64,000 nucleotides of DNA, taken from IMG/VR virus record IMGVR_UViG_3300024265_000032; one strand, 5' to 3'. Of this stretch, positions 1 through 64,000 are shown in pieces (within the stretch, counting starts at the first letter, position 1; each line of letters opens with the position of its first letter). The translations under genes were made by a program, and so were the position numbers. The notes under the pieces were generated by a model, which ran no database searches, had not been told where the DNA came from, and saw only the letters and a program-made list of their open reading frames with translations. This stretch comes from a virus (Duplodnaviria; Heunggongvirae; Uroviricota; Caudoviricetes).

Positions 1-1023
1 CTCCCATCCCTACTCATCGCCATGCACTACTCTGCACGTTACCCGAGTCTATCCTGTACATCAAGGAATCCCCACCAATTCCTGCACAAACGAAGCGGCT
101 AAGCCATCTCGTTTTCCCGTTCACTGGCTTCATGCGCTGTGTGAACGCTCTCCTGTTTTCAACTGGAAGACCAACACGGCTCGAACCTTTCTCACAGTTC
201 TTTATTGGCTCTCCATTAAAAGTACGGGAACCCCCACCTGTTCCTGCAATGACGGTGGTAGCCAATCGGCTACCAGTCGTCTCCTGCGCCACTAGGAGCC
301 ATACCATAAAGACTCCATGACTCTGACACAACCCACAATCTTAAAAGTGCCTACCCCCACCAGTGACACCTGACAATCCCGTGGATTGCCATAATCCCTT
401 CCCCAACTTGTTATCATCGGGGACTCCAGGCGAGTATCAATATCGCAATTGCCTTTTTCGTCTCGCCACGGCAATGACGACTCGCGAACGAGCCTAAGCC
501 TAATTGAATCAGCTAGCTTCCAGACATCAGCTACGATGCCTAATCACTCGACCGCTCTACCACACATATGACTAGCCACCCCCTGACTAGCCTGGGACGA
601 AATAACCCCGGCCTTTCACCGCACAATCGTCCGCCTGGTGCGACCGCCGCCACACCACCTACATGCCGACTGGCCTTCATGTTGGGTTAAGGTAACCGGG
701 TTTTCACCCGACACGCGGGGGGTTTACACCCCCTAATCGCCCAAATCAGACTCTCCGACACACGGGCCAACGCTAATCAATCTACGGATTGATCTCATCT
801 CAGGAACGTATCACCTGAAAACGCTTAGCCCTGATATACCTACGGAACCAACCAACCTTGACACCAACTGAAGCAGATCGCCGACCCCACGACCAAAAAC
901 AAGGGAATTGCTCCGACTCGATGTCCTCTCGCGATGTTGATGGCCATCGCCAATCCCCAGACGCCGAAAACAAACATACACAGAAGCTTCAGACTGAAAA
1001 TCGTGAACATCTTTCTTTTCCTT

Positions 1024-1353
1024 TCAAGACAACGAAGATTGTTTCGGGTCAACCCCGACTTCTTGGTGCTTGTGACGAATGAAGTGAACGACAGGTACCG
1101 CTGTCGCATCGAAGATTTGGACATTTGGCCCGACGAGCAAGCGTAGGTTGTGGAAGAATATCTCTTGTGATTGCTGGTCTACGAAATCCTCTACAAGAAA
1201 TTCAACCTCGGTGCCCTCTGACCAATCCTGATCAGGTCTGTCCAACAACAAAAGCTTGACTTTTCTCATCTCACTCCCTCTGTTTTTTGATACCCGTACA
1301 GACGGGACATCTCTTTGAGGGATTATGACCGTGGTGGGGACACCATCCCGCAA
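1024..1353 (-). CDS. hypothetical protein (109 aa)
   Basis: ORF track; first of a run of same-strand small ORFs; no recognisable motif. Confidence 0.35.
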   Translation of the reverse strand: MRDGVPTTVIIPQRDVPSVRVSKNRGSEMRKVKLLLLDRPDQDWSEGTEVEFLVEDFVDQQSQEIFFHNLRLLVGPNVQIFDATAVPVVHFIRHKHQEVGVDPKQSSLS

Positions 1354-1412
1354 GTATCCACAAAGGGATATTCCATCCTGCCCACTTCAACTGTTTCCAC
1401 ATTTCGGACCCC

Positions 1413-1652
1413 TTAGTCTTCGTGTATGCGAATCCCAAGTAGACGGGCCAATCTGCGCCTGTTGCCTCGGACCCAAATCCCGAGAAACTCCTTACTCGAC
1501 GGAGTCAGACGGAACTTATTGACATGTCCTAACGTGGCCACTCCGTCCTCGTTGACGTACACCCTAACATTGAACGATTCAATCTGTTGCTTTTTCTTTC
1601 TCGGCATTTTTCCAGACCTTTCCACAAATGGTGCAGCCGAGCCACTCTCCAC
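1413..1652 (-). CDS. hypothetical protein (79 aa; start possibly at internal Met ~1607)
   Basis: ORF track; basic N-terminus; overlaps neighbour in a different frame. Confidence 0.3.
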   Translation of the reverse strand: MESGSAAPFVERSGKMPRKKKQQIESFNVRVYVNEDGVATLGHVNKFRLTPSSKEFLGIWVRGNRRRLARLLGIRIHED

Positions 1653-1812
1653 CTCTCGGATCGGCTACCACCTGAGAGTATTTACATCGTGGGCACTTCG
1701 CGCCCTTGACCTTACACCTCGTTACGAACTTCACCCTTTTCGACATTACCCTATCACCCCCGAGTTGATCCCGATGATGATCAAGAATGAGATAAAAGCA
1801 ATGACCAGACAT
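1579..1812 (-). CDS. Zn-ribbon protein (CPRC...CTIC); likely start at internal MSKR ~1746
   Basis: two CxxC pairs in translation. Confidence 0.4.
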   Translation of the reverse strand: MSGHCFYLILDHHRDQLGGDRVMSKRVKFVTRCKVKGAKCPRCKYSQVVADPRGGEWLGCTICGKVWKNAEKEKATD

Positions 1813-1843
1813 GCCGCCATAGTCGTTTGTTTGTCCATGTTTT

Positions 1844-2062
1844 TCACCTACCCCTTAAAGCACCAGCCAACCGCCCTGACCTGTCCTTGATGAACGTGTG
1901 CCCTATCCAGACACCCCCCATTGGTTTTCTGATTGGAACGAACCGTTCCGTCTTTCGCTCCCCACACCCAAAGTCAATCACCCATATACGCCCACACTCG
2001 ATGCAGTACTCAGCCATGAATTCGTCATGGACCGGTCTCCGTTTGTTGCATTTGCACATCAT
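1844..2062 (-). CDS. Cys-rich small protein (72 aa)
   Basis: ORF track; CxC/CxxC motifs. Confidence 0.4.
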   Translation of the reverse strand: MMCKCNKRRPVHDEFMAEYCIECGRIWVIDFGCGERKTERFVPIRKPMGGVWIGHTFIKDRSGRLAGALRGR

Positions 2063-2385
2063 TCGACCCTCGTCAGTTGTTCCACTCTGAGCTTACTTAT
2101 TTCCGTCACGCTCATCTCGGTTTTGACCACAACAAGACGCGCAATTTGTTTCGGAGTAGTGAAATTGTTTCTCGTCCTATACGCTTCGATGATCGCGCCG
2201 CTGAGGAACCATTCACCAGCGAGAGGCGGTCGGAATTCACCAGCCTTCACGCATACGATGCCAATTTCCCCAGGCGTGAATGGACAGGCTATTGCCTTGT
2301 TGATATTGAAGTCACCATTGATACCTAGAGCCTGTATGTCCTCGAAAGTCGGACGGTCATTCAACGGATAGCATCGACCTTTCAT
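2059..2385 (-). CDS. hypothetical protein (108 aa)
   Basis: ORF track; stop/start overlap with downstream gene. Confidence 0.45.
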   Translation of the reverse strand: MKGRCYPLNDRPTFEDIQALGINGDFNINKAIACPFTPGEIGIVCVKAGEFRPPLAGEWFLSGAIIEAYRTRNNFTTPKQIARLVVVKTEMSVTEISKLRVEQLTRVE

Positions 2386-2424
2386 TCTGTGCCTCCTATT
2401 GGTATGTCGTGTCCCTTCGTTCTA

Positions 2425-2697
2425 TTAGTTCGGTTTGAACACCCCTTTACAACAACCACAAGCCAAACAACTTTGTCCGATCACCTTTTCCGACCCGTGA
2501 CGACCGCAATTACCGCACTTTGAACCACAACTCAAGTTCAGACGAATTGTTCCAGCCCCTGCCCTATCGAGTAGTTGTTCCAATTGACTACGGACCAAAG
2601 CTATATCGGACAGCATATACGCTATCTCGATATCGTTTGGGTATTGTTCGAGTAGTTTCCGAGTCCGAACTTCGACCATTTCTAGAGTCGCACTCAT
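2425..2697 (-). CDS. Cys-rich hypothetical protein (90 aa)
   Basis: C-terminal CGSKCGNC...CLACGCC cluster. Confidence 0.45.
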   Translation of the reverse strand: MSATLEMVEVRTRKLLEQYPNDIEIAYMLSDIALVRSQLEQLLDRAGAGTIRLNLSCGSKCGNCGRHGSEKVIGQSCLACGCCKGVFKPN

Positions 2698-2796
2698 CTT
2701 TTACACCCTCCGTTTGCTTTCCACATAAAGAAGGCAGAAAGCAACATACAACAGATAGTCTATTTCTCATACGACATTTCGTATCACCGTTTCTTT

Positions 2797-2946
2797 TCAC
2801 GTCACCGCACAGTATGCCAGAATGATCAGACAGACCACGATTATCGGCCACATGAGAATCCGCAGTGCAATACAACAGGCAACGAATGCCGCAAAACAAC
2901 ATGCCCCTAGAGCCACGGCTACTGTGAAGAATGTTTCTAAGAATTT
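2797..2946 (-). CDS. small hydrophobic membrane peptide (~49 aa, MKFLETFF...)
   Basis: GGAGACG spacer ATG on minus strand; almost entirely hydrophobic; nested in longer track ORF 2797..3207. Confidence 0.4.
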   Translation of the reverse strand, partial: KFLETFFTVAVALGACCFAAFVACCIALRILMWPIIVVCLIILAYCAVT

Positions 2947-3211
2947 CATTTTCGTCTCCATCCTCCGTTCGCTTTCCACATGAAAAACGCCGAAAGTATT
3001 AAACAACATATGGTCCATTCTTCGTATGACACTTTGTCTCCTTACGGCAATATGATATCCAGCGCTGCCATCACCTCTCCGAACCCGCCTGAGAAACCCA
3101 GTGCAACCATTCCGCATCCGGGACACTTGACGATGTTCGGCGGTGTGAAGTTTTCCTCGGTCGAGAACGTTGTCTGACATCCAGGACATGTTTCCATTCG
3201 TGTCCACTCCT

Positions 3212-3433
3212 TTACACTACGTCGTCAAGTTCCATTTCCTCGATCAGCTTAGCGGATTGCATGATCAACACCTTGACTCCGGTAAGTACCCCAGCGATCA
3301 GCATGGCAGCTTCTTTTTTTGCTGCATCTTCGTCGTCGATCACAGGTTTTTCCCCGCTACGATCCAACAACGCCTTGATTACCGGGTTGATGAACTCATT
3401 GTGACCTTCCAACAGTTGCTTTATCGCACTCAT
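3212..3433 (-). CDS. hypothetical protein (73 aa)
   Basis: strong RBS GGAGGT ~5 nt upstream of ATG on minus strand. Confidence 0.55.
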   Translation of the reverse strand: MSAIKQLLEGHNEFINPVIKALLDRSGEKPVIDDEDAAKKEAAMLIAGVLTGVKVLIMQSAKLIEEMELDDVV

Positions 3434-3612
3434 TTCTTACCTCCATCCGGGAGACAACGCTACTGGGTCAATCACTTGACTGATAACATCGCCGCTCAGG
3501 AAATAGATTCGAGATGTCTCATACGATTCACGCACCGCTAACACACGAGTACCGTGTAAATTATGGTACGGTTGGAGTTTTGATGGCTGATTGATCCACA
3601 TACGTTCTACGG

Positions 3613-3870
3613 TCATTTTTCACCTCGAAGCACATTTGCCACATCTTCCTTACACTGAGTATAGCCTTCGTCGTATATGTCTGTCATGTTGCTACACGGT
3701 GGGTCTCTTTTCTCACCCAGCCCCTCGACTACTGCAATCGCGCCATCCTTGATACCCTCGATATGGCCAAGCAGAAGACGAATACACGCCATCAGACGTG
3801 CCTCGTGTGGTGTTGATCCACGTTCATTGCTGAGACGAGACAGTTTCTTTGCCATTGTCCATGTCTTCAT
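3613..3870 (-). CDS. hypothetical protein (85 aa)
   Basis: ORF track. Confidence 0.45.
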   Translation of the reverse strand: MKTWTMAKKLSRLSNERGSTPHEARLMACIRLLLGHIEGIKDGAIAVVEGLGEKRDPPCSNMTDIYDEGYTQCKEDVANVLRGEK

Positions 3871-3906
3871 CGGTCATTATCCGATAGTCGTCTGCATGAG
3901 TCAACA

Positions 3907-4200
3907 TTATGTGAATACCCTCCTCAAGTTGTCGTTCAATTGACGCTTCAGAGACTTGTCAACGCCCTCTCCCGTTGTCGTCTGGCCATTGCCTCTCGCC
4001 ACGATTTTGTAGTTACCGGCAAAGAGATAGGACGGTGATTTGCCCTTTTCTGCAATAACCCAAGCATTTCCTGGATTGTCACAAGACGTACCCTTGTACG
4101 ATTCTGGACATTCCACGACTATGTATCGCCTGCCTTTCCAGTCATCATAATCCCACGTAATCTCGATCGTATCCCCTGGCTTGGCATAGTCATCTGACAT
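3907..4200 (-). CDS. hypothetical protein (97 aa)
   Basis: ORF track; AAGG RBS. Confidence 0.5.
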   Translation of the reverse strand: MSDDYAKPGDTIEITWDYDDWKGRRYIVVECPESYKGTSCDNPGNAWVIAEKGKSPSYLFAGNYKIVARGNGQTTTGEGVDKSLKRQLNDNLRRVFT

Positions 4201-4215
4201 TTCGTGTACCTTCTT

Positions 4216-4446
4216 TCACGCTGGTCCTTGGTATTCCAACATGACCTGAATCAATCGACCGACGAAACCAATGCTGAATGAGTAGTCAGGGTGTGTGTTA
4301 ATGCTCCATGTGCCAACACTTTCAAATCGATGTAGAGTTCCAATGACTTCATCTCGCGAGATGATGTCGTACTCGATCACTTTCCCTTTACCGTTACTGA
4401 CTGCGGCCCTCAGAGACGGTACACCACTGTCCACAAGTATCTTCAT
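4216..4446 (-). CDS. hypothetical protein (76 aa)
   Basis: strong RBS GGAGGGGG upstream. Confidence 0.5.
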   Translation of the reverse strand: MKILVDSGVPSLRAAVSNGKGKVIEYDIISRDEVIGTLHRFESVGTWSINTHPDYSFSIGFVGRLIQVMLEYQGPA

Positions 4447-4643
4447 TTTCCCCCTCCACGTATTTCTGTTCCCAGAGTTTTGAGTCGATAATAGACAGTA
4501 CTCAAGGAGACGTTTGATTGTTCGGCGATTTTCTTGGCAGACATTCCTCCCTCATAACAATTTCTGGTCGCCATGAGAGTACACATTCTATGCCAAGTCA
4601 CTATGCTTTCTCCAAACCGAGCCGATTGATCAACAGCGACCAA
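4443..4643 (-). CDS. small HTH DNA-binding protein (sigma-70 region-4-like helix-turn-helix)
   Basis: segment MSAKKIAEQSNVSLSTVYYRLKTL resembles region-4/LuxR-type HTH. Confidence 0.45.
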   Translation of the reverse strand: MVAVDQSARFGESIVTWHRMCTLMATRNCYEGGMSAKKIAEQSNVSLSTVYYRLKTLGTEIRGGGK

Positions 4644-4817
4644 GTCTCGGAGATATCCAGAAGACTAAACCCGCCACGATCTTTGACTCCAACGATCTGC
4701 CACTCACAAAGAGTTTCGCAAAAACACAGGAACCCCATCAATCTTGAGTCTTTGTATATCGAATAAGTGATGACAAACCCGCGATGGCAAGTACCTGGCT
4801 TGAGAGAAATGTCCATC

Positions 4818-5048
4818 TTACCCTACCTTTCGCGCCATCCCACACTTTCGGACGAATCCAAGTAAACCCCATCTTATCGGGACTCTGGCTTTTGCCGCGT
4901 GCAGACAGATAGACAGAACAGTGAACACATGTATCGCCTGCTCATCCCCGGTAGGATTCGTGGACACTTCTTTTAAGTCATGCCACGCTTTGTTGTATCG
5001 CCTACAGAGATTCAGATATGCACGTTTATCTGACTTCTTGTACCTCAC
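4818..5048 (-). CDS. hypothetical protein (76 aa)
   Basis: ORF track. Confidence 0.3.
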   Translation of the reverse strand: MRYKKSDKRAYLNLCRRYNKAWHDLKEVSTNPTGDEQAIHVFTVLSICLHAAKARVPIRWGLLGFVRKCGMARKVG

Positions 5049-5290
5049 TACAGTTCGCCCACTTGTCTGGCCGTTTCGTCTATGAAATCCTGGCTTAGGC
5101 AGAATTTTCCCAGTGTGGAGAAATGGAGTCTGCCTGATACACTGTATATTTCACAAACGACTGTGACTACATCCCTGGTCGTGTGGACCGTATAATCAGG
5201 TCCAGTTTCGTCGTCACAAACCACCACTACGGGAGTACAATTGCTATTCACAAAGATCATTTCGCCACCTCCGAATTTGCCAGAATCCAC
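5048..5290 (-). CDS. hypothetical protein (80 aa)
   Basis: ORF track. Confidence 0.4.
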   Translation of the reverse strand: MDSGKFGGGEMIFVNSNCTPVVVVCDDETGPDYTVHTTRDVVTVVCEIYSVSGRLHFSTLGKFCLSQDFIDETARQVGEL

Positions 5291-5371
5291 ATGATTTCGT
5301 TCGCAGATAACCCCTCGTTTTCCAAATCGCCCCGAGTCAATCCCGTTAGGTCGATCTCCACCGCACTTGAA

Positions 5372-5842
5372 TTAGTCAACCAAGCTATCGTCCATGTCTT
5401 GTCCACATTCGGGACAGATTGGCCAACCAGATTCCCTTAAACAACTAAGGATTGTTGTTATGTTCATTTTGAGATGAGCCACCTTTTCGCATTTGGAACA
5501 TGTGAGTTCTACGTCAAACACATGTTTATGGGCGTAGTTCTTCAAGTGCTCGATCTGGCCGTCGATTCCTTTCGGAATAGGTAATACCGTGTTCCATCTT
5601 TGGTATTCGCGCCAACAATCGGGACAACAGAGGTGTGTCGTCTCTCCATCTGGAACTTCTGGGTTGTCGTGTGGTCTCCTATATCCGTTTCCAGTCCTTG
5701 CCTTTTCTATCGCCAACCCTTTTGTTGGCGCTCCAGGCATATTGTGATCAGGACGGTGGTTGCCAGACACACAAGTTGTTAATTTTCCGTTAACCCCACG
5801 AACTCCGTCACAGGTGGCTTTGTATACGACTTCTGTTGTCAT
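5372..5842 (-). CDS. multi-Zn-finger protein (~156 aa; start MTTEVVYK after GGAGGG)
   Basis: CCPDCW...CSKCEK...CPECG motifs; RBS GGAGGG before second Met. Confidence 0.5.
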   Translation of the reverse strand: MTTEVVYKATCDGVRGVNGKLTTCVSGNHRPDHNMPGAPTKGLAIEKARTGNGYRRPHDNPEVPDGETTHLCCPDCWREYQRWNTVLPIPKGIDGQIEHLKNYAHKHVFDVELTCSKCEKVAHLKMNITTILSCLRESGWPICPECGQDMDDSLVD

Positions 5843-6014
5843 TTTCGTACCCTCCAAAAACGACCGAATAAGGTAGATTTCCTACTACCGTTGGCTCTGC
5901 GCCAGTGGGTGGGTAATTCCCACTATTAACCCGTTGGACGCCTTACGGCTTACCCATCGACCCATCAGAGAGATGGTTATTCGGTTCCAAGCAAATATGA
6001 TAATAGCCAGATTT

Positions 6015-6194
6015 TCACGGAAATCGCCTAACGTCGCTTGCTATTGTTTTCACGTCTACCAGTTCAACTTTTAGGCTCGTTGTTTTCTCCGCTGTGACTC
6101 TCAACACATGATCAACATGAAAGTCAGCAATCCGTATATCTTTTTCCTCCATTATACAAATGTCTTTCCCGTCGATGATTATGTAATATGTCAT
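6015..6194 (-). CDS. hypothetical small protein (~59 aa, MTYYIIIDGK...)
   Basis: GGAGGT RBS 9 nt upstream on minus strand. Confidence 0.4.
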   Translation of the reverse strand: MTYYIIIDGKDICIMEEKDIRIADFHVDHVLRVTAEKTTSLKVELVDVKTIASDVRRFP

Positions 6195-6829
6195 GGTGTT
6201 TAACACCTCCAAAAGCACATGACGATAGCCATCGACGAATACGACGATAGCATAAGATCGTATGACGATCACGATCAAATCTCGTACTCCCAACGCCATT
6301 TTCCCCACTCTTCCCCACACGGTGACATTGTCCTCCACACGGGTGAAAAATCACATATAGGGACCAAACGAGGCTCATATGAGGCGCGACTGTGCAGTAG
6401 GAAAAGGTGGGTTTTTGGCCCGATAAAGTCACTTTTTGTCTCGATCTACCCTATACCACCTTTACAAGGAACACAAGGAATGCAGAGCGCTCGGAAATGG
6501 GACGGACTGGGATTTGGCGCCTGGCACACAGGCACACCAAGACTGTCGATGAAAAACCCGGAAACTCTTTCTCAGAACCCCGGATAGTTTCCTCGGCGCG
6601 CTATGTTTCTATGTTGGACCTATAACGTACTGATGGTAAACCCTACGATGGTTCCCAACAAGAACATAAGCCACATGCCCACTTTCATTGACATTTCATT
6701 TCCCCTACATTGTGACGGCGATTGACACCACCACTACAACCACCGCGCCAGCCACGATCCAATCCAGGACCGTAACCATGCAGTGCATCAAACTCGTGAC
6801 ACGTTCTAGCATTTCATTTCCCCTTAAAC

Positions 6830-6902
6830 ACGGTCGGACAGGACTCGAACCTGCAACCTTCCCCCGACTGGGGATGCGCTGCCAATTGCGCCACCGACCT
6901 AG
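6830..6902 (-). tRNA. degenerate tRNA-like (Asp-like, GTC in a shortened anticodon loop); probable pseudo-tRNA
   Basis: reverse complement reads GGTCGGTGGCGCAATTGGCAGCGC...GGTTGCAGGTTCGAGTCCTGTCCGACC: canonical D-arm and T-arm (GGTTCGAGTCC) but the anticodon arm has only a 5-nt loop; T-arm region resembles the tRNA-Asp at 63262. Confidence 0.45.
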
Positions 6903-7891
6903 AAAAGACACGCGCCAACCCACCTTCACGCGCACTCAGACTATTGCGAGTTATTAGCCCGCAGTAGCTGACTCCCGACCCGTAGGTCCGTTCCTCTACT
7001 TTCTTTTGGATAACATCCAGGCAGATATAATCTGGCAATCTGTTTCTTCCCTGGATGGTTTCATGTATCCTTATTTTAACGACTATCCGAATCGAGACTG
7101 CCGCGCCAGTGCGGTTATCCAGTTTATTCGATCCGCCGTCGTGTCGTGTCGTTCGGGTGTATCCCAACTTTCCAATGACTCACAACTGCCCGCTGTGCGC
7201 CATCGAATGTGGCCTCAAGACAAGAATTGAACCGTGCCTCATATCCGACCCGCCGACCATCGGAAGTTTCAGCGAACTTCGTCCGACCATTGTGAGAGAA
7301 ATCAAAGAGGATTAGTTTACAAGACTTGCGCGAATGAGCCCCTATCCCACGACAAAAAAAGAGCCTATCACCTGACTGACGAGCGGTTTCCCGAGACGAT
7401 TCGAGAGATAGTAATACACGACAAAGACCCTTTGCTGTCTTGCTCCCACGGTGGCTGACACCCGGACCTTGCCAGACAGATAAGGAATCGTGTAGACGAA
7501 CCGTCACTTATATCCGCCCACGTCATTGACGTAGACTGAGTCTGCAATTCAGACTCTGCGTTTTGCCGCTTCTTGGACTGGCTTTTGACCGATAGCCTTG
7601 ACGATCCCGGTTCAGACCATTGACGCGCTTCCTGCGCCGTCGCCGACCGTACTGCGGAGACTACAGACCTACTCCCCAACCCATTCCGGGGATACCCGAC
7701 GCTTATCGGACTTCCCGCTGAAATTGGTTATGGGAACCGCTGACACTGATTCTAAGTGTGCCTATAACGACAGGGTGCTACCCTGACAAGCGGCTCTATC
7801 CTGACTTATGTCAGAATGTCCATCGTAAAGCGCCCCGACGATTCGAGGCGCTTCGAGTCAGACACTCTACTCGGACTGTGGACCGACGAGA

Positions 7892-8224
7892 CTAGACCTT
7901 GCCCAAATCCTTGAACGCCTTGCGCGTCGCGCCGGTTGTCGACCTGAGTCCCATAAGGGTCTCTGCGATCGTGGCCGCGTTATCGGACCCGAAACCCAGT
8001 TCACGGTCGGGGGTGTACTGACCACCCTCTACGACCTGACTTTCGAGCGATTCCCACGCTGCGGTCAGACCTGCGATGGCGTCATCGACGTTATCGTACC
8101 CCGAGCACGCATCGACAATTCGCTTGTGCTGACGATACGTGACGGCGTTTGCCAAAAACGCATCCTGACCGAACTTCTCGGACGTTCCTTGGGCATCATT
8201 CTTGACAGCGGTGTCAATGCTCAT
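7892..8224 (-). CDS. hypothetical protein (~111 aa, start MSIDT after GGGAGA)
   Basis: RBS GGGAGAAACGT-ATG; last minus-strand gene before the repeat region. Confidence 0.5.
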   Translation of the reverse strand: MSIDTAVKNDAQGTSEKFGQDAFLANAVTYRQHKRIVDACSGYDNVDDAIAGLTAAWESLESQVVEGGQYTPDRELGFGSDNAATIAETLMGLRSTTGATRKAFKDLGKV

Positions 8225-9039
8225 ACGTTTCTCCCGTATTGACTTGCCGCCCCAAGAGCCGAGACTACACCGTCCTGACTTATGGGACGGGCCTAGTAGA
8301 CTCGTTATCGGAACATCACTTATTCGGACCAACCTTGCGTCGGCCACTTATTATCGGTCCCTCGCGGGACTTCGGCTTGCGTCCGAGAATAACGAACCGG
8401 ACCTAGCGTCCGTTTTCGTTCTCTCGTTTTTCATCCTACATAATACTCTATGTAAAGTTATACAAAACGTCAAGCGCGGATTGAAAATAAATTTTCGGCC
8501 CTGAGAGCCGTCAATCGTCGATATTATCGCACTTTGTCCGATAATGCATGATTTGATTTACGTCCGCTTTTTGAGATCATTTATCGGTCAATTGCCTATA
8601 ATATCCCGTTTATCGCGCCCTAGAAGCTGATTCTTATCGGAAAGTCCTATAAGATGTGTTACGCGAGTCCTATAATGCGCGAATTATCGGCAAAAAGCGT
8701 CCTATAACCGTTAAAATCGCGATATTTTCGGTCGATTCCGATAAAAAAGCACGCCCTATAACGAAATCACGGTTAATTGGGTCAAAAACCATGATATTAT
8801 CACACGTACATAACGATTCCCGGAACGGTCCGATAATCCCGCCCCGCGCTACGTCCGATAACCCTCTGGGGGGAGGAAGGTCCGATAAGCAAGACGAGGA
8901 AGAGTCCGATAACCATTTGTCCACGAACGTCCGATAACACAGGGACCGATAACGAAAAACCCGCTTGGCCCGATAACGGGCATGGCGGTCCGATAACTGC
9001 TTTGTGGCTGGTCCGATAACCCATTCTGCGCCATACGAT

Positions 9040-9200
9040 ATTCTCGGCCCTATCCGATAAGTATTCGTGTCCACGCATACAAACCAAACTGTTATGTGCC
9101 ACGTCCGATAATCGCCCACGGCCCAACGTCCGATAATTTTCTGGTCTGCGCAAAGAAAAAGGTCCGATAATTCGGACCCCTGATCTTTTTAGTTATCACC
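9040..9200 (+). repeat. higher-order repeat copy 1 (~120-150 bp conserved core ending in near-palindrome GGTCCGATAATTCGGACC followed by T-run)
   Basis: ...aagtattcgtgtccacgcatacaaaccaaac...acgtccgataat...cggtccgataatt...gcgcaaagaaaaaggtccgataattcggacccctgatcttttt. Confidence 0.7.
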
Positions 9201-10229
9201 CCTTAAAGGATTGGTCCCATAATGTGCCGATTCGCATACTCCCGATAACCGCCACAAAGAGCGATAATCTTCCGAGTTGGAAGGACCGATAACACCCATT
9301 CCAGCGTCCCGACCGCACAGTCCGATAACTCCAAATGGTCCTGGGTATGGTCCGGTAACCTGTCTCGCAGAATTCCGTCAATTACCGGACGTTCCCACAA
9401 CGTCCCGAAGGCTGGTCCTATAATCAGGAAATCATCGGCTGTGGTCCTATATCTACACATGGTCTACTCCTTGTTATCGGCCCAAGAGGGGCGAGGTTCC
9501 GATAACCCCACCCGCTCTCCGTCCGATATTACATGCCAGCGGTTCCGATAAGCTCGCCCGGTGTCTTGATTATAGGACGACCCGAACTGATTTGGTCCCA
9601 TAATCTCAGGTCCACTTTGCCGACATTATCGGCGTCGTCAACGTCCGAAAACAACAGACAGCCGAAGTACCGATAATCGTTCGCCAGCCGTCTTTTCAGT
9701 GCTGCTTTAGCCCGATATTTCTTTGTTGCGAAGCTGCACATCCCATAAAGTGCGCTATGGAAAGGTCCGAGAACTTGGCACAACCACCCATTCTGTACTC
9801 GGACGTAGTTGTATCGGACTGTCTTTTTTCGGGCGCTCTTGAACTGGAGCACTGTGTCCGATAATACGACTCGACCTGTCTGTCCCATAACTGCCATGAT
9901 TGACTCCCGTCCTATAATTATTCCGACAATCGCCTCGCGATTATCAGACGTTCCCGCTTGCTGAACTTCCGATAACGTAATCGGGCCACCAAGCTGTTGT
10001 TAGTCCCATAACGTGCGCTCGCCCACAGGCCGAGTCCGATAAATCCATAAACTGCTACTTCAAAAGAATGCGCCATCAACCAGAGTCCGATAAAGATGAT
10101 GATCGGAAATGCGACACATCCCATTATCCATCCGATAATAATTGTCTCGCCTCCGGGCGCTTGACTATCGGATTTAACGTCCGATATTTTGCCGCTTGCC
10201 ACTAGGTCCGAATAGTCGATGAGTCCCAT

Positions 10230-10565
10230 AATTTATTCCCTTTCGTGCTTACACTGAAGTATAGGATACCTGCGCCGGAATGTCGAGCCGATAACCTATA
10301 AATCCAAAAAACTTTCTTCGTCCTATAATGTGCCCTTTTCTGTCCTGCTGCCCCATGCGTGCATTATATGCCACGCCCAATAATCCTCACGCCCCATAAC
10401 TTCGCCGCGCTACAAAACCGCGATTCTGAGCCCCAATCCGAATACTTATCGGCCACACATACGCACGCCAAACGATTACCGGCCACGTCCTATAATAACT
10501 CACGGCCCTACGGTCCGATAATGTTCTAATCGGCGCAAAAGAAAAGGGTCCGATAATTCGGACCC
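10230..10565 (+). repeat. higher-order repeat copy 2 (same core, ~1.39 kb downstream of copy 1)
   Basis: ccgaatacttatcggccacacatacgcacgccaaacgattaccggccacgtcctataat...ggcgcaaaagaaaagggtccgataattcggaccc; also shares the upstream segment cctttc..tgc(t)tcac..ac..tat.. with copy 3. Confidence 0.7.
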
Positions 10566-11669
10566 AGTGTTATTCTAGTTATCGGTCCATCGGCGAGATG
10601 GGCTCATGGTCCGAAAACAATTCGAGATGCCGAACCGCGATCGGTCCGATAATTTCTTCCCATCGTCGCTTCATGTCAGTTATCGGTCGTACCGGCTCAC
10701 CGTTGAGCGCATCCAACATTCCGATAATCTCCCGTTTTTCGGTGTTATCCAACGTCTGATAACATTCAATGGAAACCTTGTTTTGGTCCCAAAACCAATG
10801 TAGTTTCTGGACCATATGGAAACGTCCGATACCTTCCGGCTTCCTGCTGAGCCGATAATTGCCACTTGTTATCGGAGTACGAGAGTACGTCCGAATAATC
10901 GAAATCCCATGTGGAGAATAGTGAAAAACCAACATATTATCGCTCCTTGATTGCCAGTTGTGCCGTCCGATAATTCGTATGTAAACGTCCGATAGTGATT
11001 CGGTTACGCACCGTATCATGTCCGATAAGCCGTATCGAACCGGATGTAAGTGTTACTGTAACGAAGCCATCTTGTTCCGATAACGTCCTGGCGAACAGCG
11101 TCCCATAACTCATCGCCATCTGGTCCGATAAGTTAGTCTCGTGCGCCTCTGGGCAATTATCGGTCGCCGGAATCGTGATCGTTGCACGTCCCATAATATC
11201 CTCCTTTAGAACCATAGTCCGAGAACTGTGATGATAATCGTGTGTCCGATAACCATCATCCAGAATTGTTTTTCGCGTCCCATAATACTACTCCGTAAAG
11301 CACTGGAAAGAACAGTCCGGTAATCCTCGATACTGCGAATTCCGGAAATTGTTGGACCCATAACATCCGCATTGCCACCATCCTGCGATGGCTGAATTTC
11401 GGACCAAACCCTGTCCGCAATTAGGACACTTGCCCGTAGAAACGACCGATATTGCCTCGGCTTTGCATTCGGCAAGGCGTTTTTTATCACACGTAAGGCA
11501 CGTCCCAGAATAACGGCTTCTCACGCGCCCACAACGACATTTTAATCTGAGTCCCATAATTATCCCTTTCTGTGCCACTGTCCGGTAACATCGTACAGAT
11601 CGGCTGCGGTCATCGGAAGTTTAGGTCCGAAAAAAAACTCTTTGATTGTCGTCAGCAAACGTCTCATAA

Positions 11670-11905
11670 TTATCCCCTTTTTGCTTCACTACATTATACG
11701 ATTCAAAAACCAGGAAATCAAGCCCGATAACCAACTATTACAAAATTCTTTTTTCGTCCTATAACTATGGCCATGGCTAGCCGTCAGCCCCGAAACGTCG
11801 TTATTACAGGGACCGTCTTATAAGTATTCACGTACACGACCACAGACCAAACGATTACCCGGACCGTCCGATAATGCCCTCACGGCGGTCCGATAACTAC
11901 TACTC
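11670..11905 (+). repeat. higher-order repeat copy 3 (partial)
   Basis: cgtcttataagtattcacgtacacgaccacagaccaaacgattacccggaccgtccgataatgccctcacggcggtccgataac; ~1.36 kb after copy 2. Confidence 0.65.
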
Positions 11906-13032
11906 TACTGCTGAACGTCTGATAACTAGATGAGAGAGAGAAGGTCTGATAACTAGAACTGTCGCTGCGAGGTGTTGGTCTGATAACTACTGCTGCTTGG
12001 TAGTCCGATAACCTCACGATACTGGCAAACGCAAAGGGCCGATAACTCGACCCCATTCGGCGCGTCGTCTTTGTTATAGGACGCAATGGAAAGCGTCCGA
12101 TACTGCTATGCCGTACTGGCACGTCTCATAACTTGGCCAGTTTATCGGAAGTCTAGGAGCATGGTCGTAATTATCGGTCGTTTCTACGATGTCGGCGTCG
12201 ATGTCCGATAACCATTTCAGAAAGTCTGATAACCAAATGGTTGGAATTACTGCATACTCGGACCACCACTTATCGGAACCGCAAACCTCTTCGGCGATCT
12301 TGGTCCGATATTTCACAAATGTCATTTGCATGTTATTGGCCCATCCCATAACAGTTGTTGTTATCGGAGCACACGAAGTGGCCACTGTTCGGTCCGATAA
12401 CTCCGATGCCTTCGGCGGTCCGATAAAGTTTTAGGTCACATCCGGATGTTAGTCCGATAAGAGCCAGGATCACGAGTCGTCCGATAATCTTCATTTCGAT
12501 TCTTCGCTCGTTGCGAGGTTATGTCCGATAACTCTAGCCACCGATGGCTGCTTGAATTTCGGACGTTACATGAGAGAAGAGTCCCATAACTTTAGAAACA
12601 ACGACCCAACCGATAGTGGCCGTCACTGCGAGTCCGATAAGTTTGGTGGTCATGGCTTTGCCTTTCGTTCGTTTGGTGTCTCTATCCTATCTACATGATA
12701 GCATTAGTTATACCGAATAGCAAGAGAAAAGGAAAAGAATCTTTTGGTCCGATAACTCGCCTTGCTCGTCGAGCAAGCAAGGTCTGATAACAAGCTGATA
12801 GCATAGTCTGATAACAAAAGGAAGGTACTAGTCCGATAACGGAACTCGGTTGGGGGTCGCCCGGAAATATGGATAGGTCCGATAACTCGGGTGGGTCCGA
12901 TAACCCATGGGGGTTTAGGCACAACAGGGTCAAAAAAGCCAGAGCCTACAACTTTTCGTGTACATGATATCTAACCCAGAGCCCATTCGCTTTACCCCAT
13001 ACACTTTTTTCCCAAAAAAAATCGAAGACACT

Positions 13033-13064
13033 TGGCACAAGCGATGCAGTTGCACGTATAATGG
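13033..13064 (+). promoter_or_regulatory. sigma70-like promoter (TTGGCA N19 TATAAT) for small ORF at 13083
   Basis: cttggcacaagcgatgcagttgcacgtataatgg; first plus-strand promoter after the repeat array. Confidence 0.45.
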
Positions 13065-13082
13065 AATAGAAGGAGAAATGAT

Positions 13083-13232
13083 ATGTTGACGAAGAAACAA
13101 CGAGACGAGATTCGCAAAGGACTTGTTCATTGTGATTTAAGTCCCTTGGATGAGAGCGAACGTAACCTAGAAACTTGCCTCAACGATCTAGACGAGAAAG
13201 ACATCATCATCAAGCAATTCGAAAATGAGTGA
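13083..13232 (+). CDS. small acidic protein (49 aa, MLTKKQRDEIRKGL...)
   Basis: AAGGAG RBS 8 nt upstream; preceded by TATAAT. Confidence 0.4.
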   Translation: MLTKKQRDEIRKGLVHCDLSPLDESERNLETCLNDLDEKDIIIKQFENE

Positions 13233-13325
13233 GGTAGACTCCCGCTCTTCCCCCCTCTCTTTCCTCCACCCCCCCGTATTATCGGCTAGAAAAAAATCGA
13301 AACGAAGTGGGACAAGGGTGTGTGT

Positions 13326-13350
13326 TTCACGTATAATAAGGTATCAGGAG
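13326..13350 (+). promoter_or_regulatory. promoter-like CACGTATAAT followed by 5-prime hairpin ATCAGG-AGTA-CCTGAT
   Basis: tcacgtataataaggtatcaggagtacctgatcc. Confidence 0.4.
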
Positions 13351-13393
13351 TACCTGATCCCAGAGCTTCGCACGGTTTTTGAAAGAAACAGAT

Positions 13394-13504
13394 ATGAGTT
13401 TTTTTACTGCCTTACTATGCGGTGTGATTTGTACAGCGATAATAGCCTTTGTGGCGATCAAGTTCGTTGTCCCTTTCATGGATCATATTAGTAATCGACT
13501 AGTA
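13394..13504 (+). CDS. small hydrophobic peptide (~36 aa, MSFFTALLCGVICTAIIAFVAIKFVVPF...)
   Basis: single TM-like peptide; weak RBS. Confidence 0.3.
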
Positions 13505-13695
13505 TGAACTCCCTTTTTGCGTCCTGCTCCCCTGGAGATCGTAATGTCTATTTACTCGCCGTATCCGGACAACGAAAGAGACAAACAGATAAATAGAGAA
13601 GTCAACAGATTTGTTGCGCGGTGCTTGGCTATATCATTTGGTCTGCTTGTCATCGTGTGTTTCGTTGCTGCAATAGTCTAAAAGAAAGAAAAAAA

Positions 13696-14022
13696 ATGAT
13701 CACCGTAACAAAATTAGCTGCACGAGAAATAAAGAAGATCATCGAAGAGAAGAACAGATCGACAGACCTGTATCTTCGCATTGGAGTCCTGGGTGGAGGT
13801 TGCAGCGGCTTCCGTTACTCTCTAGAACTGACAACGGAAAAGACAGACAACGATGAGGTTTATCCTCAACACGGTATCGTGGTTATCTGTGATCCCAAGA
13901 GTCATCTGTATTTAGATGGCACAACGGTAGGCTTTAGTGACGAAGTCATGGGTCGTGGATTCGTGTTCAATAATCCTAACGCCACCAATCGTTGTGGATG
14001 CGGAAGCAGTTTTTCAGCTTAG
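13696..14022 (+). CDS. A-type Fe-S cluster carrier (IscA/HesB/SufA family)
   Basis: LRIGVLGGGCSGFRYSLEL ... NPNATNRCGCGSSFSA: the three conserved Cys (C-x...-C-G-C) and C-terminal CGCGxSF signature of HesB/IscA. Confidence 0.8.
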   Translation: MITVTKLAAREIKKIIEEKNRSTDLYLRIGVLGGGCSGFRYSLELTTEKTDNDEVYPQHGIVVICDPKSHLYLDGTTVGFSDEVMGRGFVFNNPNATNRCGCGSSFSA

Positions 14023-14067
14023 AGGAAAAAATGACTCCATCTATTATTGAGCCAAAGGAATAGAAAA

Positions 14068-14364
14068 ATGTTTCAACCTACAACATACGTCAAGATCATC
14101 TGTGTCCTGCTTGTTATCAAAGGCATGTCTTTGTACTATGAGGACTTTATTGCCTTCACTGCCGACAACGAATATATGACCGAATGTATCATGCACGATC
14201 CGCTCACACCTGTCGATTATGAATTTTATTATCTCGATGAGGCGGTTTACGTCGTCACTTACGAAGGACGTACCCGATGGAACGGCGAAAAATGCAAAGA
14301 GCGTAAATGCGTGGATGTCACAGAATACAGGCGAGCTAAGGCTGTCGTTGGAGAACAGAAATGA
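14068..14364 (+). CDS. hypothetical protein with N-terminal TM segment
   Basis: ORF track; AAGGAA RBS. Confidence 0.5.
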   Translation: MFQPTTYVKIICVLLVIKGMSLYYEDFIAFTADNEYMTECIMHDPLTPVDYEFYYLDEAVYVVTYEGRTRWNGEKCKERKCVDVTEYRRAKAVVGEQK

Positions 14365-14810
14365 ATAGTTTGACCACGAAGGAATACGATACGATTACAA
14401 ACAGGAATCTTTGTCCTGACTGCGGTGCTAAGAACCAATTTTTGGCTGGACCATGTGGTGGTGGAAGTCAGAACATTATATGCGCCGTATGTCACATGAG
14501 ATTCAACATCGGCCCTGGCTCTGGCGAACGCATCGGAAAAGAAGAACATGTCAAGCTTGATCCGATCGCTATTGATGAAGGAACCATGTCTTGGAGCAAA
14601 CAAAATAGATTCGAGTACTTAACACATTCGTGTGGCGGAAGTCTTGATCTACACACGATTGATCATGATACATCAGCCTTGTTGTGTAGAAAGTGTGGAA
14701 TGAGGCAGGTGTTTAAGGACCATCGAATCGTTGATATGGAAACCACTTCTTACAAGACTCTTGCTTTTTTCGAGTATATCCGTGACAACAACCCTATTAC
14801 TGGGAGATAG
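14361..14810 (+). CDS. multi-Zn-ribbon protein (149 aa)
   Basis: CPDCG...CAVCH...CRKCG; start overlaps upstream stop (ATGA). Confidence 0.55.
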   Translation: MNSLTTKEYDTITNRNLCPDCGAKNQFLAGPCGGGSQNIICAVCHMRFNIGPGSGERIGKEEHVKLDPIAIDEGTMSWSKQNRFEYLTHSCGGSLDLHTIDHDTSALLCRKCGMRQVFKDHRIVDMETTSYKTLAFFEYIRDNNPITGR

Positions 14811-14812
14811 AA

Positions 14813-15130
14813 ATGAAAATAAGACACTGTGATCGATGTCACAAGGAAATTAAACCTGATGCTCCAGATGCGGTTCAGCATGAAGAAGATTTCTTCGTGA
14901 TCAAAGTGGAGCACATGGCGAAGATCGGCAGTTGCGTGAGTTCATGGGAGACGATCGAAATGGAAGTATGCAAAAAATGTGCTAAGCACGTACTTCCTGA
15001 AACCGAATTCAAGGGTCTTCCGTCAGAAGTGGTGGCAAAGCGGCAGGCAGAAGTGAGTGACATACCCCAATCACACGCCGCATCTTTTTTCAATGAGTCG
15101 GGAAAGATCACTAGAGGTGAAAAGCCATAA
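14813..15130 (+). CDS. Zn-ribbon protein (105 aa)
   Basis: HCDRCHK...CKKCAKH. Confidence 0.55.
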   Translation: MKIRHCDRCHKEIKPDAPDAVQHEEDFFVIKVEHMAKIGSCVSSWETIEMEVCKKCAKHVLPETEFKGLPSEVVAKRQAEVSDIPQSHAASFFNESGKITRGEKP

Positions 15131-15342
15131 TGGCTAAAGACCTTAGACACTTCGATGTAGAAGACAAAGACTTGGGATTTGATCACATATGGGTTATCGT
15201 CAATGACAGCAATTTTGTACAGACTTCGTGTTGGTCTGAAATCTATCGCGATTTATGGCTCAAAGAACATCCAACCCATGTGGCTATTCGATACGAGAAA
15301 ACGAACCCGACCCCACCAGATTGTCTGGGAGAGGATCAGTAA
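15130..15342 (+). CDS. hypothetical protein (70 aa)
   Basis: ATAATGG stop-start overlap. Confidence 0.5.
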   Translation: MAKDLRHFDVEDKDLGFDHIWVIVNDSNFVQTSCWSEIYRDLWLKEHPTHVAIRYEKTNPTPPDCLGEDQ

Positions 15343-15770
15343 TGGATGAGAAAATAACTGGATCACTTTTGAACGGGAACTTGATTGCGATGTATGTCCT
15401 GTTCCATGACGGCACAAAGCCATATAAGACACTGGCATTTACCCTAGACAATTGCGATCTGATGAACGTGGATATCGACGATCGCGGAGAGCCTATGGGG
15501 GTAGAAATCATATACGTGGATTCTCCGACAGACAAAGGGTGTTTCATATTCGACACCAATCACAGAGCGAAAAAAGAAGCAATCGTGCGACGGCTACTTG
15601 CTGCAATCACTCGTTTGACCATGATTCGTATGATGCAAGAGGCTCTGACTGAGGAAGTCAATATGTGTCTCAATGTGATCGTAGACAGCGGCATGTACTC
15701 AACGACCGATTTCAACATAGTAGACGGCAAATGCAAGGTAATCCAAAAGAATCCGGAGGATGAGTCGTGA
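15342..15770 (+). CDS. hypothetical protein (~142 aa)
   Basis: TAATG overlap with upstream stop; in frame with track ORF 15255..15770. Confidence 0.5.
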   Translation: MDEKITGSLLNGNLIAMYVLFHDGTKPYKTLAFTLDNCDLMNVDIDDRGEPMGVEIIYVDSPTDKGCFIFDTNHRAKKEAIVRRLLAAITRLTMIRMMQEALTEEVNMCLNVIVDSGMYSTTDFNIVDGKCKVIQKNPEDES

Positions 15771-15979
15771 GTTATTTTTGCCAAGTATGTGGAACAACAG
15801 ACCTTAAACTGAAACACGTCAGAGTCTATCTGAACTGGTTCCCTAACTGCGGTGATGCGCCACAAATGGAATTGCTTGATCCAGATGAAAAAACGGATCA
15901 TGGAGTAGTGTTGTGTTCTGGCTGCATCTGCTGTATGGCTGCGAAAGCGATGGAACAAGGTCTGGTAGCAGGGACTTAG
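15767..15979 (+). CDS. Cys-rich small protein (70 aa)
   Basis: CQVCG...CSGCICC. Confidence 0.45.
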   Translation: MSYFCQVCGTTDLKLKHVRVYLNWFPNCGDAPQMELLDPDEKTDHGVVLCSGCICCMAAKAMEQGLVAGT

Positions 15980-15988
15980 GAGCAAATT

Positions 15989-16192
15989 GTGGGAAAGTGC
16001 AATACTGCCCAATGTTGTTTTTGCAAGGCGTATATCGTGAATCAAAGTAGACATCGCATAATCATCGACAAAGTTGATATGGCTGGAATTGTCCGTAAAA
16101 ACGTGGACCAGTATCCTAACATATGCGACGATTGCATGGCCGAAGTCCGGAGAGCGATAGGCAACCTCGACATGTCCAAGCCGCCAGGATAA
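15989..16192 (+). CDS. Cys-rich small protein (67 aa)
   Basis: CNTAQCCFC...CDDC. Confidence 0.45.
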   Translation: MGKCNTAQCCFCKAYIVNQSRHRIIIDKVDMAGIVRKNVDQYPNICDDCMAEVRRAIGNLDMSKPPG

Positions 16193-16208
16193 TATGAGGA
16201 AAAATAAA

Positions 16209-16376
16209 TGAACAACAAAAATGTGTTGATTGAGTTCGCATTGATAGTTTCTATGGTTTTGATCATTACATCAATATTTCTCCTGTGGATTAACACTTCT
16301 GCGACCCCCATACAGAGCCAAGAAACACCCCTAGACAAAACGATCTACCCCAGGATGTACCAGGACTACCCTTGAA
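16209..16376 (+). CDS. small membrane protein (~55 aa, MNNKNVLIEFALIVSMVLIITSIFLLW...)
   Basis: GAGGAAAAATAA-ATG; one TM helix. Confidence 0.4.
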
Positions 16377-16529
16377 CCTTTTTGCGTCCTGCTGAGCCAA
16401 TATGAGAAAAATGCACAAACAACCCATAGGAGTCAGAAATGACAAGAATGGCTGTGCTCGTATCGCGATTGTCAAAGATGGCGTTTGGTACTGGACAGAT
16501 TATTTGTATTAAGAGAGGCAGGCAATTTC

Positions 16530-16703
16530 ATGCTACAACAGTGTTGTGTCAAATGTGGAACAGATGTCGATGAAATCAACCTATTCTCGATTGGTGGGTG
16601 TATTCTAACCGAGAAGAACGAAAAGTGCGAGATCAAGGTGTATCTATGTAGTGGGTGTCGCGATGAATTTTGGAATGACTTCATAGGCGAGAAGCCTATC
16701 TAG
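16530..16703 (+). CDS. Zn-ribbon small protein (MLQQCCVKCG...CSGC)
   Basis: GAGGCAGG RBS before internal Met of track ORF 16485..16703. Confidence 0.4.
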   Translation: MLQQCCVKCGTDVDEINLFSIGGCILTEKNEKCEIKVYLCSGCRDEFWNDFIGEKPI

Positions 16704-16711
16704 GAGAAAAC

Positions 16712-17002
16712 ATGTTAGATACAAACAAGACGAGTAACTGGCAAATTGGTGTTGTTGTCGTAATGATTATAGTGGCTATAGTGTCTGGTTGTTTATTTCT
16801 TGCTTTGCGAGATACCGTGTATTCTTGCGAGTGCGTCCTTACTCAACCATTAGTTGCTGTCTCAGGAGAGATTGAGTATCCTGGTACAATATATTCTGTG
16901 ACGTGTCGCGGGACGACAAAAGGGACAGGTAAAGTTTGTACGAAGTCTGTGTGGGTTACAATGTCCGAGTATGAGCGGGTGATGTATGGGAGGAAGAACT
17001 GA
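16712..17002 (+). CDS. membrane protein (96 aa)
   Basis: N-terminal TM helix (IGVVVVMIIVAIVSGCLFLAL). Confidence 0.5.
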   Translation: MLDTNKTSNWQIGVVVVMIIVAIVSGCLFLALRDTVYSCECVLTQPLVAVSGEIEYPGTIYSVTCRGTTKGTGKVCTKSVWVTMSEYERVMYGRKN

Positions 17003-17274
17003 TGAATAAGGTTGATTGGAGACCGAGGCGACCTAAAGATTATGCTTATGCTCGAATCGGCAGAATCTGCATGAATTGTAATTCATGGACTACGCTGAGT
17101 GGTAATTACGTGTGGTACGCTTCTGTGTCTCTGAATAGTATTTCTTCTTCGAGAAGACAAGGACCACGAAGACGTTCATTGGCAAAAGCCAAGAGTGACG
17201 CTGTTCGATTGGCTCGTGAAATGTTGGATGATTATCGGATGGCCATAGACATAGAAACAAAGAATTTTGAATAG
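17002..17274 (+). CDS. paralog A of a 3-member small-protein family (KW..., ...SLAKAKSDAVRLAREMLDDY...NFE)
   Basis: aligns with products of 18453..18740 and 18959..19234. Confidence 0.55.
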   Translation: MNKVDWRPRRPKDYAYARIGRICMNCNSWTTLSGNYVWYASVSLNSISSSRRQGPRRRSLAKAKSDAVRLAREMLDDYRMAIDIETKNFE

Positions 17275-17404
17275 GAGTGTTGTCAATGGAATGGTTGCTT
17301 TTGATCTGGTGTCGAATTGCTCATGGTAAGTACCGTGCACGACACGTAGACGTTACTGGATTTCCGGACGCGACTACTTATGTCATATGTAGTAGGTGTG
17401 GCCG

Positions 17405-18304
17405 ATGAAAATTCAATACATTGAGAAAAGGTTCTCCAAGACATCGCTGGCTATCATTGCCCATGCCAATACCATTATTTACGAATACGCTCAACAAGGG
17501 TACATCCTGACGCTTCGTCAGTTGTACTATCAGTTCGTCGCCAGAGACCTGATAGCTAATAAGCAATCTGAATACAAAAGGTTAGGTTCAGTCATTGCTG
17601 ATGGTCGGTTGGCCGGGATGATTGATTGGGATTCAATCGAGGATCGTGGTCGTAAGGTAAATAGCCCTAGTACGTGGGGAAATCCTTCTGAGATCATCGA
17701 AACATGTGCGAAACAATTCAAACTCGATTTGTGGGCCGGTCAGGAATTTCGTCCCGAAGTGTGGATAGAGAAAGAGGCGCTGCTTTCGATTGCCGAGGCT
17801 GCTTGTGAACCATTGAGGGTGCCGTATTTCGCCTGCAAGGGTTACGTCAGTCAAAGCGCAATGTGGGCCGCTGGGGCTAAGAGGATTACTAAATACATCA
17901 AGGATGGGCAGATTCCCGTTATCATCCATCTTGGAGACCACGACCCAAGTGGTATCGACATGACTCGCGACATTTTCGATCGACTCGATATGTTCGCTTG
18001 TCAACCGATCGAGGTTTCTCGCATTGCTCTAAATATGGATCAGGTGGTCGAGCATAACCCGCCGCCCAATCCCGCCAAGATTACTGATTCTCGGTTCCAG
18101 ACTTATGCTGCCAAGCATGGGGATGAGTCGTGGGAGTTGGATGCTCTGTCTCCGAAGGTTTTGGTCAATTTGATTCAGGGGAAAATTTTGGAGATGCGAG
18201 ACGACAAAATGTGGAGTGTTGTTTACGAGCAGGAAAATCAAGAGAAAGCAACTCTTGCTGCTATTGCGGAGAACTATGAATTTATTAAGGGGACTGTGGA
18301 ATGA
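17405..18304 (+). CDS. Spo11/topoisomerase VI subunit A-like protein (Mini-A-like: winged-helix catalytic Tyr + Toprim)
   Basis: TLRQLYYQFV (5Y-CAP-type R..YY active-site context), EVWIEKEALL (Toprim Glu), IIHLGDHDPSGIDM (Toprim DxD); ~300 aa; no GHKL B-subunit adjacent; AGGTG RBS before ATG at 17405. Confidence 0.55.
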   Translation: MKIQYIEKRFSKTSLAIIAHANTIIYEYAQQGYILTLRQLYYQFVARDLIANKQSEYKRLGSVIADGRLAGMIDWDSIEDRGRKVNSPSTWGNPSEIIETCAKQFKLDLWAGQEFRPEVWIEKEALLSIAEAACEPLRVPYFACKGYVSQSAMWAAGAKRITKYIKDGQIPVIIHLGDHDPSGIDMTRDIFDRLDMFACQPIEVSRIALNMDQVVEHNPPPNPAKITDSRFQTYAAKHGDESWELDALSPKVLVNLIQGKILEMRDDKMWSVVYEQENQEKATLAAIAENYEFIKGTVE

Positions 18305-18401
18305 AACTGTCATGTTTTGTAGTCATTTTGGTACTGGATATCCAAAACTTGGTCTGATAACTAACAAAATATTTCTGTTTTAATTGGAACACGGTTGGGT
18401 T

Positions 18402-18445
18402 TTGGACGTATAATGAGGTAGAAGTCGGGAGTACCCGACTACGGA
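18402..18445 (+). promoter_or_regulatory. early-type promoter TTGGACGTATAATGAG plus 5-prime-UTR hairpin GTCGGG-AGTA-CCCGAC
   Basis: ttttggacgtataatgaggtagaagtcgggagtacccgactacgg immediately upstream of 18453. Confidence 0.55.
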
Positions 18446-18452
18446 GATAGAC

Positions 18453-18740
18453 ATGAAAGAAATCAAATGGGAATCAACATTTCCAAACCATGTCCACGGC
18501 AACCTTGGATGTGTTCATTTACATTGTCGCAGGTCAGAGACGGAAACCAGAAAAAAAAGATGGTGTGGTCGTGCGTATATCATTGGCCTTAATACCTACG
18601 TCCCAAACGGTCCACTAAGGCATTCTCTGGCAAAAGCCAAGGAAGACTGTATTTGTCAGGCTCGTGAAATTATGCTCAATTTCCGGGAGGGTGTGATAGA
18701 AGAACTTAAGAATTTCGACTTGTTGATGGAACAGGAGTAG
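18453..18740 (+). CDS. paralog B of small-protein family
   Basis: MKEIKWES...HSLAKAKEDCICQAREIMLNFREG...LKNF. Confidence 0.55.
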   Translation: MKEIKWESTFPNHVHGNLGCVHLHCRRSETETRKKRWCGRAYIIGLNTYVPNGPLRHSLAKAKEDCICQAREIMLNFREGVIEELKNFDLLMEQE

Positions 18741-18743
18741 AAG

Positions 18744-18962
18744 ATGCACGTAACGGACAAACAACATGATCACAAGCTTCGTGTTTTTGTCGTGGCGGCT
18801 TTTGAGGTAGACACAAGCGATCTCAAAACTTCAGATGAATTGATCAAGGTTGCGACGATGGATACAGTCAACAAGGCTCTGATTAAGGCGTTCGGGGAGT
18901 TTGACACGGTGAGGTTTATGGGCACCACCTTGGCTTCTGGAAAGCCTGTAGATAAATCATGA
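18744..18962 (+). CDS. hypothetical protein (72 aa)
   Basis: ORF track. Confidence 0.5.
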   Translation: MHVTDKQHDHKLRVFVVAAFEVDTSDLKTSDELIKVATMDTVNKALIKAFGEFDTVRFMGTTLASGKPVDKS

Positions 18963-19234
18963 ATGCCGTCAAATGGGAAACATCGGGAGGTGGCAGGTAC
19001 GCTCGTGTTACGATTGGTGCTCTAGACTTGCGATGTAGCGTGTGGCACGAAGAAGGTACGAAATGCTGGATGGCTACCGTCATGTTCCCAGACACTAAGA
19101 CCATGAGGATCGGAGAACTTTGTTCCTCTATGGCAGCATGTAAAGAAGAGGTTTTCAAGGTAGCTCGTGAGATGTTGGAAGACCATTATGTCGCTGTTAA
19201 GGTTGAGATGGCGAACTTTGGGATGGGAGAGTAA
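18959..19234 (+). CDS. paralog C of small-protein family
   Basis: MNAVKWETS...ACKEEVFKVAREMLEDHYVAVKVEMANF. Confidence 0.55.
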   Translation: MNAVKWETSGGGRYARVTIGALDLRCSVWHEEGTKCWMATVMFPDTKTMRIGELCSSMAACKEEVFKVAREMLEDHYVAVKVEMANFGMGE

Positions 19235-19236
19235 AA

Positions 19237-19533
19237 ATGACTGGAATGCTTGTGGTGTTTTACTGTTTTGCTGTCTGCATCATTTTGTTAGCATGGCGAT
19301 GTAATCGAAAAGTCAAAGAGGCTAAAACTTCACGACATGTTATCTCTCTTCCTATCGGGACTAGGTTCACTATGGACGATTCAGAAAGCATCTGGGTTTT
19401 GATTCATTTAGACGGATGCGGCTTATCTGTTGAGTGGATGGGGAATTATTGCTCTGCTCGAATACAGAAACAGAGGTATATTGTTGGAAATGAAAAGCAT
19501 CTAAGACATACGGTAGTAAAGGTGGTGCAGTGA
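19237..19533 (+). CDS. membrane-anchored protein (98 aa)
   Basis: N-terminal TM (LVVFYCFAVCIILLAW). Confidence 0.5.
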   Translation: MTGMLVVFYCFAVCIILLAWRCNRKVKEAKTSRHVISLPIGTRFTMDDSESIWVLIHLDGCGLSVEWMGNYCSARIQKQRYIVGNEKHLRHTVVKVVQ

Positions 19534-19545
19534 CATGGCAGTCAG

Positions 19546-19689
19546 TAAAGAAGACTCTGAGGAAATTCGCAAGATCACGGTGAAGTTGGCCGAGTTCGCC
19601 TTGACGCTCACCGGCTCAGAACTTGAAGACCTGAGAGATGCCCTGCAACACCTAGCTGTCATAGGAGCGGGGAATCGATATTCGTAATA
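19546..19689 (+). CDS. small protein (~47 aa)
   Basis: GTGCAGTGACATGG overlap; not in >=60-aa track. Confidence 0.3.
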
Positions 19690-19771
19690 GCATTAAGGGT
19701 GTTGATGATCATCTTTGTTGTTTGTGCTTTCGTGATTTTAGCGGGCATACCAAGCGCTAAAGGAGAATATC

Positions 19772-19966
19772 ATGTGTGAAGAGAAGAAACCAACTGATAC
19801 CGAAATGTTTGATTGGTTGCAGCAACAAACAATCGGTTATGGTTGCGGATGGATTTGTCGTAAATCACCACATGGACGTGGAATAAGACTACACGAAACT
19901 TCCAGAGAGAGTGCTGTGGTAGATGTTCGCGAGGCTATTGCTGCGGCAATGAAAGATGGTATCTAA
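19772..19966 (+). CDS. hypothetical protein (64 aa)
   Basis: strong RBS AAAGGAGAATATC-ATG. Confidence 0.5.
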   Translation: MCEEKKPTDTEMFDWLQQQTIGYGCGWICRKSPHGRGIRLHETSRESAVVDVREAIAAAMKDGI

Positions 19967-20136
19967 TGGACTCAGCCAAGAAAGAACCAATGGGAAATGG
20001 ATACGATAAGTTTGTTTGTCCAAAATGCGGGCATACCAATCCTATCGTGTTCGGATCGGATAGTATGCAGATGCTGGCAGACAGTGCGGATAAGCTGAAC
20101 TGTGAATCGTGTGGCGTGATTCTCGAAATGAGGTAG
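19966..20136 (+). CDS. Zn-ribbon protein (~56 aa; CPKCG...CESCG)
   Basis: TAATGG overlap with upstream stop. Confidence 0.4.
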   Translation: MDSAKKEPMGNGYDKFVCPKCGHTNPIVFGSDSMQMLADSADKLNCESCGVILEMR

Positions 20137-20142
20137 AGTGAA

Positions 20143-20517
20143 ATGGAAGAAGCTTACGGGAAAGAATTGATTCTCGATCTTAGTATGTGCGATATTTCGA
20201 CATTCAACCGAGAGTCTATCGGTAATTATTTCGACGCTCTGTGCAAACTCATTGATATGCAAGCAGAGGATCGACATTTTTGGGATGACGAAGGCTTGTC
20301 AGAAGAAGAATGTCAAACCGATCCTAAGACAACGGGTGTGAGTGCTGTGCAGTTCATTCTTACCAGCACGATCGTATTGCATTCTCTGCCGAAGCTTGGT
20401 AAGGTTTTTATCAACATATTCTCCTGCAAGGACTTTGACCAAGAGCAGGCTTGCATGTTCACGGTTGAATGGTTCGGCTCCCAAAAGTTCAGGCGACATG
20501 TTGTGGAGAGGCGATAG
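20143..20517 (+). CDS. S-adenosylmethionine decarboxylase (SpeH, class 1b)-fold protein with non-canonical processing site
   Basis: GKELILDLSMC (cf. GKH/LILDLYGC) and GVSAVQFILTSTIVLHSLPKLGKVFINIFSCKD (cf. GVSGVVLLAESHISIHTWPE...VDVFTCG); the Glu-Ser self-cleavage pair is replaced by Thr-Ser-Thr. Confidence 0.55.
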   Translation: MEEAYGKELILDLSMCDISTFNRESIGNYFDALCKLIDMQAEDRHFWDDEGLSEEECQTDPKTTGVSAVQFILTSTIVLHSLPKLGKVFINIFSCKDFDQEQACMFTVEWFGSQKFRRHVVERR

Positions 20518-20520
20518 ACA

Positions 20521-21789
20521 ATGCGTATTATTGAACGATCGGTAATTCTCGACAGCCTCTGTGAAATTGAACATCTTGGTCGCGAGATGTTGATATACCA
20601 TAGAGAAATTCTTGTACGTTTTGTTGTAGAAGAGATCAAGGATCATAGGTTCTATTGTAGTGTAAGTGCTATTGCTGATATTGCTGATATTCCGCTCAAT
20701 TCTAGATTTTTATCAGATGCTCCCAATTTCAAATCAAATCCGAATATAACAAATGATGATAAATTTCGTGTAGCCTTAGTTATTCCGACAGGCTTGGGTG
20801 CTTCTGTTGGTGGCAATGCCGGTGACGGTGGTGCTACCGCAAGGCTTATGGCTTCCGTTTGTGACAAATTGATTACGCATCCCAATGTGGTTAACGCTTC
20901 TGACTTTAACGAGATGACCGATAACACTCTGTACGTCGAAGGGTATACATTAACACAATACCTACTAGGGCATATTGGTTTACAAGAAGTGCGACAGAAT
21001 CGTGTTATTGTCGTTGTTGATGGCTCTGCCGAGCCCGCATATATTCATGCTGCTATCAATGCCGTCAATGCTGCCCGCGTTACTTATGGATTCGATTGTC
21101 TAAAGGTAGTCGTACTAGATGACCCCTTCGTCATGGAAACCGGTTGGTCTAGCCATGGTCGTGCAGCGGGTAGTGTCGCCAACCTGGGCCAATTGTTTGA
21201 GGTACTAGAAAGAGAACGAGATTCGTATGATGCTATCGCATTAACGTCACTCATTGGTATTCCAGATAAAGATCGTGATCATTACTACAAGCATGGTGGA
21301 GTGAATCCGTGGGGCGGTGTTGAAGCCATGCTTACACATGCCGTGTCTCATGTCTTTGGAGTGCCATGCGCTCATGCTCCCATGATGGAGTCACAAAAGA
21401 TAGACAATATGGATTTTGGAATAGTTGATCCGCGATGTTCGGCTGAAACTGTTTCAGTTACGTATCTACCATGTGTTCTGAAAGGACTTAATCGTGCTCC
21501 ACGTATTGTTGACTCTAGTCCCGACATATCATGCTTGGTCATTCCACAAAGATGTTTAGGTATTCCAATGTTGGCTGCATACGACAGAGATATACCCATT
21601 GTTGTTGTCGATGATGAACTTGAGGTTGACGATGTAAATTGTCTTGATCACATTGAGGCGATATCTGTTGATAACTATGTCGAAGCCGTTGGCGTTGTTG
21701 CAGCGATGAGGGCTGGCATTAGTGTTGAATCGCTTGGTCGTCCGATCGGAAGCGTAGAGGTTTGTAGGGAGGGATCATCAAATGATTGA
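20521..21789 (+). CDS. conserved hypothetical protein (422 aa) with Gly-rich PTGLGASVGGNAGDGGATARL motif; translationally coupled to the AdoMetDC-like gene
   Basis: long ORF; ATAGACAATG junction with upstream gene; family not recognised with confidence. Confidence 0.6.
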   Translation: MRIIERSVILDSLCEIEHLGREMLIYHREILVRFVVEEIKDHRFYCSVSAIADIADIPLNSRFLSDAPNFKSNPNITNDDKFRVALVIPTGLGASVGGNAGDGGATARLMASVCDKLITHPNVVNASDFNEMTDNTLYVEGYTLTQYLLGHIGLQEVRQNRVIVVVDGSAEPAYIHAAINAVNAARVTYGFDCLKVVVLDDPFVMETGWSSHGRAAGSVANLGQLFEVLERERDSYDAIALTSLIGIPDKDRDHYYKHGGVNPWGGVEAMLTHAVSHVFGVPCAHAPMMESQKIDNMDFGIVDPRCSAETVSVTYLPCVLKGLNRAPRIVDSSPDISCLVIPQRCLGIPMLAAYDRDIPIVVVDDELEVDDVNCLDHIEAISVDNYVEAVGVVAAMRAGISVESLGRPIGSVEVCREGSSND

Positions 21790-22132
21790 TTTGTGTTTTC
21801 CATACTGTAGAGACTGTTGTAGGAATTTCCCCATGAGAGAGGAAGATTATCATAAACTCGAAAGAAATGGCAATACATTTTATTGCCCGCATGGGCATGG
21901 TCTTTGTATAACTCAGGAATCTGTGGCAAGTAGACTACAGAATGCTGAAAGAACTATCGTTCGCAACAACAACACAGTGGCTCAGTTGGTTAGGAGTACG
22001 GAGAGTTTGCGAGGTGTTCAGACTAGACATCGGAATAGGCTATTGCGTGGCCATTGTCCTTACTGCGGTGATTCTTGTTTCAAGGATTTGATCATCCATA
22101 TTAAGCGACACCACAATCCTGCGAGGGCGTAA
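21782..22132 (+). CDS. Cys/His Zn-finger protein (116 aa)
   Basis: CRDCC...CPHGHGLC...CPYCGDSC...HIKRHH. Confidence 0.5.
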   Translation: MIDLCFPYCRDCCRNFPMREEDYHKLERNGNTFYCPHGHGLCITQESVASRLQNAERTIVRNNNTVAQLVRSTESLRGVQTRHRNRLLRGHCPYCGDSCFKDLIIHIKRHHNPARA

Positions 22133-22326
22133 TGAAGTTGTTCGAGATTTGTCCATTTTGTTCTCAGCGACGAGCAGCGTTGCTAGAAGACCTAAAGCCT
22201 ATGGTCTTGTCTGGTGACGATAAGGAAATGCAGTGTGATACTTGTAACCGTAGTTGGAAATTGCGTCAATCAGAAGCATTGTTAGAGTTAGCAAGACAGC
22301 AAAGGGTACAAAAGTATGGAAACTAA
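22132..22326 (+). CDS. Zn-ribbon protein (64 aa)
   Basis: CPFCS...CDTCN. Confidence 0.5.
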   Translation: MKLFEICPFCSQRRAALLEDLKPMVLSGDDKEMQCDTCNRSWKLRQSEALLELARQQRVQKYGN

Positions 22327-22927
22327 GACGATAATACTTTCTCTGGACCTAGAAACCACCGGACTAATTCCCGGAAAGCACGTTCCTATCTCTATTGGTG
22401 CTGTGAAACTGGATGAACATAATGAATATAGGAGTAGTGAGAATTCCTTTTACGTGCAGCTTGAATGGGATTCACTTATTGTCGATCCAAAGGCTATGAA
22501 GATCAATGGTTTGGATATAGCCAATCCTCCAGGGTGTGGTCCGTTTGATTGCAACAGCTTGCCAGCCGACGAAGCTCTTTATAAGTTCAAAGAATGGCTT
22601 GGTACCGACTCGTTTGTGGCGATGGGTAAGAACGTTGGCTCGTTTGATCTTCCGATGTTGAGAGCGGTTTGGGAGCCCAGAATGAAATGCTCATGGCCAT
22701 TTGGTTACAGATCAATTGAGTTGAATACATTGTTTTTCACGCTTTCTGAGTTGTTAAATAGGCAATTTGACGATGTTAAAAATGAAATTACCAGAAGGGC
22801 TTGGTGTAAAGTTGGTTGTTTCGAAAATTTGGGGAACCTTATTACACATCACGCTCTTGGTGATGCATGGTGGAATGTATTCGCATGGCAAAATTGTTTG
22901 GAATGGCTGCGAGAATTGGAGGCATAG
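22316..22927 (+). CDS. DEDDh 3-prime-5-prime exonuclease (DnaQ/RNase T-like)
   Basis: Exo I LSLDLETTGL; Exo III HHALGDA; ~200 aa. Confidence 0.75.
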   Translation: METKTIILSLDLETTGLIPGKHVPISIGAVKLDEHNEYRSSENSFYVQLEWDSLIVDPKAMKINGLDIANPPGCGPFDCNSLPADEALYKFKEWLGTDSFVAMGKNVGSFDLPMLRAVWEPRMKCSWPFGYRSIELNTLFFTLSELLNRQFDDVKNEITRRAWCKVGCFENLGNLITHHALGDAWWNVFAWQNCLEWLRELEA

Positions 22928-22930
22928 ATC

Positions 22931-23191
22931 GTGGGGATAGGTGAGAAATTAGAACCTGTTGACATAACAGTTTTAGTATACGACCGGGGCCTTGAGGAAA
23001 ATGATGTCGAGGTATTTTTGTTGTGGCATGGTGCGGAACATCGAATGGCCGAACTTATCGAGAAATGGGGAGATATCCCGAACTGGAAACACAAGATCGT
23101 TGATGGCGTAGTTACCGCTAGTAGTACCCATATTGGTGCAGTCATCAAGATTTTCAAAAGAAAGTTGGGAGAAGATGGCAGTAAAACCTAA
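22931..23191 (+). CDS. hypothetical protein (86 aa)
   Basis: ORF track. Confidence 0.45.
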   Translation: MGIGEKLEPVDITVLVYDRGLEENDVEVFLLWHGAEHRMAELIEKWGDIPNWKHKIVDGVVTASSTHIGAVIKIFKRKLGEDGSKT

Positions 23192-23405
23192 AGTATACAG
23201 CACAATAAACTACCCTGTCGATGTTGGTCTTATCAACCAGCTTCGTGAGGCAGTTGAGCGTTTGGCCGAAGAGTCGAGGGCTGTGGTGCCTATCTCTAAG
23301 GCTCAGTGTGTGATTGGTTATGGTGTGAACAAATCACAGCGTGGTATTGCTGCTGATTCTGTAATATCCATAGCTAAGGCTATCAAGAGTATTGGTGGAT
23401 GGTAA
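23178..23405 (+). CDS. hypothetical protein (~75 aa; start MAVKPKVY within track ORF 23133..23405)
   Basis: GGAGAAG RBS before internal Met. Confidence 0.4.
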   Translation, partial: AVKPKVYSTINYPVDVGLINQLREAVERLAEESRAVVPISKAQCVIGYGVNKSQRGIAADSVISIAKAIKSIGGW

Positions 23406-23408
23406 GTT

Positions 23409-24032
23409 ATGAACGTTAAACCACACCATCCGTTACAGGAATTGTTAGCTCGATTACTTTTCAGTATAGAAACTGTTCCGGTTAGGGTACAGCGTTCTAT
23501 GGTTAATCGTGCTTGTAGGGAAGCCACAAAGTGGCATGAAGAACAGATAGGGAAATTGGAAAGGAAAAGAACTATGATGGAACCAACAGGTAGTTGTTTT
23601 GTTTTTGTTGTGCAGACTGACTGTTATGCTGGCAACTTCAAAGAGAAGATGTCTGCTTTTATGACGGGACAGTACGGGGATGGTGAGTATGGTGAAGAAC
23701 AGGCAAAGCAATTTAGAAATGATAATCCAGACAACGATTCGTTTGAAAAAAATGTCGTACAAATGAACGACGGTCGAGGTTCTTCTGTTACGCAGATTTT
23801 TTGGGGTGAAACACATACCGATTTCGGTATCTTTTTTGATACCCAGCCACATCCTGATCAGATAAAACTGATGATGGATCGTGCTAAGACGTTTGCAAAG
23901 TTGAATCCATATCCAGAAGAAGCAAGAGAAGGTATTATAATTACTGGTTTTCAACTGAGAGAATTCGTTGTGAAGACTACAGACCAAGAACTGGCTGTTT
24001 GGGATGTTGACACAGAAACGGTAGGTGTTTAG
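23409..24032 (+). CDS. hypothetical protein (207 aa)
   Basis: ORF track; stop overlaps GTG of next gene. Confidence 0.55.
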   Translation: MNVKPHHPLQELLARLLFSIETVPVRVQRSMVNRACREATKWHEEQIGKLERKRTMMEPTGSCFVFVVQTDCYAGNFKEKMSAFMTGQYGDGEYGEEQAKQFRNDNPDNDSFEKNVVQMNDGRGSSVTQIFWGETHTDFGIFFDTQPHPDQIKLMMDRAKTFAKLNPYPEEAREGIIITGFQLREFVVKTTDQELAVWDVDTETVGV

Positions 24033-25240
24033 TGAAAATTGTATCTCTTGAAGCAGAAAATGTTAAACATCTGAGGGCTATTTGTATCAAACCTGATGGC
24101 TCGGCTGTCATTGTCGGGGGAGACAATGAGCAAGGGAAGACTTGTGTTTTGGATTCTATCGAATATGCCCTCCATGGTGCGGGGTCTATACCCGCAAAAC
24201 CTATCCGCAACGGTCAGAAGAAGGCTCGCGTGGTGCTCGATCTTGGTGATCTTATAGTTACTCGAACTTTTACTGACAAGAGTACGAATCTTACTGTCAA
24301 GAATAAAGATGGTGCTACCTTTGCTTCTCCGCAGGCTATGCTTGACAAATTGGTTGGCGAACTCAGTTTTGATCCGCTAGCGTTTTCAAAGATGGACGCG
24401 AAGAGGCAGTCTGAAGTCCTGAAGAAGCTTGTCGGATTGGATTTCGACTCTTTGAATCTAGACTACAGGAAGTGTTTCGATGAGAGAACTGTTATCAATC
24501 GCGAAGGTAAGGCTCTGAAGGCTCGCTTAGACGACATGGTGAAACACGACGACGCGCCTGACAAAGAAGTGTCTATTTCTGAGTTGTCCAAGGAATATGC
24601 CCAGGCGACTGAGAATAATCAGGGGGTTATCTTCAAACAGCACGAATTGGATGTCGAAGTCAAAGAACTTGCCGCCTTGAAAAAGCGTGTTGCAGTATTG
24701 GCCAAGAGCGTCAAGACTAAAGAAGCTGCTATCTCGGAAACAGCGAAGTTTGATACACAGTCTATCAAGACTAGGATGGACAAGGCCGAAGAAATGAATA
24801 GTCGCGTCAGACAGAATGGGATATACAACGAAGTCGATGCGCAGGTCTCTGATCTTAGGAAGAAGTCGATAGCTCTTAGTGATAAGATTGTATTTCTGGT
24901 TGACAAGAAGGCCCAGTTGCTAGCTAAGGCTAAGTTCCCAATCAAGGGTCTGGCCATAGATGAAGAAGGCGTTACTTTTCGGGATATTCCTTTTGTTCAG
25001 TGTTCTGCTGCTCAGAGGATTAGGGTTTCTGTCGCAATAGGATTGGCCATGAATCCTACGTTGAGAGTTTTGTTGATCCGTGAGGGATCACTGTTAGACC
25101 CAAAGAACCTAGCAGCTATCGCCAAGATGGCAGAAACTGCTAAGGCTCAGATTTGGATTGAACGAGTATCGAAGGGTAAAGAGTGTTCAATCATCATCGA
25201 AGATGGGTCCGTAGTTGGTCAAATGGTGGAGGTTGAGTAG
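24032..25240 (+). CDS. SbcC/Rad50/RecN-family ABC ATPase with central coiled coil
   Basis: Walker A GGDNEQGKTCVLDSI; coiled-coil middle; signature-like SAAQRIRVSVAIGLA; Walker B/D-loop LRVLLIREGSLLD. Confidence 0.65.
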   Translation: MKIVSLEAENVKHLRAICIKPDGSAVIVGGDNEQGKTCVLDSIEYALHGAGSIPAKPIRNGQKKARVVLDLGDLIVTRTFTDKSTNLTVKNKDGATFASPQAMLDKLVGELSFDPLAFSKMDAKRQSEVLKKLVGLDFDSLNLDYRKCFDERTVINREGKALKARLDDMVKHDDAPDKEVSISELSKEYAQATENNQGVIFKQHELDVEVKELAALKKRVAVLAKSVKTKEAAISETAKFDTQSIKTRMDKAEEMNSRVRQNGIYNEVDAQVSDLRKKSIALSDKIVFLVDKKAQLLAKAKFPIKGLAIDEEGVTFRDIPFVQCSAAQRIRVSVAIGLAMNPTLRVLLIREGSLLDPKNLAAIAKMAETAKAQIWIERVSKGKECSIIIEDGSVVGQMVEVE

Positions 25241-25575
25241 TGTTGTTTTCCGAAGCAAACAGTGTAATACTAGATGGTATGGAGGATTTAGGATTGTTGC
25301 CTCACGGTGCCCATCTTTATCGCAAACCAAATGGTGCTGGTGGACACACATACTACACCGATGAATGTGGTATTATGAGTTTTGTTTGGGATACGTGCTT
25401 AGTCCATCGGTCTACTTTGGCGGCTGCGATGCTTGTAGAAGAACACACCGTATATCTAAAGCAAGTATCTGATCGAAAACAACAACAAAAAATCACCAGA
25501 GAGTTGGAGATTGATCGTGCAGCGGCTACTGGAGGATCATTCCTTAACCCGGTACCAACAAAGAAGGTGGAATAG
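25240..25575 (+). CDS. hypothetical protein (111 aa)
   Basis: ORF track; TAGTG overlap. Confidence 0.5.
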   Translation: MLFSEANSVILDGMEDLGLLPHGAHLYRKPNGAGGHTYYTDECGIMSFVWDTCLVHRSTLAAAMLVEEHTVYLKQVSDRKQQQKITRELEIDRAAATGGSFLNPVPTKKVE

Positions 25576-25839
25576 ATGCCAGAAACACCTGAGACAGTAT
25601 CTGTTGGCGATGTGATAAGTATCGCAGAAAACGAACAAATAGGCGTATCGTGGTTTGGAGAATATGTCGTAGAAGAAGCAATGGATCGGGGTGGCTGGTT
25701 TGTCACCGCACGTAGGCTTAACGCGGATGGTAGTTTTTCTCTGGGCAATGAAGTCATATACTTTCATCAATGTCCGGGGTACAAGAATTCTGTTATCTCA
25801 CTGAAGGTCGTTAGACGTATGACGAGGATATTTGTATGA
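25576..25839 (+). CDS. hypothetical protein (87 aa)
   Basis: ORF track. Confidence 0.5.
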   Translation: MPETPETVSVGDVISIAENEQIGVSWFGEYVVEEAMDRGGWFVTARRLNADGSFSLGNEVIYFHQCPGYKNSVISLKVVRRMTRIFV

Positions 25840-26081
25840 CAACAGATGACCCGAGAAGAAGAGCTAACAAGATCGTTATGGACCTGTGTTATCGTATCGA
25901 GAGAATGTGTCGTTACTCTGCGTTAGGAGACAAAGAGGTTGATGATCAATCCATGACCGACAGAAAAACCGTAGAGGGACTCTATGTCTTTTACCGCAAG
26001 AATGGTAATGATGAAAATTCTGCCGCCAGACAAGCTAGGGTTAACGCTATTCGTCTTGTGCTGAATGAGGTTTTTTCATGA
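25836..26081 (+). CDS. hypothetical protein (81 aa)
   Basis: ORF track; ATGA overlaps. Confidence 0.5.
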   Translation: MTTDDPRRRANKIVMDLCYRIERMCRYSALGDKEVDDQSMTDRKTVEGLYVFYRKNGNDENSAARQARVNAIRLVLNEVFS

Positions 26082-26887
26082 AACCTACCTGGATAATACA
26101 GACAAATATGGAAGGTGTCGACACTGGTCCGATGGTCGATGTCGTCAGTGCTCAGGGGATGTTGGCAATACCAATAGAACACACGACAGGAATGCTTTAT
26201 GATTTTAGTCCATACGATCATCAAGACTGTATTCTTTTCTACGGCGACATAGATTTTGTGCGACAAGTTCAAAAGACAGCACCGTTCATTCCGGGTGCTT
26301 GGTGTAATTTCTACAACATGAAATGCAGTACATACTACGCATATTTTGGCGAGCAACTATTGAACAAAAACTACATTATGATGCCAGTTGGTGATCTACT
26401 AAGAAGGTGGGATGAGTTTGTGATCCCTGGTTATCCACATGTATTTGTTCGACCCGACAGTGGTGCGAAGCCGTTCTCTGGACACGTTATCAAATACGGA
26501 GAAAAGCACAAAATCCAAGCGATCATAGAGACGGTTGGTCCTGAGACTTTGGTTGTTGTAGCCCCAAGTAAGCCGATAGTATCAGAGTATCGTTTCGTGA
26601 TTTGTGAAAAAAAGGTTATTGCTGGATGTCAATATCTGCCGGTTGAACTACCTATTTACCCAACCCCCTCTTTGCGTCTTGCCTGTGTTATAGCGAATCA
26701 CGATTGGCAACCTGATTTGTGCTACACGGTGGACATAGCTGAACATGACGGTCAAATGTATCTTCTCGAAATCAACAGCTTCAGTTGCGCAGGTTTGTAC
26801 CAGTGTGATATCGGTGTTGTTGTTCAGTATGCCTCGTTGGCAGCTAAGTTTGAATGGAATGATTACGTTGATCCCATCAACAATTAG
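26078..26887 (+). CDS. ATP-grasp-like protein (269 aa)
   Basis: EYRFVICEKKVIAGCQY ... MYLLEINSFSCAG resembles the ATP-grasp C-terminal E-x-N catalytic loop region. Confidence 0.45.
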   Translation: MKPTWIIQTNMEGVDTGPMVDVVSAQGMLAIPIEHTTGMLYDFSPYDHQDCILFYGDIDFVRQVQKTAPFIPGAWCNFYNMKCSTYYAYFGEQLLNKNYIMMPVGDLLRRWDEFVIPGYPHVFVRPDSGAKPFSGHVIKYGEKHKIQAIIETVGPETLVVVAPSKPIVSEYRFVICEKKVIAGCQYLPVELPIYPTPSLRLACVIANHDWQPDLCYTVDIAEHDGQMYLLEINSFSCAGLYQCDIGVVVQYASLAAKFEWNDYVDPINN

Positions 26888-26905
26888 AGAGTTTTTTTTG
26901 GAGAT

Positions 26906-27361
26906 TTGCTTATGTGGTTTATGAAAAAGAAGGAATACGATTTCTACATAGCTGGTCCGATGCGAGGTTATCCGAATCTCAACAAGGATACGTTTGCTGC
27001 GGTAGCCGATGGTCTTAGGGCTATGGGTTTAACAGTGTGGAGTCCATCAGAACATGACAGTTACGTGAAGTTGTCGTTTGCACAATGTATTACACTCGAT
27101 CTGAATCAGGTTATCAATCATTGTAGGAAGATCGCATTTCTCCCAGGATGGAGAAAGTCTTTGGGGGCTAATATAGAAGCGTTTGCTGCATTTGCTTGTA
27201 AGAAAGAAGCACTTGAAGTGATAATCGATAAAAATACTGGTATGGATTTGGTTCCGCTTGATCTTAGCAATTATCTTTTGCCGTATCAGACTGGACATGA
27301 TCGTCGTAAGTTTGATCCGCATAGTTGTTCTGTAGATACACCCAATACAGATTATAACTAA
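26906..27361 (+). CDS. DUF4406 / nucleoside 2-deoxyribosyltransferase-like protein
   Basis: YIAGPMRGYPNLNKDTF ... DLNQVINHCRKIAFLPGWRKSLGANIE, typical of this family. Confidence 0.6.
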   Translation: MLMWFMKKKEYDFYIAGPMRGYPNLNKDTFAAVADGLRAMGLTVWSPSEHDSYVKLSFAQCITLDLNQVINHCRKIAFLPGWRKSLGANIEAFAAFACKKEALEVIIDKNTGMDLVPLDLSNYLLPYQTGHDRRKFDPHSCSVDTPNTDYN

Positions 27362-27633
27362 TCGGGTGGCGGTGGTACCTGATCGTCTAACATGCTTTTG
27401 AATCTATCTCGTTCGCGTCTGGTTGCTTCTACGTCAAATAGTAGATATATGACACATAGTCGCAATTCCTGTAACGAGTTGGCTATTTGTGCAATTTGTT
27501 TTTTTGTTTCTTCGCTCATGGTAGATTCCTTTGCTCCAGTCTTGATAATTATTTTGTTTGATTTCCTTGTTTTGGTCCCAGAAGCAATATCGATGATTTC
27601 ACGTAATCTATGATTGAATTCATCTTCTTTCAT
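27358..27633 (-). CDS. hypothetical protein (91 aa)
   Basis: first gene of inverted block. Confidence 0.5.
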   Translation of the reverse strand: MKEDEFNHRLREIIDIASGTKTRKSNKIIIKTGAKESTMSEETKKQIAQIANSLQELRLCVIYLLFDVEATRRERDRFKSMLDDQVPPPPD

Positions 27634-27649
27634 AGTACGTCAGTCCTTC

Positions 27650-28249
27650 CTACGTATCACGAGAATCCCACACCACCTTAAAGGTAGGAGTGTTTACTAT
27701 GTCGTCAGCAACTACTGTTATTCGGCCAAATCGTTTCTTGCCTTCGATATATCCTGGATAGCAATGAGCAACAAGTTCGGTGCAGCTAAATCTCGATGTC
27801 TCATTAAAGTCAAAAGCGAAATCGTATTCGCTGCCGATGGCTGCTTTGGCCCGTTTGGTTGCTTCTTCTTGTAGGCCCTCTGGAGTTCTCAGAACGATCA
27901 GATGGTCCGTCCGCATGAAATCAATGAGATCGTCGACCACAACCCCATCGCTGATGGAGTGAACCACCTTGTGTTGTTTGCCCTCAATTTCTCCGACATA
28001 CATTCCTGCGTGATTCCACCAGCCGGGGATGAGCCACTTGTCGACATACCCCTCGAATCTGCGGATTAGGATGTCTCCAGGCTGGATAATATGGTCTAGG
28101 TCTCTGTAATGTTTCCCTTTGAGCCGGAAAGTGTTGGCATTGATTGTGAACCAAAATGGATGCAGGATTCCGTTCCATTTGATGTCTCCGATAAAACGAA
28201 AGATAGCCTTTTCTAGTTTGAAGAGCAAACTTTCTTTCACATTGACCAA
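27650..28249 (-). CDS. permuted papain-like (YiiX/DUF830-type) hydrolase candidate
   Basis: His (WNHAGMYVG) precedes Cys (SRFSCTELVAH), the permuted order of YaeF/YiiX/LRAT-type thiol hydrolases. Confidence 0.45.
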   Translation of the reverse strand: MVNVKESLLFKLEKAIFRFIGDIKWNGILHPFWFTINANTFRLKGKHYRDLDHIIQPGDILIRRFEGYVDKWLIPGWWNHAGMYVGEIEGKQHKVVHSISDGVVVDDLIDFMRTDHLIVLRTPEGLQEEATKRAKAAIGSEYDFAFDFNETSRFSCTELVAHCYPGYIEGKKRFGRITVVADDIVNTPTFKVVWDSRDT

Positions 28250-28410
28250 CCCCTTTAGAGTTCTTTTCTGATGAAACTAACGACACCATACAAAAATGTG
28301 AGAACCATCGCAACTATCATACCCTGCGCCACTAATGATCCAGTATAAACCACACAAGCTAACATAACAATCCCCCCTTTTTGGAAAGAAACAACATACT
28401 TACCATAATC

Positions 28411-28845
28411 TTATACACCGTAGTCCGTGGCCAGATTTTCGTATTTATCAGGGTCTTCATCCGCCTGTCTGTGGCATTCAGCACACAGATACAGCAAAAA
28501 GAAGGGTCTGGAGTGATCTGGGTGGTGTCCTTGGATGTTTTTTTCGGACATGCAAAGTTCGCATTCATCTAGTGGGACGAGTTTCCCCGTTTTTACAGCC
28601 TGACGGACAAGGTATCGGGCGTGTTCCTTTTCGGGGAATTTTTCCTTGTCTCTTCTGGTTTGTTCTGCATTCGGGGTTGAAGGGTCACATCGGCGGTTTT
28701 CATTGGTCAGCTTGGAAGCGCATGATCGTGAACAGGTGTGTTTTTGTCCTATCTTTACGGTCTGTTTGATGCGACTTTCTTCTTTTTCGAAAGGTTCCCT
28801 ACACCATTCACAATTAACCGTTCGGGTATCGACCATTATTGCCAT
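28411..28845 (-). CDS. HNH-like Zn-finger nuclease candidate (144 aa)
   Basis: CEWCR...CSRSC...ECELCMSEKNIQGHHPDHSRPF..LCAECH. Confidence 0.5.
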   Translation of the reverse strand: MAIMVDTRTVNCEWCREPFEKEESRIKQTVKIGQKHTCSRSCASKLTNENRRCDPSTPNAEQTRRDKEKFPEKEHARYLVRQAVKTGKLVPLDECELCMSEKNIQGHHPDHSRPFFLLYLCAECHRQADEDPDKYENLATDYGV

Positions 28846-29759
28846 GCTTTCAAATTACGTTGGGCATATCGGTCTTTATAGATTATAGCCCTTGGGTTTG
28901 ACAGAACGGCATCTGCAATGATTTCATTGTACAGAGTGTGAATTTGGTTAACTGGTGGTTTATCAGGTAGATCACTACCTTTCTCTGCATTGTTGGCGTC
29001 GAGTTTAGCGTATTCGTAGAGCGTAGATACTTCATCCAAATTCAATTCACCCTGCTTTATAGATAAAAGCAATTCTGCGCGAGGACAAGGAAATGTAATG
29101 TTACCTGTGTCCATGAGTTCTTTGAGTTGATCAAGCAATCTGATTGTATGACACGCGCTGGAAGTACAATAACCATGCAACTTTATTTGTTTTTTCCGCT
29201 TAGCACCCAGTTTGCGATTTGTCTTGCGAGTTTCCATTTGATGATTCATAAATAAAAGACGTATGATTTCATCCATCGATTCTTTCCCTGGATGAAATAC
29301 TTGTCGTATGTTCTCGACCACTGTATCTTCATTGGATGTTCTCTTGATAGGGACGAGTTGAGTACCCGTGACTTTTCTCCATTCTGATTCTGCATATCCC
29401 CCGATGCGTCTGGCAAATTGCTTACATGCAAATAATGATCTGTTACGAAGAACAGTACCTCCAACATCTGTTCGCTCAATGATATTTGGCTCGGGTGCAA
29501 ATAGAATTTCATAGCATAATGGATCGCCGCTAATTAGAAGTTCGAAAAATCGTTTGAGAGAATATATCACGATATCTGGTTCTCTAATGACTTTTTGCTC
29601 GAATCGAGCTAAGCCAGCAAGATACTCGAAAGGGGGTATAGTGAATCCTCGATAGTCGTGATCACTTTCTTGCGTTTTGGTACCGTACAATCTAGACCCA
29701 GCCATTACGAGAAAATCTGGATTGTCGATACTGCGAGTGAGTTCTGCTTCTTTGTTCAT
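28836..29759 (-). CDS. Pol-beta superfamily nucleotidyltransferase (PF10127/RlaP-like candidate)
   Basis: MAGSRLYGTKTQESDHDYRGF = hG[GS]...DhD nucleotidyltransferase motif. Confidence 0.55.
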   Translation of the reverse strand: MNKEAELTRSIDNPDFLVMAGSRLYGTKTQESDHDYRGFTIPPFEYLAGLARFEQKVIREPDIVIYSLKRFFELLISGDPLCYEILFAPEPNIIERTDVGGTVLRNRSLFACKQFARRIGGYAESEWRKVTGTQLVPIKRTSNEDTVVENIRQVFHPGKESMDEIIRLLFMNHQMETRKTNRKLGAKRKKQIKLHGYCTSSACHTIRLLDQLKELMDTGNITFPCPRAELLLSIKQGELNLDEVSTLYEYAKLDANNAEKGSDLPDKPPVNQIHTLYNEIIADAVLSNPRAIIYKDRYAQRNLKAWQ

Positions 29760-30112
29760 ACGATTTTCAACTTATCCATCAACGACTCTACTTTAGCTAT
29801 ACACTGGTTGTGATCTTCTATGAACATTTCCATGAAATCTTCGGGGTTCAGCGGTGCTGGAGATTCATAGTTGTAGTCGATGAATTTGGCTTCTGGCAGA
29901 ATACAAACAATAAATTTTTTTATGACCGAGATTTGGCGACAGGGAAGCACACCTATATTCAAATGCTTTACGGGAGATTGCATATTATTTGCTTTAGCGA
30001 ATTCTTCAGCAGCAATATACACCTTTTCGATTGCGGCGAAAGTGGTTCTTGTTTTCCATCTAGACAGAAGAAAGTTCAACAGTTGTCTGCGGTTCTTTTT
30101 TGTTACTATCAC
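29756..30112 (-). CDS. hypothetical protein (118 aa)
   Basis: ORF track. Confidence 0.5.
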   Translation of the reverse strand: MIVTKKNRRQLLNFLLSRWKTRTTFAAIEKVYIAAEEFAKANNMQSPVKHLNIGVLPCRQISVIKKFIVCILPEAKFIDYNYESPAPLNPEDFMEMFIEDHNQCIAKVESLMDKLKIV

Positions 30113-30133
30113 TTTTTTGTTCTCCTTAATATG

Positions 30134-30544
30134 CTAATGCTGGTATAATAGATAAGATACGTACATAAGACATTCTGCCAAGAACGGAGCCAAACTTTGT
30201 CCTATTGTGTGGATTTCCGCGACAGTGAACCATCCTATTCCTACTATATCCACACAAGCGGGTTTGAGTTCCCCATCCCACATGTTACACAAAAAAATAT
30301 GCGTATTGTATTGTCCTACACGCAATGTATGTAGCAGCTTGAAATTGTGTCCGTTAAGATTGGTTTCTTCTTTGAGTTCTCTGGCGGCGGCGTTGGCAAG
30401 TGTCTTGTCTTCTGGATTAACTTTTCCTCCAGGGAAGCACCATGTTCCCCCCGATACATCATCGACCGATCTTTGTATTAGGAGAAAACGGTTTTTGCTT
30501 TTTAGAACAACCCAGACAACCTCGATCACATCTTCCCCTTTCAA
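30134..30544 (-). CDS. NUDIX hydrolase (MutT-like)
   Basis: Nudix box GGKVNPEDKTLANAAARELKEETNL. Confidence 0.8.
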   Translation of the reverse strand: MKGEDVIEVVWVVLKSKNRFLLIQRSVDDVSGGTWCFPGGKVNPEDKTLANAAARELKEETNLNGHNFKLLHTLRVGQYNTHIFLCNMWDGELKPACVDIVGIGWFTVAEIHTIGQSLAPFLAECLMYVSYLLYQH

Positions 30545-30581
30545 TAATAGAGGGATTCCATGGTATTATACACCGACTGTT

Positions 30582-31079
30582 CTATTTCCACGTTTTTCTA
30601 GTAACAATTTCTGATATACGATTTTGCGTAGTAGCAAAGTCATTGGCAATGGATTGTTGTGTTTCTCCATTCGCGTATCGAGAACGTATTGAGTCAATAT
30701 CTGTTTGTGTGAATCTAGCTCTGCCATGTTTTTCTTTTGTACACATAGTCCCGTGTATTTTTTTGTCATCGGAATTGTCTTGGGATGTACCCCATCGAAG
30801 ATTGTTTGGTAAATTGTTTGATCTATTTCCATCGAGATGACGAGATACCATTCCGATAGCACATGGTCCATGGAAAGCACAACAAATCAATCGATGGACT
30901 TTTAAGGATCGCCTATGTCCGTTACATCGAACCCTAATTATCATATATCCATCTTTGTCAGCATGTTGAACTAATTTTTTCAGTTGTCCATTACGACAAA
31001 TGCGATAGATATTGCCTTTATTATCTACTCTACATTGGGGAAAATCGGGAATAATTTGTAGGTTAGCGATCATCACCAT
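30582..31079 (-). CDS. HNH homing endonuclease (HNH_3/AP2-type)
   Basis: YMIIRV...KVHRLICCAFHG...VSRHLDGNRSNNLPNNLRWGTSQDN. Confidence 0.75.
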   Translation of the reverse strand: MVMIANLQIIPDFPQCRVDNKGNIYRICRNGQLKKLVQHADKDGYMIIRVRCNGHRRSLKVHRLICCAFHGPCAIGMVSRHLDGNRSNNLPNNLRWGTSQDNSDDKKIHGTMCTKEKHGRARFTQTDIDSIRSRYANGETQQSIANDFATTQNRISEIVTRKTWK

Positions 31080-31647
31080 CGCCCTTCAGCTTGCCTCTTT
31101 CTTGACGACTTAGCAATTTTTCTATGTTGCCAGTGTAAACATTTTCCAGGGTGCAGTTGCACCTGATAGCAAATTCTTCGATGCACGCAAGAACCTTTGT
31201 CACGTTATGAGCTATAGCTACGAATCTGCTGCGTTCTCCCAAGTGACAAGCATAATCGTAATACCATGATTCAAGTGCTTCTGCGACAAGTGATGCGCAT
31301 CTGTTCATATACAGCACCAATTGTGGCCACTCCATCAAGCGAACTTTCTGTGTTTGCGAACTGTTTTTCATTTCGTAGCACATTTGTAGATCACAGTCCG
31401 TATCAGAACAAAGATTCGACAAATACCAACAACAATCCCCCAATTCCTTCCTGATAGCCTCTTTCCTCTTGTCGGTCAATTTACCGTTGTCATCACGGTA
31501 AAGCTTCTTGACTTTTTCCGCTACTTCACCACACTCTCCTACGAGTCCTAGTCCTGGGTAGATCATGGATATATCTACATCGTAATCTTCTCCTGTGTGA
31601 TAAACGGCAGTCGACCTAGCTTTCTCTTGGTATTCTCTAAGATTCAT
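31063..31647 (-). CDS. MazG-like nucleoside triphosphate pyrophosphohydrolase
   Basis: YPGLGLVGECGEVAEKVKK and ELGDCCWYL (EExxE/ELGDxLW MazG motifs). Confidence 0.7.
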   Translation of the reverse strand: MNLREYQEKARSTAVYHTGEDYDVDISMIYPGLGLVGECGEVAEKVKKLYRDDNGKLTDKRKEAIRKELGDCCWYLSNLCSDTDCDLQMCYEMKNSSQTQKVRLMEWPQLVLYMNRCASLVAEALESWYYDYACHLGERSRFVAIAHNVTKVLACIEEFAIRCNCTLENVYTGNIEKLLSRQERGKLKGDGDDR

Positions 31648-32353
31648 TATCTTCCTCCTGGAGTAATTCTGTTTCTTTTGGGACCATATTCAAGATGTCG
31701 GCTACGAACTGTATGTTCGGAGACAACACAACAAATGCTTCTTTGGGGGGTATCCCTAACTGCTTGGATGCAATCTTGGCAGATTCAGCCAACTTCGGGG
31801 CCATAGCTCTTATTGAAGCCATAGCTCGGCCTATCGGATCGGTTATTTCAATATCCTGAAAACGATATCGCTTAATTCTAATGCCTAATTCCTTACATAT
31901 CTCAGTGATTTTTGAACCTATCGCTTCCTCTACTGTGCTACTATCGTTGACTAAATCATCAAATGGAACCGTGGTGACAATGTGTCTGATTGCAGCTTCG
32001 CAAGCCTCGATCATGAACTGATCGGAATCTTCGGTAAAGGTAAGATACTTCATGAGATTGGTGATTCTGTAAATCACAACACCTCTTATGCGAACAGAAA
32101 GACCATCCTCTGTCAAGACGTACATTGATTCTGCTATGCCGAGGTTTGTTTGGACATGTCGTTTTTCGATTGTCTGTCCTGTTGTGCCGAAATGAATTCC
32201 CGATTCCAAATCTTTGCTTGGTTTTCCGAAGGTAAATCGAATAGCCGACCATCCAGGGATAACTATCGCCCATTTAATTGGACAAATCCAAACGATTGGG
32301 GCTATCAACAAGTTTTCGATCATAGCCATTATTCGAGTTAGCAATTCACTCAT
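31637..32353 (-). CDS. SPFH/band-7 (stomatin/prohibitin-like) domain protein with N-terminal TM
   Basis: N-terminal hydrophobic segment then SVRIRGVVIYRITN...KYLTF core typical of SPFH. Confidence 0.6.
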   Translation of the reverse strand: MSELLTRIMAMIENLLIAPIVWICPIKWAIVIPGWSAIRFTFGKPSKDLESGIHFGTTGQTIEKRHVQTNLGIAESMYVLTEDGLSVRIRGVVIYRITNLMKYLTFTEDSDQFMIEACEAAIRHIVTTVPFDDLVNDSSTVEEAIGSKITEICKELGIRIKRYRFQDIEITDPIGRAMASIRAMAPKLAESAKIASKQLGIPPKEAFVVLSPNIQFVADILNMVPKETELLQEEDNES

Positions 32354-32583
32354 ACAACTATCCTATCACATTGTATCCACTGAGCACGTTAATCAATACA
32401 TCCAAACTACAACAGTCACATGGTTTCGTAAGTTTCTTTTTTCCGAAACAGCCAGGACATAATGTTCTTATGTGGTGAGTGGTAATGTGTATGAATATTA
32501 TCTTGTAAATACACGATTCGCAAATACATACTCCACCCATAAGTTTTTTGGTCTTTCTCGTCGAGTAATACTGACCACAGGTG

Positions 32584-32937
32584 TCACATATGATCTTTCT
32601 GAAGAATAACCCTGCCAATTTTTTCCACGACAACGACAAAATGCGAATGATAAAGGTCGATAAAGTCTGCGATAGTCCATGAAAAGCCATTCATAATCTC
32701 CGGTTCACTACGTATCAAATCCGCCCACTTGGGTAATTCTACACACAATTCATTCTGGATTTTTTGTTGTCGTTCGTATGTCTCGAAATCAAAAACGACA
32801 GGCTTTCCCGATGTTCTTCTGATTCGTCTCTTCAAACCATCAACCTGTTTCCCAGCTTTTTTTATGCAAGCCTTTTTGCTATCGTCAATCAATTCGATCC
32901 ACTGTGCAAGAAGTTCTTTGACTACAACTTTGTTCAC
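32584..32937 (-). CDS. hypothetical protein (117 aa)
   Basis: ORF track; preferred over overlapping 32358..32690. Confidence 0.4.
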   Translation of the reverse strand: MNKVVVKELLAQWIELIDDSKKACIKKAGKQVDGLKRRIRRTSGKPVVFDFETYERQQKIQNELCVELPKWADLIRSEPEIMNGFSWTIADFIDLYHSHFVVVVEKIGRVILQKDHM

Positions 32938-33656
32938 TTCAAGTCCTCCAAAAAGTCAATATCACCACCTGTTTCGTCCAGCTTCTTTCTGATGTCTTTT
33001 ATCTGACCAAAAATTTGTTTTGAGTTGTCGGCGATCTTATCCGGGGATGAATCGACAAAAGTCAATTCCCAAAATATGCTGGTAATCAGACACCAGAGTG
33101 TTGGATCGATTCTTAGGCTGAATCCTGTTCTGTGAAAACTTTTCTCATCTTGTATAAATGGTGGACAAAAATGAACGATTGGCGAGACGCGAATAGGAAG
33201 GTGTGCAAGGTCGTTGACGGGGGTGAACTCTATCCCATACCCTCTGGTTTCTGGGCATTTGCAGGGTTCATCTTCGCAAACACATCCGGGTCCGACTCCA
33301 TGGAAACCCATAAGACCCGATAGTTCACTTTTTGTGGGGTCTTCCCAACTTAAATCATCCTTCATGTCGCACTCTGATTTCCAGTAGAGTTCGAGATATT
33401 CTGGTTGGACTATAGCATTGGGGTCTCTGTTTTTATTGATCTGGGTCCAGAATGAATCGAAGTCTTCCATACCAAAGATTTTGGCAATTCCTGGGGTTAT
33501 TCTTTCTGCCAACGCGATGAGTTTGAACACGTCATAGAGAGTAAAGTCATGTGCAATCTTTGTGACACTCCACTGAAAATCACTTGGTCTGAAGTCATCT
33601 CTATGGTATTGTTTGGTCAGATGTATGCCGAACGACGCAGGATTATGCTCTGGCAT
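32934..33656 (-). CDS. hypothetical protein (240 aa) with CxC/CKC cluster
   Basis: ORF track; ATGA overlap with downstream. Confidence 0.55.
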   Translation of the reverse strand: MPEHNPASFGIHLTKQYHRDDFRPSDFQWSVTKIAHDFTLYDVFKLIALAERITPGIAKIFGMEDFDSFWTQINKNRDPNAIVQPEYLELYWKSECDMKDDLSWEDPTKSELSGLMGFHGVGPGCVCEDEPCKCPETRGYGIEFTPVNDLAHLPIRVSPIVHFCPPFIQDEKSFHRTGFSLRIDPTLWCLITSIFWELTFVDSSPDKIADNSKQIFGQIKDIRKKLDETGGDIDFLEDLK

Positions 33657-34362
33657 ATTTTACCCCTAGATGGTCAGCCGTTTGTTGGATAACGTTTTCA
33701 CTAATCTCTACCCCTACGCAGTTCACGCCGAGCCTTTGACAGACTATAGCCGTTGTTCCGCTTCCCAAGAACGGGTCTAACACACGACCACCTGGGCGGC
33801 AATGTCCTTTGACGATACGCTCCACCAGCGCTTCTGGAAGTTGAGTTGGGGACCATTTTCTCTTCTCCTTAAACGTACCGCACACCCGAGGGAATTCCCA
33901 CACATTGGGCGGCATTTTACCGCCAGGAAGGGCTCTTTTATCGTTGTATTTTGTTTGTCGTGCGCTAGGCACCTTGATTTCTTCTGGTCTAACGTAGTCC
34001 GAATTCAACCAGTACATCGGTCTGTAGCAAAGACCATATCTACCTCTGTTTGTTTGGTCCTGACCAAAAGTGTAATACCACTGTAATCTTTGAATTATTG
34101 GGATACAACTGTTACCAAGGGCGTATTCAATCAATTCGGTCCATTTCGCGTTGAAGGTGAAAAAAATGGGTCCGTTAGTCAGACCAGCCATCATATCGAG
34201 CCAGTCCTGGATGTTCTGCTTGTAAACGTCTGGTGGTTGATTATCTTTGAAACCATCGTACTTGAGGCCAATATTGTCCGGTGGATCGGCTATAATCAGG
34301 TCTATCTGGCCGCTTTTGCGTATGTTTGCTTTTTCGAATTCACCGTGAATCAATTTGATCAT
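33643..34362 (-). CDS. DNA methyltransferase (N6A/N4C, beta-class)
   Basis: motif IV DLIIADPPDN precedes motif I LDPFLGSGTTAIV. Confidence 0.8.
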   Translation of the reverse strand: MIKLIHGEFEKANIRKSGQIDLIIADPPDNIGLKYDGFKDNQPPDVYKQNIQDWLDMMAGLTNGPIFFTFNAKWTELIEYALGNSCIPIIQRLQWYYTFGQDQTNRGRYGLCYRPMYWLNSDYVRPEEIKVPSARQTKYNDKRALPGGKMPPNVWEFPRVCGTFKEKRKWSPTQLPEALVERIVKGHCRPGGRVLDPFLGSGTTAIVCQRLGVNCVGVEISENVIQQTADHLGVKYARA

Positions 34363-34499
34363 ACTGTGATCTCCAGAGAAATATTCCTACATACTATTAT
34401 ACGTCAGGTAGGGGCTTGTGTCCCAAAAAAAAGATAAAAAAAACCGAGCGCTTTTACCAAAATGTGCTGTCTATATATATGGAGGGGTGTTTTTATCGG

Positions 34500-34513
34500 A
34501 CGTTGTGTATAAT
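34500..34513 (+). promoter_or_regulatory. TGTGTATAAT promoter-like motif in divergent intergenic region
   Basis: cgttgtgtataatttcc ~10 nt before 34522 start. Confidence 0.45.
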
Positions 34514-34521
34514 TTCCAGGG

Positions 34522-34710
34522 GTGATGAAAATGAGTGATGAGAAAAACAAGATTGATTGTCGACTGAAGGCCACTGGAACAAGTAAGGCTGACGCGAAGG
34601 TCGTCAAAGACTTGTCTGTCCCTGATCCAGAACCAGCAGTTGGGAAAAAAATTCTTGACGAACTGACTGAAGAGGAATCAAAGGATGACGCAAGATCAAA
34701 GAATTCTTAA
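34522..34710 (+). CDS. hypothetical acidic protein (62 aa)
   Basis: ORF track. Confidence 0.45.
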   Translation: MMKMSDEKNKIDCRLKATGTSKADAKVVKDLSVPDPEPAVGKKILDELTEEESKDDARSKNS

Positions 34711-35272
34711 TGAAGCATATCCCATAATTGAGAAGATAGCAAAATCTCGTAGTAGCAATGGTGCATTCGCGTATTATTGTAACGACGACATAAGACAAGA
34801 AGTATGGTGCATGTGCTTGGAAGCGATGGATCGATACGATCCAAAGGTTGGTCCTATAGAAAACTACTTGGCAAGACATGTGGCTAACCGTATCAAAAAT
34901 CTGAAAAGAGACAAATATTTCCGTCCTGGATCAGATGTACCAAGTTCTGGGTTCGCACGAATCAGAATGAATCTTATTAATGCACTTCCTCTTGGCGGTG
35001 GAGATATTGCTGACCAAGGAACCCTCTTGTGTGGCACGCCCATCAGTTGTGATCCAATAAACTACATATTGTGTGAAGATGATCCAATAAACTACATCTT
35101 GTGTGAAGAAACTTTTGTATATATCAAGGAAAGACTGCCAGAGGATTTACTTTTGCCGTTCGAAGCATTGGTGGGCAACAATAAGGTTCGCAGTCAAGTT
35201 ACCGATCTTGTCAGAAAACATGTTATTGACATTCTAAGAGAAAGGGAAGAAGATGGCGGAAACGAAGAATAA
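34685..35272 (+). CDS. sigma-70-family (ECF-like region 2) factor candidate; contains 30-bp tandem duplication
   Basis: DIRQEVWCMCLEAMDRYDP..GPIENYLARHVANRIKNLKRDKY; tandem DPINYILCED/DPINYILCEE at ~35045-35105. Confidence 0.5.
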   Translation: MTQDQRILNEAYPIIEKIAKSRSSNGAFAYYCNDDIRQEVWCMCLEAMDRYDPKVGPIENYLARHVANRIKNLKRDKYFRPGSDVPSSGFARIRMNLINALPLGGGDIADQGTLLCGTPISCDPINYILCEDDPINYILCEETFVYIKERLPEDLLLPFEALVGNNKVRSQVTDLVRKHVIDILREREEDGGNEE

Positions 35273-36173
35273 AAGACTATCTTCAAATCCTAGGGCTCTT
35301 GAGATTGTAGGGGAAGGTGTCAGTAACCATCTTTCAGATAAAGACATTCAAAAGATACTCGTTAAAGAGTGTGGATATAAATGGACTACCGACACGATTG
35401 GTCGCAGACGCAGGGCTATGATTAGTAACAAGCAGGATAAGCCAGAAGTGGTTTCTGATGGTGTTGATGCGCCGATGATGACCGTTCCGCCATATGGTCT
35501 AAATGAGTCAGAGACAGCGGCTTGGTTCAGAGAACAATTCAAAAATTCTCATCTGTATCCGACTATCAAGAGACAACTCGAACCAAACGAAATAATCGTA
35601 TACATTAACGATTTTGGTCATTTGTGTTGCCAATTTGCTGATATAGTCGTCAGTGAATTCATGCAGATTGATGATTTTCTTAAACATAGAATTCTTGTTG
35701 ACAGACAGTTGGTTTTGGCCCTTTCTTTGCAGAGACAGATAGATATTCTTGGTCTTTGGTTTGTGGAGAATCCAAAAAAAGAGGATGAGGCTAAGGATAC
35801 TATCAAATTTCGTCTCATGCAACAAAGACAAATGGACGATTTTTACAAACAACTGAAGGTCGTGAATGACCGGTACGATACGTTGGTTAAAGAAAGAGCG
35901 AGAATTTACAGTGGATTGAACGCAACACGAAAAGATCGTCTAGATGAACTCAAGGGTGGGAAAGAAACATTTTTAGATTTGGTCGGCAAGTTGCAGCATT
36001 CACAAGAAGAAAGAGATAGACACGGACGCTTTGCAGCGTTGACGAAATTGGCAGCAAAAGATGTTGCGGATAATTTTCGTAAACCCAATGAATTTCCCGA
36101 TGGTACTGTTGCGCCAATTATCATGGATGCACAAACAAAATTCTCAAGCGATGGAGTAGATACTGATGAATAA
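35253..36173 (+). CDS. hypothetical protein with N-terminal HTH-like segment (possible small terminase; weak)
   Basis: SDKDIQKILVKECGYKWTTDTIGRRRRA; coiled-coil-like C-terminal half. Confidence 0.45.
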   Translation: MAETKNKRLSSNPRALEIVGEGVSNHLSDKDIQKILVKECGYKWTTDTIGRRRRAMISNKQDKPEVVSDGVDAPMMTVPPYGLNESETAAWFREQFKNSHLYPTIKRQLEPNEIIVYINDFGHLCCQFADIVVSEFMQIDDFLKHRILVDRQLVLALSLQRQIDILGLWFVENPKKEDEAKDTIKFRLMQQRQMDDFYKQLKVVNDRYDTLVKERARIYSGLNATRKDRLDELKGGKETFLDLVGKLQHSQEERDRHGRFAALTKLAAKDVADNFRKPNEFPDGTVAPIIMDAQTKFSSDGVDTDE

Positions 36174-37269
36174 ATGTGCTCTTTGTATTCCAAGACCTGG
36201 AGATACATCTTCAGCTATTCAGCAGGGATATATGGATGTCCTAAAACAGTTAGGGTGGACAGTATACTGCTGTGATCCAAAAACCAAATTGGGTTGTACA
36301 AAATTCATTGAAGAATATGGTGTCAGACTAATCATTACTCACTCAAGATTTGGTGTCAGACAGTTGCCGATCCATTCGATAAACAAACACAATGTATCTG
36401 TCATGGTAGATGCGTTGCCCCTCAACGAAGACAATATGGGGTTGAATGGACCATACGAATTTGCGAATAATGATGAATCGCATGTCCTACAAGAGATCGA
36501 AAGGTTAGTTGTTCATACCAGGATTGATTCACACTTGTGGCCATTATATATGAGTGGTTGGGAATCTAATGATATTGATCTGTTGTTTTTGCCAGTTGCT
36601 GGAAATATCGTCAGAGCAATGCCACCAACTTGTTCGATCCTAACAGATGTCGCTATGATTGCAAATTTTGGTCACAAACAAGATGTTCTCAAACACCTGA
36701 TATCACCGCTTTTTAGTCGCATTGATTTGTTGGGATATTCTTATCAGGCATTCGGCGATGAAGCCTGGAAATTATCTGGGATTGCCCATAACGGACCACT
36801 TATTGATGATGGTAAAAAAATGGCATATGTTTACGCTACTGCCAAGGTGTGTCCAAACGTACACACAATAACACAAGTTAAATCTCAAGTGTGTTTGAAC
36901 GAAAGAACATTTATGATTCCGCTGTGTGGCGGCAGACAGATATCTGATACTCCAATGGCTCTTGATTTCCTTGGACCACATTGTGAAATAGCTAACAACA
37001 TTACCGACTATATGAACATGGTTATTGATGCTATAGAAGACGAAACACCACGATACGATAGGGTGAGATCGGCAGTAGAGCATGTCGCACACAACCACAC
37101 TTATTTTAATCGCTTGAGTGTGTTGTTCTTGAGGTTAGGATTGAAAGAATTTGCTGATGATGCAAAAGCAGAAGGAAAAAGTGCTGCGATTCGTCATTGT
37201 TGGGGAATGGATGCAAGGTTGAGTGCAGAAGAAAGGGGCGTCATGTATGAAGAAACGATCGTCGGCTGA
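36166..37269 (+). CDS. conserved hypothetical protein (367 aa); speculative sugar-transferase given Gmd neighbour
   Basis: long ORF; no firm motif. Confidence 0.55.
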   Translation: MNKCALCIPRPGDTSSAIQQGYMDVLKQLGWTVYCCDPKTKLGCTKFIEEYGVRLIITHSRFGVRQLPIHSINKHNVSVMVDALPLNEDNMGLNGPYEFANNDESHVLQEIERLVVHTRIDSHLWPLYMSGWESNDIDLLFLPVAGNIVRAMPPTCSILTDVAMIANFGHKQDVLKHLISPLFSRIDLLGYSYQAFGDEAWKLSGIAHNGPLIDDGKKMAYVYATAKVCPNVHTITQVKSQVCLNERTFMIPLCGGRQISDTPMALDFLGPHCEIANNITDYMNMVIDAIEDETPRYDRVRSAVEHVAHNHTYFNRLSVLFLRLGLKEFADDAKAEGKSAAIRHCWGMDARLSAEERGVMYEETIVG

Positions 37270-37303
37270 ACGCAATCTGGGTAGGCGCATTTTTGGTGTT
37301 ACC

Positions 37304-37570
37304 ATGCCCATCGAGCGGAAAAGAACAAAATGGGGAAGAAATTGGCCCTGTATGTGTGGTAGCGGCAAGAAGCACAAAAATTGCTGCCTACAAACAACAG
37401 AATCCTTGACATTGCAAGACGGCAATGCCAGTGTTGTGGAACTGTCTGAAGATGTGCAGAAGTTGGTTAAGATGCATCAGGAAGCCATCGCTGCTAAAGC
37501 AGAGGGTGGGACAAATAAGGGAAACGGAGGCGAAAGTCGCTATGAAGGTAACACAAGAAAAAACAAATAA
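37304..37570 (+). CDS. SEC-C-motif small basic protein
   Basis: KWGRNWPCMCGSGKKHKNCC = SEC-C Zn-binding motif. Confidence 0.4.
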   Translation: MPIERKRTKWGRNWPCMCGSGKKHKNCCLQTTESLTLQDGNASVVELSEDVQKLVKMHQEAIAAKAEGGTNKGNGGESRYEGNTRKNK

Positions 37571-38576
37571 GACTGCTTTTATCACTGGTGTGACAGGACA
37601 GGACGGTAGTTATCTGTCAGAGTTCCTATTAAATAAGGGATACAAGGTTTACGGCTTGATTCGTAGATCATCTGTCGATACGAAAGAGCGAATTCTCGAT
37701 TTCATGTATCATCCAAAGTTCGAGTTGGTTGAGGGAGACATAACCGACGCATCTTGTATGAACAGGTTGATTTCTGGAATTAAGCCAGATGAGGTGTACA
37801 ATCTGGCAGCTATGAGCCACGTTGGTGTTTCTTTTGACCAGCCCATCACAACCTGTCAGATAGATGCGATAGGCCCATTGAACATTCTTGAGGCAATCCG
37901 TCAGTCGTCGCCCCACAGCAAATTCTATCAAGCCAGCACGTCTGAACTATTTGGAGATACGAAGATCGCACCACAATCCGAACTAACTCCGATGACACCA
38001 AATTCTCCTTATGCAGTAGCCAAGCTCTATGCCCATCACCTAGTTGGCCTTTACCGTCGTGCCTATGGCATTTTCGCATGTGCCGGTATCCTGTTTAATC
38101 ACGAATCAGAGCGTCGTGGAGAAGCTTTTGTCACTCGTAAGATCACTAAGTACGTTGCAAGCTTGCGAAGTTGGATGGATAATAACGGAGGATTTCCAAC
38201 CAAGGATGTTGATATTCTTCCATTGGCCCTAGGGAATATAGAAGCCAAGAGGGATTGGTCCCATGCTCTAGACATGGTTCAGGGAATGTGGCTTATGATG
38301 CAGTGTGATGAGCCAAATGATTACGTTCTTGGCTCAGGCGAAGCCCATACCGTGAGAGAATTTTTGGAAATTGCTTTCAAATCAATAGGTCTTGATTACA
38401 GGGATTACGTAGTGATTGATCCTCAGTTTTATCGTCCAGTCGATGTTAATCTTTTACACGCAGATGCAACCAGAGCTAAGGAAGTTTTGGGATGGCAACC
38501 AACAATTGGTTTCGGAGAAATGATAGATCGGATGGTTCAGAGTGATTATGGATCGAGGATAGAATGTCGCGCCTAA
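37542..38576 (+). CDS. gmd: GDP-mannose 4,6-dehydratase
   Basis: AFITGVTGQDGSYLSEFLL (NADP Rossmann), ...SELFG..., NSPYAVAKLYAHHLVGLYRRAYGIFACAGILFNHESERRG (YxxxK and GMD-specific NHESERRG). Confidence 0.9.
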   Translation: MKVTQEKTNKTAFITGVTGQDGSYLSEFLLNKGYKVYGLIRRSSVDTKERILDFMYHPKFELVEGDITDASCMNRLISGIKPDEVYNLAAMSHVGVSFDQPITTCQIDAIGPLNILEAIRQSSPHSKFYQASTSELFGDTKIAPQSELTPMTPNSPYAVAKLYAHHLVGLYRRAYGIFACAGILFNHESERRGEAFVTRKITKYVASLRSWMDNNGGFPTKDVDILPLALGNIEAKRDWSHALDMVQGMWLMMQCDEPNDYVLGSGEAHTVREFLEIAFKSIGLDYRDYVVIDPQFYRPVDVNLLHADATRAKEVLGWQPTIGFGEMIDRMVQSDYGSRIECRA

Positions 38577-39109
38577 TTTTACCCACATACACCGTCATCA
38601 GAGATACTCGTGAGCAGAAGGATCACGGATGGACGTTTCCTGCGCATCATCCGAATAGAAGACCGCCAAAGTGTGACGGGACAATTAGCGAAAAGTTGGA
38701 TACCGGAGACTATAGTATGGTAGGATATACCGACATATTCTCCATTGAGAGAAAGGCTGATTTTGCAGAACTTTGGCAGAATTACAGCAGCCAGAAGAGG
38801 CCAGCTTTTGAGGCAGAAATGAAACGCATGTCTCATATTAAACACAGATTCATTATTGTTGAATCGCTGTACACTCCAGATATCATGGAGTTATCTCCAC
38901 CGCAGTTTACGAAGGGTGTTCCTGGGAAATCTTTCGTCAGATGGTTGATGTACATATCTGTTAAGTATAATGTCAACATTATCCCAGCGGGGGCTTGTGG
39001 GAGAAAGATCGCACAAATGCTTTGTGAAGAAGTTGTGCGTGTGACTAAGGATCGTTGGGTTCTACAGGAACCAAAAAGCAAGGATCAGGAGGATTGTCTT
39101 GGTAACTAG
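38564..39109 (+). CDS. ERCC4 (XPF/Mus81/Hef)-type nuclease candidate
   Basis: IRDTREQ ... LDTGDY ... SIERKADFAEL = D-x-RE / GDY / ERKxxxD nuclease motifs. Confidence 0.5.
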   Translation: MSRLILPTYTVIRDTREQKDHGWTFPAHHPNRRPPKCDGTISEKLDTGDYSMVGYTDIFSIERKADFAELWQNYSSQKRPAFEAEMKRMSHIKHRFIIVESLYTPDIMELSPPQFTKGVPGKSFVRWLMYISVKYNVNIIPAGACGRKIAQMLCEEVVRVTKDRWVLQEPKSKDQEDCLGN

Positions 39110-41228
39110 TGCAAAATCGAATTCAGTCGTTAAAACAAAGGTGACCTTGGATGATTTGCTTCATGGTGATCAAGGCAAATTTGGACACATGTTCCCTTTT
39201 CGCGATCGTGTACCAGATATTGCTGATCATATCTTTACAGACCTGAAGAAGTCAAAGATACCATTGGATGAATTTGTAATCGACAAGATGTTGAATATTG
39301 ACTATATTGGTTGGACAGCAAAGGTGATGTTGAATCTCGATTTATTCCCTATTCAAATTGCAACTCTTCAGATCATGTGGAATACTCCATTCCCTATGTT
39401 GATAGCTTGTCGAGGTGGCAGTAAGACATTCATGCTTGCTGTGTATGCGCTTTTGCGAGCCGTATTTGATCCAGGTACTAAGATAGTGATTGTTGGTGCT
39501 GGTCTTAGACAGGCTCGATTGGTATTCAACGAAATAGAAGGTATTTGGAATCGATCTCCGATGCTAAGAGCAATTGTTGGTGGTGGCAAAAAGGCTGGAC
39601 CACGACAGAATGTAGACCTTTGTTATTTTCGCATTGGAGAATCTATCATCTACGCCTTGCCTATGGGTGATGGCACAAAGATTAGAGGTTTCCGTGCGAA
39701 TGTTGTTATTGCTGATGAGTTTGCTTCTATACCCGAAGATGTATTTGATATTGTTGTCCGTGGTTTTGCAGCTACCGCTAAGACCCCAGTAGAAGAAGCG
39801 AGGAAGAGGGCTTTTGACGCGAAGCTCGCCCAGCTTGATATACCATCAGACATAAGGAAGAAGCTAGTCACAGATGACGGAAAGATGCATGGTAATCAAA
39901 TTGTTTATTCAGGTACTGCATATTATGCTTTCAATCACTTCTGCAAGAAGTATGAAATGTGGCAAGAGATCATAAAGAGCCAGGGTGATCCAGAGTTAGT
40001 ATCACAGATTTTTGGTGGTGAGAATATGGTACCTGATGGTTTCAGTTATAAAGACTATGCTATCATTAGAATTCCCCACACTCATCTGCCAATAGGATTG
40101 TTGGATGATAGACAGTTAGCTCACGCCAAAGCTACGCTTCCAAGGAACATTTACTTGATGGAGTACGGTGCTGTTTTCGTGAAGGATTCCGATGGATTCT
40201 ATCCAAGAAGTCTGGTGGAGGGATGTACTGTCGGACCGAACAAACCAATTGCGACTCCAGATGGTGATGTAACATTTACACCATACATGAGAGCAGAATC
40301 AAAGCGTACATACGTAGTTGGTATTGATCCTGCTGCCGAACGAGATAACTTGGCTATAGTCGTGATAGAAGTACGTGCTAATCATTACCGAGTGATACAT
40401 TGTTGGGTTGTCAACAAAAAAGAATTCACGAACAGGAAGAAGCGCGGACTTATTACGGACGATGACTATTATGCATATTGTTGTTCTCGGATACGAGAAA
40501 TTGTGAGATTATTTAATCCTATTCGCATAGAGATGGATAGTCAGGGTGGTGGATATGCTGTTGCAGAGATGTTGCGGAACAAGAAATTGTTGGACATTAA
40601 AGATGGAGATTTCCCAATCTATGAAGTCATAGATTTTGACGAGCCTAAGTCTACGGATGGAGAAACTGACGGGCGGCATATTTTGCATCTGGTACAACAG
40701 AGTACGGAATTCAACCAGAATGCCAACATAGCGCTTCACAAAAGTCTTGAAACTCGCTCCCTTTTGTTTCCAGCTTTTGACAGCGTAAAAATGTATGCAG
40801 CAATTGAAGCGGAAAAATCGATGGGTGTTGTGTTTGACACATACGAGGATTGTGTGTTTAATATAGAGGAACTGAAAAACGAACTTTGCACCATCCAAAT
40901 GACCGAAACTGCTACTGGCAAGGAAAGATTTGATACACCACAAGTAATTCAGCACGGTGTTGTCGAAGGTCGTTTACGAAAGGGTAGATTGAAAAAAGAC
41001 AGGTACACTGCACTTCTTCTGGCTCACAAATACATTTATGACGAAAGTATCTCCGAAGGTGAAGAGATAGATTACAACGATGTGGCTGGAAACATCGAAA
41101 AACGTTCCAAGACGCCAGATAAAGACGAGCCTATGTACCGGGGTCCAGGTCTTGGTCGAATGCATAATGCACAAGGGGCTCGTGGCGGGGGTCTTTTCAA
41201 AGCCGTGAAGCGTGGTAAGCGTCTCTAG
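39099..41228 (+). CDS. terL: terminase large subunit
   Basis: Walker A-like ACRGGSKTFM, Walker B VVIADEFASI, C-terminal RNaseH-like nuclease VVGIDPAAERDNLAIVVIE; followed by portal. Confidence 0.85.
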   Translation: MVTSAKSNSVVKTKVTLDDLLHGDQGKFGHMFPFRDRVPDIADHIFTDLKKSKIPLDEFVIDKMLNIDYIGWTAKVMLNLDLFPIQIATLQIMWNTPFPMLIACRGGSKTFMLAVYALLRAVFDPGTKIVIVGAGLRQARLVFNEIEGIWNRSPMLRAIVGGGKKAGPRQNVDLCYFRIGESIIYALPMGDGTKIRGFRANVVIADEFASIPEDVFDIVVRGFAATAKTPVEEARKRAFDAKLAQLDIPSDIRKKLVTDDGKMHGNQIVYSGTAYYAFNHFCKKYEMWQEIIKSQGDPELVSQIFGGENMVPDGFSYKDYAIIRIPHTHLPIGLLDDRQLAHAKATLPRNIYLMEYGAVFVKDSDGFYPRSLVEGCTVGPNKPIATPDGDVTFTPYMRAESKRTYVVGIDPAAERDNLAIVVIEVRANHYRVIHCWVVNKKEFTNRKKRGLITDDDYYAYCCSRIREIVRLFNPIRIEMDSQGGGYAVAEMLRNKKLLDIKDGDFPIYEVIDFDEPKSTDGETDGRHILHLVQQSTEFNQNANIALHKSLETRSLLFPAFDSVKMYAAIEAEKSMGVVFDTYEDCVFNIEELKNELCTIQMTETATGKERFDTPQVIQHGVVEGRLRKGRLKKDRYTALLLAHKYIYDESISEGEEIDYNDVAGNIEKRSKTPDKDEPMYRGPGLGRMHNAQGARGGGLFKAVKRGKRL

Positions 41229-41232
41229 AGTA

Positions 41233-41244
41233 ATGGTGTATAAT
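41233..41244 (+). promoter_or_regulatory. TGTGTATAAT-family promoter-like motif (GGTGTATAAT)
   Basis: taatggtgtataatcaattg between terL and portal. Confidence 0.4.
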
Positions 41245-41296
41245 CAATTGTATCGTTATTGGAATGTAATGGTATTGATTTCGCAAGGGGGAATAG

Positions 41297-43435
41297 ATGG
41301 CAAAGAAAAGTCCTGTTAAAAAAACCAAAACTCCTGTTCAGGATCATCTCTACACACAGGGTGTTGGCGGAATAAGGGATTACATCCTTCCAGATACATG
41401 CCATTTGAACAAAGGTATTCCACAGAGAGCAATAGCGGCAGATGTAAATAAGCGATCAGGACACAATAGGCACAATTACGATACACAACGTCCAAACGAT
41501 AAGTTGCCGGTTAAGCACAATGAAATTATTCTCGCATGTCAGTCTGTCTATCGTAAGGTGGGTATGGTTCGTAATATCATAGACCTGATGACAGATTTTG
41601 CAGCAGAAGGACTAGAATTACAGCATACGACCAAAAGTCAAGAAAGATTTTATCGAGAGTGGGCCAGGAAAGTGAATCTAAATGGTAGGGCTCACGACTA
41701 CATGAAGCTTTTGATGAGAGATGCGAATGTCATTGTCCGTCGACAAAATGCACTCATCTCCAGACCGGTTATCAAGGAGATGTCGAAGGCTGACGCTTCT
41801 GTTAATCCTATTGGTTTGGTAGACGAAACATTTGTACCAGAAAAGCCACAAAAAATCACCAAACTCAACAAGAAAACAAATCGTAGAGAGATTCCATGGA
41901 AATACACTTTTCTTTCTCCTGTCGTCATAGAGAAGATTGGTGGAGAGCTTGGTCGGTTTTTTGGTTCTGATACTCTCGGTATGCGGATACCAACGGCATT
42001 GCGGAATTCGATAAGGGCTCCAAAAACCAAGGCGGAAAAAGCGTATGTCAGTGAACTTCCGCCAGAAGTTGTTCGCGCAGCGAAGAAAACCGGCGGTCTT
42101 GTCAAGCTGGATATGGATAAGATTCATGTCGATTATTACAAGAAAGACGACTGGGAAGAATGGGGTACTCCATTTCTGTACGGCGTTCTTGAAGACGTGA
42201 TGTTCAAGGAAAAAATGCGTCTTGCTGATATGGCAGCACTCGACGGAGTGATTAATGTCATTCGTTTGTGGAAATTGGGCAATTCAGATCAGCAAATTCT
42301 TCCTACGCCAGCAGCGGTTGATAAGCTTATCGATATTCTTCAGCACAATGTCGGCGGCGGGGTTATGGACCTTGTGTGGGACGACATGATTGATCTTCAT
42401 GTTGAATACCCTCCTACCGACAAGATTCTTGGACCAGACAAATATATCAGTGTCAATAGTGACATTGTTCGCGGCATAGGTATTCCAGACTCTCTTATTG
42501 GAGGCGCTGACCTTGGAACACGTAATGCTCAGTCCGCATTTGTGCAACTAAAAACACTGGTAGAAAGGCTTGAATATGTCCGAAGTCGGGCTATAAGATG
42601 GATGCAAAACGAACTTCGTCTGGTGGCCAACGCCATGGGATTCAAAAAGATTCCAGCAATAAGTTTCGGTGTTATGTCATTGCGAGACGAAGCAGCAGAA
42701 AAGCAGTTGATGATTCAACTACTGGATCGCGGTATAATTTCGTCAGAGAAGGTTTCTGAAGCGTTTGGAACGAACTTTATGATAGAACTTGAAAGACTGA
42801 AGTTGGAGCAAGCATTCAGAGAAGAAAACCCAGGTGTCTTGGAACGATCCGATCCATACAACCGCCCATTTACGATGCTAGAAAAACAAAACGAACTAGC
42901 CATCAAGCTTGAAAAGGTTAAGATCAATGGTAAGAATGTTGATGGTGGAGATAATGGTGGTGGAGATAATCCCAGTGGAGATCAGCCGAGAAATGATGGC
43001 AATAATTCACCAGGAAGACCGCCGTCAACAAAAGACACTGCCCCAAGAGACGAACGAACGCCAAAGACACAATCTGTTCTAATGGTTGTAGCTGATAGTT
43101 TTCTGGATCAAATCGGAGAGTTGGTAGATGGTCCGTATATGAAACAATGGAAGATAAGGGGCAGACGATCTCTGACGAAAGCAAGGAAAGATGAGTTGGA
43201 GCGAGTTAAGCGTGGTATCTTGTCCGTCTTGCGTCCCGGAGATACGGTAACTAAGAAGCTAATAGCCGAAAGACTTGAGATGAGTGTTGCCACACGAAAC
43301 AGTTCTCGTCAAATGGAAAGTAATTTTGGTGATCTTGTAGAGTATTTTACATCATCTACGAAAAAGACACCGAATACTAAAGAGCGCAGATCATTAACTA
43401 TTATGGCATGGGCTGCTGTAGTGCCTATCAACTAA
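41297..43435 (+). CDS. portal protein (candidate)
   Basis: 712 aa immediately after terL; Gly/Asn/Asp-rich C-terminal region. Confidence 0.6.
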   Translation: MAKKSPVKKTKTPVQDHLYTQGVGGIRDYILPDTCHLNKGIPQRAIAADVNKRSGHNRHNYDTQRPNDKLPVKHNEIILACQSVYRKVGMVRNIIDLMTDFAAEGLELQHTTKSQERFYREWARKVNLNGRAHDYMKLLMRDANVIVRRQNALISRPVIKEMSKADASVNPIGLVDETFVPEKPQKITKLNKKTNRREIPWKYTFLSPVVIEKIGGELGRFFGSDTLGMRIPTALRNSIRAPKTKAEKAYVSELPPEVVRAAKKTGGLVKLDMDKIHVDYYKKDDWEEWGTPFLYGVLEDVMFKEKMRLADMAALDGVINVIRLWKLGNSDQQILPTPAAVDKLIDILQHNVGGGVMDLVWDDMIDLHVEYPPTDKILGPDKYISVNSDIVRGIGIPDSLIGGADLGTRNAQSAFVQLKTLVERLEYVRSRAIRWMQNELRLVANAMGFKKIPAISFGVMSLRDEAAEKQLMIQLLDRGIISSEKVSEAFGTNFMIELERLKLEQAFREENPGVLERSDPYNRPFTMLEKQNELAIKLEKVKINGKNVDGGDNGGGDNPSGDQPRNDGNNSPGRPPSTKDTAPRDERTPKTQSVLMVVADSFLDQIGELVDGPYMKQWKIRGRRSLTKARKDELERVKRGILSVLRPGDTVTKKLIAERLEMSVATRNSSRQMESNFGDLVEYFTSSTKKTPNTKERRSLTIMAWAAVVPIN

Positions 43436-43493
43436 ACACACGGTAACAAGAATTAATGGAGTTTTGTGGACAGGGTTTGTATTTTAAGGGGGA

Positions 43494-43829
43494 ATGGTTA
43501 TGGCAATTGTAAATGTTTCGTTGGATACGGAAACTAGAGCAACAGTGCTCACTATCAATGGTATTCTGGTACCATCTACCGATTATCTGATCGAGAGATA
43601 TGTTTTTGATGGTGAAGAATTTATTCGATTTTCCTACACAGTCGAGAATACCGTTGACGGTATGCAAGAAAGACGACAATTCTTTCTTCCTGATCCTGAT
43701 GCGAAAGATGTTGCTGCGGTTGCTTCGGTCGACGAGAGAGGATTCGTTTCCAAGATTCTTCACAATGACGACAAAGCCAAGGCTGATATTGTTGATTATC
43801 TGAATAAAAATCGCAATAGTACTCAGTAG
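43494..43829 (+). CDS. hypothetical head-module protein (111 aa)
   Basis: strong GGGGGAATGGTT-ATG RBS. Confidence 0.55.
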   Translation: MVMAIVNVSLDTETRATVLTINGILVPSTDYLIERYVFDGEEFIRFSYTVENTVDGMQERRQFFLPDPDAKDVAAVASVDERGFVSKILHNDDKAKADIVDYLNKNRNSTQ

Positions 43830-43883
43830 GATATCGTGAAAGGTCTTTTTTGTATCTGATTTCGTGTAGTTTATATTCAAGGT

Positions 43884-43893
43884 TGTGTATAAA
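43884..43893 (+). promoter_or_regulatory. TGTGTATAAA promoter-like motif embedded in inverted repeat CAAGGTT...AACCTTG
   Basis: ttcaaggttgtgtataaaccttgtg. Confidence 0.4.
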
Positions 43894-43907
43894 CCTTGTG
43901 ACTGGAG

Positions 43908-45395
43908 GTGTTTGTGCGAATATATGAAGCAGAAAAACAGGCTGGTATCAACTTTGAGGATCATGCTGCTTCTGCATTTGTTACTGCACAGGTCAAAATT
44001 GGCGATATAGAGAAACAATTTGACGGCATGTCTGTTGCTGATCTGATGGAAGCAACTGACACTGTACAAACTGTTGAACAACTTCTTGGACAGAAACAGC
44101 CAGATTTGGCTTTAGTTGTGTCTATTCTCGTTAGCACAGGCTGGAATCGCAATGACGATATTTTCACTCCAGAAGAAGTTTGGGCCGCGAGACTATCTCC
44201 ACTTCATAAGCCAATGAATGATAATCACGATGCGACCAAGATTCTTGGGCATATTGTTCAAACTCGGGCGCTTGACAAAGAAGGCAATGAAATTGACGGA
44301 AATGAAACTCCACCGTCTGAATTTGATCTAGAAGTTGCAGGCGTACTTTACAGGCAATTCGACGAATTGAGAAACCGCGTTGATGATATAATTACGAAAT
44401 CCAATGCTGGTGAAATGTTTGTTTCTATGGAAGCTTGGTTCCCAGATTTTGGATACGGCCTGACTAACGAATCAACAGGCGTTACCAAATTAATCGACCG
44501 TACAGAAGCTACTGCGTTTTTGACCAAGCACTTGAGAATTTTTGGTGGTAGTGGCGAATATCAAGGATTCAAAGTCGGTAGAGTTTTGAAAGACATGATT
44601 TTTGGTGCTCAGGCTTTTGTCGATGGTGGTCAGAAGCCTGCTAATCCAGAATCTGTGATTAAGGTAGCGGCAGCGAAAAACGCCGCTTCAGGTGATTTTG
44701 TGGCTGCTAATTTGAGTGATCTATTGGAAGGGGGTGTAGAAGACGTGGACGAAAAAGAATTGAAGGTACTCCAGGAGAAGTTGGATGACACTGTTGCAAG
44801 TTTGGCGACTAAGGTGCAAGAAGTTACCGATTTGCAGAAAGCTGCTGATGAGGTGAAGGCCAGTGATTTTGAGGGGCAAATTGCCGCTCTCAATACCAAG
44901 GTTGAGGAACTGACTGCCAGTTCGACAGAGGTATCTGATAAGGTGACTGTTATTGAAGCTGAGAAGGCAGAGCTTCAGAAGCAACTTGCCGAGGTGACAG
45001 AACGTGCTGACAAAAGTGTTGCGGAACTCGATGAGATTCGTAAGACAGAAACGGCTCGTGATCGCATGAAGAAACTGTGCGGGGTTAAGGAAGTTAAGGA
45101 CGAAGAGGCAACTCTTGCCGAACTTCGTGACATGGCTGACGAAACTTTCGAGGCAGTTTTGAAGTACGCTGGCGAAAAGAAGGTTGAAGCAACTGACACC
45201 ACTAAGTCGGAAGAGAAGACCGGTGACGAAGAGGCGGATGCAAGCGAAGCAACGGCTGCTTTGGACGATGTTGTGGAGAAAACTGGTGCTGAGTTGAATG
45301 TATCGACAGATACTGCTCAGACTGAGGAAGACGGATGGGCGTCTACAGCAGCAGCGCTGTGTGGACAAGAAGAGAAAGAAGAAGGGGGTGAATAG
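43908..45395 (+). CDS. scaffolding/prohead-core protein candidate (possibly protease-scaffold fusion) with acidic coiled-coil C-terminus
   Basis: position between portal and capsid; C-terminal 200 aa E/K/A-rich coiled coil. Confidence 0.5.
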   Translation: MFVRIYEAEKQAGINFEDHAASAFVTAQVKIGDIEKQFDGMSVADLMEATDTVQTVEQLLGQKQPDLALVVSILVSTGWNRNDDIFTPEEVWAARLSPLHKPMNDNHDATKILGHIVQTRALDKEGNEIDGNETPPSEFDLEVAGVLYRQFDELRNRVDDIITKSNAGEMFVSMEAWFPDFGYGLTNESTGVTKLIDRTEATAFLTKHLRIFGGSGEYQGFKVGRVLKDMIFGAQAFVDGGQKPANPESVIKVAAAKNAASGDFVAANLSDLLEGGVEDVDEKELKVLQEKLDDTVASLATKVQEVTDLQKAADEVKASDFEGQIAALNTKVEELTASSTEVSDKVTVIEAEKAELQKQLAEVTERADKSVAELDEIRKTETARDRMKKLCGVKEVKDEEATLAELRDMADETFEAVLKYAGEKKVEATDTTKSEEKTGDEEADASEATAALDDVVEKTGAELNVSTDTAQTEEDGWASTAAALCGQEEKEEGGE

Positions 45396-45397
45396 GG

Positions 45398-45880
45398 ATG
45401 GCTTTGAAACCAGATCGTGATTATAACGAGACAACTGACATTACTAACTTTTGGACTACAGTTGCTGCTGAAAAGGGTGGCATAGCTAGCGTAGTTACAC
45501 AAGGCTCCGGTGCTGCAATTGGTGTTAATCTTGCAGACGAAGCTAACGTGGTCGGCTATGTTGCGGCTATTACTGCTGGTATGGTACCCAAGGGTATTTT
45601 GCTTCAGACAGTAGCAGCAGCTATGAGTGCCACAAGAGACTTCCCGAATTTCGAGAACGGGGAAATTCGGCCAAGTGACAAGTGTACTCTAGTGACAAAG
45701 GGTTGGGTAGTTACAGATATGATTCCAGCAGGTATTACACCGACAGCCGGTGCTCCTGCCTATGTGGCTGCAAGTGGTAAGATAAGTTCCACGTCAGGAG
45801 CTTTGACGAGGCGAATTGGTCGGTTCGAGACGACTAAGGACGCTAATGGTTTTTGTAGAGTCTCGATTGACATCACATAA
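45398..45880 (+). CDS. head structural/decoration protein candidate (160 aa)
   Basis: GGGGGTGAATAGGG-ATG; Ala/Gly/Thr-rich. Confidence 0.5.
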   Translation: MALKPDRDYNETTDITNFWTTVAAEKGGIASVVTQGSGAAIGVNLADEANVVGYVAAITAGMVPKGILLQTVAAAMSATRDFPNFENGEIRPSDKCTLVTKGWVVTDMIPAGITPTAGAPAYVAASGKISSTSGALTRRIGRFETTKDANGFCRVSIDIT

Positions 45881-45894
45881 GGGGGTGAAGAAGA

Positions 45895-46920
45895 ATGAAG
45901 CGTAATGTAATTAAACCAACAACTGAGCAGGTTGAACTTCTGCGTCGGACTGGTTCCCAAAACAAGGCCGAAGCATTGGAAGCGATGCACTCTTTGGCTC
46001 AGGCTCTACAAGTTCCACTACGATCGGCGTTGCTTAATGGAGACATCCTGGGCGGCATCTTCGCACCTGAAGTCCTAGACCCAAGTGCGACTGCTGAATA
46101 TCCGCTGGATTTCTATCAGACAGCACAGGAGAATGACTATGTGGCATACATGATTCCAAGTGAAGGCGCGCTACCACAGAGAACCATCACTGGTGATGCT
46201 GTGACAGTTAGCACGTATGACGTTGGTAATGCCATCGACTGGCCGCTGAAGTATGCGACTTCCGCACGCTGGAACATCATAGCTCGCGCTATGGAGGTTC
46301 TTGAGGCCGGTTTCGTGAAGAAGATGAACACGGATGGATGGCGTGTCATCATAGCTGCTGGTACAGGTCGTACTGACTACAGCGGTGGGGCTCCACTGGT
46401 CTATGACAGTGCTGCAACTGCTGGTCAGTTCACGAAGCGTCTTGTTTCTCTGATGAAAACCACGATGACTCGTCTTGCTGGTGGAAACACCTCCAGTATT
46501 GGTCGCGGTCGTCTGACTGACCTTTTCATCAGTCCAGAAGCACTTGAGGACATTCGTGAATGGGACAAAGACGAAGTGGATGATTTCACTCGTCGGGAAA
46601 TTTTCACTGCTACAGATGAGGGTGGCCCAATGGCTCGCATCTATGGCGTGAATTTGCATCCGTTGGATGAACTTGGTGTTGGCCAGGAATTCCAGACGTA
46701 CTTTGCTACGCTCGGCGTTAGCATGGGTACTAGCGATGAGGAAATCGTCGTTGGTCTTGACCTGTCGCATGGTGACTCGTTTGTCATGCCAGTCAAGCGC
46801 GAATTGTCGATTTTCGAGGATGATATGCTGCACAGGCGTCAGAAAGCTGGCTTCTATGGGTGGCAGGAACACGGTTTCGCGGCTCTTGATGGACGAAGAG
46901 TTCTCATCGGCTCGTTCTAA
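45895..46920 (+). CDS. major capsid protein (HK97-fold candidate)
   Basis: 341 aa; GGGGGTGAAGAAGA-ATG; position after scaffold. Confidence 0.6.
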   Translation: MKRNVIKPTTEQVELLRRTGSQNKAEALEAMHSLAQALQVPLRSALLNGDILGGIFAPEVLDPSATAEYPLDFYQTAQENDYVAYMIPSEGALPQRTITGDAVTVSTYDVGNAIDWPLKYATSARWNIIARAMEVLEAGFVKKMNTDGWRVIIAAGTGRTDYSGGAPLVYDSAATAGQFTKRLVSLMKTTMTRLAGGNTSSIGRGRLTDLFISPEALEDIREWDKDEVDDFTRREIFTATDEGGPMARIYGVNLHPLDELGVGQEFQTYFATLGVSMGTSDEEIVVGLDLSHGDSFVMPVKRELSIFEDDMLHRRQKAGFYGWQEHGFAALDGRRVLIGSF

Positions 46921-47008
46921 ACCGTTGTCAACAAAAGGCTTACGTCTTTTGATATCTATGAGGGGAAAGGGTAAAACCTTTCCTCTCTTTTTTTATACCC
47001 AGGTTCTA

Positions 47009-47019
47009 TGGTGTATAAT
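47009..47019 (+). promoter_or_regulatory. GGTGTATAAT promoter-like motif followed by conserved 15-mer GTGAAAGGTCTTTTT
   Basis: atggtgtataatctagtgaaaggtctttttc. Confidence 0.45.
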
Positions 47020-47051
47020 CTAGTGAAAGGTCTTTTTCTCTTGGGGGCAAT

Positions 47052-47444
47052 ATGTCACTAAACAATACAGAAGTGAAGAAAGAGTATTCATTTGGCAAAA
47101 GCTGTGCTGAAGTGGCAGCATTAGATGGTTGTAGCGAAACATCTATGTACAACCGAATGAGAGATTTGGGGGTCACCATGAGAAGTCGTTCAGAAGCGAA
47201 TCAACTTTTCCCAAATTCTGTTTTCATACTGCTTTACAATCTTGGTCTTTCCACTTCTCAAATCGGGAGACTTTTGGGTGTAAATTCATCAACCGTGACT
47301 AAAAGACTACATCTTCTGAAGTTCCCTTTACGATCACGCCGTGTAGCTAGCCGCATACGATATACGGAAGAAGAGTTTAACCAATACTTTATGGTACCGG
47401 ATATTCTTGATCAACTCTCGAAATTGGTTTGTGCAACAGTCTAA
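47052..47444 (+). CDS. double-HTH DNA-binding protein (region-4-like HTH x2); candidate late regulator
   Basis: CAEVAALDGCSETSMYNRMRDLGV and LSTSQIGRLLGVNSSTVTKRLHLL. Confidence 0.5.
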   Translation: MSLNNTEVKKEYSFGKSCAEVAALDGCSETSMYNRMRDLGVTMRSRSEANQLFPNSVFILLYNLGLSTSQIGRLLGVNSSTVTKRLHLLKFPLRSRRVASRIRYTEEEFNQYFMVPDILDQLSKLVCATV

Positions 47445-47460
47445 CGTAGGAGGTTTCGAA

Positions 47461-47811
47461 ATGGCCTTAATAGGACAAACAATCGCTGAATTTGATTTTT
47501 TCCCAGATGCTCCACCAGCTATTGTTGGTGAACTAGTAACCGGTCAGACGGTAAATATAGAACTTTGGGAGGGGTCGGGTGTCGTCGCTATCGCTTCAAG
47601 TGGTTGTGCGGAGATTAATGCTACTGGTAGATATAGCTGGTCAGTCGGCAGTGGCATAACAACAATGTCTGCGAGTCGTCAGCAATTTCATTGGAGAATG
47701 TCTGATGGAACTAATGAGGACGAGGGTGACTTTGTTCTTATCTCTCACGAAAACCGTGATGGTGGGATGCCATCGGTGAATGATCCTGATTCATATATTG
47801 TACAAAACTAA
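47461..47811 (+). CDS. stand-alone copy of the tail-fibre C-terminal module (VNIELWEG...SSGC..I..TGR..WS)
   Basis: GGAGG RBS; aligns to C-terminus of 47821..50133 and to 50162..50533. Confidence 0.55.
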   Translation: MALIGQTIAEFDFFPDAPPAIVGELVTGQTVNIELWEGSGVVAIASSGCAEINATGRYSWSVGSGITTMSASRQQFHWRMSDGTNEDEGDFVLISHENRDGGMPSVNDPDSYIVQN

Positions 47812-47820
47812 GGAGTGTAA

Positions 47821-50133
47821 ATGTCGGCATCTGGAATATTAAATTCTGATTCTGTCATTTTCTATCATCCATTGGATGATGCGATAGAATTTACACAGAA
47901 TATTATATGGAGCGGCGATGCGTTCTTCGTACCTGGAAAGGTTGGTAACGCCGCATCTCCTATTGTGTCCAGCGACATTACGTTAGGTCCAACACAATTG
48001 GTAGAATCAGGATCAGCCATACAACAATCTAGTCCCATATCCATAACATCGCTGACAGACGAAAAAGCCGTCATAGCCTATTCGAGCAATGCTCCTAGTG
48101 GTGACAACACAGGCAAGGTGCGAGTCGGCGTTTCTAGCGGATTATTCATGATATGGGGTGATCCATATATATATAATCCAGAGAATGATGCTGCCGCCAA
48201 TCGCCAAGGAGATGTGTCAGCACTTGATGATACTCGTTTTATAATTGGGTATACACACAACACCGGCACGCTAGGAAGTTATGCCAGGATAGGCTCTGTT
48301 AGTGGTACGACAGTAACTTTCGGAAGTGAATTTCAATTCGATTCTTCTGTAATTTTCGGGGAATTGAGAACAGTAGCGATAAACGCATCGGGTGCCGTGT
48401 TATTCTACAGAAATCCGACTACTGGCAAACCAATGGGATTAGTCTGCACTATTTCTGGAACTAACATATCATTTGGAACACCATCTCAGTATAGCACAGT
48501 GACACAACCAGTTGGTATATTTAGCGACAGGACTATGGACATAGCTACACTAACTTCTGGTTCTGTTATTGCCATCACTGCTCAGGAAAGACCTGGGAAC
48601 GGTGAGGATATGTCCAAGGTCGGCATCGTAGGTGGTCCTAGCGGCACCGATCTTTTCTGGGGTCCAGGTACTGATCCAGGACCGACAGACCTACCACAAA
48701 TCGACATTGCCGTTATAAATTCTAGCACAGTAATTATGTGTAAAACGGGCCTCGGCTCAGGAAACGCATTGGTTGGGAATATTACAGATGGATCGGGCAT
48801 TTCGTGGGGTACAGAAACACAATATGCGCCTGGCAACATACGGGAGGGAATTGGAACTTCTCTTGGGTCTGGCAACATACTTATCTATTATAGAGATACG
48901 GCATCCAATGCAGGAACAGTTCTCGGCACAGTAATGGGAACAACACTAGCGTTTGGAACTCCAACGTCTTTGCCGAATTTGAAAACACATCTTTTAGATT
49001 TGTCCAGATTCAACACCGCTGGATTTATACTTGTCGGTGCAGATCAAGATGTGTTGGCCGACGACAAGGGAACGGTTTTTTCTTGGAGAGGTGTTCTTGA
49101 TGCATCTGCATCTCTTTCTGGACTCATAGGTGATTCTTCTTATCCATCAATAAGCGGAGCAACACGCATATCGATTGCGTCGTGGAATAACAATCTTACA
49201 CATGATTTTTCTACAGTGAATATAGAAAGAGGCTATCACATATCTATCGATAAGAATAGTATATCTCTAGGAAGTGGCACGGCCCAATGGAATAGTTCTG
49301 GCACATTGTCATTTTTGGAAGATATGAATGACGATAACAGTCATTTTTTGGTTTTGGATTTTGAAAATGTTAGTGGTGGCGATTGGACCTTGCGTACATC
49401 AGTAGATGGACAACCTTTTGTGGGCCATGGAATACAACAGATTGGTTCTCAAAGTGTATTGACAACAGATACTGATCCAAGATTAATCATAGAGAGCGGT
49501 CTTGGTCCATCACAATGGTTGGACGAGCTAGTTTTGTGGGCTGGCGATAAGGATGTGTTGCCTAAGTTTAGGAATTTTCAACTATCGACAATGTACGAGA
49601 TGGGTCAATCTGGATTAGCGATGAATCAGTATCCAGAGTTTTTGGCGTCTGGGTCTATGGATTTATTTCTGTTTGGTCCGCAGCCAGCCACCGGTTCAGC
49701 AGATTTGTTTATGTACGGACCACAGCTTATGAGTGGTTCAATCAATCTATTTTTGCATAGTGTACAATCTGGTGTTGGTATACCAACTAGGATAATCAAT
49801 AAATTAACTAAGGGGCCAGACTACGATCCACAGATTGTAAGTACTTTTGATGCAGTGGCAACGTCTGTTAATATAGAGTTGTGGGACATAACTGACGGCC
49901 AGAATACATCCATTATTCTTATCAGTAGTGGGTGTTATCAAATAGGGTCTACCGATACTTGGGGATGGTCTACTGAGCATCTAAATATTGCCGGTAGTAA
50001 AAATGAATATCAATACTACTATAGGATGGTATCCAACGTAGCAGAATCCCAGTATGGAGAATTTTTCATTACGGTGCCGGAAAAGGCACTATGGTTATTT
50101 CCAGATGATTTAGATACCTTTATACTTTCATAA
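47821..50133 (+). CDS. tail fibre / receptor-binding protein 1 (770 aa)
   Basis: Ser/Gly/Thr/Asn-rich; shares N-terminus MSASGILNS and central domain (SHFLVLDFENVSGG...WLDELVLWAGDKD) with 51123..54074; carries C-terminal copy of shared module. Confidence 0.6.
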   Translation: MSASGILNSDSVIFYHPLDDAIEFTQNIIWSGDAFFVPGKVGNAASPIVSSDITLGPTQLVESGSAIQQSSPISITSLTDEKAVIAYSSNAPSGDNTGKVRVGVSSGLFMIWGDPYIYNPENDAAANRQGDVSALDDTRFIIGYTHNTGTLGSYARIGSVSGTTVTFGSEFQFDSSVIFGELRTVAINASGAVLFYRNPTTGKPMGLVCTISGTNISFGTPSQYSTVTQPVGIFSDRTMDIATLTSGSVIAITAQERPGNGEDMSKVGIVGGPSGTDLFWGPGTDPGPTDLPQIDIAVINSSTVIMCKTGLGSGNALVGNITDGSGISWGTETQYAPGNIREGIGTSLGSGNILIYYRDTASNAGTVLGTVMGTTLAFGTPTSLPNLKTHLLDLSRFNTAGFILVGADQDVLADDKGTVFSWRGVLDASASLSGLIGDSSYPSISGATRISIASWNNNLTHDFSTVNIERGYHISIDKNSISLGSGTAQWNSSGTLSFLEDMNDDNSHFLVLDFENVSGGDWTLRTSVDGQPFVGHGIQQIGSQSVLTTDTDPRLIIESGLGPSQWLDELVLWAGDKDVLPKFRNFQLSTMYEMGQSGLAMNQYPEFLASGSMDLFLFGPQPATGSADLFMYGPQLMSGSINLFLHSVQSGVGIPTRIINKLTKGPDYDPQIVSTFDAVATSVNIELWDITDGQNTSIILISSGCYQIGSTDTWGWSTEHLNIAGSKNEYQYYYRMVSNVAESQYGEFFITVPEKALWLFPDDLDTFILS

Positions 50134-50161
50134 TTGTTTCAAAGAAGGGTCTGGTGTTGCA

Positions 50162-50533
50162 GTGCCAATAAGTTCAGGAACATTAGCGAGACCGTTTGAT
50201 TGGTTGTTGAAAACATCCGACCATAATCCGCAAACTATAGGAACATTCGATTTAGTTGCTAGTAGCGTAAACATAGAAGTTTGGGATGTTACGGATGGAC
50301 AAAATTCAGCCGTATCTTTAGTCAGCAGCGGATGCTACGCCATAGGCAACACCGGGAGATGGGGATGGTCAACAATGAATTTGCCAGCTAGTCAAGGACA
50401 TGCAAAACATTACTATTATGTTATGACTTCTAACTTAATGGAAACGTTCGGCGGACAATTTATCCTAGATTTGCCAGAACGTGCGAAGTGGATTCATCCT
50501 ACTAATCAGGATGATTATATTTTAGGGATATAA
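50162..50533 (+). CDS. second stand-alone copy of fibre C-terminal module
   Basis: VNIEVWDVTDGQNSAVSLVSSGCYAIGNTGRWGWSTMNL vs VNIELWDITDGQNTSIILISSGCYQIGSTDTWGWSTEHL. Confidence 0.55.
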   Translation: MPISSGTLARPFDWLLKTSDHNPQTIGTFDLVASSVNIEVWDVTDGQNSAVSLVSSGCYAIGNTGRWGWSTMNLPASQGHAKHYYYVMTSNLMETFGGQFILDLPERAKWIHPTNQDDYILGI

Positions 50534-50568
50534 GCCACACGAACTGACAAACTATTTAGGGGGCAGCA

Positions 50569-51099
50569 ATGGCTTGGGACACAGATTTAGTTTTGATGGT
50601 TAGAGTTTTGGTCAGCGATATCGCTACGCCTCAGACATACACTGACGAATATCTACAAAGAGTGTTGGTAACGGCTGGTATCATGGCCGATGCAGATATT
50701 GCGTTTCCCAATACTTACGTATACGACATGAGTCTCATCACAATTTCTCCTGATCCTGTCACTCTCAACGATTCGGCGTTCATGTCTTTGGTTCCGCTGA
50801 AGGCTGCTTGCATTCTTACTATTGGTGAATTCAAATCAGCATTAGGCCAGGGAATTAAGGTGCGAGACGGAGACAGTGCCATTGACACAAGTGTCAGCTT
50901 TAAGGGGTACAGAGATATTCTAGAACTCGGACCATGTAAGGCATACGAGAAACTACGATGGGCTCTTTTGGCGTCTGGCGGCGCTGGCAAGGCTGTTTTG
51001 GGACCGTATCGATCACCTGGAGGAAGTGCGGAAAGTACTATCTCATGGTATTATGATCAATTTTTGACAACAAACAGTGGTCGCAGAGATAGATCGTAG
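50569..51099 (+). CDS. tail-associated hypothetical protein (176 aa)
   Basis: GGGGGCAGCA-ATG. Confidence 0.5.
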   Translation: MAWDTDLVLMVRVLVSDIATPQTYTDEYLQRVLVTAGIMADADIAFPNTYVYDMSLITISPDPVTLNDSAFMSLVPLKAACILTIGEFKSALGQGIKVRDGDSAIDTSVSFKGYRDILELGPCKAYEKLRWALLASGGAGKAVLGPYRSPGGSAESTISWYYDQFLTTNSGRRDRS

Positions 51100-51122
51100 A
51101 GTAGAATGAAAGGTATGATGTT

Positions 51123-54074
51123 GTGTCAGCTTCTGGAATATTAAATTCGGGTGCCGTAGTATTCTACCACCCGCTAGATAATTCTACAGAACACACTCTT
51201 TCGCAAGATTGGGTTGGCTCTGCTGAATATGCAACAGGTGAAGTTGGCAATGGTCTATTCGCTAATATAGGAACTACTGTAACCGTTGATAATCCTGTGG
51301 ACATATTGAGTGAAGGCTTTATACCAGCCGGTTTAGCGAATTGTGTTAGGCTTACTGATACAAAGTTCGCTATAGCATATTCAGATACCGTAGATGTAGT
51401 CGGTGTCAGAATTGTCAATATAAGCGGGACAACTCCGACATACGGTACAGAATATCTTTTCACTGCTCCAGATATTCTTAACACACAGATACACGCATTT
51501 TCACCATCATCAGTTATACTTGTACATAGGAGTGGCGATACTCCAACCAATCGTGGATTTATACGACAACTGGACATAGATGGATCGGATATTATTACTT
51601 CCGGAGCCTCGTTCATAATAGGCGAATTTATTGGTAGTTCAATATCTGCTTGTATTATAGATGATACTCGCGCTTTGGTAACATTTGGAGGTACTACAGA
51701 GGGCTACGTCACCATATTTGAATTGTCGGGTGGTGTTTGGACATCTGGCAACATTGAAATAATATCAGATATGCGAACTAGTGATACATGCTTCCTTCTA
51801 AATTCTTCTGGATGTATATTCAACTATAACGATCTTGATACCGATGGTCAGGTTCGAGTAATTCAGTTACCAGTTAGTGGTGTCGATATTACAGCAGTTG
51901 GTGCTTCTTACGAATTTTCTCCCACCTATGGTCTAGGTGGAGCCGCTGGTAGCCACACAAATGGAGGAATGTGCAAACTTACAGATAGTAAGTTTATGAT
52001 TTTCTTCAAAGAGGGCAACAGAGGTAGATTGATGGCCGCTGATGTTGTCGGTAACAACATCACTCTCGGAACTGACGAGGACATTATTTCCTGGTATGGA
52101 CATGGCCAAATCACTAGACTCACCGATGACAAATGTATGGTAATCTACAAAAATCAAGATGCCTTTCCTGTGGTGAGTAATGTTAGAGTTTGTAGTGTTG
52201 CTGGACTAACTGTAACAGTAGGTACTAAGTATATTTTCAGTGACGAAGACCCAGGCGTAACTGATTCGGTTGGTCCTATCAATACAATAGCTGGTATCAA
52301 TCCAGCTAGTGCTTTTGTATTCTACACAGAACATACGGCATCGGAGAGACATGTTAAACTCTTAACCGTCGATACTTCTGATGCGTCACTAATGGGTTCG
52401 GGATATCCGAGCATGAGTGGGTATACTCGTGTAGCTGCCTGTATGTGGGCCAGAAATCTAACCGCTCCAGTTTCGACCGTAAACGTTGAACGTGGCTATA
52501 GTATTCAAATGACATCTGGTTCGATTGTTCTAGGAGGGGCTGCGACTTGGGACGATGGTGACATAACTACTTTGATGGATTCATTGAACGATGATAGTGC
52601 TCATTTTCTTGTTTTGGACTTTGAAAATACAGGTTCAAACTGGAATCTAAAGACATCCGTAGATGGTGTAACCTGGGTGGATCAGGGTAATCAAAATACT
52701 GGATCGTTATCGCCAGTACTGACGGACACATCTGGGGAAGTTTCTATCACTAATCCCGAAGCCGGTCAATGGATAGACGAAGCTGTCTTGTGGGGTGGAG
52801 ACAAGGCTACTCTAGATATATTCACAGACAACGAACTTTTGAGTTTGTTTACGCTAGCGGGTTCTGGTCTTACAATGGCAGAATATACAGCAGTGGAAGG
52901 ACCAGCGCCAGGAGCAACTGAAGTCAACGATAATTTCGATATGTACATATTGAATATGGGGGAAGTGGCGACATCCGGAGACCTTTATGTCGCTGGTCTT
53001 GTTCAGGTCAATGATTCTATTGATTTGTTCATAGAAAGTGTCTCAATAGTAACACTACAAACATCTGGTGATCTGTACATACAAGGTAGTGACGCAACAA
53101 CAGCATCTATAAACTTGTTTATCGCAGGACAAGATAGTATAAGTACATCTGGAGACCTGTTCATAAGAGGTGCAAATATTGTATTACTTTCTGGTGATCT
53201 ATTCATAGAAGGTGTCGACAACGTGTCGGCATCTGGTGACTTATTTTTACAGGGCTTAGATATCATACAAATATCCGGTGACTTATTTGCGAAAGGACAA
53301 GATTTAGTAGCAGCTTCGGGTAATCTATATGTAGCGGGACCAATTTTTACATTCGGTCAAGTCGACTTGTTTATATCGGGAACACCAGTAGTAGTGGATT
53401 CGGAAAGTGGTTCTGTAACCTTATATATCAACGGAATAGATACAACCCAGGCATCGGTAGATTTATTCATATGGAACGATGGTTTACTCTTAGCAAGTGG
53501 AAATTTTGATTTATTCATCAATGGAGAAGTGGCAATATCCGCTGTTGTTTGTCCACCACTGGACGCTACGGCATCTATACAGATAAAGCCTGCGCTGATT
53601 GCTATTTATCAATCTAGAATCGACGCCTTGATCAATCAACTTGGCAAAAATGTTCGTCTTATTTTCGATCCCGTTCTTACTCCTTGTCCGAACTGTTTGT
53701 ATGATGTATTGAGAAAGCGATCCAATGGGATATATCGCACAGGAGGACCAAGGCCGTTCAAGAGAGGTAGAAAATGTCCATACTGCAAAGGCAGAGGATT
53801 GAATGAAACATCGGTCGAGAAGTGTATAAAGTGTTTGTTGAAATGGAATCCTAAAGATGCCGAGAATTACGGCATCTCTATTGGTCAGAAAAAGGGCATC
53901 GTTCGTATGAAAACATTCTTGACTTCAGCAGATGATATGATGCAAGCAAAAACTGCCATAGCGAATTATGATATCAATGCTCAGATGAAGTTGAATGTAA
54001 AATTGATTCGTGGACCAATACCCGTAGGGCTCAGAGAAGACAGATATTGCATTAGTTTTTGGGAGTTACTCTAA
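51123..54074 (+). CDS. tail fibre / receptor-binding protein 2 (983 aa) with ~14 tandem SGDLFI-type repeats and C-terminal 6-Cys Zn cluster
   Basis: paralog of 47821..50133 at N-terminus and centre; repeats TSGDLYVAG/SGDLFIRG/SGDLFIEG/SGDLFLQG... at ~52970-53540; CPNCLYDV..CPYCKGRG..CIKCL. Confidence 0.6.
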   Translation: MSASGILNSGAVVFYHPLDNSTEHTLSQDWVGSAEYATGEVGNGLFANIGTTVTVDNPVDILSEGFIPAGLANCVRLTDTKFAIAYSDTVDVVGVRIVNISGTTPTYGTEYLFTAPDILNTQIHAFSPSSVILVHRSGDTPTNRGFIRQLDIDGSDIITSGASFIIGEFIGSSISACIIDDTRALVTFGGTTEGYVTIFELSGGVWTSGNIEIISDMRTSDTCFLLNSSGCIFNYNDLDTDGQVRVIQLPVSGVDITAVGASYEFSPTYGLGGAAGSHTNGGMCKLTDSKFMIFFKEGNRGRLMAADVVGNNITLGTDEDIISWYGHGQITRLTDDKCMVIYKNQDAFPVVSNVRVCSVAGLTVTVGTKYIFSDEDPGVTDSVGPINTIAGINPASAFVFYTEHTASERHVKLLTVDTSDASLMGSGYPSMSGYTRVAACMWARNLTAPVSTVNVERGYSIQMTSGSIVLGGAATWDDGDITTLMDSLNDDSAHFLVLDFENTGSNWNLKTSVDGVTWVDQGNQNTGSLSPVLTDTSGEVSITNPEAGQWIDEAVLWGGDKATLDIFTDNELLSLFTLAGSGLTMAEYTAVEGPAPGATEVNDNFDMYILNMGEVATSGDLYVAGLVQVNDSIDLFIESVSIVTLQTSGDLYIQGSDATTASINLFIAGQDSISTSGDLFIRGANIVLLSGDLFIEGVDNVSASGDLFLQGLDIIQISGDLFAKGQDLVAASGNLYVAGPIFTFGQVDLFISGTPVVVDSESGSVTLYINGIDTTQASVDLFIWNDGLLLASGNFDLFINGEVAISAVVCPPLDATASIQIKPALIAIYQSRIDALINQLGKNVRLIFDPVLTPCPNCLYDVLRKRSNGIYRTGGPRPFKRGRKCPYCKGRGLNETSVEKCIKCLLKWNPKDAENYGISIGQKKGIVRMKTFLTSADDMMQAKTAIANYDINAQMKLNVKLIRGPIPVGLREDRYCISFWELL

Positions 54075-54772
54075 TGACAAGCGCTAAACTGAAAATACAA
54101 TTTACCCCAAACACCACTGCTCAATTGATTAAGGGTGTCAAAAGCGATGGTTCTAGCGCGTTCGCTAAAGCCGTTGCCATGAAGGGACAAGCTATTGCAA
54201 CCAGTATCTCCAAAATGCTTGTCAAGATTTTCAACAGCAGCGATGTGGCTAAAGCACTTAGAGGACAAGGCGGAACAGATTTGCCAGCACACTTTGGTTT
54301 AACAGATGGTACGGCCAGTGCTTTGGCCAATGGCATGGCGACTCTGGTAGGCCAATCTGTACAGTTCGTAAACAAGAAAGTTGGCAACTCAGTATCTGTC
54401 AGAATACAGGCTGTTAGCGACGACTGGAATGAATATCTTGGTATCCCAGGTGCAGAATACATGTCACGACCATCTAACATAACCATACCAGTAGCGAGAT
54501 GGTTGTTGATTGATCCTACAATAGACATCGGCCAAGCAGCATATGATATTGTTTTTCTGGGAGAAGACAACAAGCTGGATGTTAGAATACAGAAAGTCTC
54601 TCGTAGTGGCCGGGCTATAATGGTGTCGCTAGAGACATTGGGTGGCAGTGGTGGTTATGTTCTGCCGGGTATTGTCTCGGGACGTGGTGGTCAGAATTTC
54701 ATCGAGTATACGCTTGGACAACCAGGGGTTGCGAAAGAAGCTGCAACCATTTTGATAAGTAAGATTGGGTAA
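54059..54772 (+). CDS. tail/baseplate structural protein candidate (237 aa)
   Basis: ORF track; overlaps upstream stop. Confidence 0.5.
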   Translation: MGVTLMTSAKLKIQFTPNTTAQLIKGVKSDGSSAFAKAVAMKGQAIATSISKMLVKIFNSSDVAKALRGQGGTDLPAHFGLTDGTASALANGMATLVGQSVQFVNKKVGNSVSVRIQAVSDDWNEYLGIPGAEYMSRPSNITIPVARWLLIDPTIDIGQAAYDIVFLGEDNKLDVRIQKVSRSGRAIMVSLETLGGSGGYVLPGIVSGRGGQNFIEYTLGQPGVAKEAATILISKIG

Positions 54773-54786
54773 GGGGGCATGTTGTT

Positions 54787-55584
54787 ATGGCACATTCGCA
54801 CATACTAGGCGTTAGACATGATATAAGAAATTCTCTTTTTGAGATCAAACAGGGCCATGTTCCTGGATATTCTTTGGTACACAAATTTGGTCGTAGTGAC
54901 AATGTAGCCAATAATATTTGGTCAATAATTTCTTTGTCACCTGCTTCTGGTGCATTTCCATCGTCGGGAAGTCGAGTTAACATTAGGGCTGGAGGCAATG
55001 CCGAAGATAGTTCTAGTGGTTTAGGAGCACGTTCAATTACCATCATTGGTATCAATACAGATTTGGAAGAAGTAAGTGAAGTCCTTTTTCCTGATGGTGC
55101 AAACGCAAGCGCAATGTCAACAAATACTTTCTGGAGATTGTCAAGAGCTTATCTGGAAACTGTCGGACAATATTCAAATGGCAATATTGGTGACATTGTT
55201 TTGGAGAATTCTGAGGAAATGCTTACAATAACAGCAGGGGAAGGGCAAACACAACACGCAGCATATTCTATTCCTGCTGGCAAAACAGGATTTTTGATCA
55301 CTGTGCATCTGACAATAGATGCTGGAAAAGCTGCTGATGTAAGATTGATGACTAGAGAAAATTTTACAAATGTTACGGCACCTTTTTCTCCAGTGCGGTT
55401 GAGACATTATTGGGATGGAGTCCTTGGGGAAGCAAGTTATAGACCAATGGCTCCAGGCATAGAATTTCCTGCTCTTACTGATATATGGATAGAAGCCAGA
55501 GGTGGTGGACAGAGCACTGAAGTATCTGCGGATTTTGAACTTTTACTGATAGACGATGATCCAGGACATATTCAAACTCTGTAA
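54787..55584 (+). CDS. structural protein candidate (265 aa)
   Basis: ORF track. Confidence 0.5.
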   Translation: MAHSHILGVRHDIRNSLFEIKQGHVPGYSLVHKFGRSDNVANNIWSIISLSPASGAFPSSGSRVNIRAGGNAEDSSSGLGARSITIIGINTDLEEVSEVLFPDGANASAMSTNTFWRLSRAYLETVGQYSNGNIGDIVLENSEEMLTITAGEGQTQHAAYSIPAGKTGFLITVHLTIDAGKAADVRLMTRENFTNVTAPFSPVRLRHYWDGVLGEASYRPMAPGIEFPALTDIWIEARGGGQSTEVSADFELLLIDDDPGHIQTL

Positions 55585-55603
55585 TTGATAAAAGGAAAAT
55601 GAT

Positions 55604-56542
55604 ATGGCACTGACATTCAAAGGAATAAATTCAGGTGGTTTTGGCGGTTACGAGTTAACCGACCAACTCCTGTACAACCTGAAATGGTTCCTTGATTGGA
55701 ACCTATTGCTTCGTGGTGCCTATGGCATCTACGAACGTGGCGATATCAGTTGGGGTGATGAGACAGAAGCCGAGCTACATGTCGTAAACGACGCGCGTTA
55801 TCCATCGGGCAGTATATGGGAAGGTGCAGGACGTGAATGGGTATGGGAGACCAGTGCGACTCTGGCTGGCAGCGGAACCGTCAATCCTTTCCGTCCATCT
55901 GGTGTTTGGATCGATGGCGATTTTTATCCATCTGCTACCTCGACGGGTACCTACGCCCATCACATAGACTATCTCAATGGTAGAGTCATTTTCGACGAGC
56001 CCAGAGGTGCAACCGAACTGGTCCAGGCTGAGTATACTCGCCGATCGGTACACGTTGGATTTGCAGACGAACCAGATTTTCGTTTGCTAATGCTGAATGC
56101 TGTCGATGAATTCATCACTGACTCTTCTGCGTCTAGCGAACCTTCAAGAGAACACCAGCTATGGCTACCAAGCATATTCATAGAGGTGAAAGATGGCAAA
56201 CAGCGTGGTCAGCAATTGGGTGGTGGTCAGATAAAGACCAGATTCGTGACCTTCCACATATTTGCAGACAATCCACAGGACAGAAACTTGCTGATGGATT
56301 GGCTAGATTATCAGAGTCGCAGTACCTTCTGGCTGGCTGATCTCAATCAGATAACGTTCCCATTCGATCAATATGGGGACGTAGTGGCTGGAGTGACGAA
56401 TTGGGTCGATATGCAAACTGCGTATCCCTGGAAGAAAATGAGGGTTATCGATAGCGTCCCGTCCACAATCAATTCTCTGAATTCTCAATTATTCAGAGCC
56501 AGGGTGGTTTTTGAGGTTGAAATCGAGTTTGGGGGCATATAA
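55604..56542 (+). CDS. structural protein candidate (312 aa)
   Basis: AAAGGAAAATGAT-ATG. Confidence 0.5.
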   Translation: MALTFKGINSGGFGGYELTDQLLYNLKWFLDWNLLLRGAYGIYERGDISWGDETEAELHVVNDARYPSGSIWEGAGREWVWETSATLAGSGTVNPFRPSGVWIDGDFYPSATSTGTYAHHIDYLNGRVIFDEPRGATELVQAEYTRRSVHVGFADEPDFRLLMLNAVDEFITDSSASSEPSREHQLWLPSIFIEVKDGKQRGQQLGGGQIKTRFVTFHIFADNPQDRNLLMDWLDYQSRSTFWLADLNQITFPFDQYGDVVAGVTNWVDMQTAYPWKKMRVIDSVPSTINSLNSQLFRARVVFEVEIEFGGI

Positions 56543-56561
56543 TGCCCAAAGTTCACTATGA

Positions 56562-56572
56562 TTGTGTATAAC
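56562..56572 (+). promoter_or_regulatory. TGTGTATAAC promoter-like motif inside inverted repeat ACTATG...CATAGT
   Basis: cactatgattgtgtataacatagtagg. Confidence 0.4.
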
Positions 56573-56630
56573 ATAGTAGGTGGATAGATTCGGGGATAGT
56601 ATCTAGTCAAACGAAAGGTGAGTGATTTGG

Positions 56631-57743
56631 ATGCCCAATAATCGTATTTTTTATGCAATTCAGGCGCTTGGGTTCGCCGCGCATGAGGTTCTGTGTCCTC
56701 TGGACGCACTTAATTTACATGCGGGTTCTGGAACACATCCGTCTGGATTTCTGACGGCACATGGTGTGCAAAGTGTTGGTTTGAATACTACGTTCAACCT
56801 TGAGCAGGTGTTCGAACTAGGCCAATTGGAACTTTACGAGAATATCGAAGGTATTCCCGATATAGAACTGACTGCACAGAAAGTTCTTGACGGATATCCG
56901 TTGCTTTATCACCTCGCAACGCCTGTAGCGACATCTCCCACCCTTGTGGGTCGTTCAAATGAAAGATGTTTTGCTGCTCTCAATATCTATTCGGACGTTT
57001 TCGACAATGCATCTGGTACACCGCTACAGTCGGTGGGTATGTCTGGTATGTATGTCTCTGCGATGACTTACACGCTGAACACAGAAGGGCCTTCAACAGA
57101 AGACCTAACGCTTGTTGGAAACGACAAAGAATGGACCGCTAGTGGTCTAAATCACTTTGTTCCGGTTGTCTTCGACGGCTCTGATGCACCGCAATCCTTG
57201 GCAGCATCTGGTGGAGTGGCCAACCGAGAGAATATCCTAATGACTGCTAATGTCTCGATGGACGCCGCTGGTGTAATAACCGGTGTTAGTGGTAGTCTGT
57301 TTCCAACAGAAATCCAGGGTATCGACGGTAGCGGTCACAACCTAGAATCTGCCGGGTCTTTTCTTGCTCACGTTCAAACAGTCACCATTTCAACCGACCT
57401 TGGTCGTGAGGAATTGTTCGAGTTGGGCCGAAGAGCGCCGTACCATCGCTTTGTGTCGTTTCCGACCGAAGTGACATGTTCCATTGATACGACATCGTCT
57501 GAGGGTGACCTGATTGACGCTCTCGCTGATCCTGTCGGTGGCTCAAACCTTGCAAACCAGAAGATTTTCCTCTGGGTCGAAGAAGGAACACGCATCAACC
57601 TTGGGGCAAAAAATAAGCTGGCGTCCGTCACCTATGGTGGTGGGGATGCTGGTGGAGGTAACGTGGTAGTGTCATATAATTATTCAAACTTTAATTCATT
57701 GAAAGTAACGCACACTGCTGATCCTGCTGGACTTGCTACGTAA
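56631..57743 (+). CDS. tail structural protein (tube/sheath-like candidate; start MPNNRIFYAIQALGF)
   Basis: AAAGGTGAGTGATTTGG-ATG; followed by strong terminator. Confidence 0.5.
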   Translation: MPNNRIFYAIQALGFAAHEVLCPLDALNLHAGSGTHPSGFLTAHGVQSVGLNTTFNLEQVFELGQLELYENIEGIPDIELTAQKVLDGYPLLYHLATPVATSPTLVGRSNERCFAALNIYSDVFDNASGTPLQSVGMSGMYVSAMTYTLNTEGPSTEDLTLVGNDKEWTASGLNHFVPVVFDGSDAPQSLAASGGVANRENILMTANVSMDAAGVITGVSGSLFPTEIQGIDGSGHNLESAGSFLAHVQTVTISTDLGREELFELGRRAPYHRFVSFPTEVTCSIDTTSSEGDLIDALADPVGGSNLANQKIFLWVEEGTRINLGAKNKLASVTYGGGDAGGGNVVVSYNYSNFNSLKVTHTADPAGLAT

Positions 57744-57766
57744 TCAACCGCAGGTGATCCTGTGAC

Positions 57767-57805
57767 CAATCGATCGGAGTGGCCTTTGGGCTGCTCCGAT
57801 TTTTT
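57767..57805 (+). terminator. rho-independent terminator
   Basis: tcggagtggcctttgggctgctccga + tttttttt. Confidence 0.7.
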
Positions 57806-57832
57806 TTCTTTTTATTGGAGCAAACACCGCTC

Positions 57833-57848
57833 TTGGACGTATAATGAT
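57833..57848 (+). promoter_or_regulatory. early-type promoter TTGGACGTATAATGAT
   Basis: ttattggagcaaacaccgctcttggacgtataatgatataggagcaatgtatg. Confidence 0.55.
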
Positions 57849-57861
57849 ATAGGAGCAATGT

Positions 57862-64000: not shown

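Follow-up and report, generated by a model that had tools for sequence, protein, structure and literature searches.

SPFH proteins are found across every domain of life; what they do in bacteria is still a matter of debate. Recent cryo-EM work showed that these proteins build membrane-attached cages, and in the solved cages the wall and the cap are formed by C-terminal elements. NfeD is the classic operon partner of the slipins, a common but not universal arrangement; and QmcA from E. coli has been linked to membrane-protein quality control. Proteins of this superfamily are also encoded by viruses. Band 7 matches have been listed in T4-like phages since 2006 (PMC1524935). The SPFH gene of phage PhiSH19 (Vi01-like) adjoins a superinfection-exclusion gene (PMC3220722), the Kayvirus SPFH protein MbpS is located among lysis genes (PMC7150955), and a stomatin-like protein of Alteromonas phage V22 was described as a ‘class II AMG’ (PMC7289586). 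In B. subtilis, an SPFH protein serves as a membrane tether for the phage-shock protein PspA (PMC8581546). According to a paper of 2026, phages have acquired SPFH proteins repeatedly, and the reason is not known (PMC13239085). No functional study of phage SPFH proteins was found in the literature searched. Viral SPFH proteins are common and have been annotated for about 20 years without a known role, and the clade described here is a divergent addition to them.

The window analysed here is a stretch of 64,000 nucleotides (64 kb; the whole genome is about 130 kb in size). It had been assigned to a phage, and the large terminase, the portal protein, a topoisomerase-like gene, an RNA ligase and further phage genes found in it agree with this origin. 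Short ORFs occupy the region at 1-12.5 kb; stop-codon reassignment was considered as their cause and rejected, since none of the reassignments, taken singly, gave clean long frames. The SPFH gene itself is an ORF with an ATG start that corresponds exactly to its interval in Table 1. Between this ATG and the in-frame stop three codons upstream there is no other start codon, and the start Met is common to all relatives in the alignment. The preliminary description had proposed an SPFH/band-7 protein, to be checked by a Pfam search. This search returned Band_7 (PF01145) over residues 31-180 with 66.4 bits (E 4.4e-18), well above the gathering score of 23.6 bits, and the domain is also present in 29/29 close homologues. 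The dN/dS ratio between relatives is 0.06-0.22 (Nei-Gojobori, pairs with unsaturated dS). Such low values indicate that the gene is real, functional and under purifying selection.

Table 1. Positions of the SPFH gene, the segments of its product and selected neighbouring features in the window.
Feature	Position	Strand	Evidence or remark
SPFH gene (stomatin-like SPFH/Band 7, 238 aa, complete)	31637..32353	minus	ORF, Pfam, AF2, Foldseek, dN/dS
N-terminal helix, predicted membrane anchor (residues 2-26)	32276..32350	minus	AF2, KD, Hessa, muH, charge bias, invariant columns
SPFH1 (27-80) and SPFH2 (86-170) core (residues 27-170)	31844..32275	minus	Pfam, AF2, rmsd to stomatins
‘GRAMA’ motif, Ala/Ser-rich helix 173-199, short helix 203-210 and conserved ‘LSPNIQF’ motif (residues 171-216)	31706..31843	minus	AF2, profile alignment
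Acidic tail, low confidence (residues 217-238 and stop)	31637..31705	minus	pLDDT 60-68; junction sequence
MazG-like pyrophosphohydrolase gene, downstream of SPFH	31063..31647	minus	Pfam MazG 30.6 bits, phrog_229
Best sigma-70-like promoter match GGGACA-17-TATAAT (10/12), upstream of the methylase heading the operon	34396..34424	minus	Weak evidence
HNH endonuclease gene	30582-31079		Variable neighbour, absent in some relatives
Gene for a 240-aa protein	32934-33656		Variable neighbour, absent in some relatives
Large terminase gene	39099-41228
Portal gene	41297-43435

The structure of the SPFH protein was predicted with AF2 from an alignment of 46 sequences (A2), which also takes in distant relatives that were found by searching exhaustively with an HMM. 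The model has a pLDDT of 89.5 and a pTM of 0.74, and it supersedes an earlier one based on 25 close homologues, in which the pLDDT was 65.8 and SPFH1 was unmodelled. Its elements are a helix (2-23), the SPFH1 strands (27-80), SPFH2 (86-170), one helix after it (173-199), a further short one (203-210) and the acidic tail. In the Foldseek search against the PDB, the top matches were chains of the human stomatin 16-mer cage (E 2.6e-16), followed by prohibitin, HflK, erlin and QmcA. A total of 92 PDB matches were obtained at E <= 0.001, and the best 50 of them were SPFH-family or vault chains. Moreover, the SPFH core superposes on the archaeal PH stomatin and on mouse stomatin at an rmsd of 0.9-1.5 Å. 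At the level of the predicted model, the SPFH1+SPFH2 α/β fold is confirmed, and the model and the Foldseek matches agree with the Band_7 assignment.

Comparison of the family profile with PDB sequences gave the best values for stomatin (4e-38) and PH stomatin (1.7e-32), followed by QmcA (3e-25), HflK (2.4e-19), HflC (7.6e-12) and flotillin (2e-8). The nearest cellular proteins, which are 20-26% identical to the phage protein and 244-266 aa long, carry the name ‘slipin family protein’. The word-indexed search with alignment A2 was dominated by cellular slipins, because the alignment contained three slipin-like outliers, and it is informative only for naming the nearest cellular kin. The profile ranking and the slipin-named kin indicate that the phage protein is stomatin-type (slipin-like), and that stomatin, PH stomatin and QmcA are closer to it than HflK and HflC are. 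It shares with the slipins, PH1511, QmcA (YbbK) and human stomatin the same order of an N-terminal hydrophobic segment (here a predicted anchor), SPFH1 and SPFH2, the ‘RAMA’ motif and a helix; and its overall length (238 aa) is also close to that of slipins (about 245-255 aa). However, the identity to slipins and stomatin is just 18-26%, and the protein is encoded by a phage.

The preliminary description had drawn an analogy to HflKC-FtsH. The shared superfamily stands, with the same SPFH fold and weak but significant profile matches; whereas other features of the phage protein weaken the analogy. Its score for the HflK equivalog TIGR01933 (NCBIfam) is 43.1 bits (E 3.3e-11), while the cut-off is 159.4 bits; and its score for PRK10930 is 26.6 bits against a cut-off of 660. 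HflK and HflC form a pair, whereas the phage protein comes from a single gene and is far shorter than HflK (419 aa). An hmmsearch of all six-frame ORFs of the 64-kb window with the family profile found no second SPFH paralogue (next best E 0.81). The SPFH domains of HflK and HflC are periplasmic, and that of the phage protein is predicted to be cytoplasmic, as described below. As the preliminary description suggested, the protein may manipulate membrane proteostasis or a membrane-associated defence.

The N-terminal TM segment of the preliminary description was recovered as a hydrophobic helix, although it is only marginal as a TM segment. Residues 8-26 have a Kyte-Doolittle 19-residue mean of about 2.0 in every family member, which exceeds the usual TM threshold. 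On the Hessa scale, however, the segment sums to +4.4 kcal/mol, a positive value that is due to the conserved E13, N14, P19 and P25 within it. P19 and P25 are invariant in the helix, E13 and W22 are near-invariant, and the helix contains three prolines in total. Residues 1-14 are amphipathic (muH about 0.55), and residues 8-26 are hydrophobic throughout. Compared with slipins, the segment ahead of SPFH1 is about 11 residues longer and opens with this amphipathic stretch. The segment could be inserted as a TM helix, as a stomatin-like re-entrant hairpin or as an in-plane anchor; alternatively, the phage protein could be recruited in soluble form. The mean number of positive charges in 25 family members is 0.84 in the N-terminal flank and 3.4 in the flank after the helix. 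By the positive-inside rule, this bias predicts that the SPFH domain faces the cytoplasm, which resembles the cytoplasmic SPFH domains of QmcA and stomatin and is the opposite of HflK/C. An anchor is supported by the Kyte-Doolittle mean and by the AF2 helix (2-23); the predicted orientation does not follow the HflKC analogy.

The C-terminal end was compared by aligning the phage protein to the family profile along with 96 cellular slipins. After the RAM motif, 62 residues follow in the phage protein, whereas the median in the 96 slipins is 82. The C-termini of the slipins contain a coiled-coil stretch with ‘AEGE’, a helix with ‘ALHLRTLQ’ and, at the end, a motif of the form ‘NTI[VI]F.[LV]P.E.L’; the ‘NTIVF.LP.(D/E).L’ segment is present in all slipins whose C-termini were inspected (n=6). 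In this alignment, the AEGE segment and the terminal NTIVF.LP motif are absent from the phage protein and from its relatives. The profile alignment to human stomatin contains a 12-residue gap and stops before the ‘STIVFPLPIDML’ segment of stomatin. The helix that follows SPFH2 (173-199) is short, with the 12-residue gap and without AEGE. These comparisons suggest that residues 171-216 are a shortened counterpart of the coiled-coil wall of stomatin. The cap motif that the phage protein lacks is needed for oligomerisation of human stomatin, and therefore the phage protein may not form rings unaided. The conserved ending of the SPFH protein, ‘QEE.DES*’, overlaps the AGGAGG Shine-Dalgarno sequence of MazG (31654-31659) and its ATG-AAT-CTT start (ATG at 31645-31647). 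Because the tail is dual-coded with the MazG start signals, its conservation need not reflect SPFH function.

The SPFH gene lies in a leftward operon with genes for a DNA methylase, MazG, NUDIX and RlaP; and the structural genes are on the opposite strand. Because the gene belongs to a leftward operon of nucleotide enzymes, whereas the terminase, the portal and other structural genes are encoded on the other strand, a role in the virion or its structure was rejected. The same gene order was found in contigs that encode relatives at 82%, 62% and 61% identity (one of these contigs is 132.8 kb long): the DNA methylase gene, between one and three genes that are small or variable, the SPFH gene, the overlapping MazG gene and then NUDIX. 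Genes for a sigma-like protein, a glycosyltransferase, an epimerase and the terminase lie divergent to this block. All relatives examined, at identities between 94% and about 60%, keep the synteny of the operon. The retention of the same neighbours down to about 60% identity indicates that the SPFH gene is a conserved gene of the lineage, not a floating accessory gene. The preliminary description had placed it inside an accessory island, which is not borne out, although some neighbours do vary (the HNH endonuclease gene and the gene for the 240-aa protein). A promoter and terminator scan gave no signal above the shuffled expectation in the region (16 promoter-like sites observed, 18.2 expected).

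The SPFH and MazG genes overlap by 11 nt in the window; this overlap is kept in the related loci L001 and L007, and it is 26 nt in L004. The junction sequence is conserved in L001, L007 and L008. Translational coupling of the two genes is probable from this arrangement. In the distant family members L012 and L013 (about 30-34% identity), the downstream gene is unrelated to MazG: the BLASTP E values against MazG are 0.048 and 9.5, and neither product has a Pfam MazG match. These two loci are still phage-like, with genes for DUF4406, PD-(D/E)XK and dGTP diphosphohydrolase proteins. The loss of the pairing in L012 and L013 argues against a conserved SPFH-MazG functional module; the adjacency therefore represents gene order inherited within one lineage, and MazG is not an obligate partner. 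NfeD was found neither among the SPFH neighbours nor among the few predicted membrane proteins of the 64-kb window, and it was also absent from the called neighbours in L001, L004 and L007. There is no holin, endolysin or Sie-like gene adjacent to the SPFH gene, and no other membrane protein nearby. Neither the SPFH protein nor four of its neighbours matched any PADLOC model at E <= 1.

The close homologues form 29 clusters with 55-94% identity, all of about 238 aa and all metagenomic. An exhaustive search of 1.84 billion representatives gave 55 matches at E <= 1e-10; at E <= 0.001 the number was 1,125. The number of 55 indicates that the SPFH clade is a rare, divergent branch, conserved in a lineage of uncultured phages. 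A search with a conserved pattern from the alignment of close homologues (A1) found four IMG/VR viral loci, and the scan of 185,579 species genomes with the pattern revealed no cellular relatives; the close family was seen solely in viral or metagenomic contigs. The absence of copies from these genomes suggests that the phage is probably lytic. Megablast of 7 kb around the SPFH gene gave no match to GenBank phages, and tblastn of the SPFH protein against 50,697 GenBank phage records gave no match at 1e-3. The terminase of the window is about 25% identical to those of the nearest cultured phages (Bacillus and Microcystis phage terminases). The matches of the topoisomerase-like gene are scattered across unrelated phages and give no pointer to the host; and a host search with a 22-nt pattern of the tmRNA 3' end found 0 matches in the 185,579 genomes.

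A scaffold model might account for these features. Judged from the gene order, the SPFH protein would be made in early or middle infection, before or alongside the replication functions. The N-terminal helix would anchor it to the inner membrane of the host on the cytoplasmic side, with the domain in the cytoplasm; and the SPFH domains and the Ala-rich helix would self-associate, forming a ring around an enclosed patch of membrane. Such a ring might sequester or shield a membrane client, for example a host protease, a channel or a membrane-acting defence effector; alternatively, its output might be the stabilisation of the membrane during infection. Since the cap motif and NfeD are both missing, the ring is expected to be open or shallow, unlike the SPFH cages of known structure, whose dome is closed. 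To this model as a whole, a stand-alone stomatin-type SPFH protein forming a membrane-anchored ring that shields or sequesters a client, a probability of about 0.55 is assigned. A more specific version, in which the clade is a minimal cap-less stomatin with an anti-host role, which either forms open rings that trap a particular inner-membrane protein of the host (for example a quality-control protease or a membrane-acting abortive-infection effector) or poisons the slipin/NfeD cage of the host, is speculative and distinctly improbable.

Other explanations have to be weighed against the scaffold model. The protein might act on the state of the membrane, in superinfection exclusion, in the timing of lysis or in countering abortive-infection effectors that depolarise the membrane. 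The position of other phage SPFH genes next to a superinfection-exclusion gene (PMC3220722) or among lysis genes (PMC7150955) and the tethering of PspA in B. subtilis (PMC8581546) point in this direction; however, those phage proteins belong to another family (phrog_200), the neighbours in the present operon are nucleotide and DNA enzymes, and neither an adjacent holin, endolysin or Sie-like gene nor a PADLOC match accompanies the SPFH gene. This role is considered unlikely. Somewhat less likely still is an HflK/C-like modulator that cages or regulates the host FtsH and thereby protects phage proteins or steers the lysis-lysogeny decision. Membership of the same superfamily, the weak matches to TIGR01933 and to PDB chains of HflK, and the link of the closer relative QmcA to membrane-protein quality control are consistent with such a modulator; but the TIGR01933 score lies far below the cut-off, stomatin, PH stomatin and QmcA outscore HflK and HflC, the window has no HflC-like partner, and the predicted cytoplasmic orientation differs from the periplasmic one of HflK/C. 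Moreover, the absence of cellular copies in the pattern scan argues against a temperate lifestyle with a lambda-like CII/FtsH decision.

The shortened C-terminal end might also be read as that of a cap-less ‘poison subunit’ or decoy, which would co-assemble or compete with a cage of host slipin or QmcA and NfeD and disable it. The missing cap and oligomerisation motif, the coiled coil shortened relative to the 96 slipins and a window without NfeD would fit this reading; whereas at 20-26% identity to cellular slipins conserved hetero-interfaces are unlikely, and it is regarded as quite improbable. A two-gene module with the overlapping MazG, for example for membrane-localised hydrolysis of nucleotides or alarmones, might be suggested by the MazG Shine-Dalgarno sequence within the SPFH tail and by the overlap and junction kept in L001, L007 and L008. 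However, the genes downstream of SPFH in L012 and L013 are unrelated to MazG, and such a module is very improbable.

If either of the anti-host, cap-less forms proved right, a viral SPFH protein would for the first time have a role defined by its mechanism, and nature would offer a case of SPFH assembly without a dome cap. The value of the clade is limited in that the phage is uncultured and the sequence points to no specific client or host; because host assignment failed as well, the clade alone does not make the role of viral SPFH proteins more testable. Nevertheless, a compact and conserved clade without cap and NfeD could serve as a model of minimal SPFH ring assembly, and it could offer a way to learn what benefit SPFH proteins bring to phages.

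The relation of the clade to other viral SPFH proteins was compared at the levels of sequence and structure. Matches in BFVD include proteins of Pandoravirus, Tupanvirus, Rhizobium phage Pasto, Streptomyces phage StarPlatinum, Vibrio phage pVa5 and others. The known phage set comprises phrog_200 (an existing phage SPFH family labelled ‘lipoprotein’), the ORFs of the T4-like phages RB43, 44RR and Aeh1, and the proteins of PhiSH19, Kayvirus (MbpS), V22, Pasto, StarPlatinum and pVa5. These resemble the present protein in being phage-encoded Band 7 proteins with the same fold (BFVD E 1e-9 to 1e-14). However, the window clade is separate from phrog_200. The SPFH protein has no match in PHROGs at E <= 0.01, including phrog_200; and when relatives were tested singly, two of ten matched phrog_200: one true relative, P0031, did so weakly (E 7e-4), and the other was P0089 (E 2.5e-16), a slipin-like outlier. 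The best viral structural matches are the SPFH proteins of the giant viruses Pandoravirus, Tupanvirus and Fadolivirus (E 7.6e-17 to 3.5e-13); but these come from eukaryotic viruses, are 258-391 aa long and are 15-17% identical to the phage protein. The SPFH genes of the giant viruses are most likely independent acquisitions.

Besides the SPFH gene (31637..32353), which encodes a stomatin-like protein, several features of the window were compared with the corresponding loci in other contigs that carry relatives of this gene (L001, L003, L004, L005, L007, L008 and L010). The coordinates of these features are collected in the table.

The region immediately upstream of the SPFH gene contains a small ORF that was not called, and its product is probably a double zinc ribbon. 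The four Cys pairs, C-D-[TA]-C-G ... C-I-C-E-x-C ... C-P-x-C-[FY]-G-K ... C-x-x-C, are kept, and the amino-acid sequence is conserved in L007, L008, L004 and L010, where the ORF lies in the gap left by the gene callers. The ORF is missing from the L001/L003 lineage, and no Pfam match was found for it. Since this ORF and the 3' end of the 117-aa gene overlap in different frames, the start of the ORF is uncertain.

Two positions around the SPFH gene are variable among the relatives. An HNH endonuclease gene was found between the MazG and NUDIX genes only in the window; its absence from this position in L001, L004 and L007 suggests a recent homing-endonuclease insertion. The 240-aa gene, which matched neither Pfam nor PHROG, is missing in L004 and L007, while in L001 two different genes, of 213 and 252 aa, occupy its slot. 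The run of enzymes downstream of the SPFH gene includes a MazG-like protein, a NUDIX protein, an RlaP-family nucleotidyltransferase (phrog_388), an endonuclease (phrog_2340), and a C92 permuted-papain amidase. This cluster could serve in the depletion of nucleotide signals or in RNA repair during infection.

Features of the window and of the related loci
Feature	Coordinates	Strand	Remarks
Second tRNA-Asp	6830-6900	-	ARAGORN only; below Rfam threshold
Run of nucleotide and RNA-directed enzymes	27650-31647	-	3' of SPFH gene
HNH endonuclease (HNH_3, phrog_59)	30582-31079	-	between MazG and NUDIX genes
Small Cys-rich ORF, uncalled	32358-~32590	-	conserved Cys pairs; stops 4 nt before SPFH start
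240-aa gene, variable slot	32934-33656	-	between methylase and 117-aa genes
195-aa protein gene	34685-35272	+	first in rightward operon; borderline Sigma70_r2
tmRNA gene, full-length	60432-60782	+	ARAGORN; Rfam RF00023
tRNA cluster	63090-63335	+	just 3' of tmRNA gene
Odd 'tRNA-Ala(cgc)', 93 nt	63165-63257	+	ARAGORN only; below Rfam threshold
Large gene at terminase position, relatives	L001 1-2566; L004/L005 1-2528		intein(s) with LAGLIDADG domains

On the opposite strand, the 195-aa protein scored 23.9 bits against Sigma70_r2 (cut-off 24). Its counterparts in the relatives also gave faint or weak matches to this domain, and it is therefore possible that the protein is a phage-encoded sigma factor. 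The terminase of the window (39099-41228) has 709 aa without an intein and is preceded by an epimerase (phrog_540); a glycosyltransferase is found among the rightward-operon counterparts in the relatives. The relatives' large genes at the terminase position carry one or two inteins with LAGLIDADG domains, and the products have 1073 and 1517 aa.

The tmRNA gene matched RF00023 with 137.4 bits (threshold 47) over model positions 1-374, and the tag peptide given by ARAGORN is GESQFRMAA*. A 22-nt pattern from the tmRNA 3' end had no exact match among 185,579 species genomes. In the adjacent cluster, tRNA-Phe and tRNA-Asp were both confirmed by Rfam.

The left end of the window (1-12500) has a GC content of 0.47-0.51, compared with about 0.43, and a negative GC skew. 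The ORFs in this part are all short (<=170 aa) and mostly on the minus strand. Since no single stop-codon reassignment yields clean long frames, this part probably represents a cluster of small early genes.

What the first reader, a model, noticed from the sequence alone, without database searches (positions are those of the whole stretch)
47461..54074. Duplicated tail-fibre giants with a mobile C-terminal module present in three genetic contexts
The proteins at 47821..50133 (770 aa) and 51123..54074 (983 aa) share an N-terminal anchor (MSASGILNS..VIFYHPLD) and a central domain (HFLVLDFEN...TSVDG...W(L/I)DE(L/A)VLW.GDK) but differ elsewhere. That pattern is typical of receptor-binding protein duplication and divergence. 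A ~110-aa module (VNIE(L/V)W(D/E)..G......SSGC..I..TGR..WS) occurs fused to the C-terminus of fibre 1 and as two separate small genes (47461..47811 and 50162..50533). This looks like a cassette for tip or chaperone exchange that controls host range.
Basis: seen in the sequence. Interest (0 to 1): 0.6.

Follow-up and report, generated by a model that had tools for sequence, protein, structure and literature searches.

The report
Phage neck/head fibres with swappable anchors
Two giant phage surface proteins are real paralogues, but the shared small module at their C-terminal end is most likely the piece that fixes them to the virus particle, in one case the neck 'stopper' protein itself, not a tail-fibre tip or chaperone.

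Summary
G1 (47821-50133) and G2 (51123-54074) are paralogues (BLASTP E 7e-48). The ~110-aa module is at the G1 C-terminus (49% identical to s2, E 9e-37) and stands alone as s1 and s2.

The interpretation needs reversing. The genes lie between the major capsid gene and the head-tail connector genes of an uncultured phage lineage (contigs up to 181 kb), not in a tail module. About 35 related loci share a fixed backbone: s1, w176, a 196-aa zinc-ribbon protein (Zn196), w237, w312 and w373. Hypervariable giants of 400-3054 aa sit between these genes. Every complete giant that matched a module ends in one of two modules: an s2-type Ig-like module or Zn196.

G2 is a chimera joined inside a 14-residue repeat array. 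s2 is the cargo-less anchor left behind.

Best reading: these are neck or head fibres held by conserved C-terminal anchors, displaying variable repeat-rich, probably adhesive domains. Virion location and function are inferred. This is a new variant of a known kind.

The parts
47461..47811 (+). s1: standalone 116-aa module of the s1 clade. It occurs once per complete close-relative locus and was never found fused.
   Evidence: 160 orthologues were found (120 listed), nearly all 107-124 aa and 68-100% identical. s1 forms a separate clade in the module tree. The beta-sandwich fold is inferred from the model of its paralogue s2, built on a joint s1/s2 alignment.
47821..50133 (+). G1: 770-aa class-A giant. 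Cargo: N-terminal motif, six or seven repeat units of ~49-62 aa (aa ~70-425), and a central jelly-roll-like domain (aa 425-610).
   Evidence: Orthologues are 43-46% identical over the full length (P0001-P0006). No Pfam, PHROG or PDB sequence hit.
49645..49785 (+). Three copies of the 14-residue repeat (xxxS/GxDLFxxGxxx) linking the G1 cargo to its anchor.
   Evidence: motif positions 614, 628 and 642, spacing 14.
49771..50133 (+). G1 C-terminal alpha-type module (aa 651-770), the proposed virion anchor.
   Evidence: 49% identical to s2. It lies in the alpha subclade with the modules encoded between s1 and w176 in relatives. It ends 1 residue from the C-terminus.
50162..50533 (+). s2: standalone 123-aa beta-type Ig-like module, a cargo-less anchor.
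50569..51099 (+). w176: conserved 176-aa backbone gene between the anchors and Zn196. Candidate head-tail adaptor, by position only.
   Evidence: Present in all related loci that span this position, at 43-82% identity, including L037, which lacks giants. No PDB or Pfam match.
51123..54074 (+). G2: 983-aa class-B giant, one uninterrupted ORF that fuses cargo, repeat shaft and stopper domain.
   Evidence: The ORF is identical in L033 and differs by one residue in L034. It is a chimera: aa 1-713 are 70% identical to the L003 class-A giant, and aa 664-983 are 56% identical to the C-terminus of the L003 class-B giant.
52965..53549 (+). About 12 copies of the 14-residue SGDLFIxG repeat (aa ~615-809). 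The last copy is the conserved N-terminus of the Zn196 family.
   Evidence: There is no DNA-level tandem repeat. The crossover between class-A and class-B similarity lies here.
53487..54074 (+). Zn196 domain (G2 aa 789-983): stopper/head-closure-like beta-barrel with CxxC zinc-ribbon motifs. It is the only copy in the window.

Best explanation
G1 and G2 are virion-surface display fibres of an uncultured large phage, held on the particle by their C-terminal domains.

G2 is covalently fused to the phage's only copy of the stopper (head-closure) neck protein. Each stopper subunit in the ring below the portal and adaptor would therefore carry a ~790-aa arm. The arm consists of a propeller-like repeat domain, a jelly-roll-like domain and a shaft of about twelve 14-residue repeats. 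It would project from the neck as a whisker or neck fibre.

G1 is held by an Ig-like module that belongs to a three-paralogue set: s1, alpha and beta. Close relatives keep all three paralogues whether or not cargo is attached. s1 and s2 are cargo-less members that fill their structural positions, either in a collar around the adaptor or on the capsid.

The N-terminal cargo is the variable, probably adhesive (glycan- or surface-binding) part. It is exchanged between genomes, and between the two kinds of anchor, by recombination in the repeat linkers.

Shown: the homologies, the strictly C-terminal position and near-universal retention of the anchors, the stopper-like predicted fold, the chimeric make-up of G2, and the fusion in three assemblies. 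Inferred: virion location, outward orientation, copy number and adhesive function.
For: - Gene position: TerL, portal, scaffold, cement, MCP, HTH, s1, G1, s2, w176, G2/Zn196, w237, w265, w312, w373.
- In about 35 related loci, every complete giant that matched a module ends within 0-14 residues of its C-terminus in either an s2-type module or Zn196. Each complete locus of the close relatives has one s1, at least one s2-type module and at least one Zn196.
- About 144 of the top 150 hits among 402 clusters in the exhaustive profile search carry the module at the C-terminus of proteins 107-2888 aa long.
- Zn196 is a standalone protein of about 168-198 aa in most relatives. Its AF2 model matches stopper, Neck 2 and head-closure proteins.
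- At least seven locus types, including the window, have Zn196 only in fused form.
- The same cargo (G2 aa 1-713) is mounted on a beta module in L001 and L003 but on Zn196 in the window. That only makes sense if the C-terminus is the anchor.
- Cargo-less or short alpha and beta modules recur in L004, L005, L007, L016, L018, L020 and L026.
- The module tree separates s1, alpha and beta by gene position.
- Cargo in relatives includes RCC1 and YWTD propellers and a bona fide Laminin_G_3 domain.
- Published neck fibres (A-1(L) gp82N on the adaptor, PMC10966104; the lactococcal NPS collar, PMC10747895) show that beta-sandwich anchor domains and carbohydrate-binding distal ends are an established design.
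Against: - There is no experimental or structural evidence that any of these proteins is in the virion.
- The Ig-like module gives only generic fold matches, so its docking site is unknown.
- The N-terminal 30 residues are well conserved between many giants, which in classical fibres marks the anchor.
- An all-fused stopper ring carrying 6-12 arms of 790 aa might be sterically hard to assemble.
- Internal initiation or proteolytic release of a free stopper cannot be excluded.
Confidence: 0.6

Rival explanations
1. G1 and G2 are tail fibres or receptor-binding proteins attached by the conserved N-terminus. The ~110-aa module is an exchangeable receptor-binding tip or an assembly chaperone that sets host range.
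For: The N-terminal ~30 aa are 60-73% identical between many giants. Small genes flanking fibre genes are often chaperones (general knowledge). Weak fold matches of the module include a Microbacterium phage 'probable tail fiber protein' and BppU-type domains.
Against: The genes lie in the head/connector block, and no tail or baseplate gene was identified in the window. The C-terminal modules are the conserved part and the rest varies. s1 is 68-87% conserved whichever giants are present. The same body is joined to a stopper-fold domain in G2. The N-terminal motif occurs internally in some giants. No tail-fibre or chaperone family matches.
Confidence: 0.08
2. A capsid-fibre variant. The Ig-like modules (s1, alpha, beta) bind the capsid surface as the C-terminal domain of T4 Hoc does, so G1 is a head fibre rather than a neck fibre. 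Only G2 would sit at the neck.
Against: In many relatives s1 lies directly next to w176, and s2-type genes flank w176. Three distinct paralogues kept together suggest a defined hetero-oligomer rather than one capsid site. BppU/NPS-type ring anchors give equally weak fold matches (PMC10747895).
Confidence: 0.25
3. The G2-Zn196 fusion is not the functional product. A free stopper is made by internal initiation or proteolysis, or the fusion is a decaying gene, and the upstream giant acts independently.
For: Most relatives encode a free Zn196. An in-frame GTG at 53529 lies just after a GGAG motif.
Against: The ORF is intact and identical, or differs by one residue, in three assemblies. At least seven locus types have fused copies only, and fused copies are as conserved as free ones. 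The GGAG is only 2 nt from the GTG. The fused copies examined carry no conserved internal start at the junction.
Confidence: 0.07

Closest known systems
Stopper / head-closure neck proteins (HK97 gp7, SPP1 gp16 class; phage Chi Neck 2, 8vhx_F; Pam3 connector, 8hdr)
   Different: No sequence-family match. Zn196 has three CxxC zinc-ribbon motifs and an N-terminal helix plus a 14-residue repeat unit. It occurs here and in many relatives as the C-terminal domain of proteins of 417-1869 aa, sometimes as the only copy. I found no published stopper carrying such an extension (limited search).
Neck fibres and whiskers: T4 fibritin, cyanophage A-1(L) gp82/81/80, phiKZ whisker ring, Goslar collar filaments
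   Same: Long, flexible, non-essential-looking appendages at the head-tail junction. Distal carbohydrate-binding-type domains. In A-1(L), a beta-sandwich anchor domain docks on the adaptor (PMC10966104; bioRxiv 10.64898/2026.04.21.720040).
   Different: The published fibres are separate proteins bound non-covalently, with N-terminal anchors where this is known. Here the anchor is C-terminal, and for G2 it is the neck ring subunit itself.
Lactococcal neck passage structure (NPS) and BppU/FibU ring anchors
   Different: The anchor is N-terminal in NPS and BppU. There is no sequence similarity. Here three paralogous anchors exist, with cargo-less versions.
T4 Hoc (with Soc as cement)
   Same: Ig-like domains, a C-terminal virion-binding domain with the exposed parts N-terminal to it, an adhesive role, and co-occurrence with a cement protein (general knowledge; the window's cement protein is at 45398-45880).
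   Different: No sequence relationship was tested or found. The cargo here consists of propeller-like and jelly-roll-like domains of up to 3000 aa. The binding site is unknown.

Membership tests
Tail fibre / receptor-binding protein with an N-terminal anchor | Encoded in the tail or baseplate module | tested here: not met
   The genes lie between MCP and the connector genes. The remaining window genes with a family match are replication or nucleotide-metabolism genes.
Tail fibre / receptor-binding protein with an N-terminal anchor | Conserved N-terminal attachment domain and a variable C-terminal tip | tested here: not met
   The C-terminal modules are invariant and the bodies vary. The N-terminal motif occurs internally in some giants and is absent from others.
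Tail fibre / receptor-binding protein with an N-terminal anchor | Sequence match to a known tail-fibre family | tested here: not met
   No Pfam, PHROG, PDB-sequence or INPHARED tblastn hit.
Tail-fibre chaperone or intramolecular chaperone domain | Similarity to Tfa, gp38 or Peptidase_S74-type domains | tested here: not met
   No family hit. The module is a plain 8-strand Ig-like sandwich.
Tail-fibre chaperone or intramolecular chaperone domain | Co-varies with the fibre tip it serves | tested here: not met
   s1 is 68-87% identical across about 120 listed orthologues, whichever giants are present, and it also occurs directly next to w176 with no adjacent giant.
Stopper / head-closure protein (HK97 gp7, SPP1 gp16 class) | Characteristic beta-barrel fold | tested here: met
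Stopper / head-closure protein (HK97 gp7, SPP1 gp16 class) | Core gene located between the adaptor and the tail genes | tested here: met
   Zn196 is present in all related loci that span the position, always before w237-w312-w373, including L037, which lacks giants. The roles of w176 and w237-w373 are themselves inferred from position only.
Stopper / head-closure protein (HK97 gp7, SPP1 gp16 class) | Sequence membership of a curated connector family | tested here: not met
   No Pfam hit beyond non-significant zinc-ribbon and DnaJ_CXXCXGXG matches (E>=0.02).
Stopper / head-closure protein (HK97 gp7, SPP1 gp16 class) | Forms a hexameric or dodecameric ring under the adaptor in the virion | not testable with these tools
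   No multimer prediction was available and no isolate exists.
Neck fibres / whiskers (fibritin, A-1(L) gp82, NPS) | Separate fibre protein docked non-covalently on a neck protein through an N-terminal domain | tested here: not met
   The anchors here are C-terminal. The G2 anchor is covalently the neck protein. Compare PMC10966104 and PMC10747895.
Neck fibres / whiskers (fibritin, A-1(L) gp82, NPS) | Located at the head-tail junction of the particle | not testable with these tools
   Inferred for G2 from the stopper fold. Unresolved for G1.
Concanavalin A-like / Laminin_G_3 domain (central domain of G1 and G2) | Profile similarity to a bona fide Laminin_G_3 domain | tested here: inconclusive
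   No Pfam hit for 19 members. hhalign against the Laminin_G_3 domain of the L013 giant aligns only the last-strand motif (Prob 0.7%). The resemblance is by motif only (W-x-D-E-x-x-x-W).

The most novel reading that the evidence does not exclude
This phage lineage has a built-in display platform. Two kinds of structural subunit, the stopper ring protein and a three-paralogue Ig-like set, each exist in blank and cargo-bearing versions. A neck ring could therefore be built from mixed paralogues, or entirely from subunits fused to arms of up to about 1,670 aa. Cargo is moved between anchors by recombination in a 14-residue repeat shaft. As far as my limited search shows, it would be the first case of a head-closure protein serving as the covalent base of neck fibres, and of heteromeric stopper rings.
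Probability: 0.45. Interest if true: 0.72.

Novelty: new variant of a known kind. Interest (0 to 1): 0.6.

Why it matters
Appendages at the phage neck and head are known, but how they are attached and how they diversify is understood for only a few model phages. In all of those the fibre is a separate protein.

Here the attachment appears to be genetic. The stopper, a ring protein thought to be constrained by its role in sealing the DNA-filled head and docking the tail, tolerates N-terminal extensions of hundreds to about 1,670 residues. In some genomes it exists only in that form. If confirmed, three things follow:
- Neck ring proteins can be built from mixed paralogues.
- The stopper N-terminus becomes a natural site for engineered phage display of very large cargo.
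- A whole class of giant 'hypothetical' proteins in metagenomic phages could be read by a simple rule: look at the last 110-200 residues.

The result also corrects a tempting mis-annotation. These proteins should not be used as host-range determinants of the tail-fibre type.

Tried and rejected
- Pfam, PHROGs, PDB-sequence and INPHARED searches with s1, G1, s2, w176 and G2 found nothing.
- Profile-versus-PDB sequence searches for the central domain, w176, w237, w312 and w373 found nothing usable. The roles of w176 and w237-w373 therefore rest on position only.
- Scanning individual members of the Zn196 and module alignments against Pfam and PHROGs gave only non-significant hits.
- The LamG hypothesis for the central domain was tested by Pfam and hhalign and could not be confirmed.
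- No DNA-level tandem repeat underlies the 14-residue protein repeat.
- I considered programmed readthrough or frameshifting between giants and a downstream short Zn196. In L038 and L039 the upstream giants already carry a complete fused Zn196, and the 168-aa gene is an independent short paralogue, so I rejected the idea.
- I considered an assembly artefact as the cause of the G2-Zn196 fusion and rejected it.
- I looked for an internal start for a free stopper and found no well-placed start.
- Host assignment through GTDB genomes gave three inconsistent MAG labels: Heimdallarchaeota, Phycisphaerales and Balneolaceae.
- The C-terminus of the 3054-aa giant of L001 could not be retrieved, because it runs off the locus.
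Full report
**1.

G1 (47821-50133, 770 aa) and G2 (51123-54074, 983 aa) share their first ~30 residues and a central domain. BLASTP gives E 7e-48 overall, and 35% identity over G1 aa 425-725.

The ~110-aa module is present three times:
- At the G1 C-terminus (aa 653-769), 49% identical to s2 over 117 residues (E 9e-37).
- As s2 (50162-50533).
- More distantly as s1 (47461-47811), 27-29% identical to the other two (E 1e-9 and 3e-9).

The similarity is not compositional. A profile of the module retrieves 402 clusters among 1.84 billion representative proteins.

**2. Context**

The window carries a phage head module on the + strand:
- Large terminase, 39099-41228, and portal, 41297-43435.
- A scaffold-like protein.
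- A cement/decoration protein, 45398-45880 (Pfam Phage_cement on the identical product).
- The major capsid protein by position, 45895-46920.
- A small HTH protein.
- Then s1, G1, s2, w176 (50569-51099), G2, and four conserved ORFs (w237, w265, w312, w373).

The other window genes that matched a family are replication and nucleotide-metabolism genes. No tail, baseplate or tail-fibre family matched anywhere in the window. None of s1, G1, s2, w176 or G2 matches Pfam, PHROGs, PDB sequences or cultured-phage genomes. Relatives exist only in metagenomes, on contigs up to 181 kb.

**3. The last 195 residues of G2 are a different, highly conserved protein**

A search with G2 aa 781-983 returned 155 homologues at 55-84% identity (120 listed). 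Nearly all are standalone proteins of about 168-198 aa. I call this family Zn196. It has CPNC, CPYCKGRG and CIKC motifs. Its N-terminus is itself one unit of a 14-residue repeat, as in MIVTSGNFDLFING....

- R4C, Bas63, Milano Neck 2, GTA, Bxb1 and XM1.

Split-barrel flavin reductases share the barrel and score only slightly lower. The assignment therefore rests on fold plus gene position, not on fold alone.

The window has no separate Zn196 gene. The next gene is w237. No well-placed in-frame start codon lies at the junction.

The 983-aa ORF is identical in an ENA assembly (L033, 99.88% nucleotide identity) and differs by one residue in a JGI assembly (L034, 99.98%). The fusion is therefore real.

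**4. Comparative anatomy**

I mapped the modules onto about 35 related loci: L001-L032 from protein look-ups and IMG/VR, and L035-L037 from GTDB genomes. The backbone is constant: scaffold, cement, MCP, HTH, s1, w176, Zn196, w237, w312, w373. Hypervariable giants of about 400-3054 aa lie between these genes.

Every complete giant that matched a module ends, within 0-14 residues of its C-terminus, in one of two ways:
- Class A ends in an s2-type module.
- Class B ends in a run of 14-residue repeats followed by Zn196.

One 1061-aa protein in L015 carries the repeats but neither module.

Each complete locus of the close relatives contains exactly one s1 (never fused), at least one s2-type module and at least one Zn196.

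Zn196 occurs in three arrangements:
- Free only.
- Free plus one or two fused copies (for example L003, L013-L015, L017-L019, L023, L026, L038, L039).
- Fused only: the window, L004, L006, L010, L022, L024, L028-30 and L035.

In a neighbour-joining tree without support values, fused and free copies are interleaved. This suggests repeated fusion and fission, or gene conversion.

The module tree has a deep s1 clade and an s2-type clade with two subclades that follow gene position:
- Alpha lies between s1 and w176. It includes the G1 module and, in L004, a cargo-less 114-aa gene.
- Beta lies after w176. It includes the modules of the G2-orthologous giants of L001 and L003, and the window's free s2.

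Short or cargo-less s2-type proteins of 80-194 aa recur in other loci.

A distant relative, L037 (MCP 55% identical), keeps w176, a 169-aa Zn196, w237, w312 and w373. It has no s1, no s2-type module and no giants. Only 84 nt separate its MCP gene from w176. The module-plus-giant system is therefore an accessory block, while w176 and Zn196 are core.

**5. G2 is a chimera, and s2 is what was left behind**

- G2 aa 1-713 are 70% identical to the 1134-aa class-A giant of L003. That giant continues into a YWTD propeller and a beta module.
- G2 aa 664-983 are 56% identical to the C-terminus of the 1552-aa class-B giant of L003.
- The overlap lies inside the 14-residue repeat array (xxxSGDLFIxGxDx). 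There are about 12 copies in G2 (aa ~615-809) and 3 in G1 (aa 609-655).
- The window's s2 is 66-67% identical to the beta modules of exactly those orthologous giants.

So the same cargo sits on a beta anchor in relatives and on the stopper in the window, and the beta anchor persists as a free gene. This is hard to reconcile with a C-terminal 'tip'. It is what one expects if the C-terminal modules are structural anchors that must be kept, and the N-terminal bodies are movable cargo. The repeat arrays are the likely recombination-tolerant joints; that is inference.

**6. The cargo**

G1 aa ~70-425 contains six, possibly seven, repeat units of 49-62 residues, with the pattern hydrophobic strand ... 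G ... SGxxIxFG. G2 has a comparable region. This looks propeller-like, but that is inference. Homologues of this region occur in many ~850-aa marine proteins.

The central domain ends in a motif, WxDExxxW followed by an FTDxEL-like stretch in most members, that resembles the last strand of LamG domains. Pfam and hhalign did not confirm membership.

Giants in relatives carry bona fide RCC1 and LDL-receptor class B (YWTD) propellers and a Laminin_G_3 domain. These are interaction or lectin-type domains.

The 'N-terminal anchor' motif also occurs inside some giants and is missing from others. It is therefore part of the cargo cassette.

**7. The Ig-like module**

Its docking site is unresolved. 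I slightly prefer a collar at the adaptor, for three reasons: s1 and the s2-type genes flank w176, three paralogues are retained together, and there are published precedents in A-1(L) gp82N and the NPS ring (PMC10966104, PMC10747895). A Hoc-like capsid site remains plausible.

**8. Mechanism proposed**

After DNA packaging, the adaptor (probably w176) and the stopper close the portal. In this phage every stopper subunit is the C-terminal domain of G2. Arms of ~790 aa would therefore radiate from the neck.

G1 docks through its alpha module. s1 and s2 fill the positions of their paralogue class without cargo. The arms probably mediate reversible adhesion to host or environmental surfaces, as proposed for Hoc, NPS and whiskers.

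Shown:
- The homologies.
- C-terminal placement of the modules.
- Retention of the anchors.
- The predicted stopper fold.
- Chimerism of G2.
- The fusion in three assemblies.

Inferred:
- Presence in the virion.
- Outward orientation.
- Stoichiometry.
- Function.

**9. Comparison with what is known, and novelty**

Neck and head appendages are well known: T4 fibritin and Hoc, A-1(L) neck fibres, lactococcal NPS, the phiKZ whisker ring and Goslar collar filaments (PMC10966104, PMC10747895, bioRxiv 10.64898/2026.04.21.720040). In the cases I could read, the fibre is a separate protein. Where the anchor is described, it is N-terminal.

The differences here are:
- The anchor is C-terminal.
- One fibre is covalently fused to the stopper itself.
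- Blank and cargo-bearing paralogues coexist.
- Cargo is exchanged between two unrelated anchors.

My literature searches found no description of such a fusion. The search was limited. I rate this a new variant of a known kind.

**10. Verdict**

The tail-fibre identity, the N-terminal anchor and the tip/chaperone role do not. Interest is 0.6.

Noticed in passing
window 60432-60782 (+); 63090-63335 (+); 6830-6900 (-): ARAGORN predicts a phage-encoded tmRNA (tag peptide GESQFRMAA). It also predicts a cluster of tRNA-Phe, tRNA-Ala and tRNA-Asp just downstream of the structural block, and a second tRNA-Asp on the minus strand. A tmRNA argues for a bacterial host.
   Followed up: no
L025:11975-13693 and L031:9551-11269: In these relatives the Zn196 (stopper) gene is split by an insertion of ~360 aa with a weak Hint_2 match (E 1.7e-4, below the Pfam cut-off). 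This is probably an intein inside a neck protein gene.
   Followed up: partly
L003:12119-12967; L039:4390-5343; L038:13046-13849: HNH-type (Pfam HNH) and LAGLIDADG-type (faint hit) ORFs are inserted between the conserved structural genes (around w265, w312 and w373) in different relatives. This suggests active homing-endonuclease traffic in the block.
   Followed up: no
L035 (CP070695.1, 41756-62328): A record titled 'Candidatus Heimdallarchaeota archaeon bin6 chromosome' (4.94 Mb) carries a full copy of this phage block, including one class-A and two class-B giants. Phycisphaerales and Balneolaceae MAG contigs carry relatives too. The host is unresolved. The archaeal label is probably a binning or scaffolding artefact.
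   Followed up: partly
L037 (JBBAEC010000032.1): This distant relative has MCP, w176, a 169-aa Zn196, w237, w312 and w373, but no s1, no s2-type module and no giants. The whole module-plus-giant system is absent as a block.
   Followed up: partly
window 54787-55584 (+): w265 (phrog_8198, unknown function) is present in only a minority of relatives (L003, L025/L031, L035, probably L038). It is an accessory gene inside the otherwise fixed w237-w312 block.
   Followed up: no
window 47052-47444 (+): A small sigma-70 region 4 / HTH protein is conserved between the capsid gene and s1. Several relatives add a 415-422-aa protein with a related HTH just upstream (L007, L008, L018, L025). It may be a late-gene regulator or part of a mobile element.
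   Followed up: no
P0014-P0079: The propeller-like repeat region of G1 has homologues in many ~850-aa proteins from marine metagenomes (Tara among them), often matching at several places along the protein and lacking both anchors. It appears to be a widespread uncharacterised domain.
   Followed up: no
window 1-12000: This region has strongly negative GC skew, opposite to the rest of the window, and only short ORFs (at most 165 aa). I did not examine it.
   Followed up: no
L038:10001-10507; L039:3184-3690: A short form of free Zn196 (168 aa) lacks the N-terminal repeat unit and the CPxLD segment. It sits immediately after a class-B giant that carries a complete fused Zn196. Free stoppers therefore come in at least two lengths.
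   Followed up: partly
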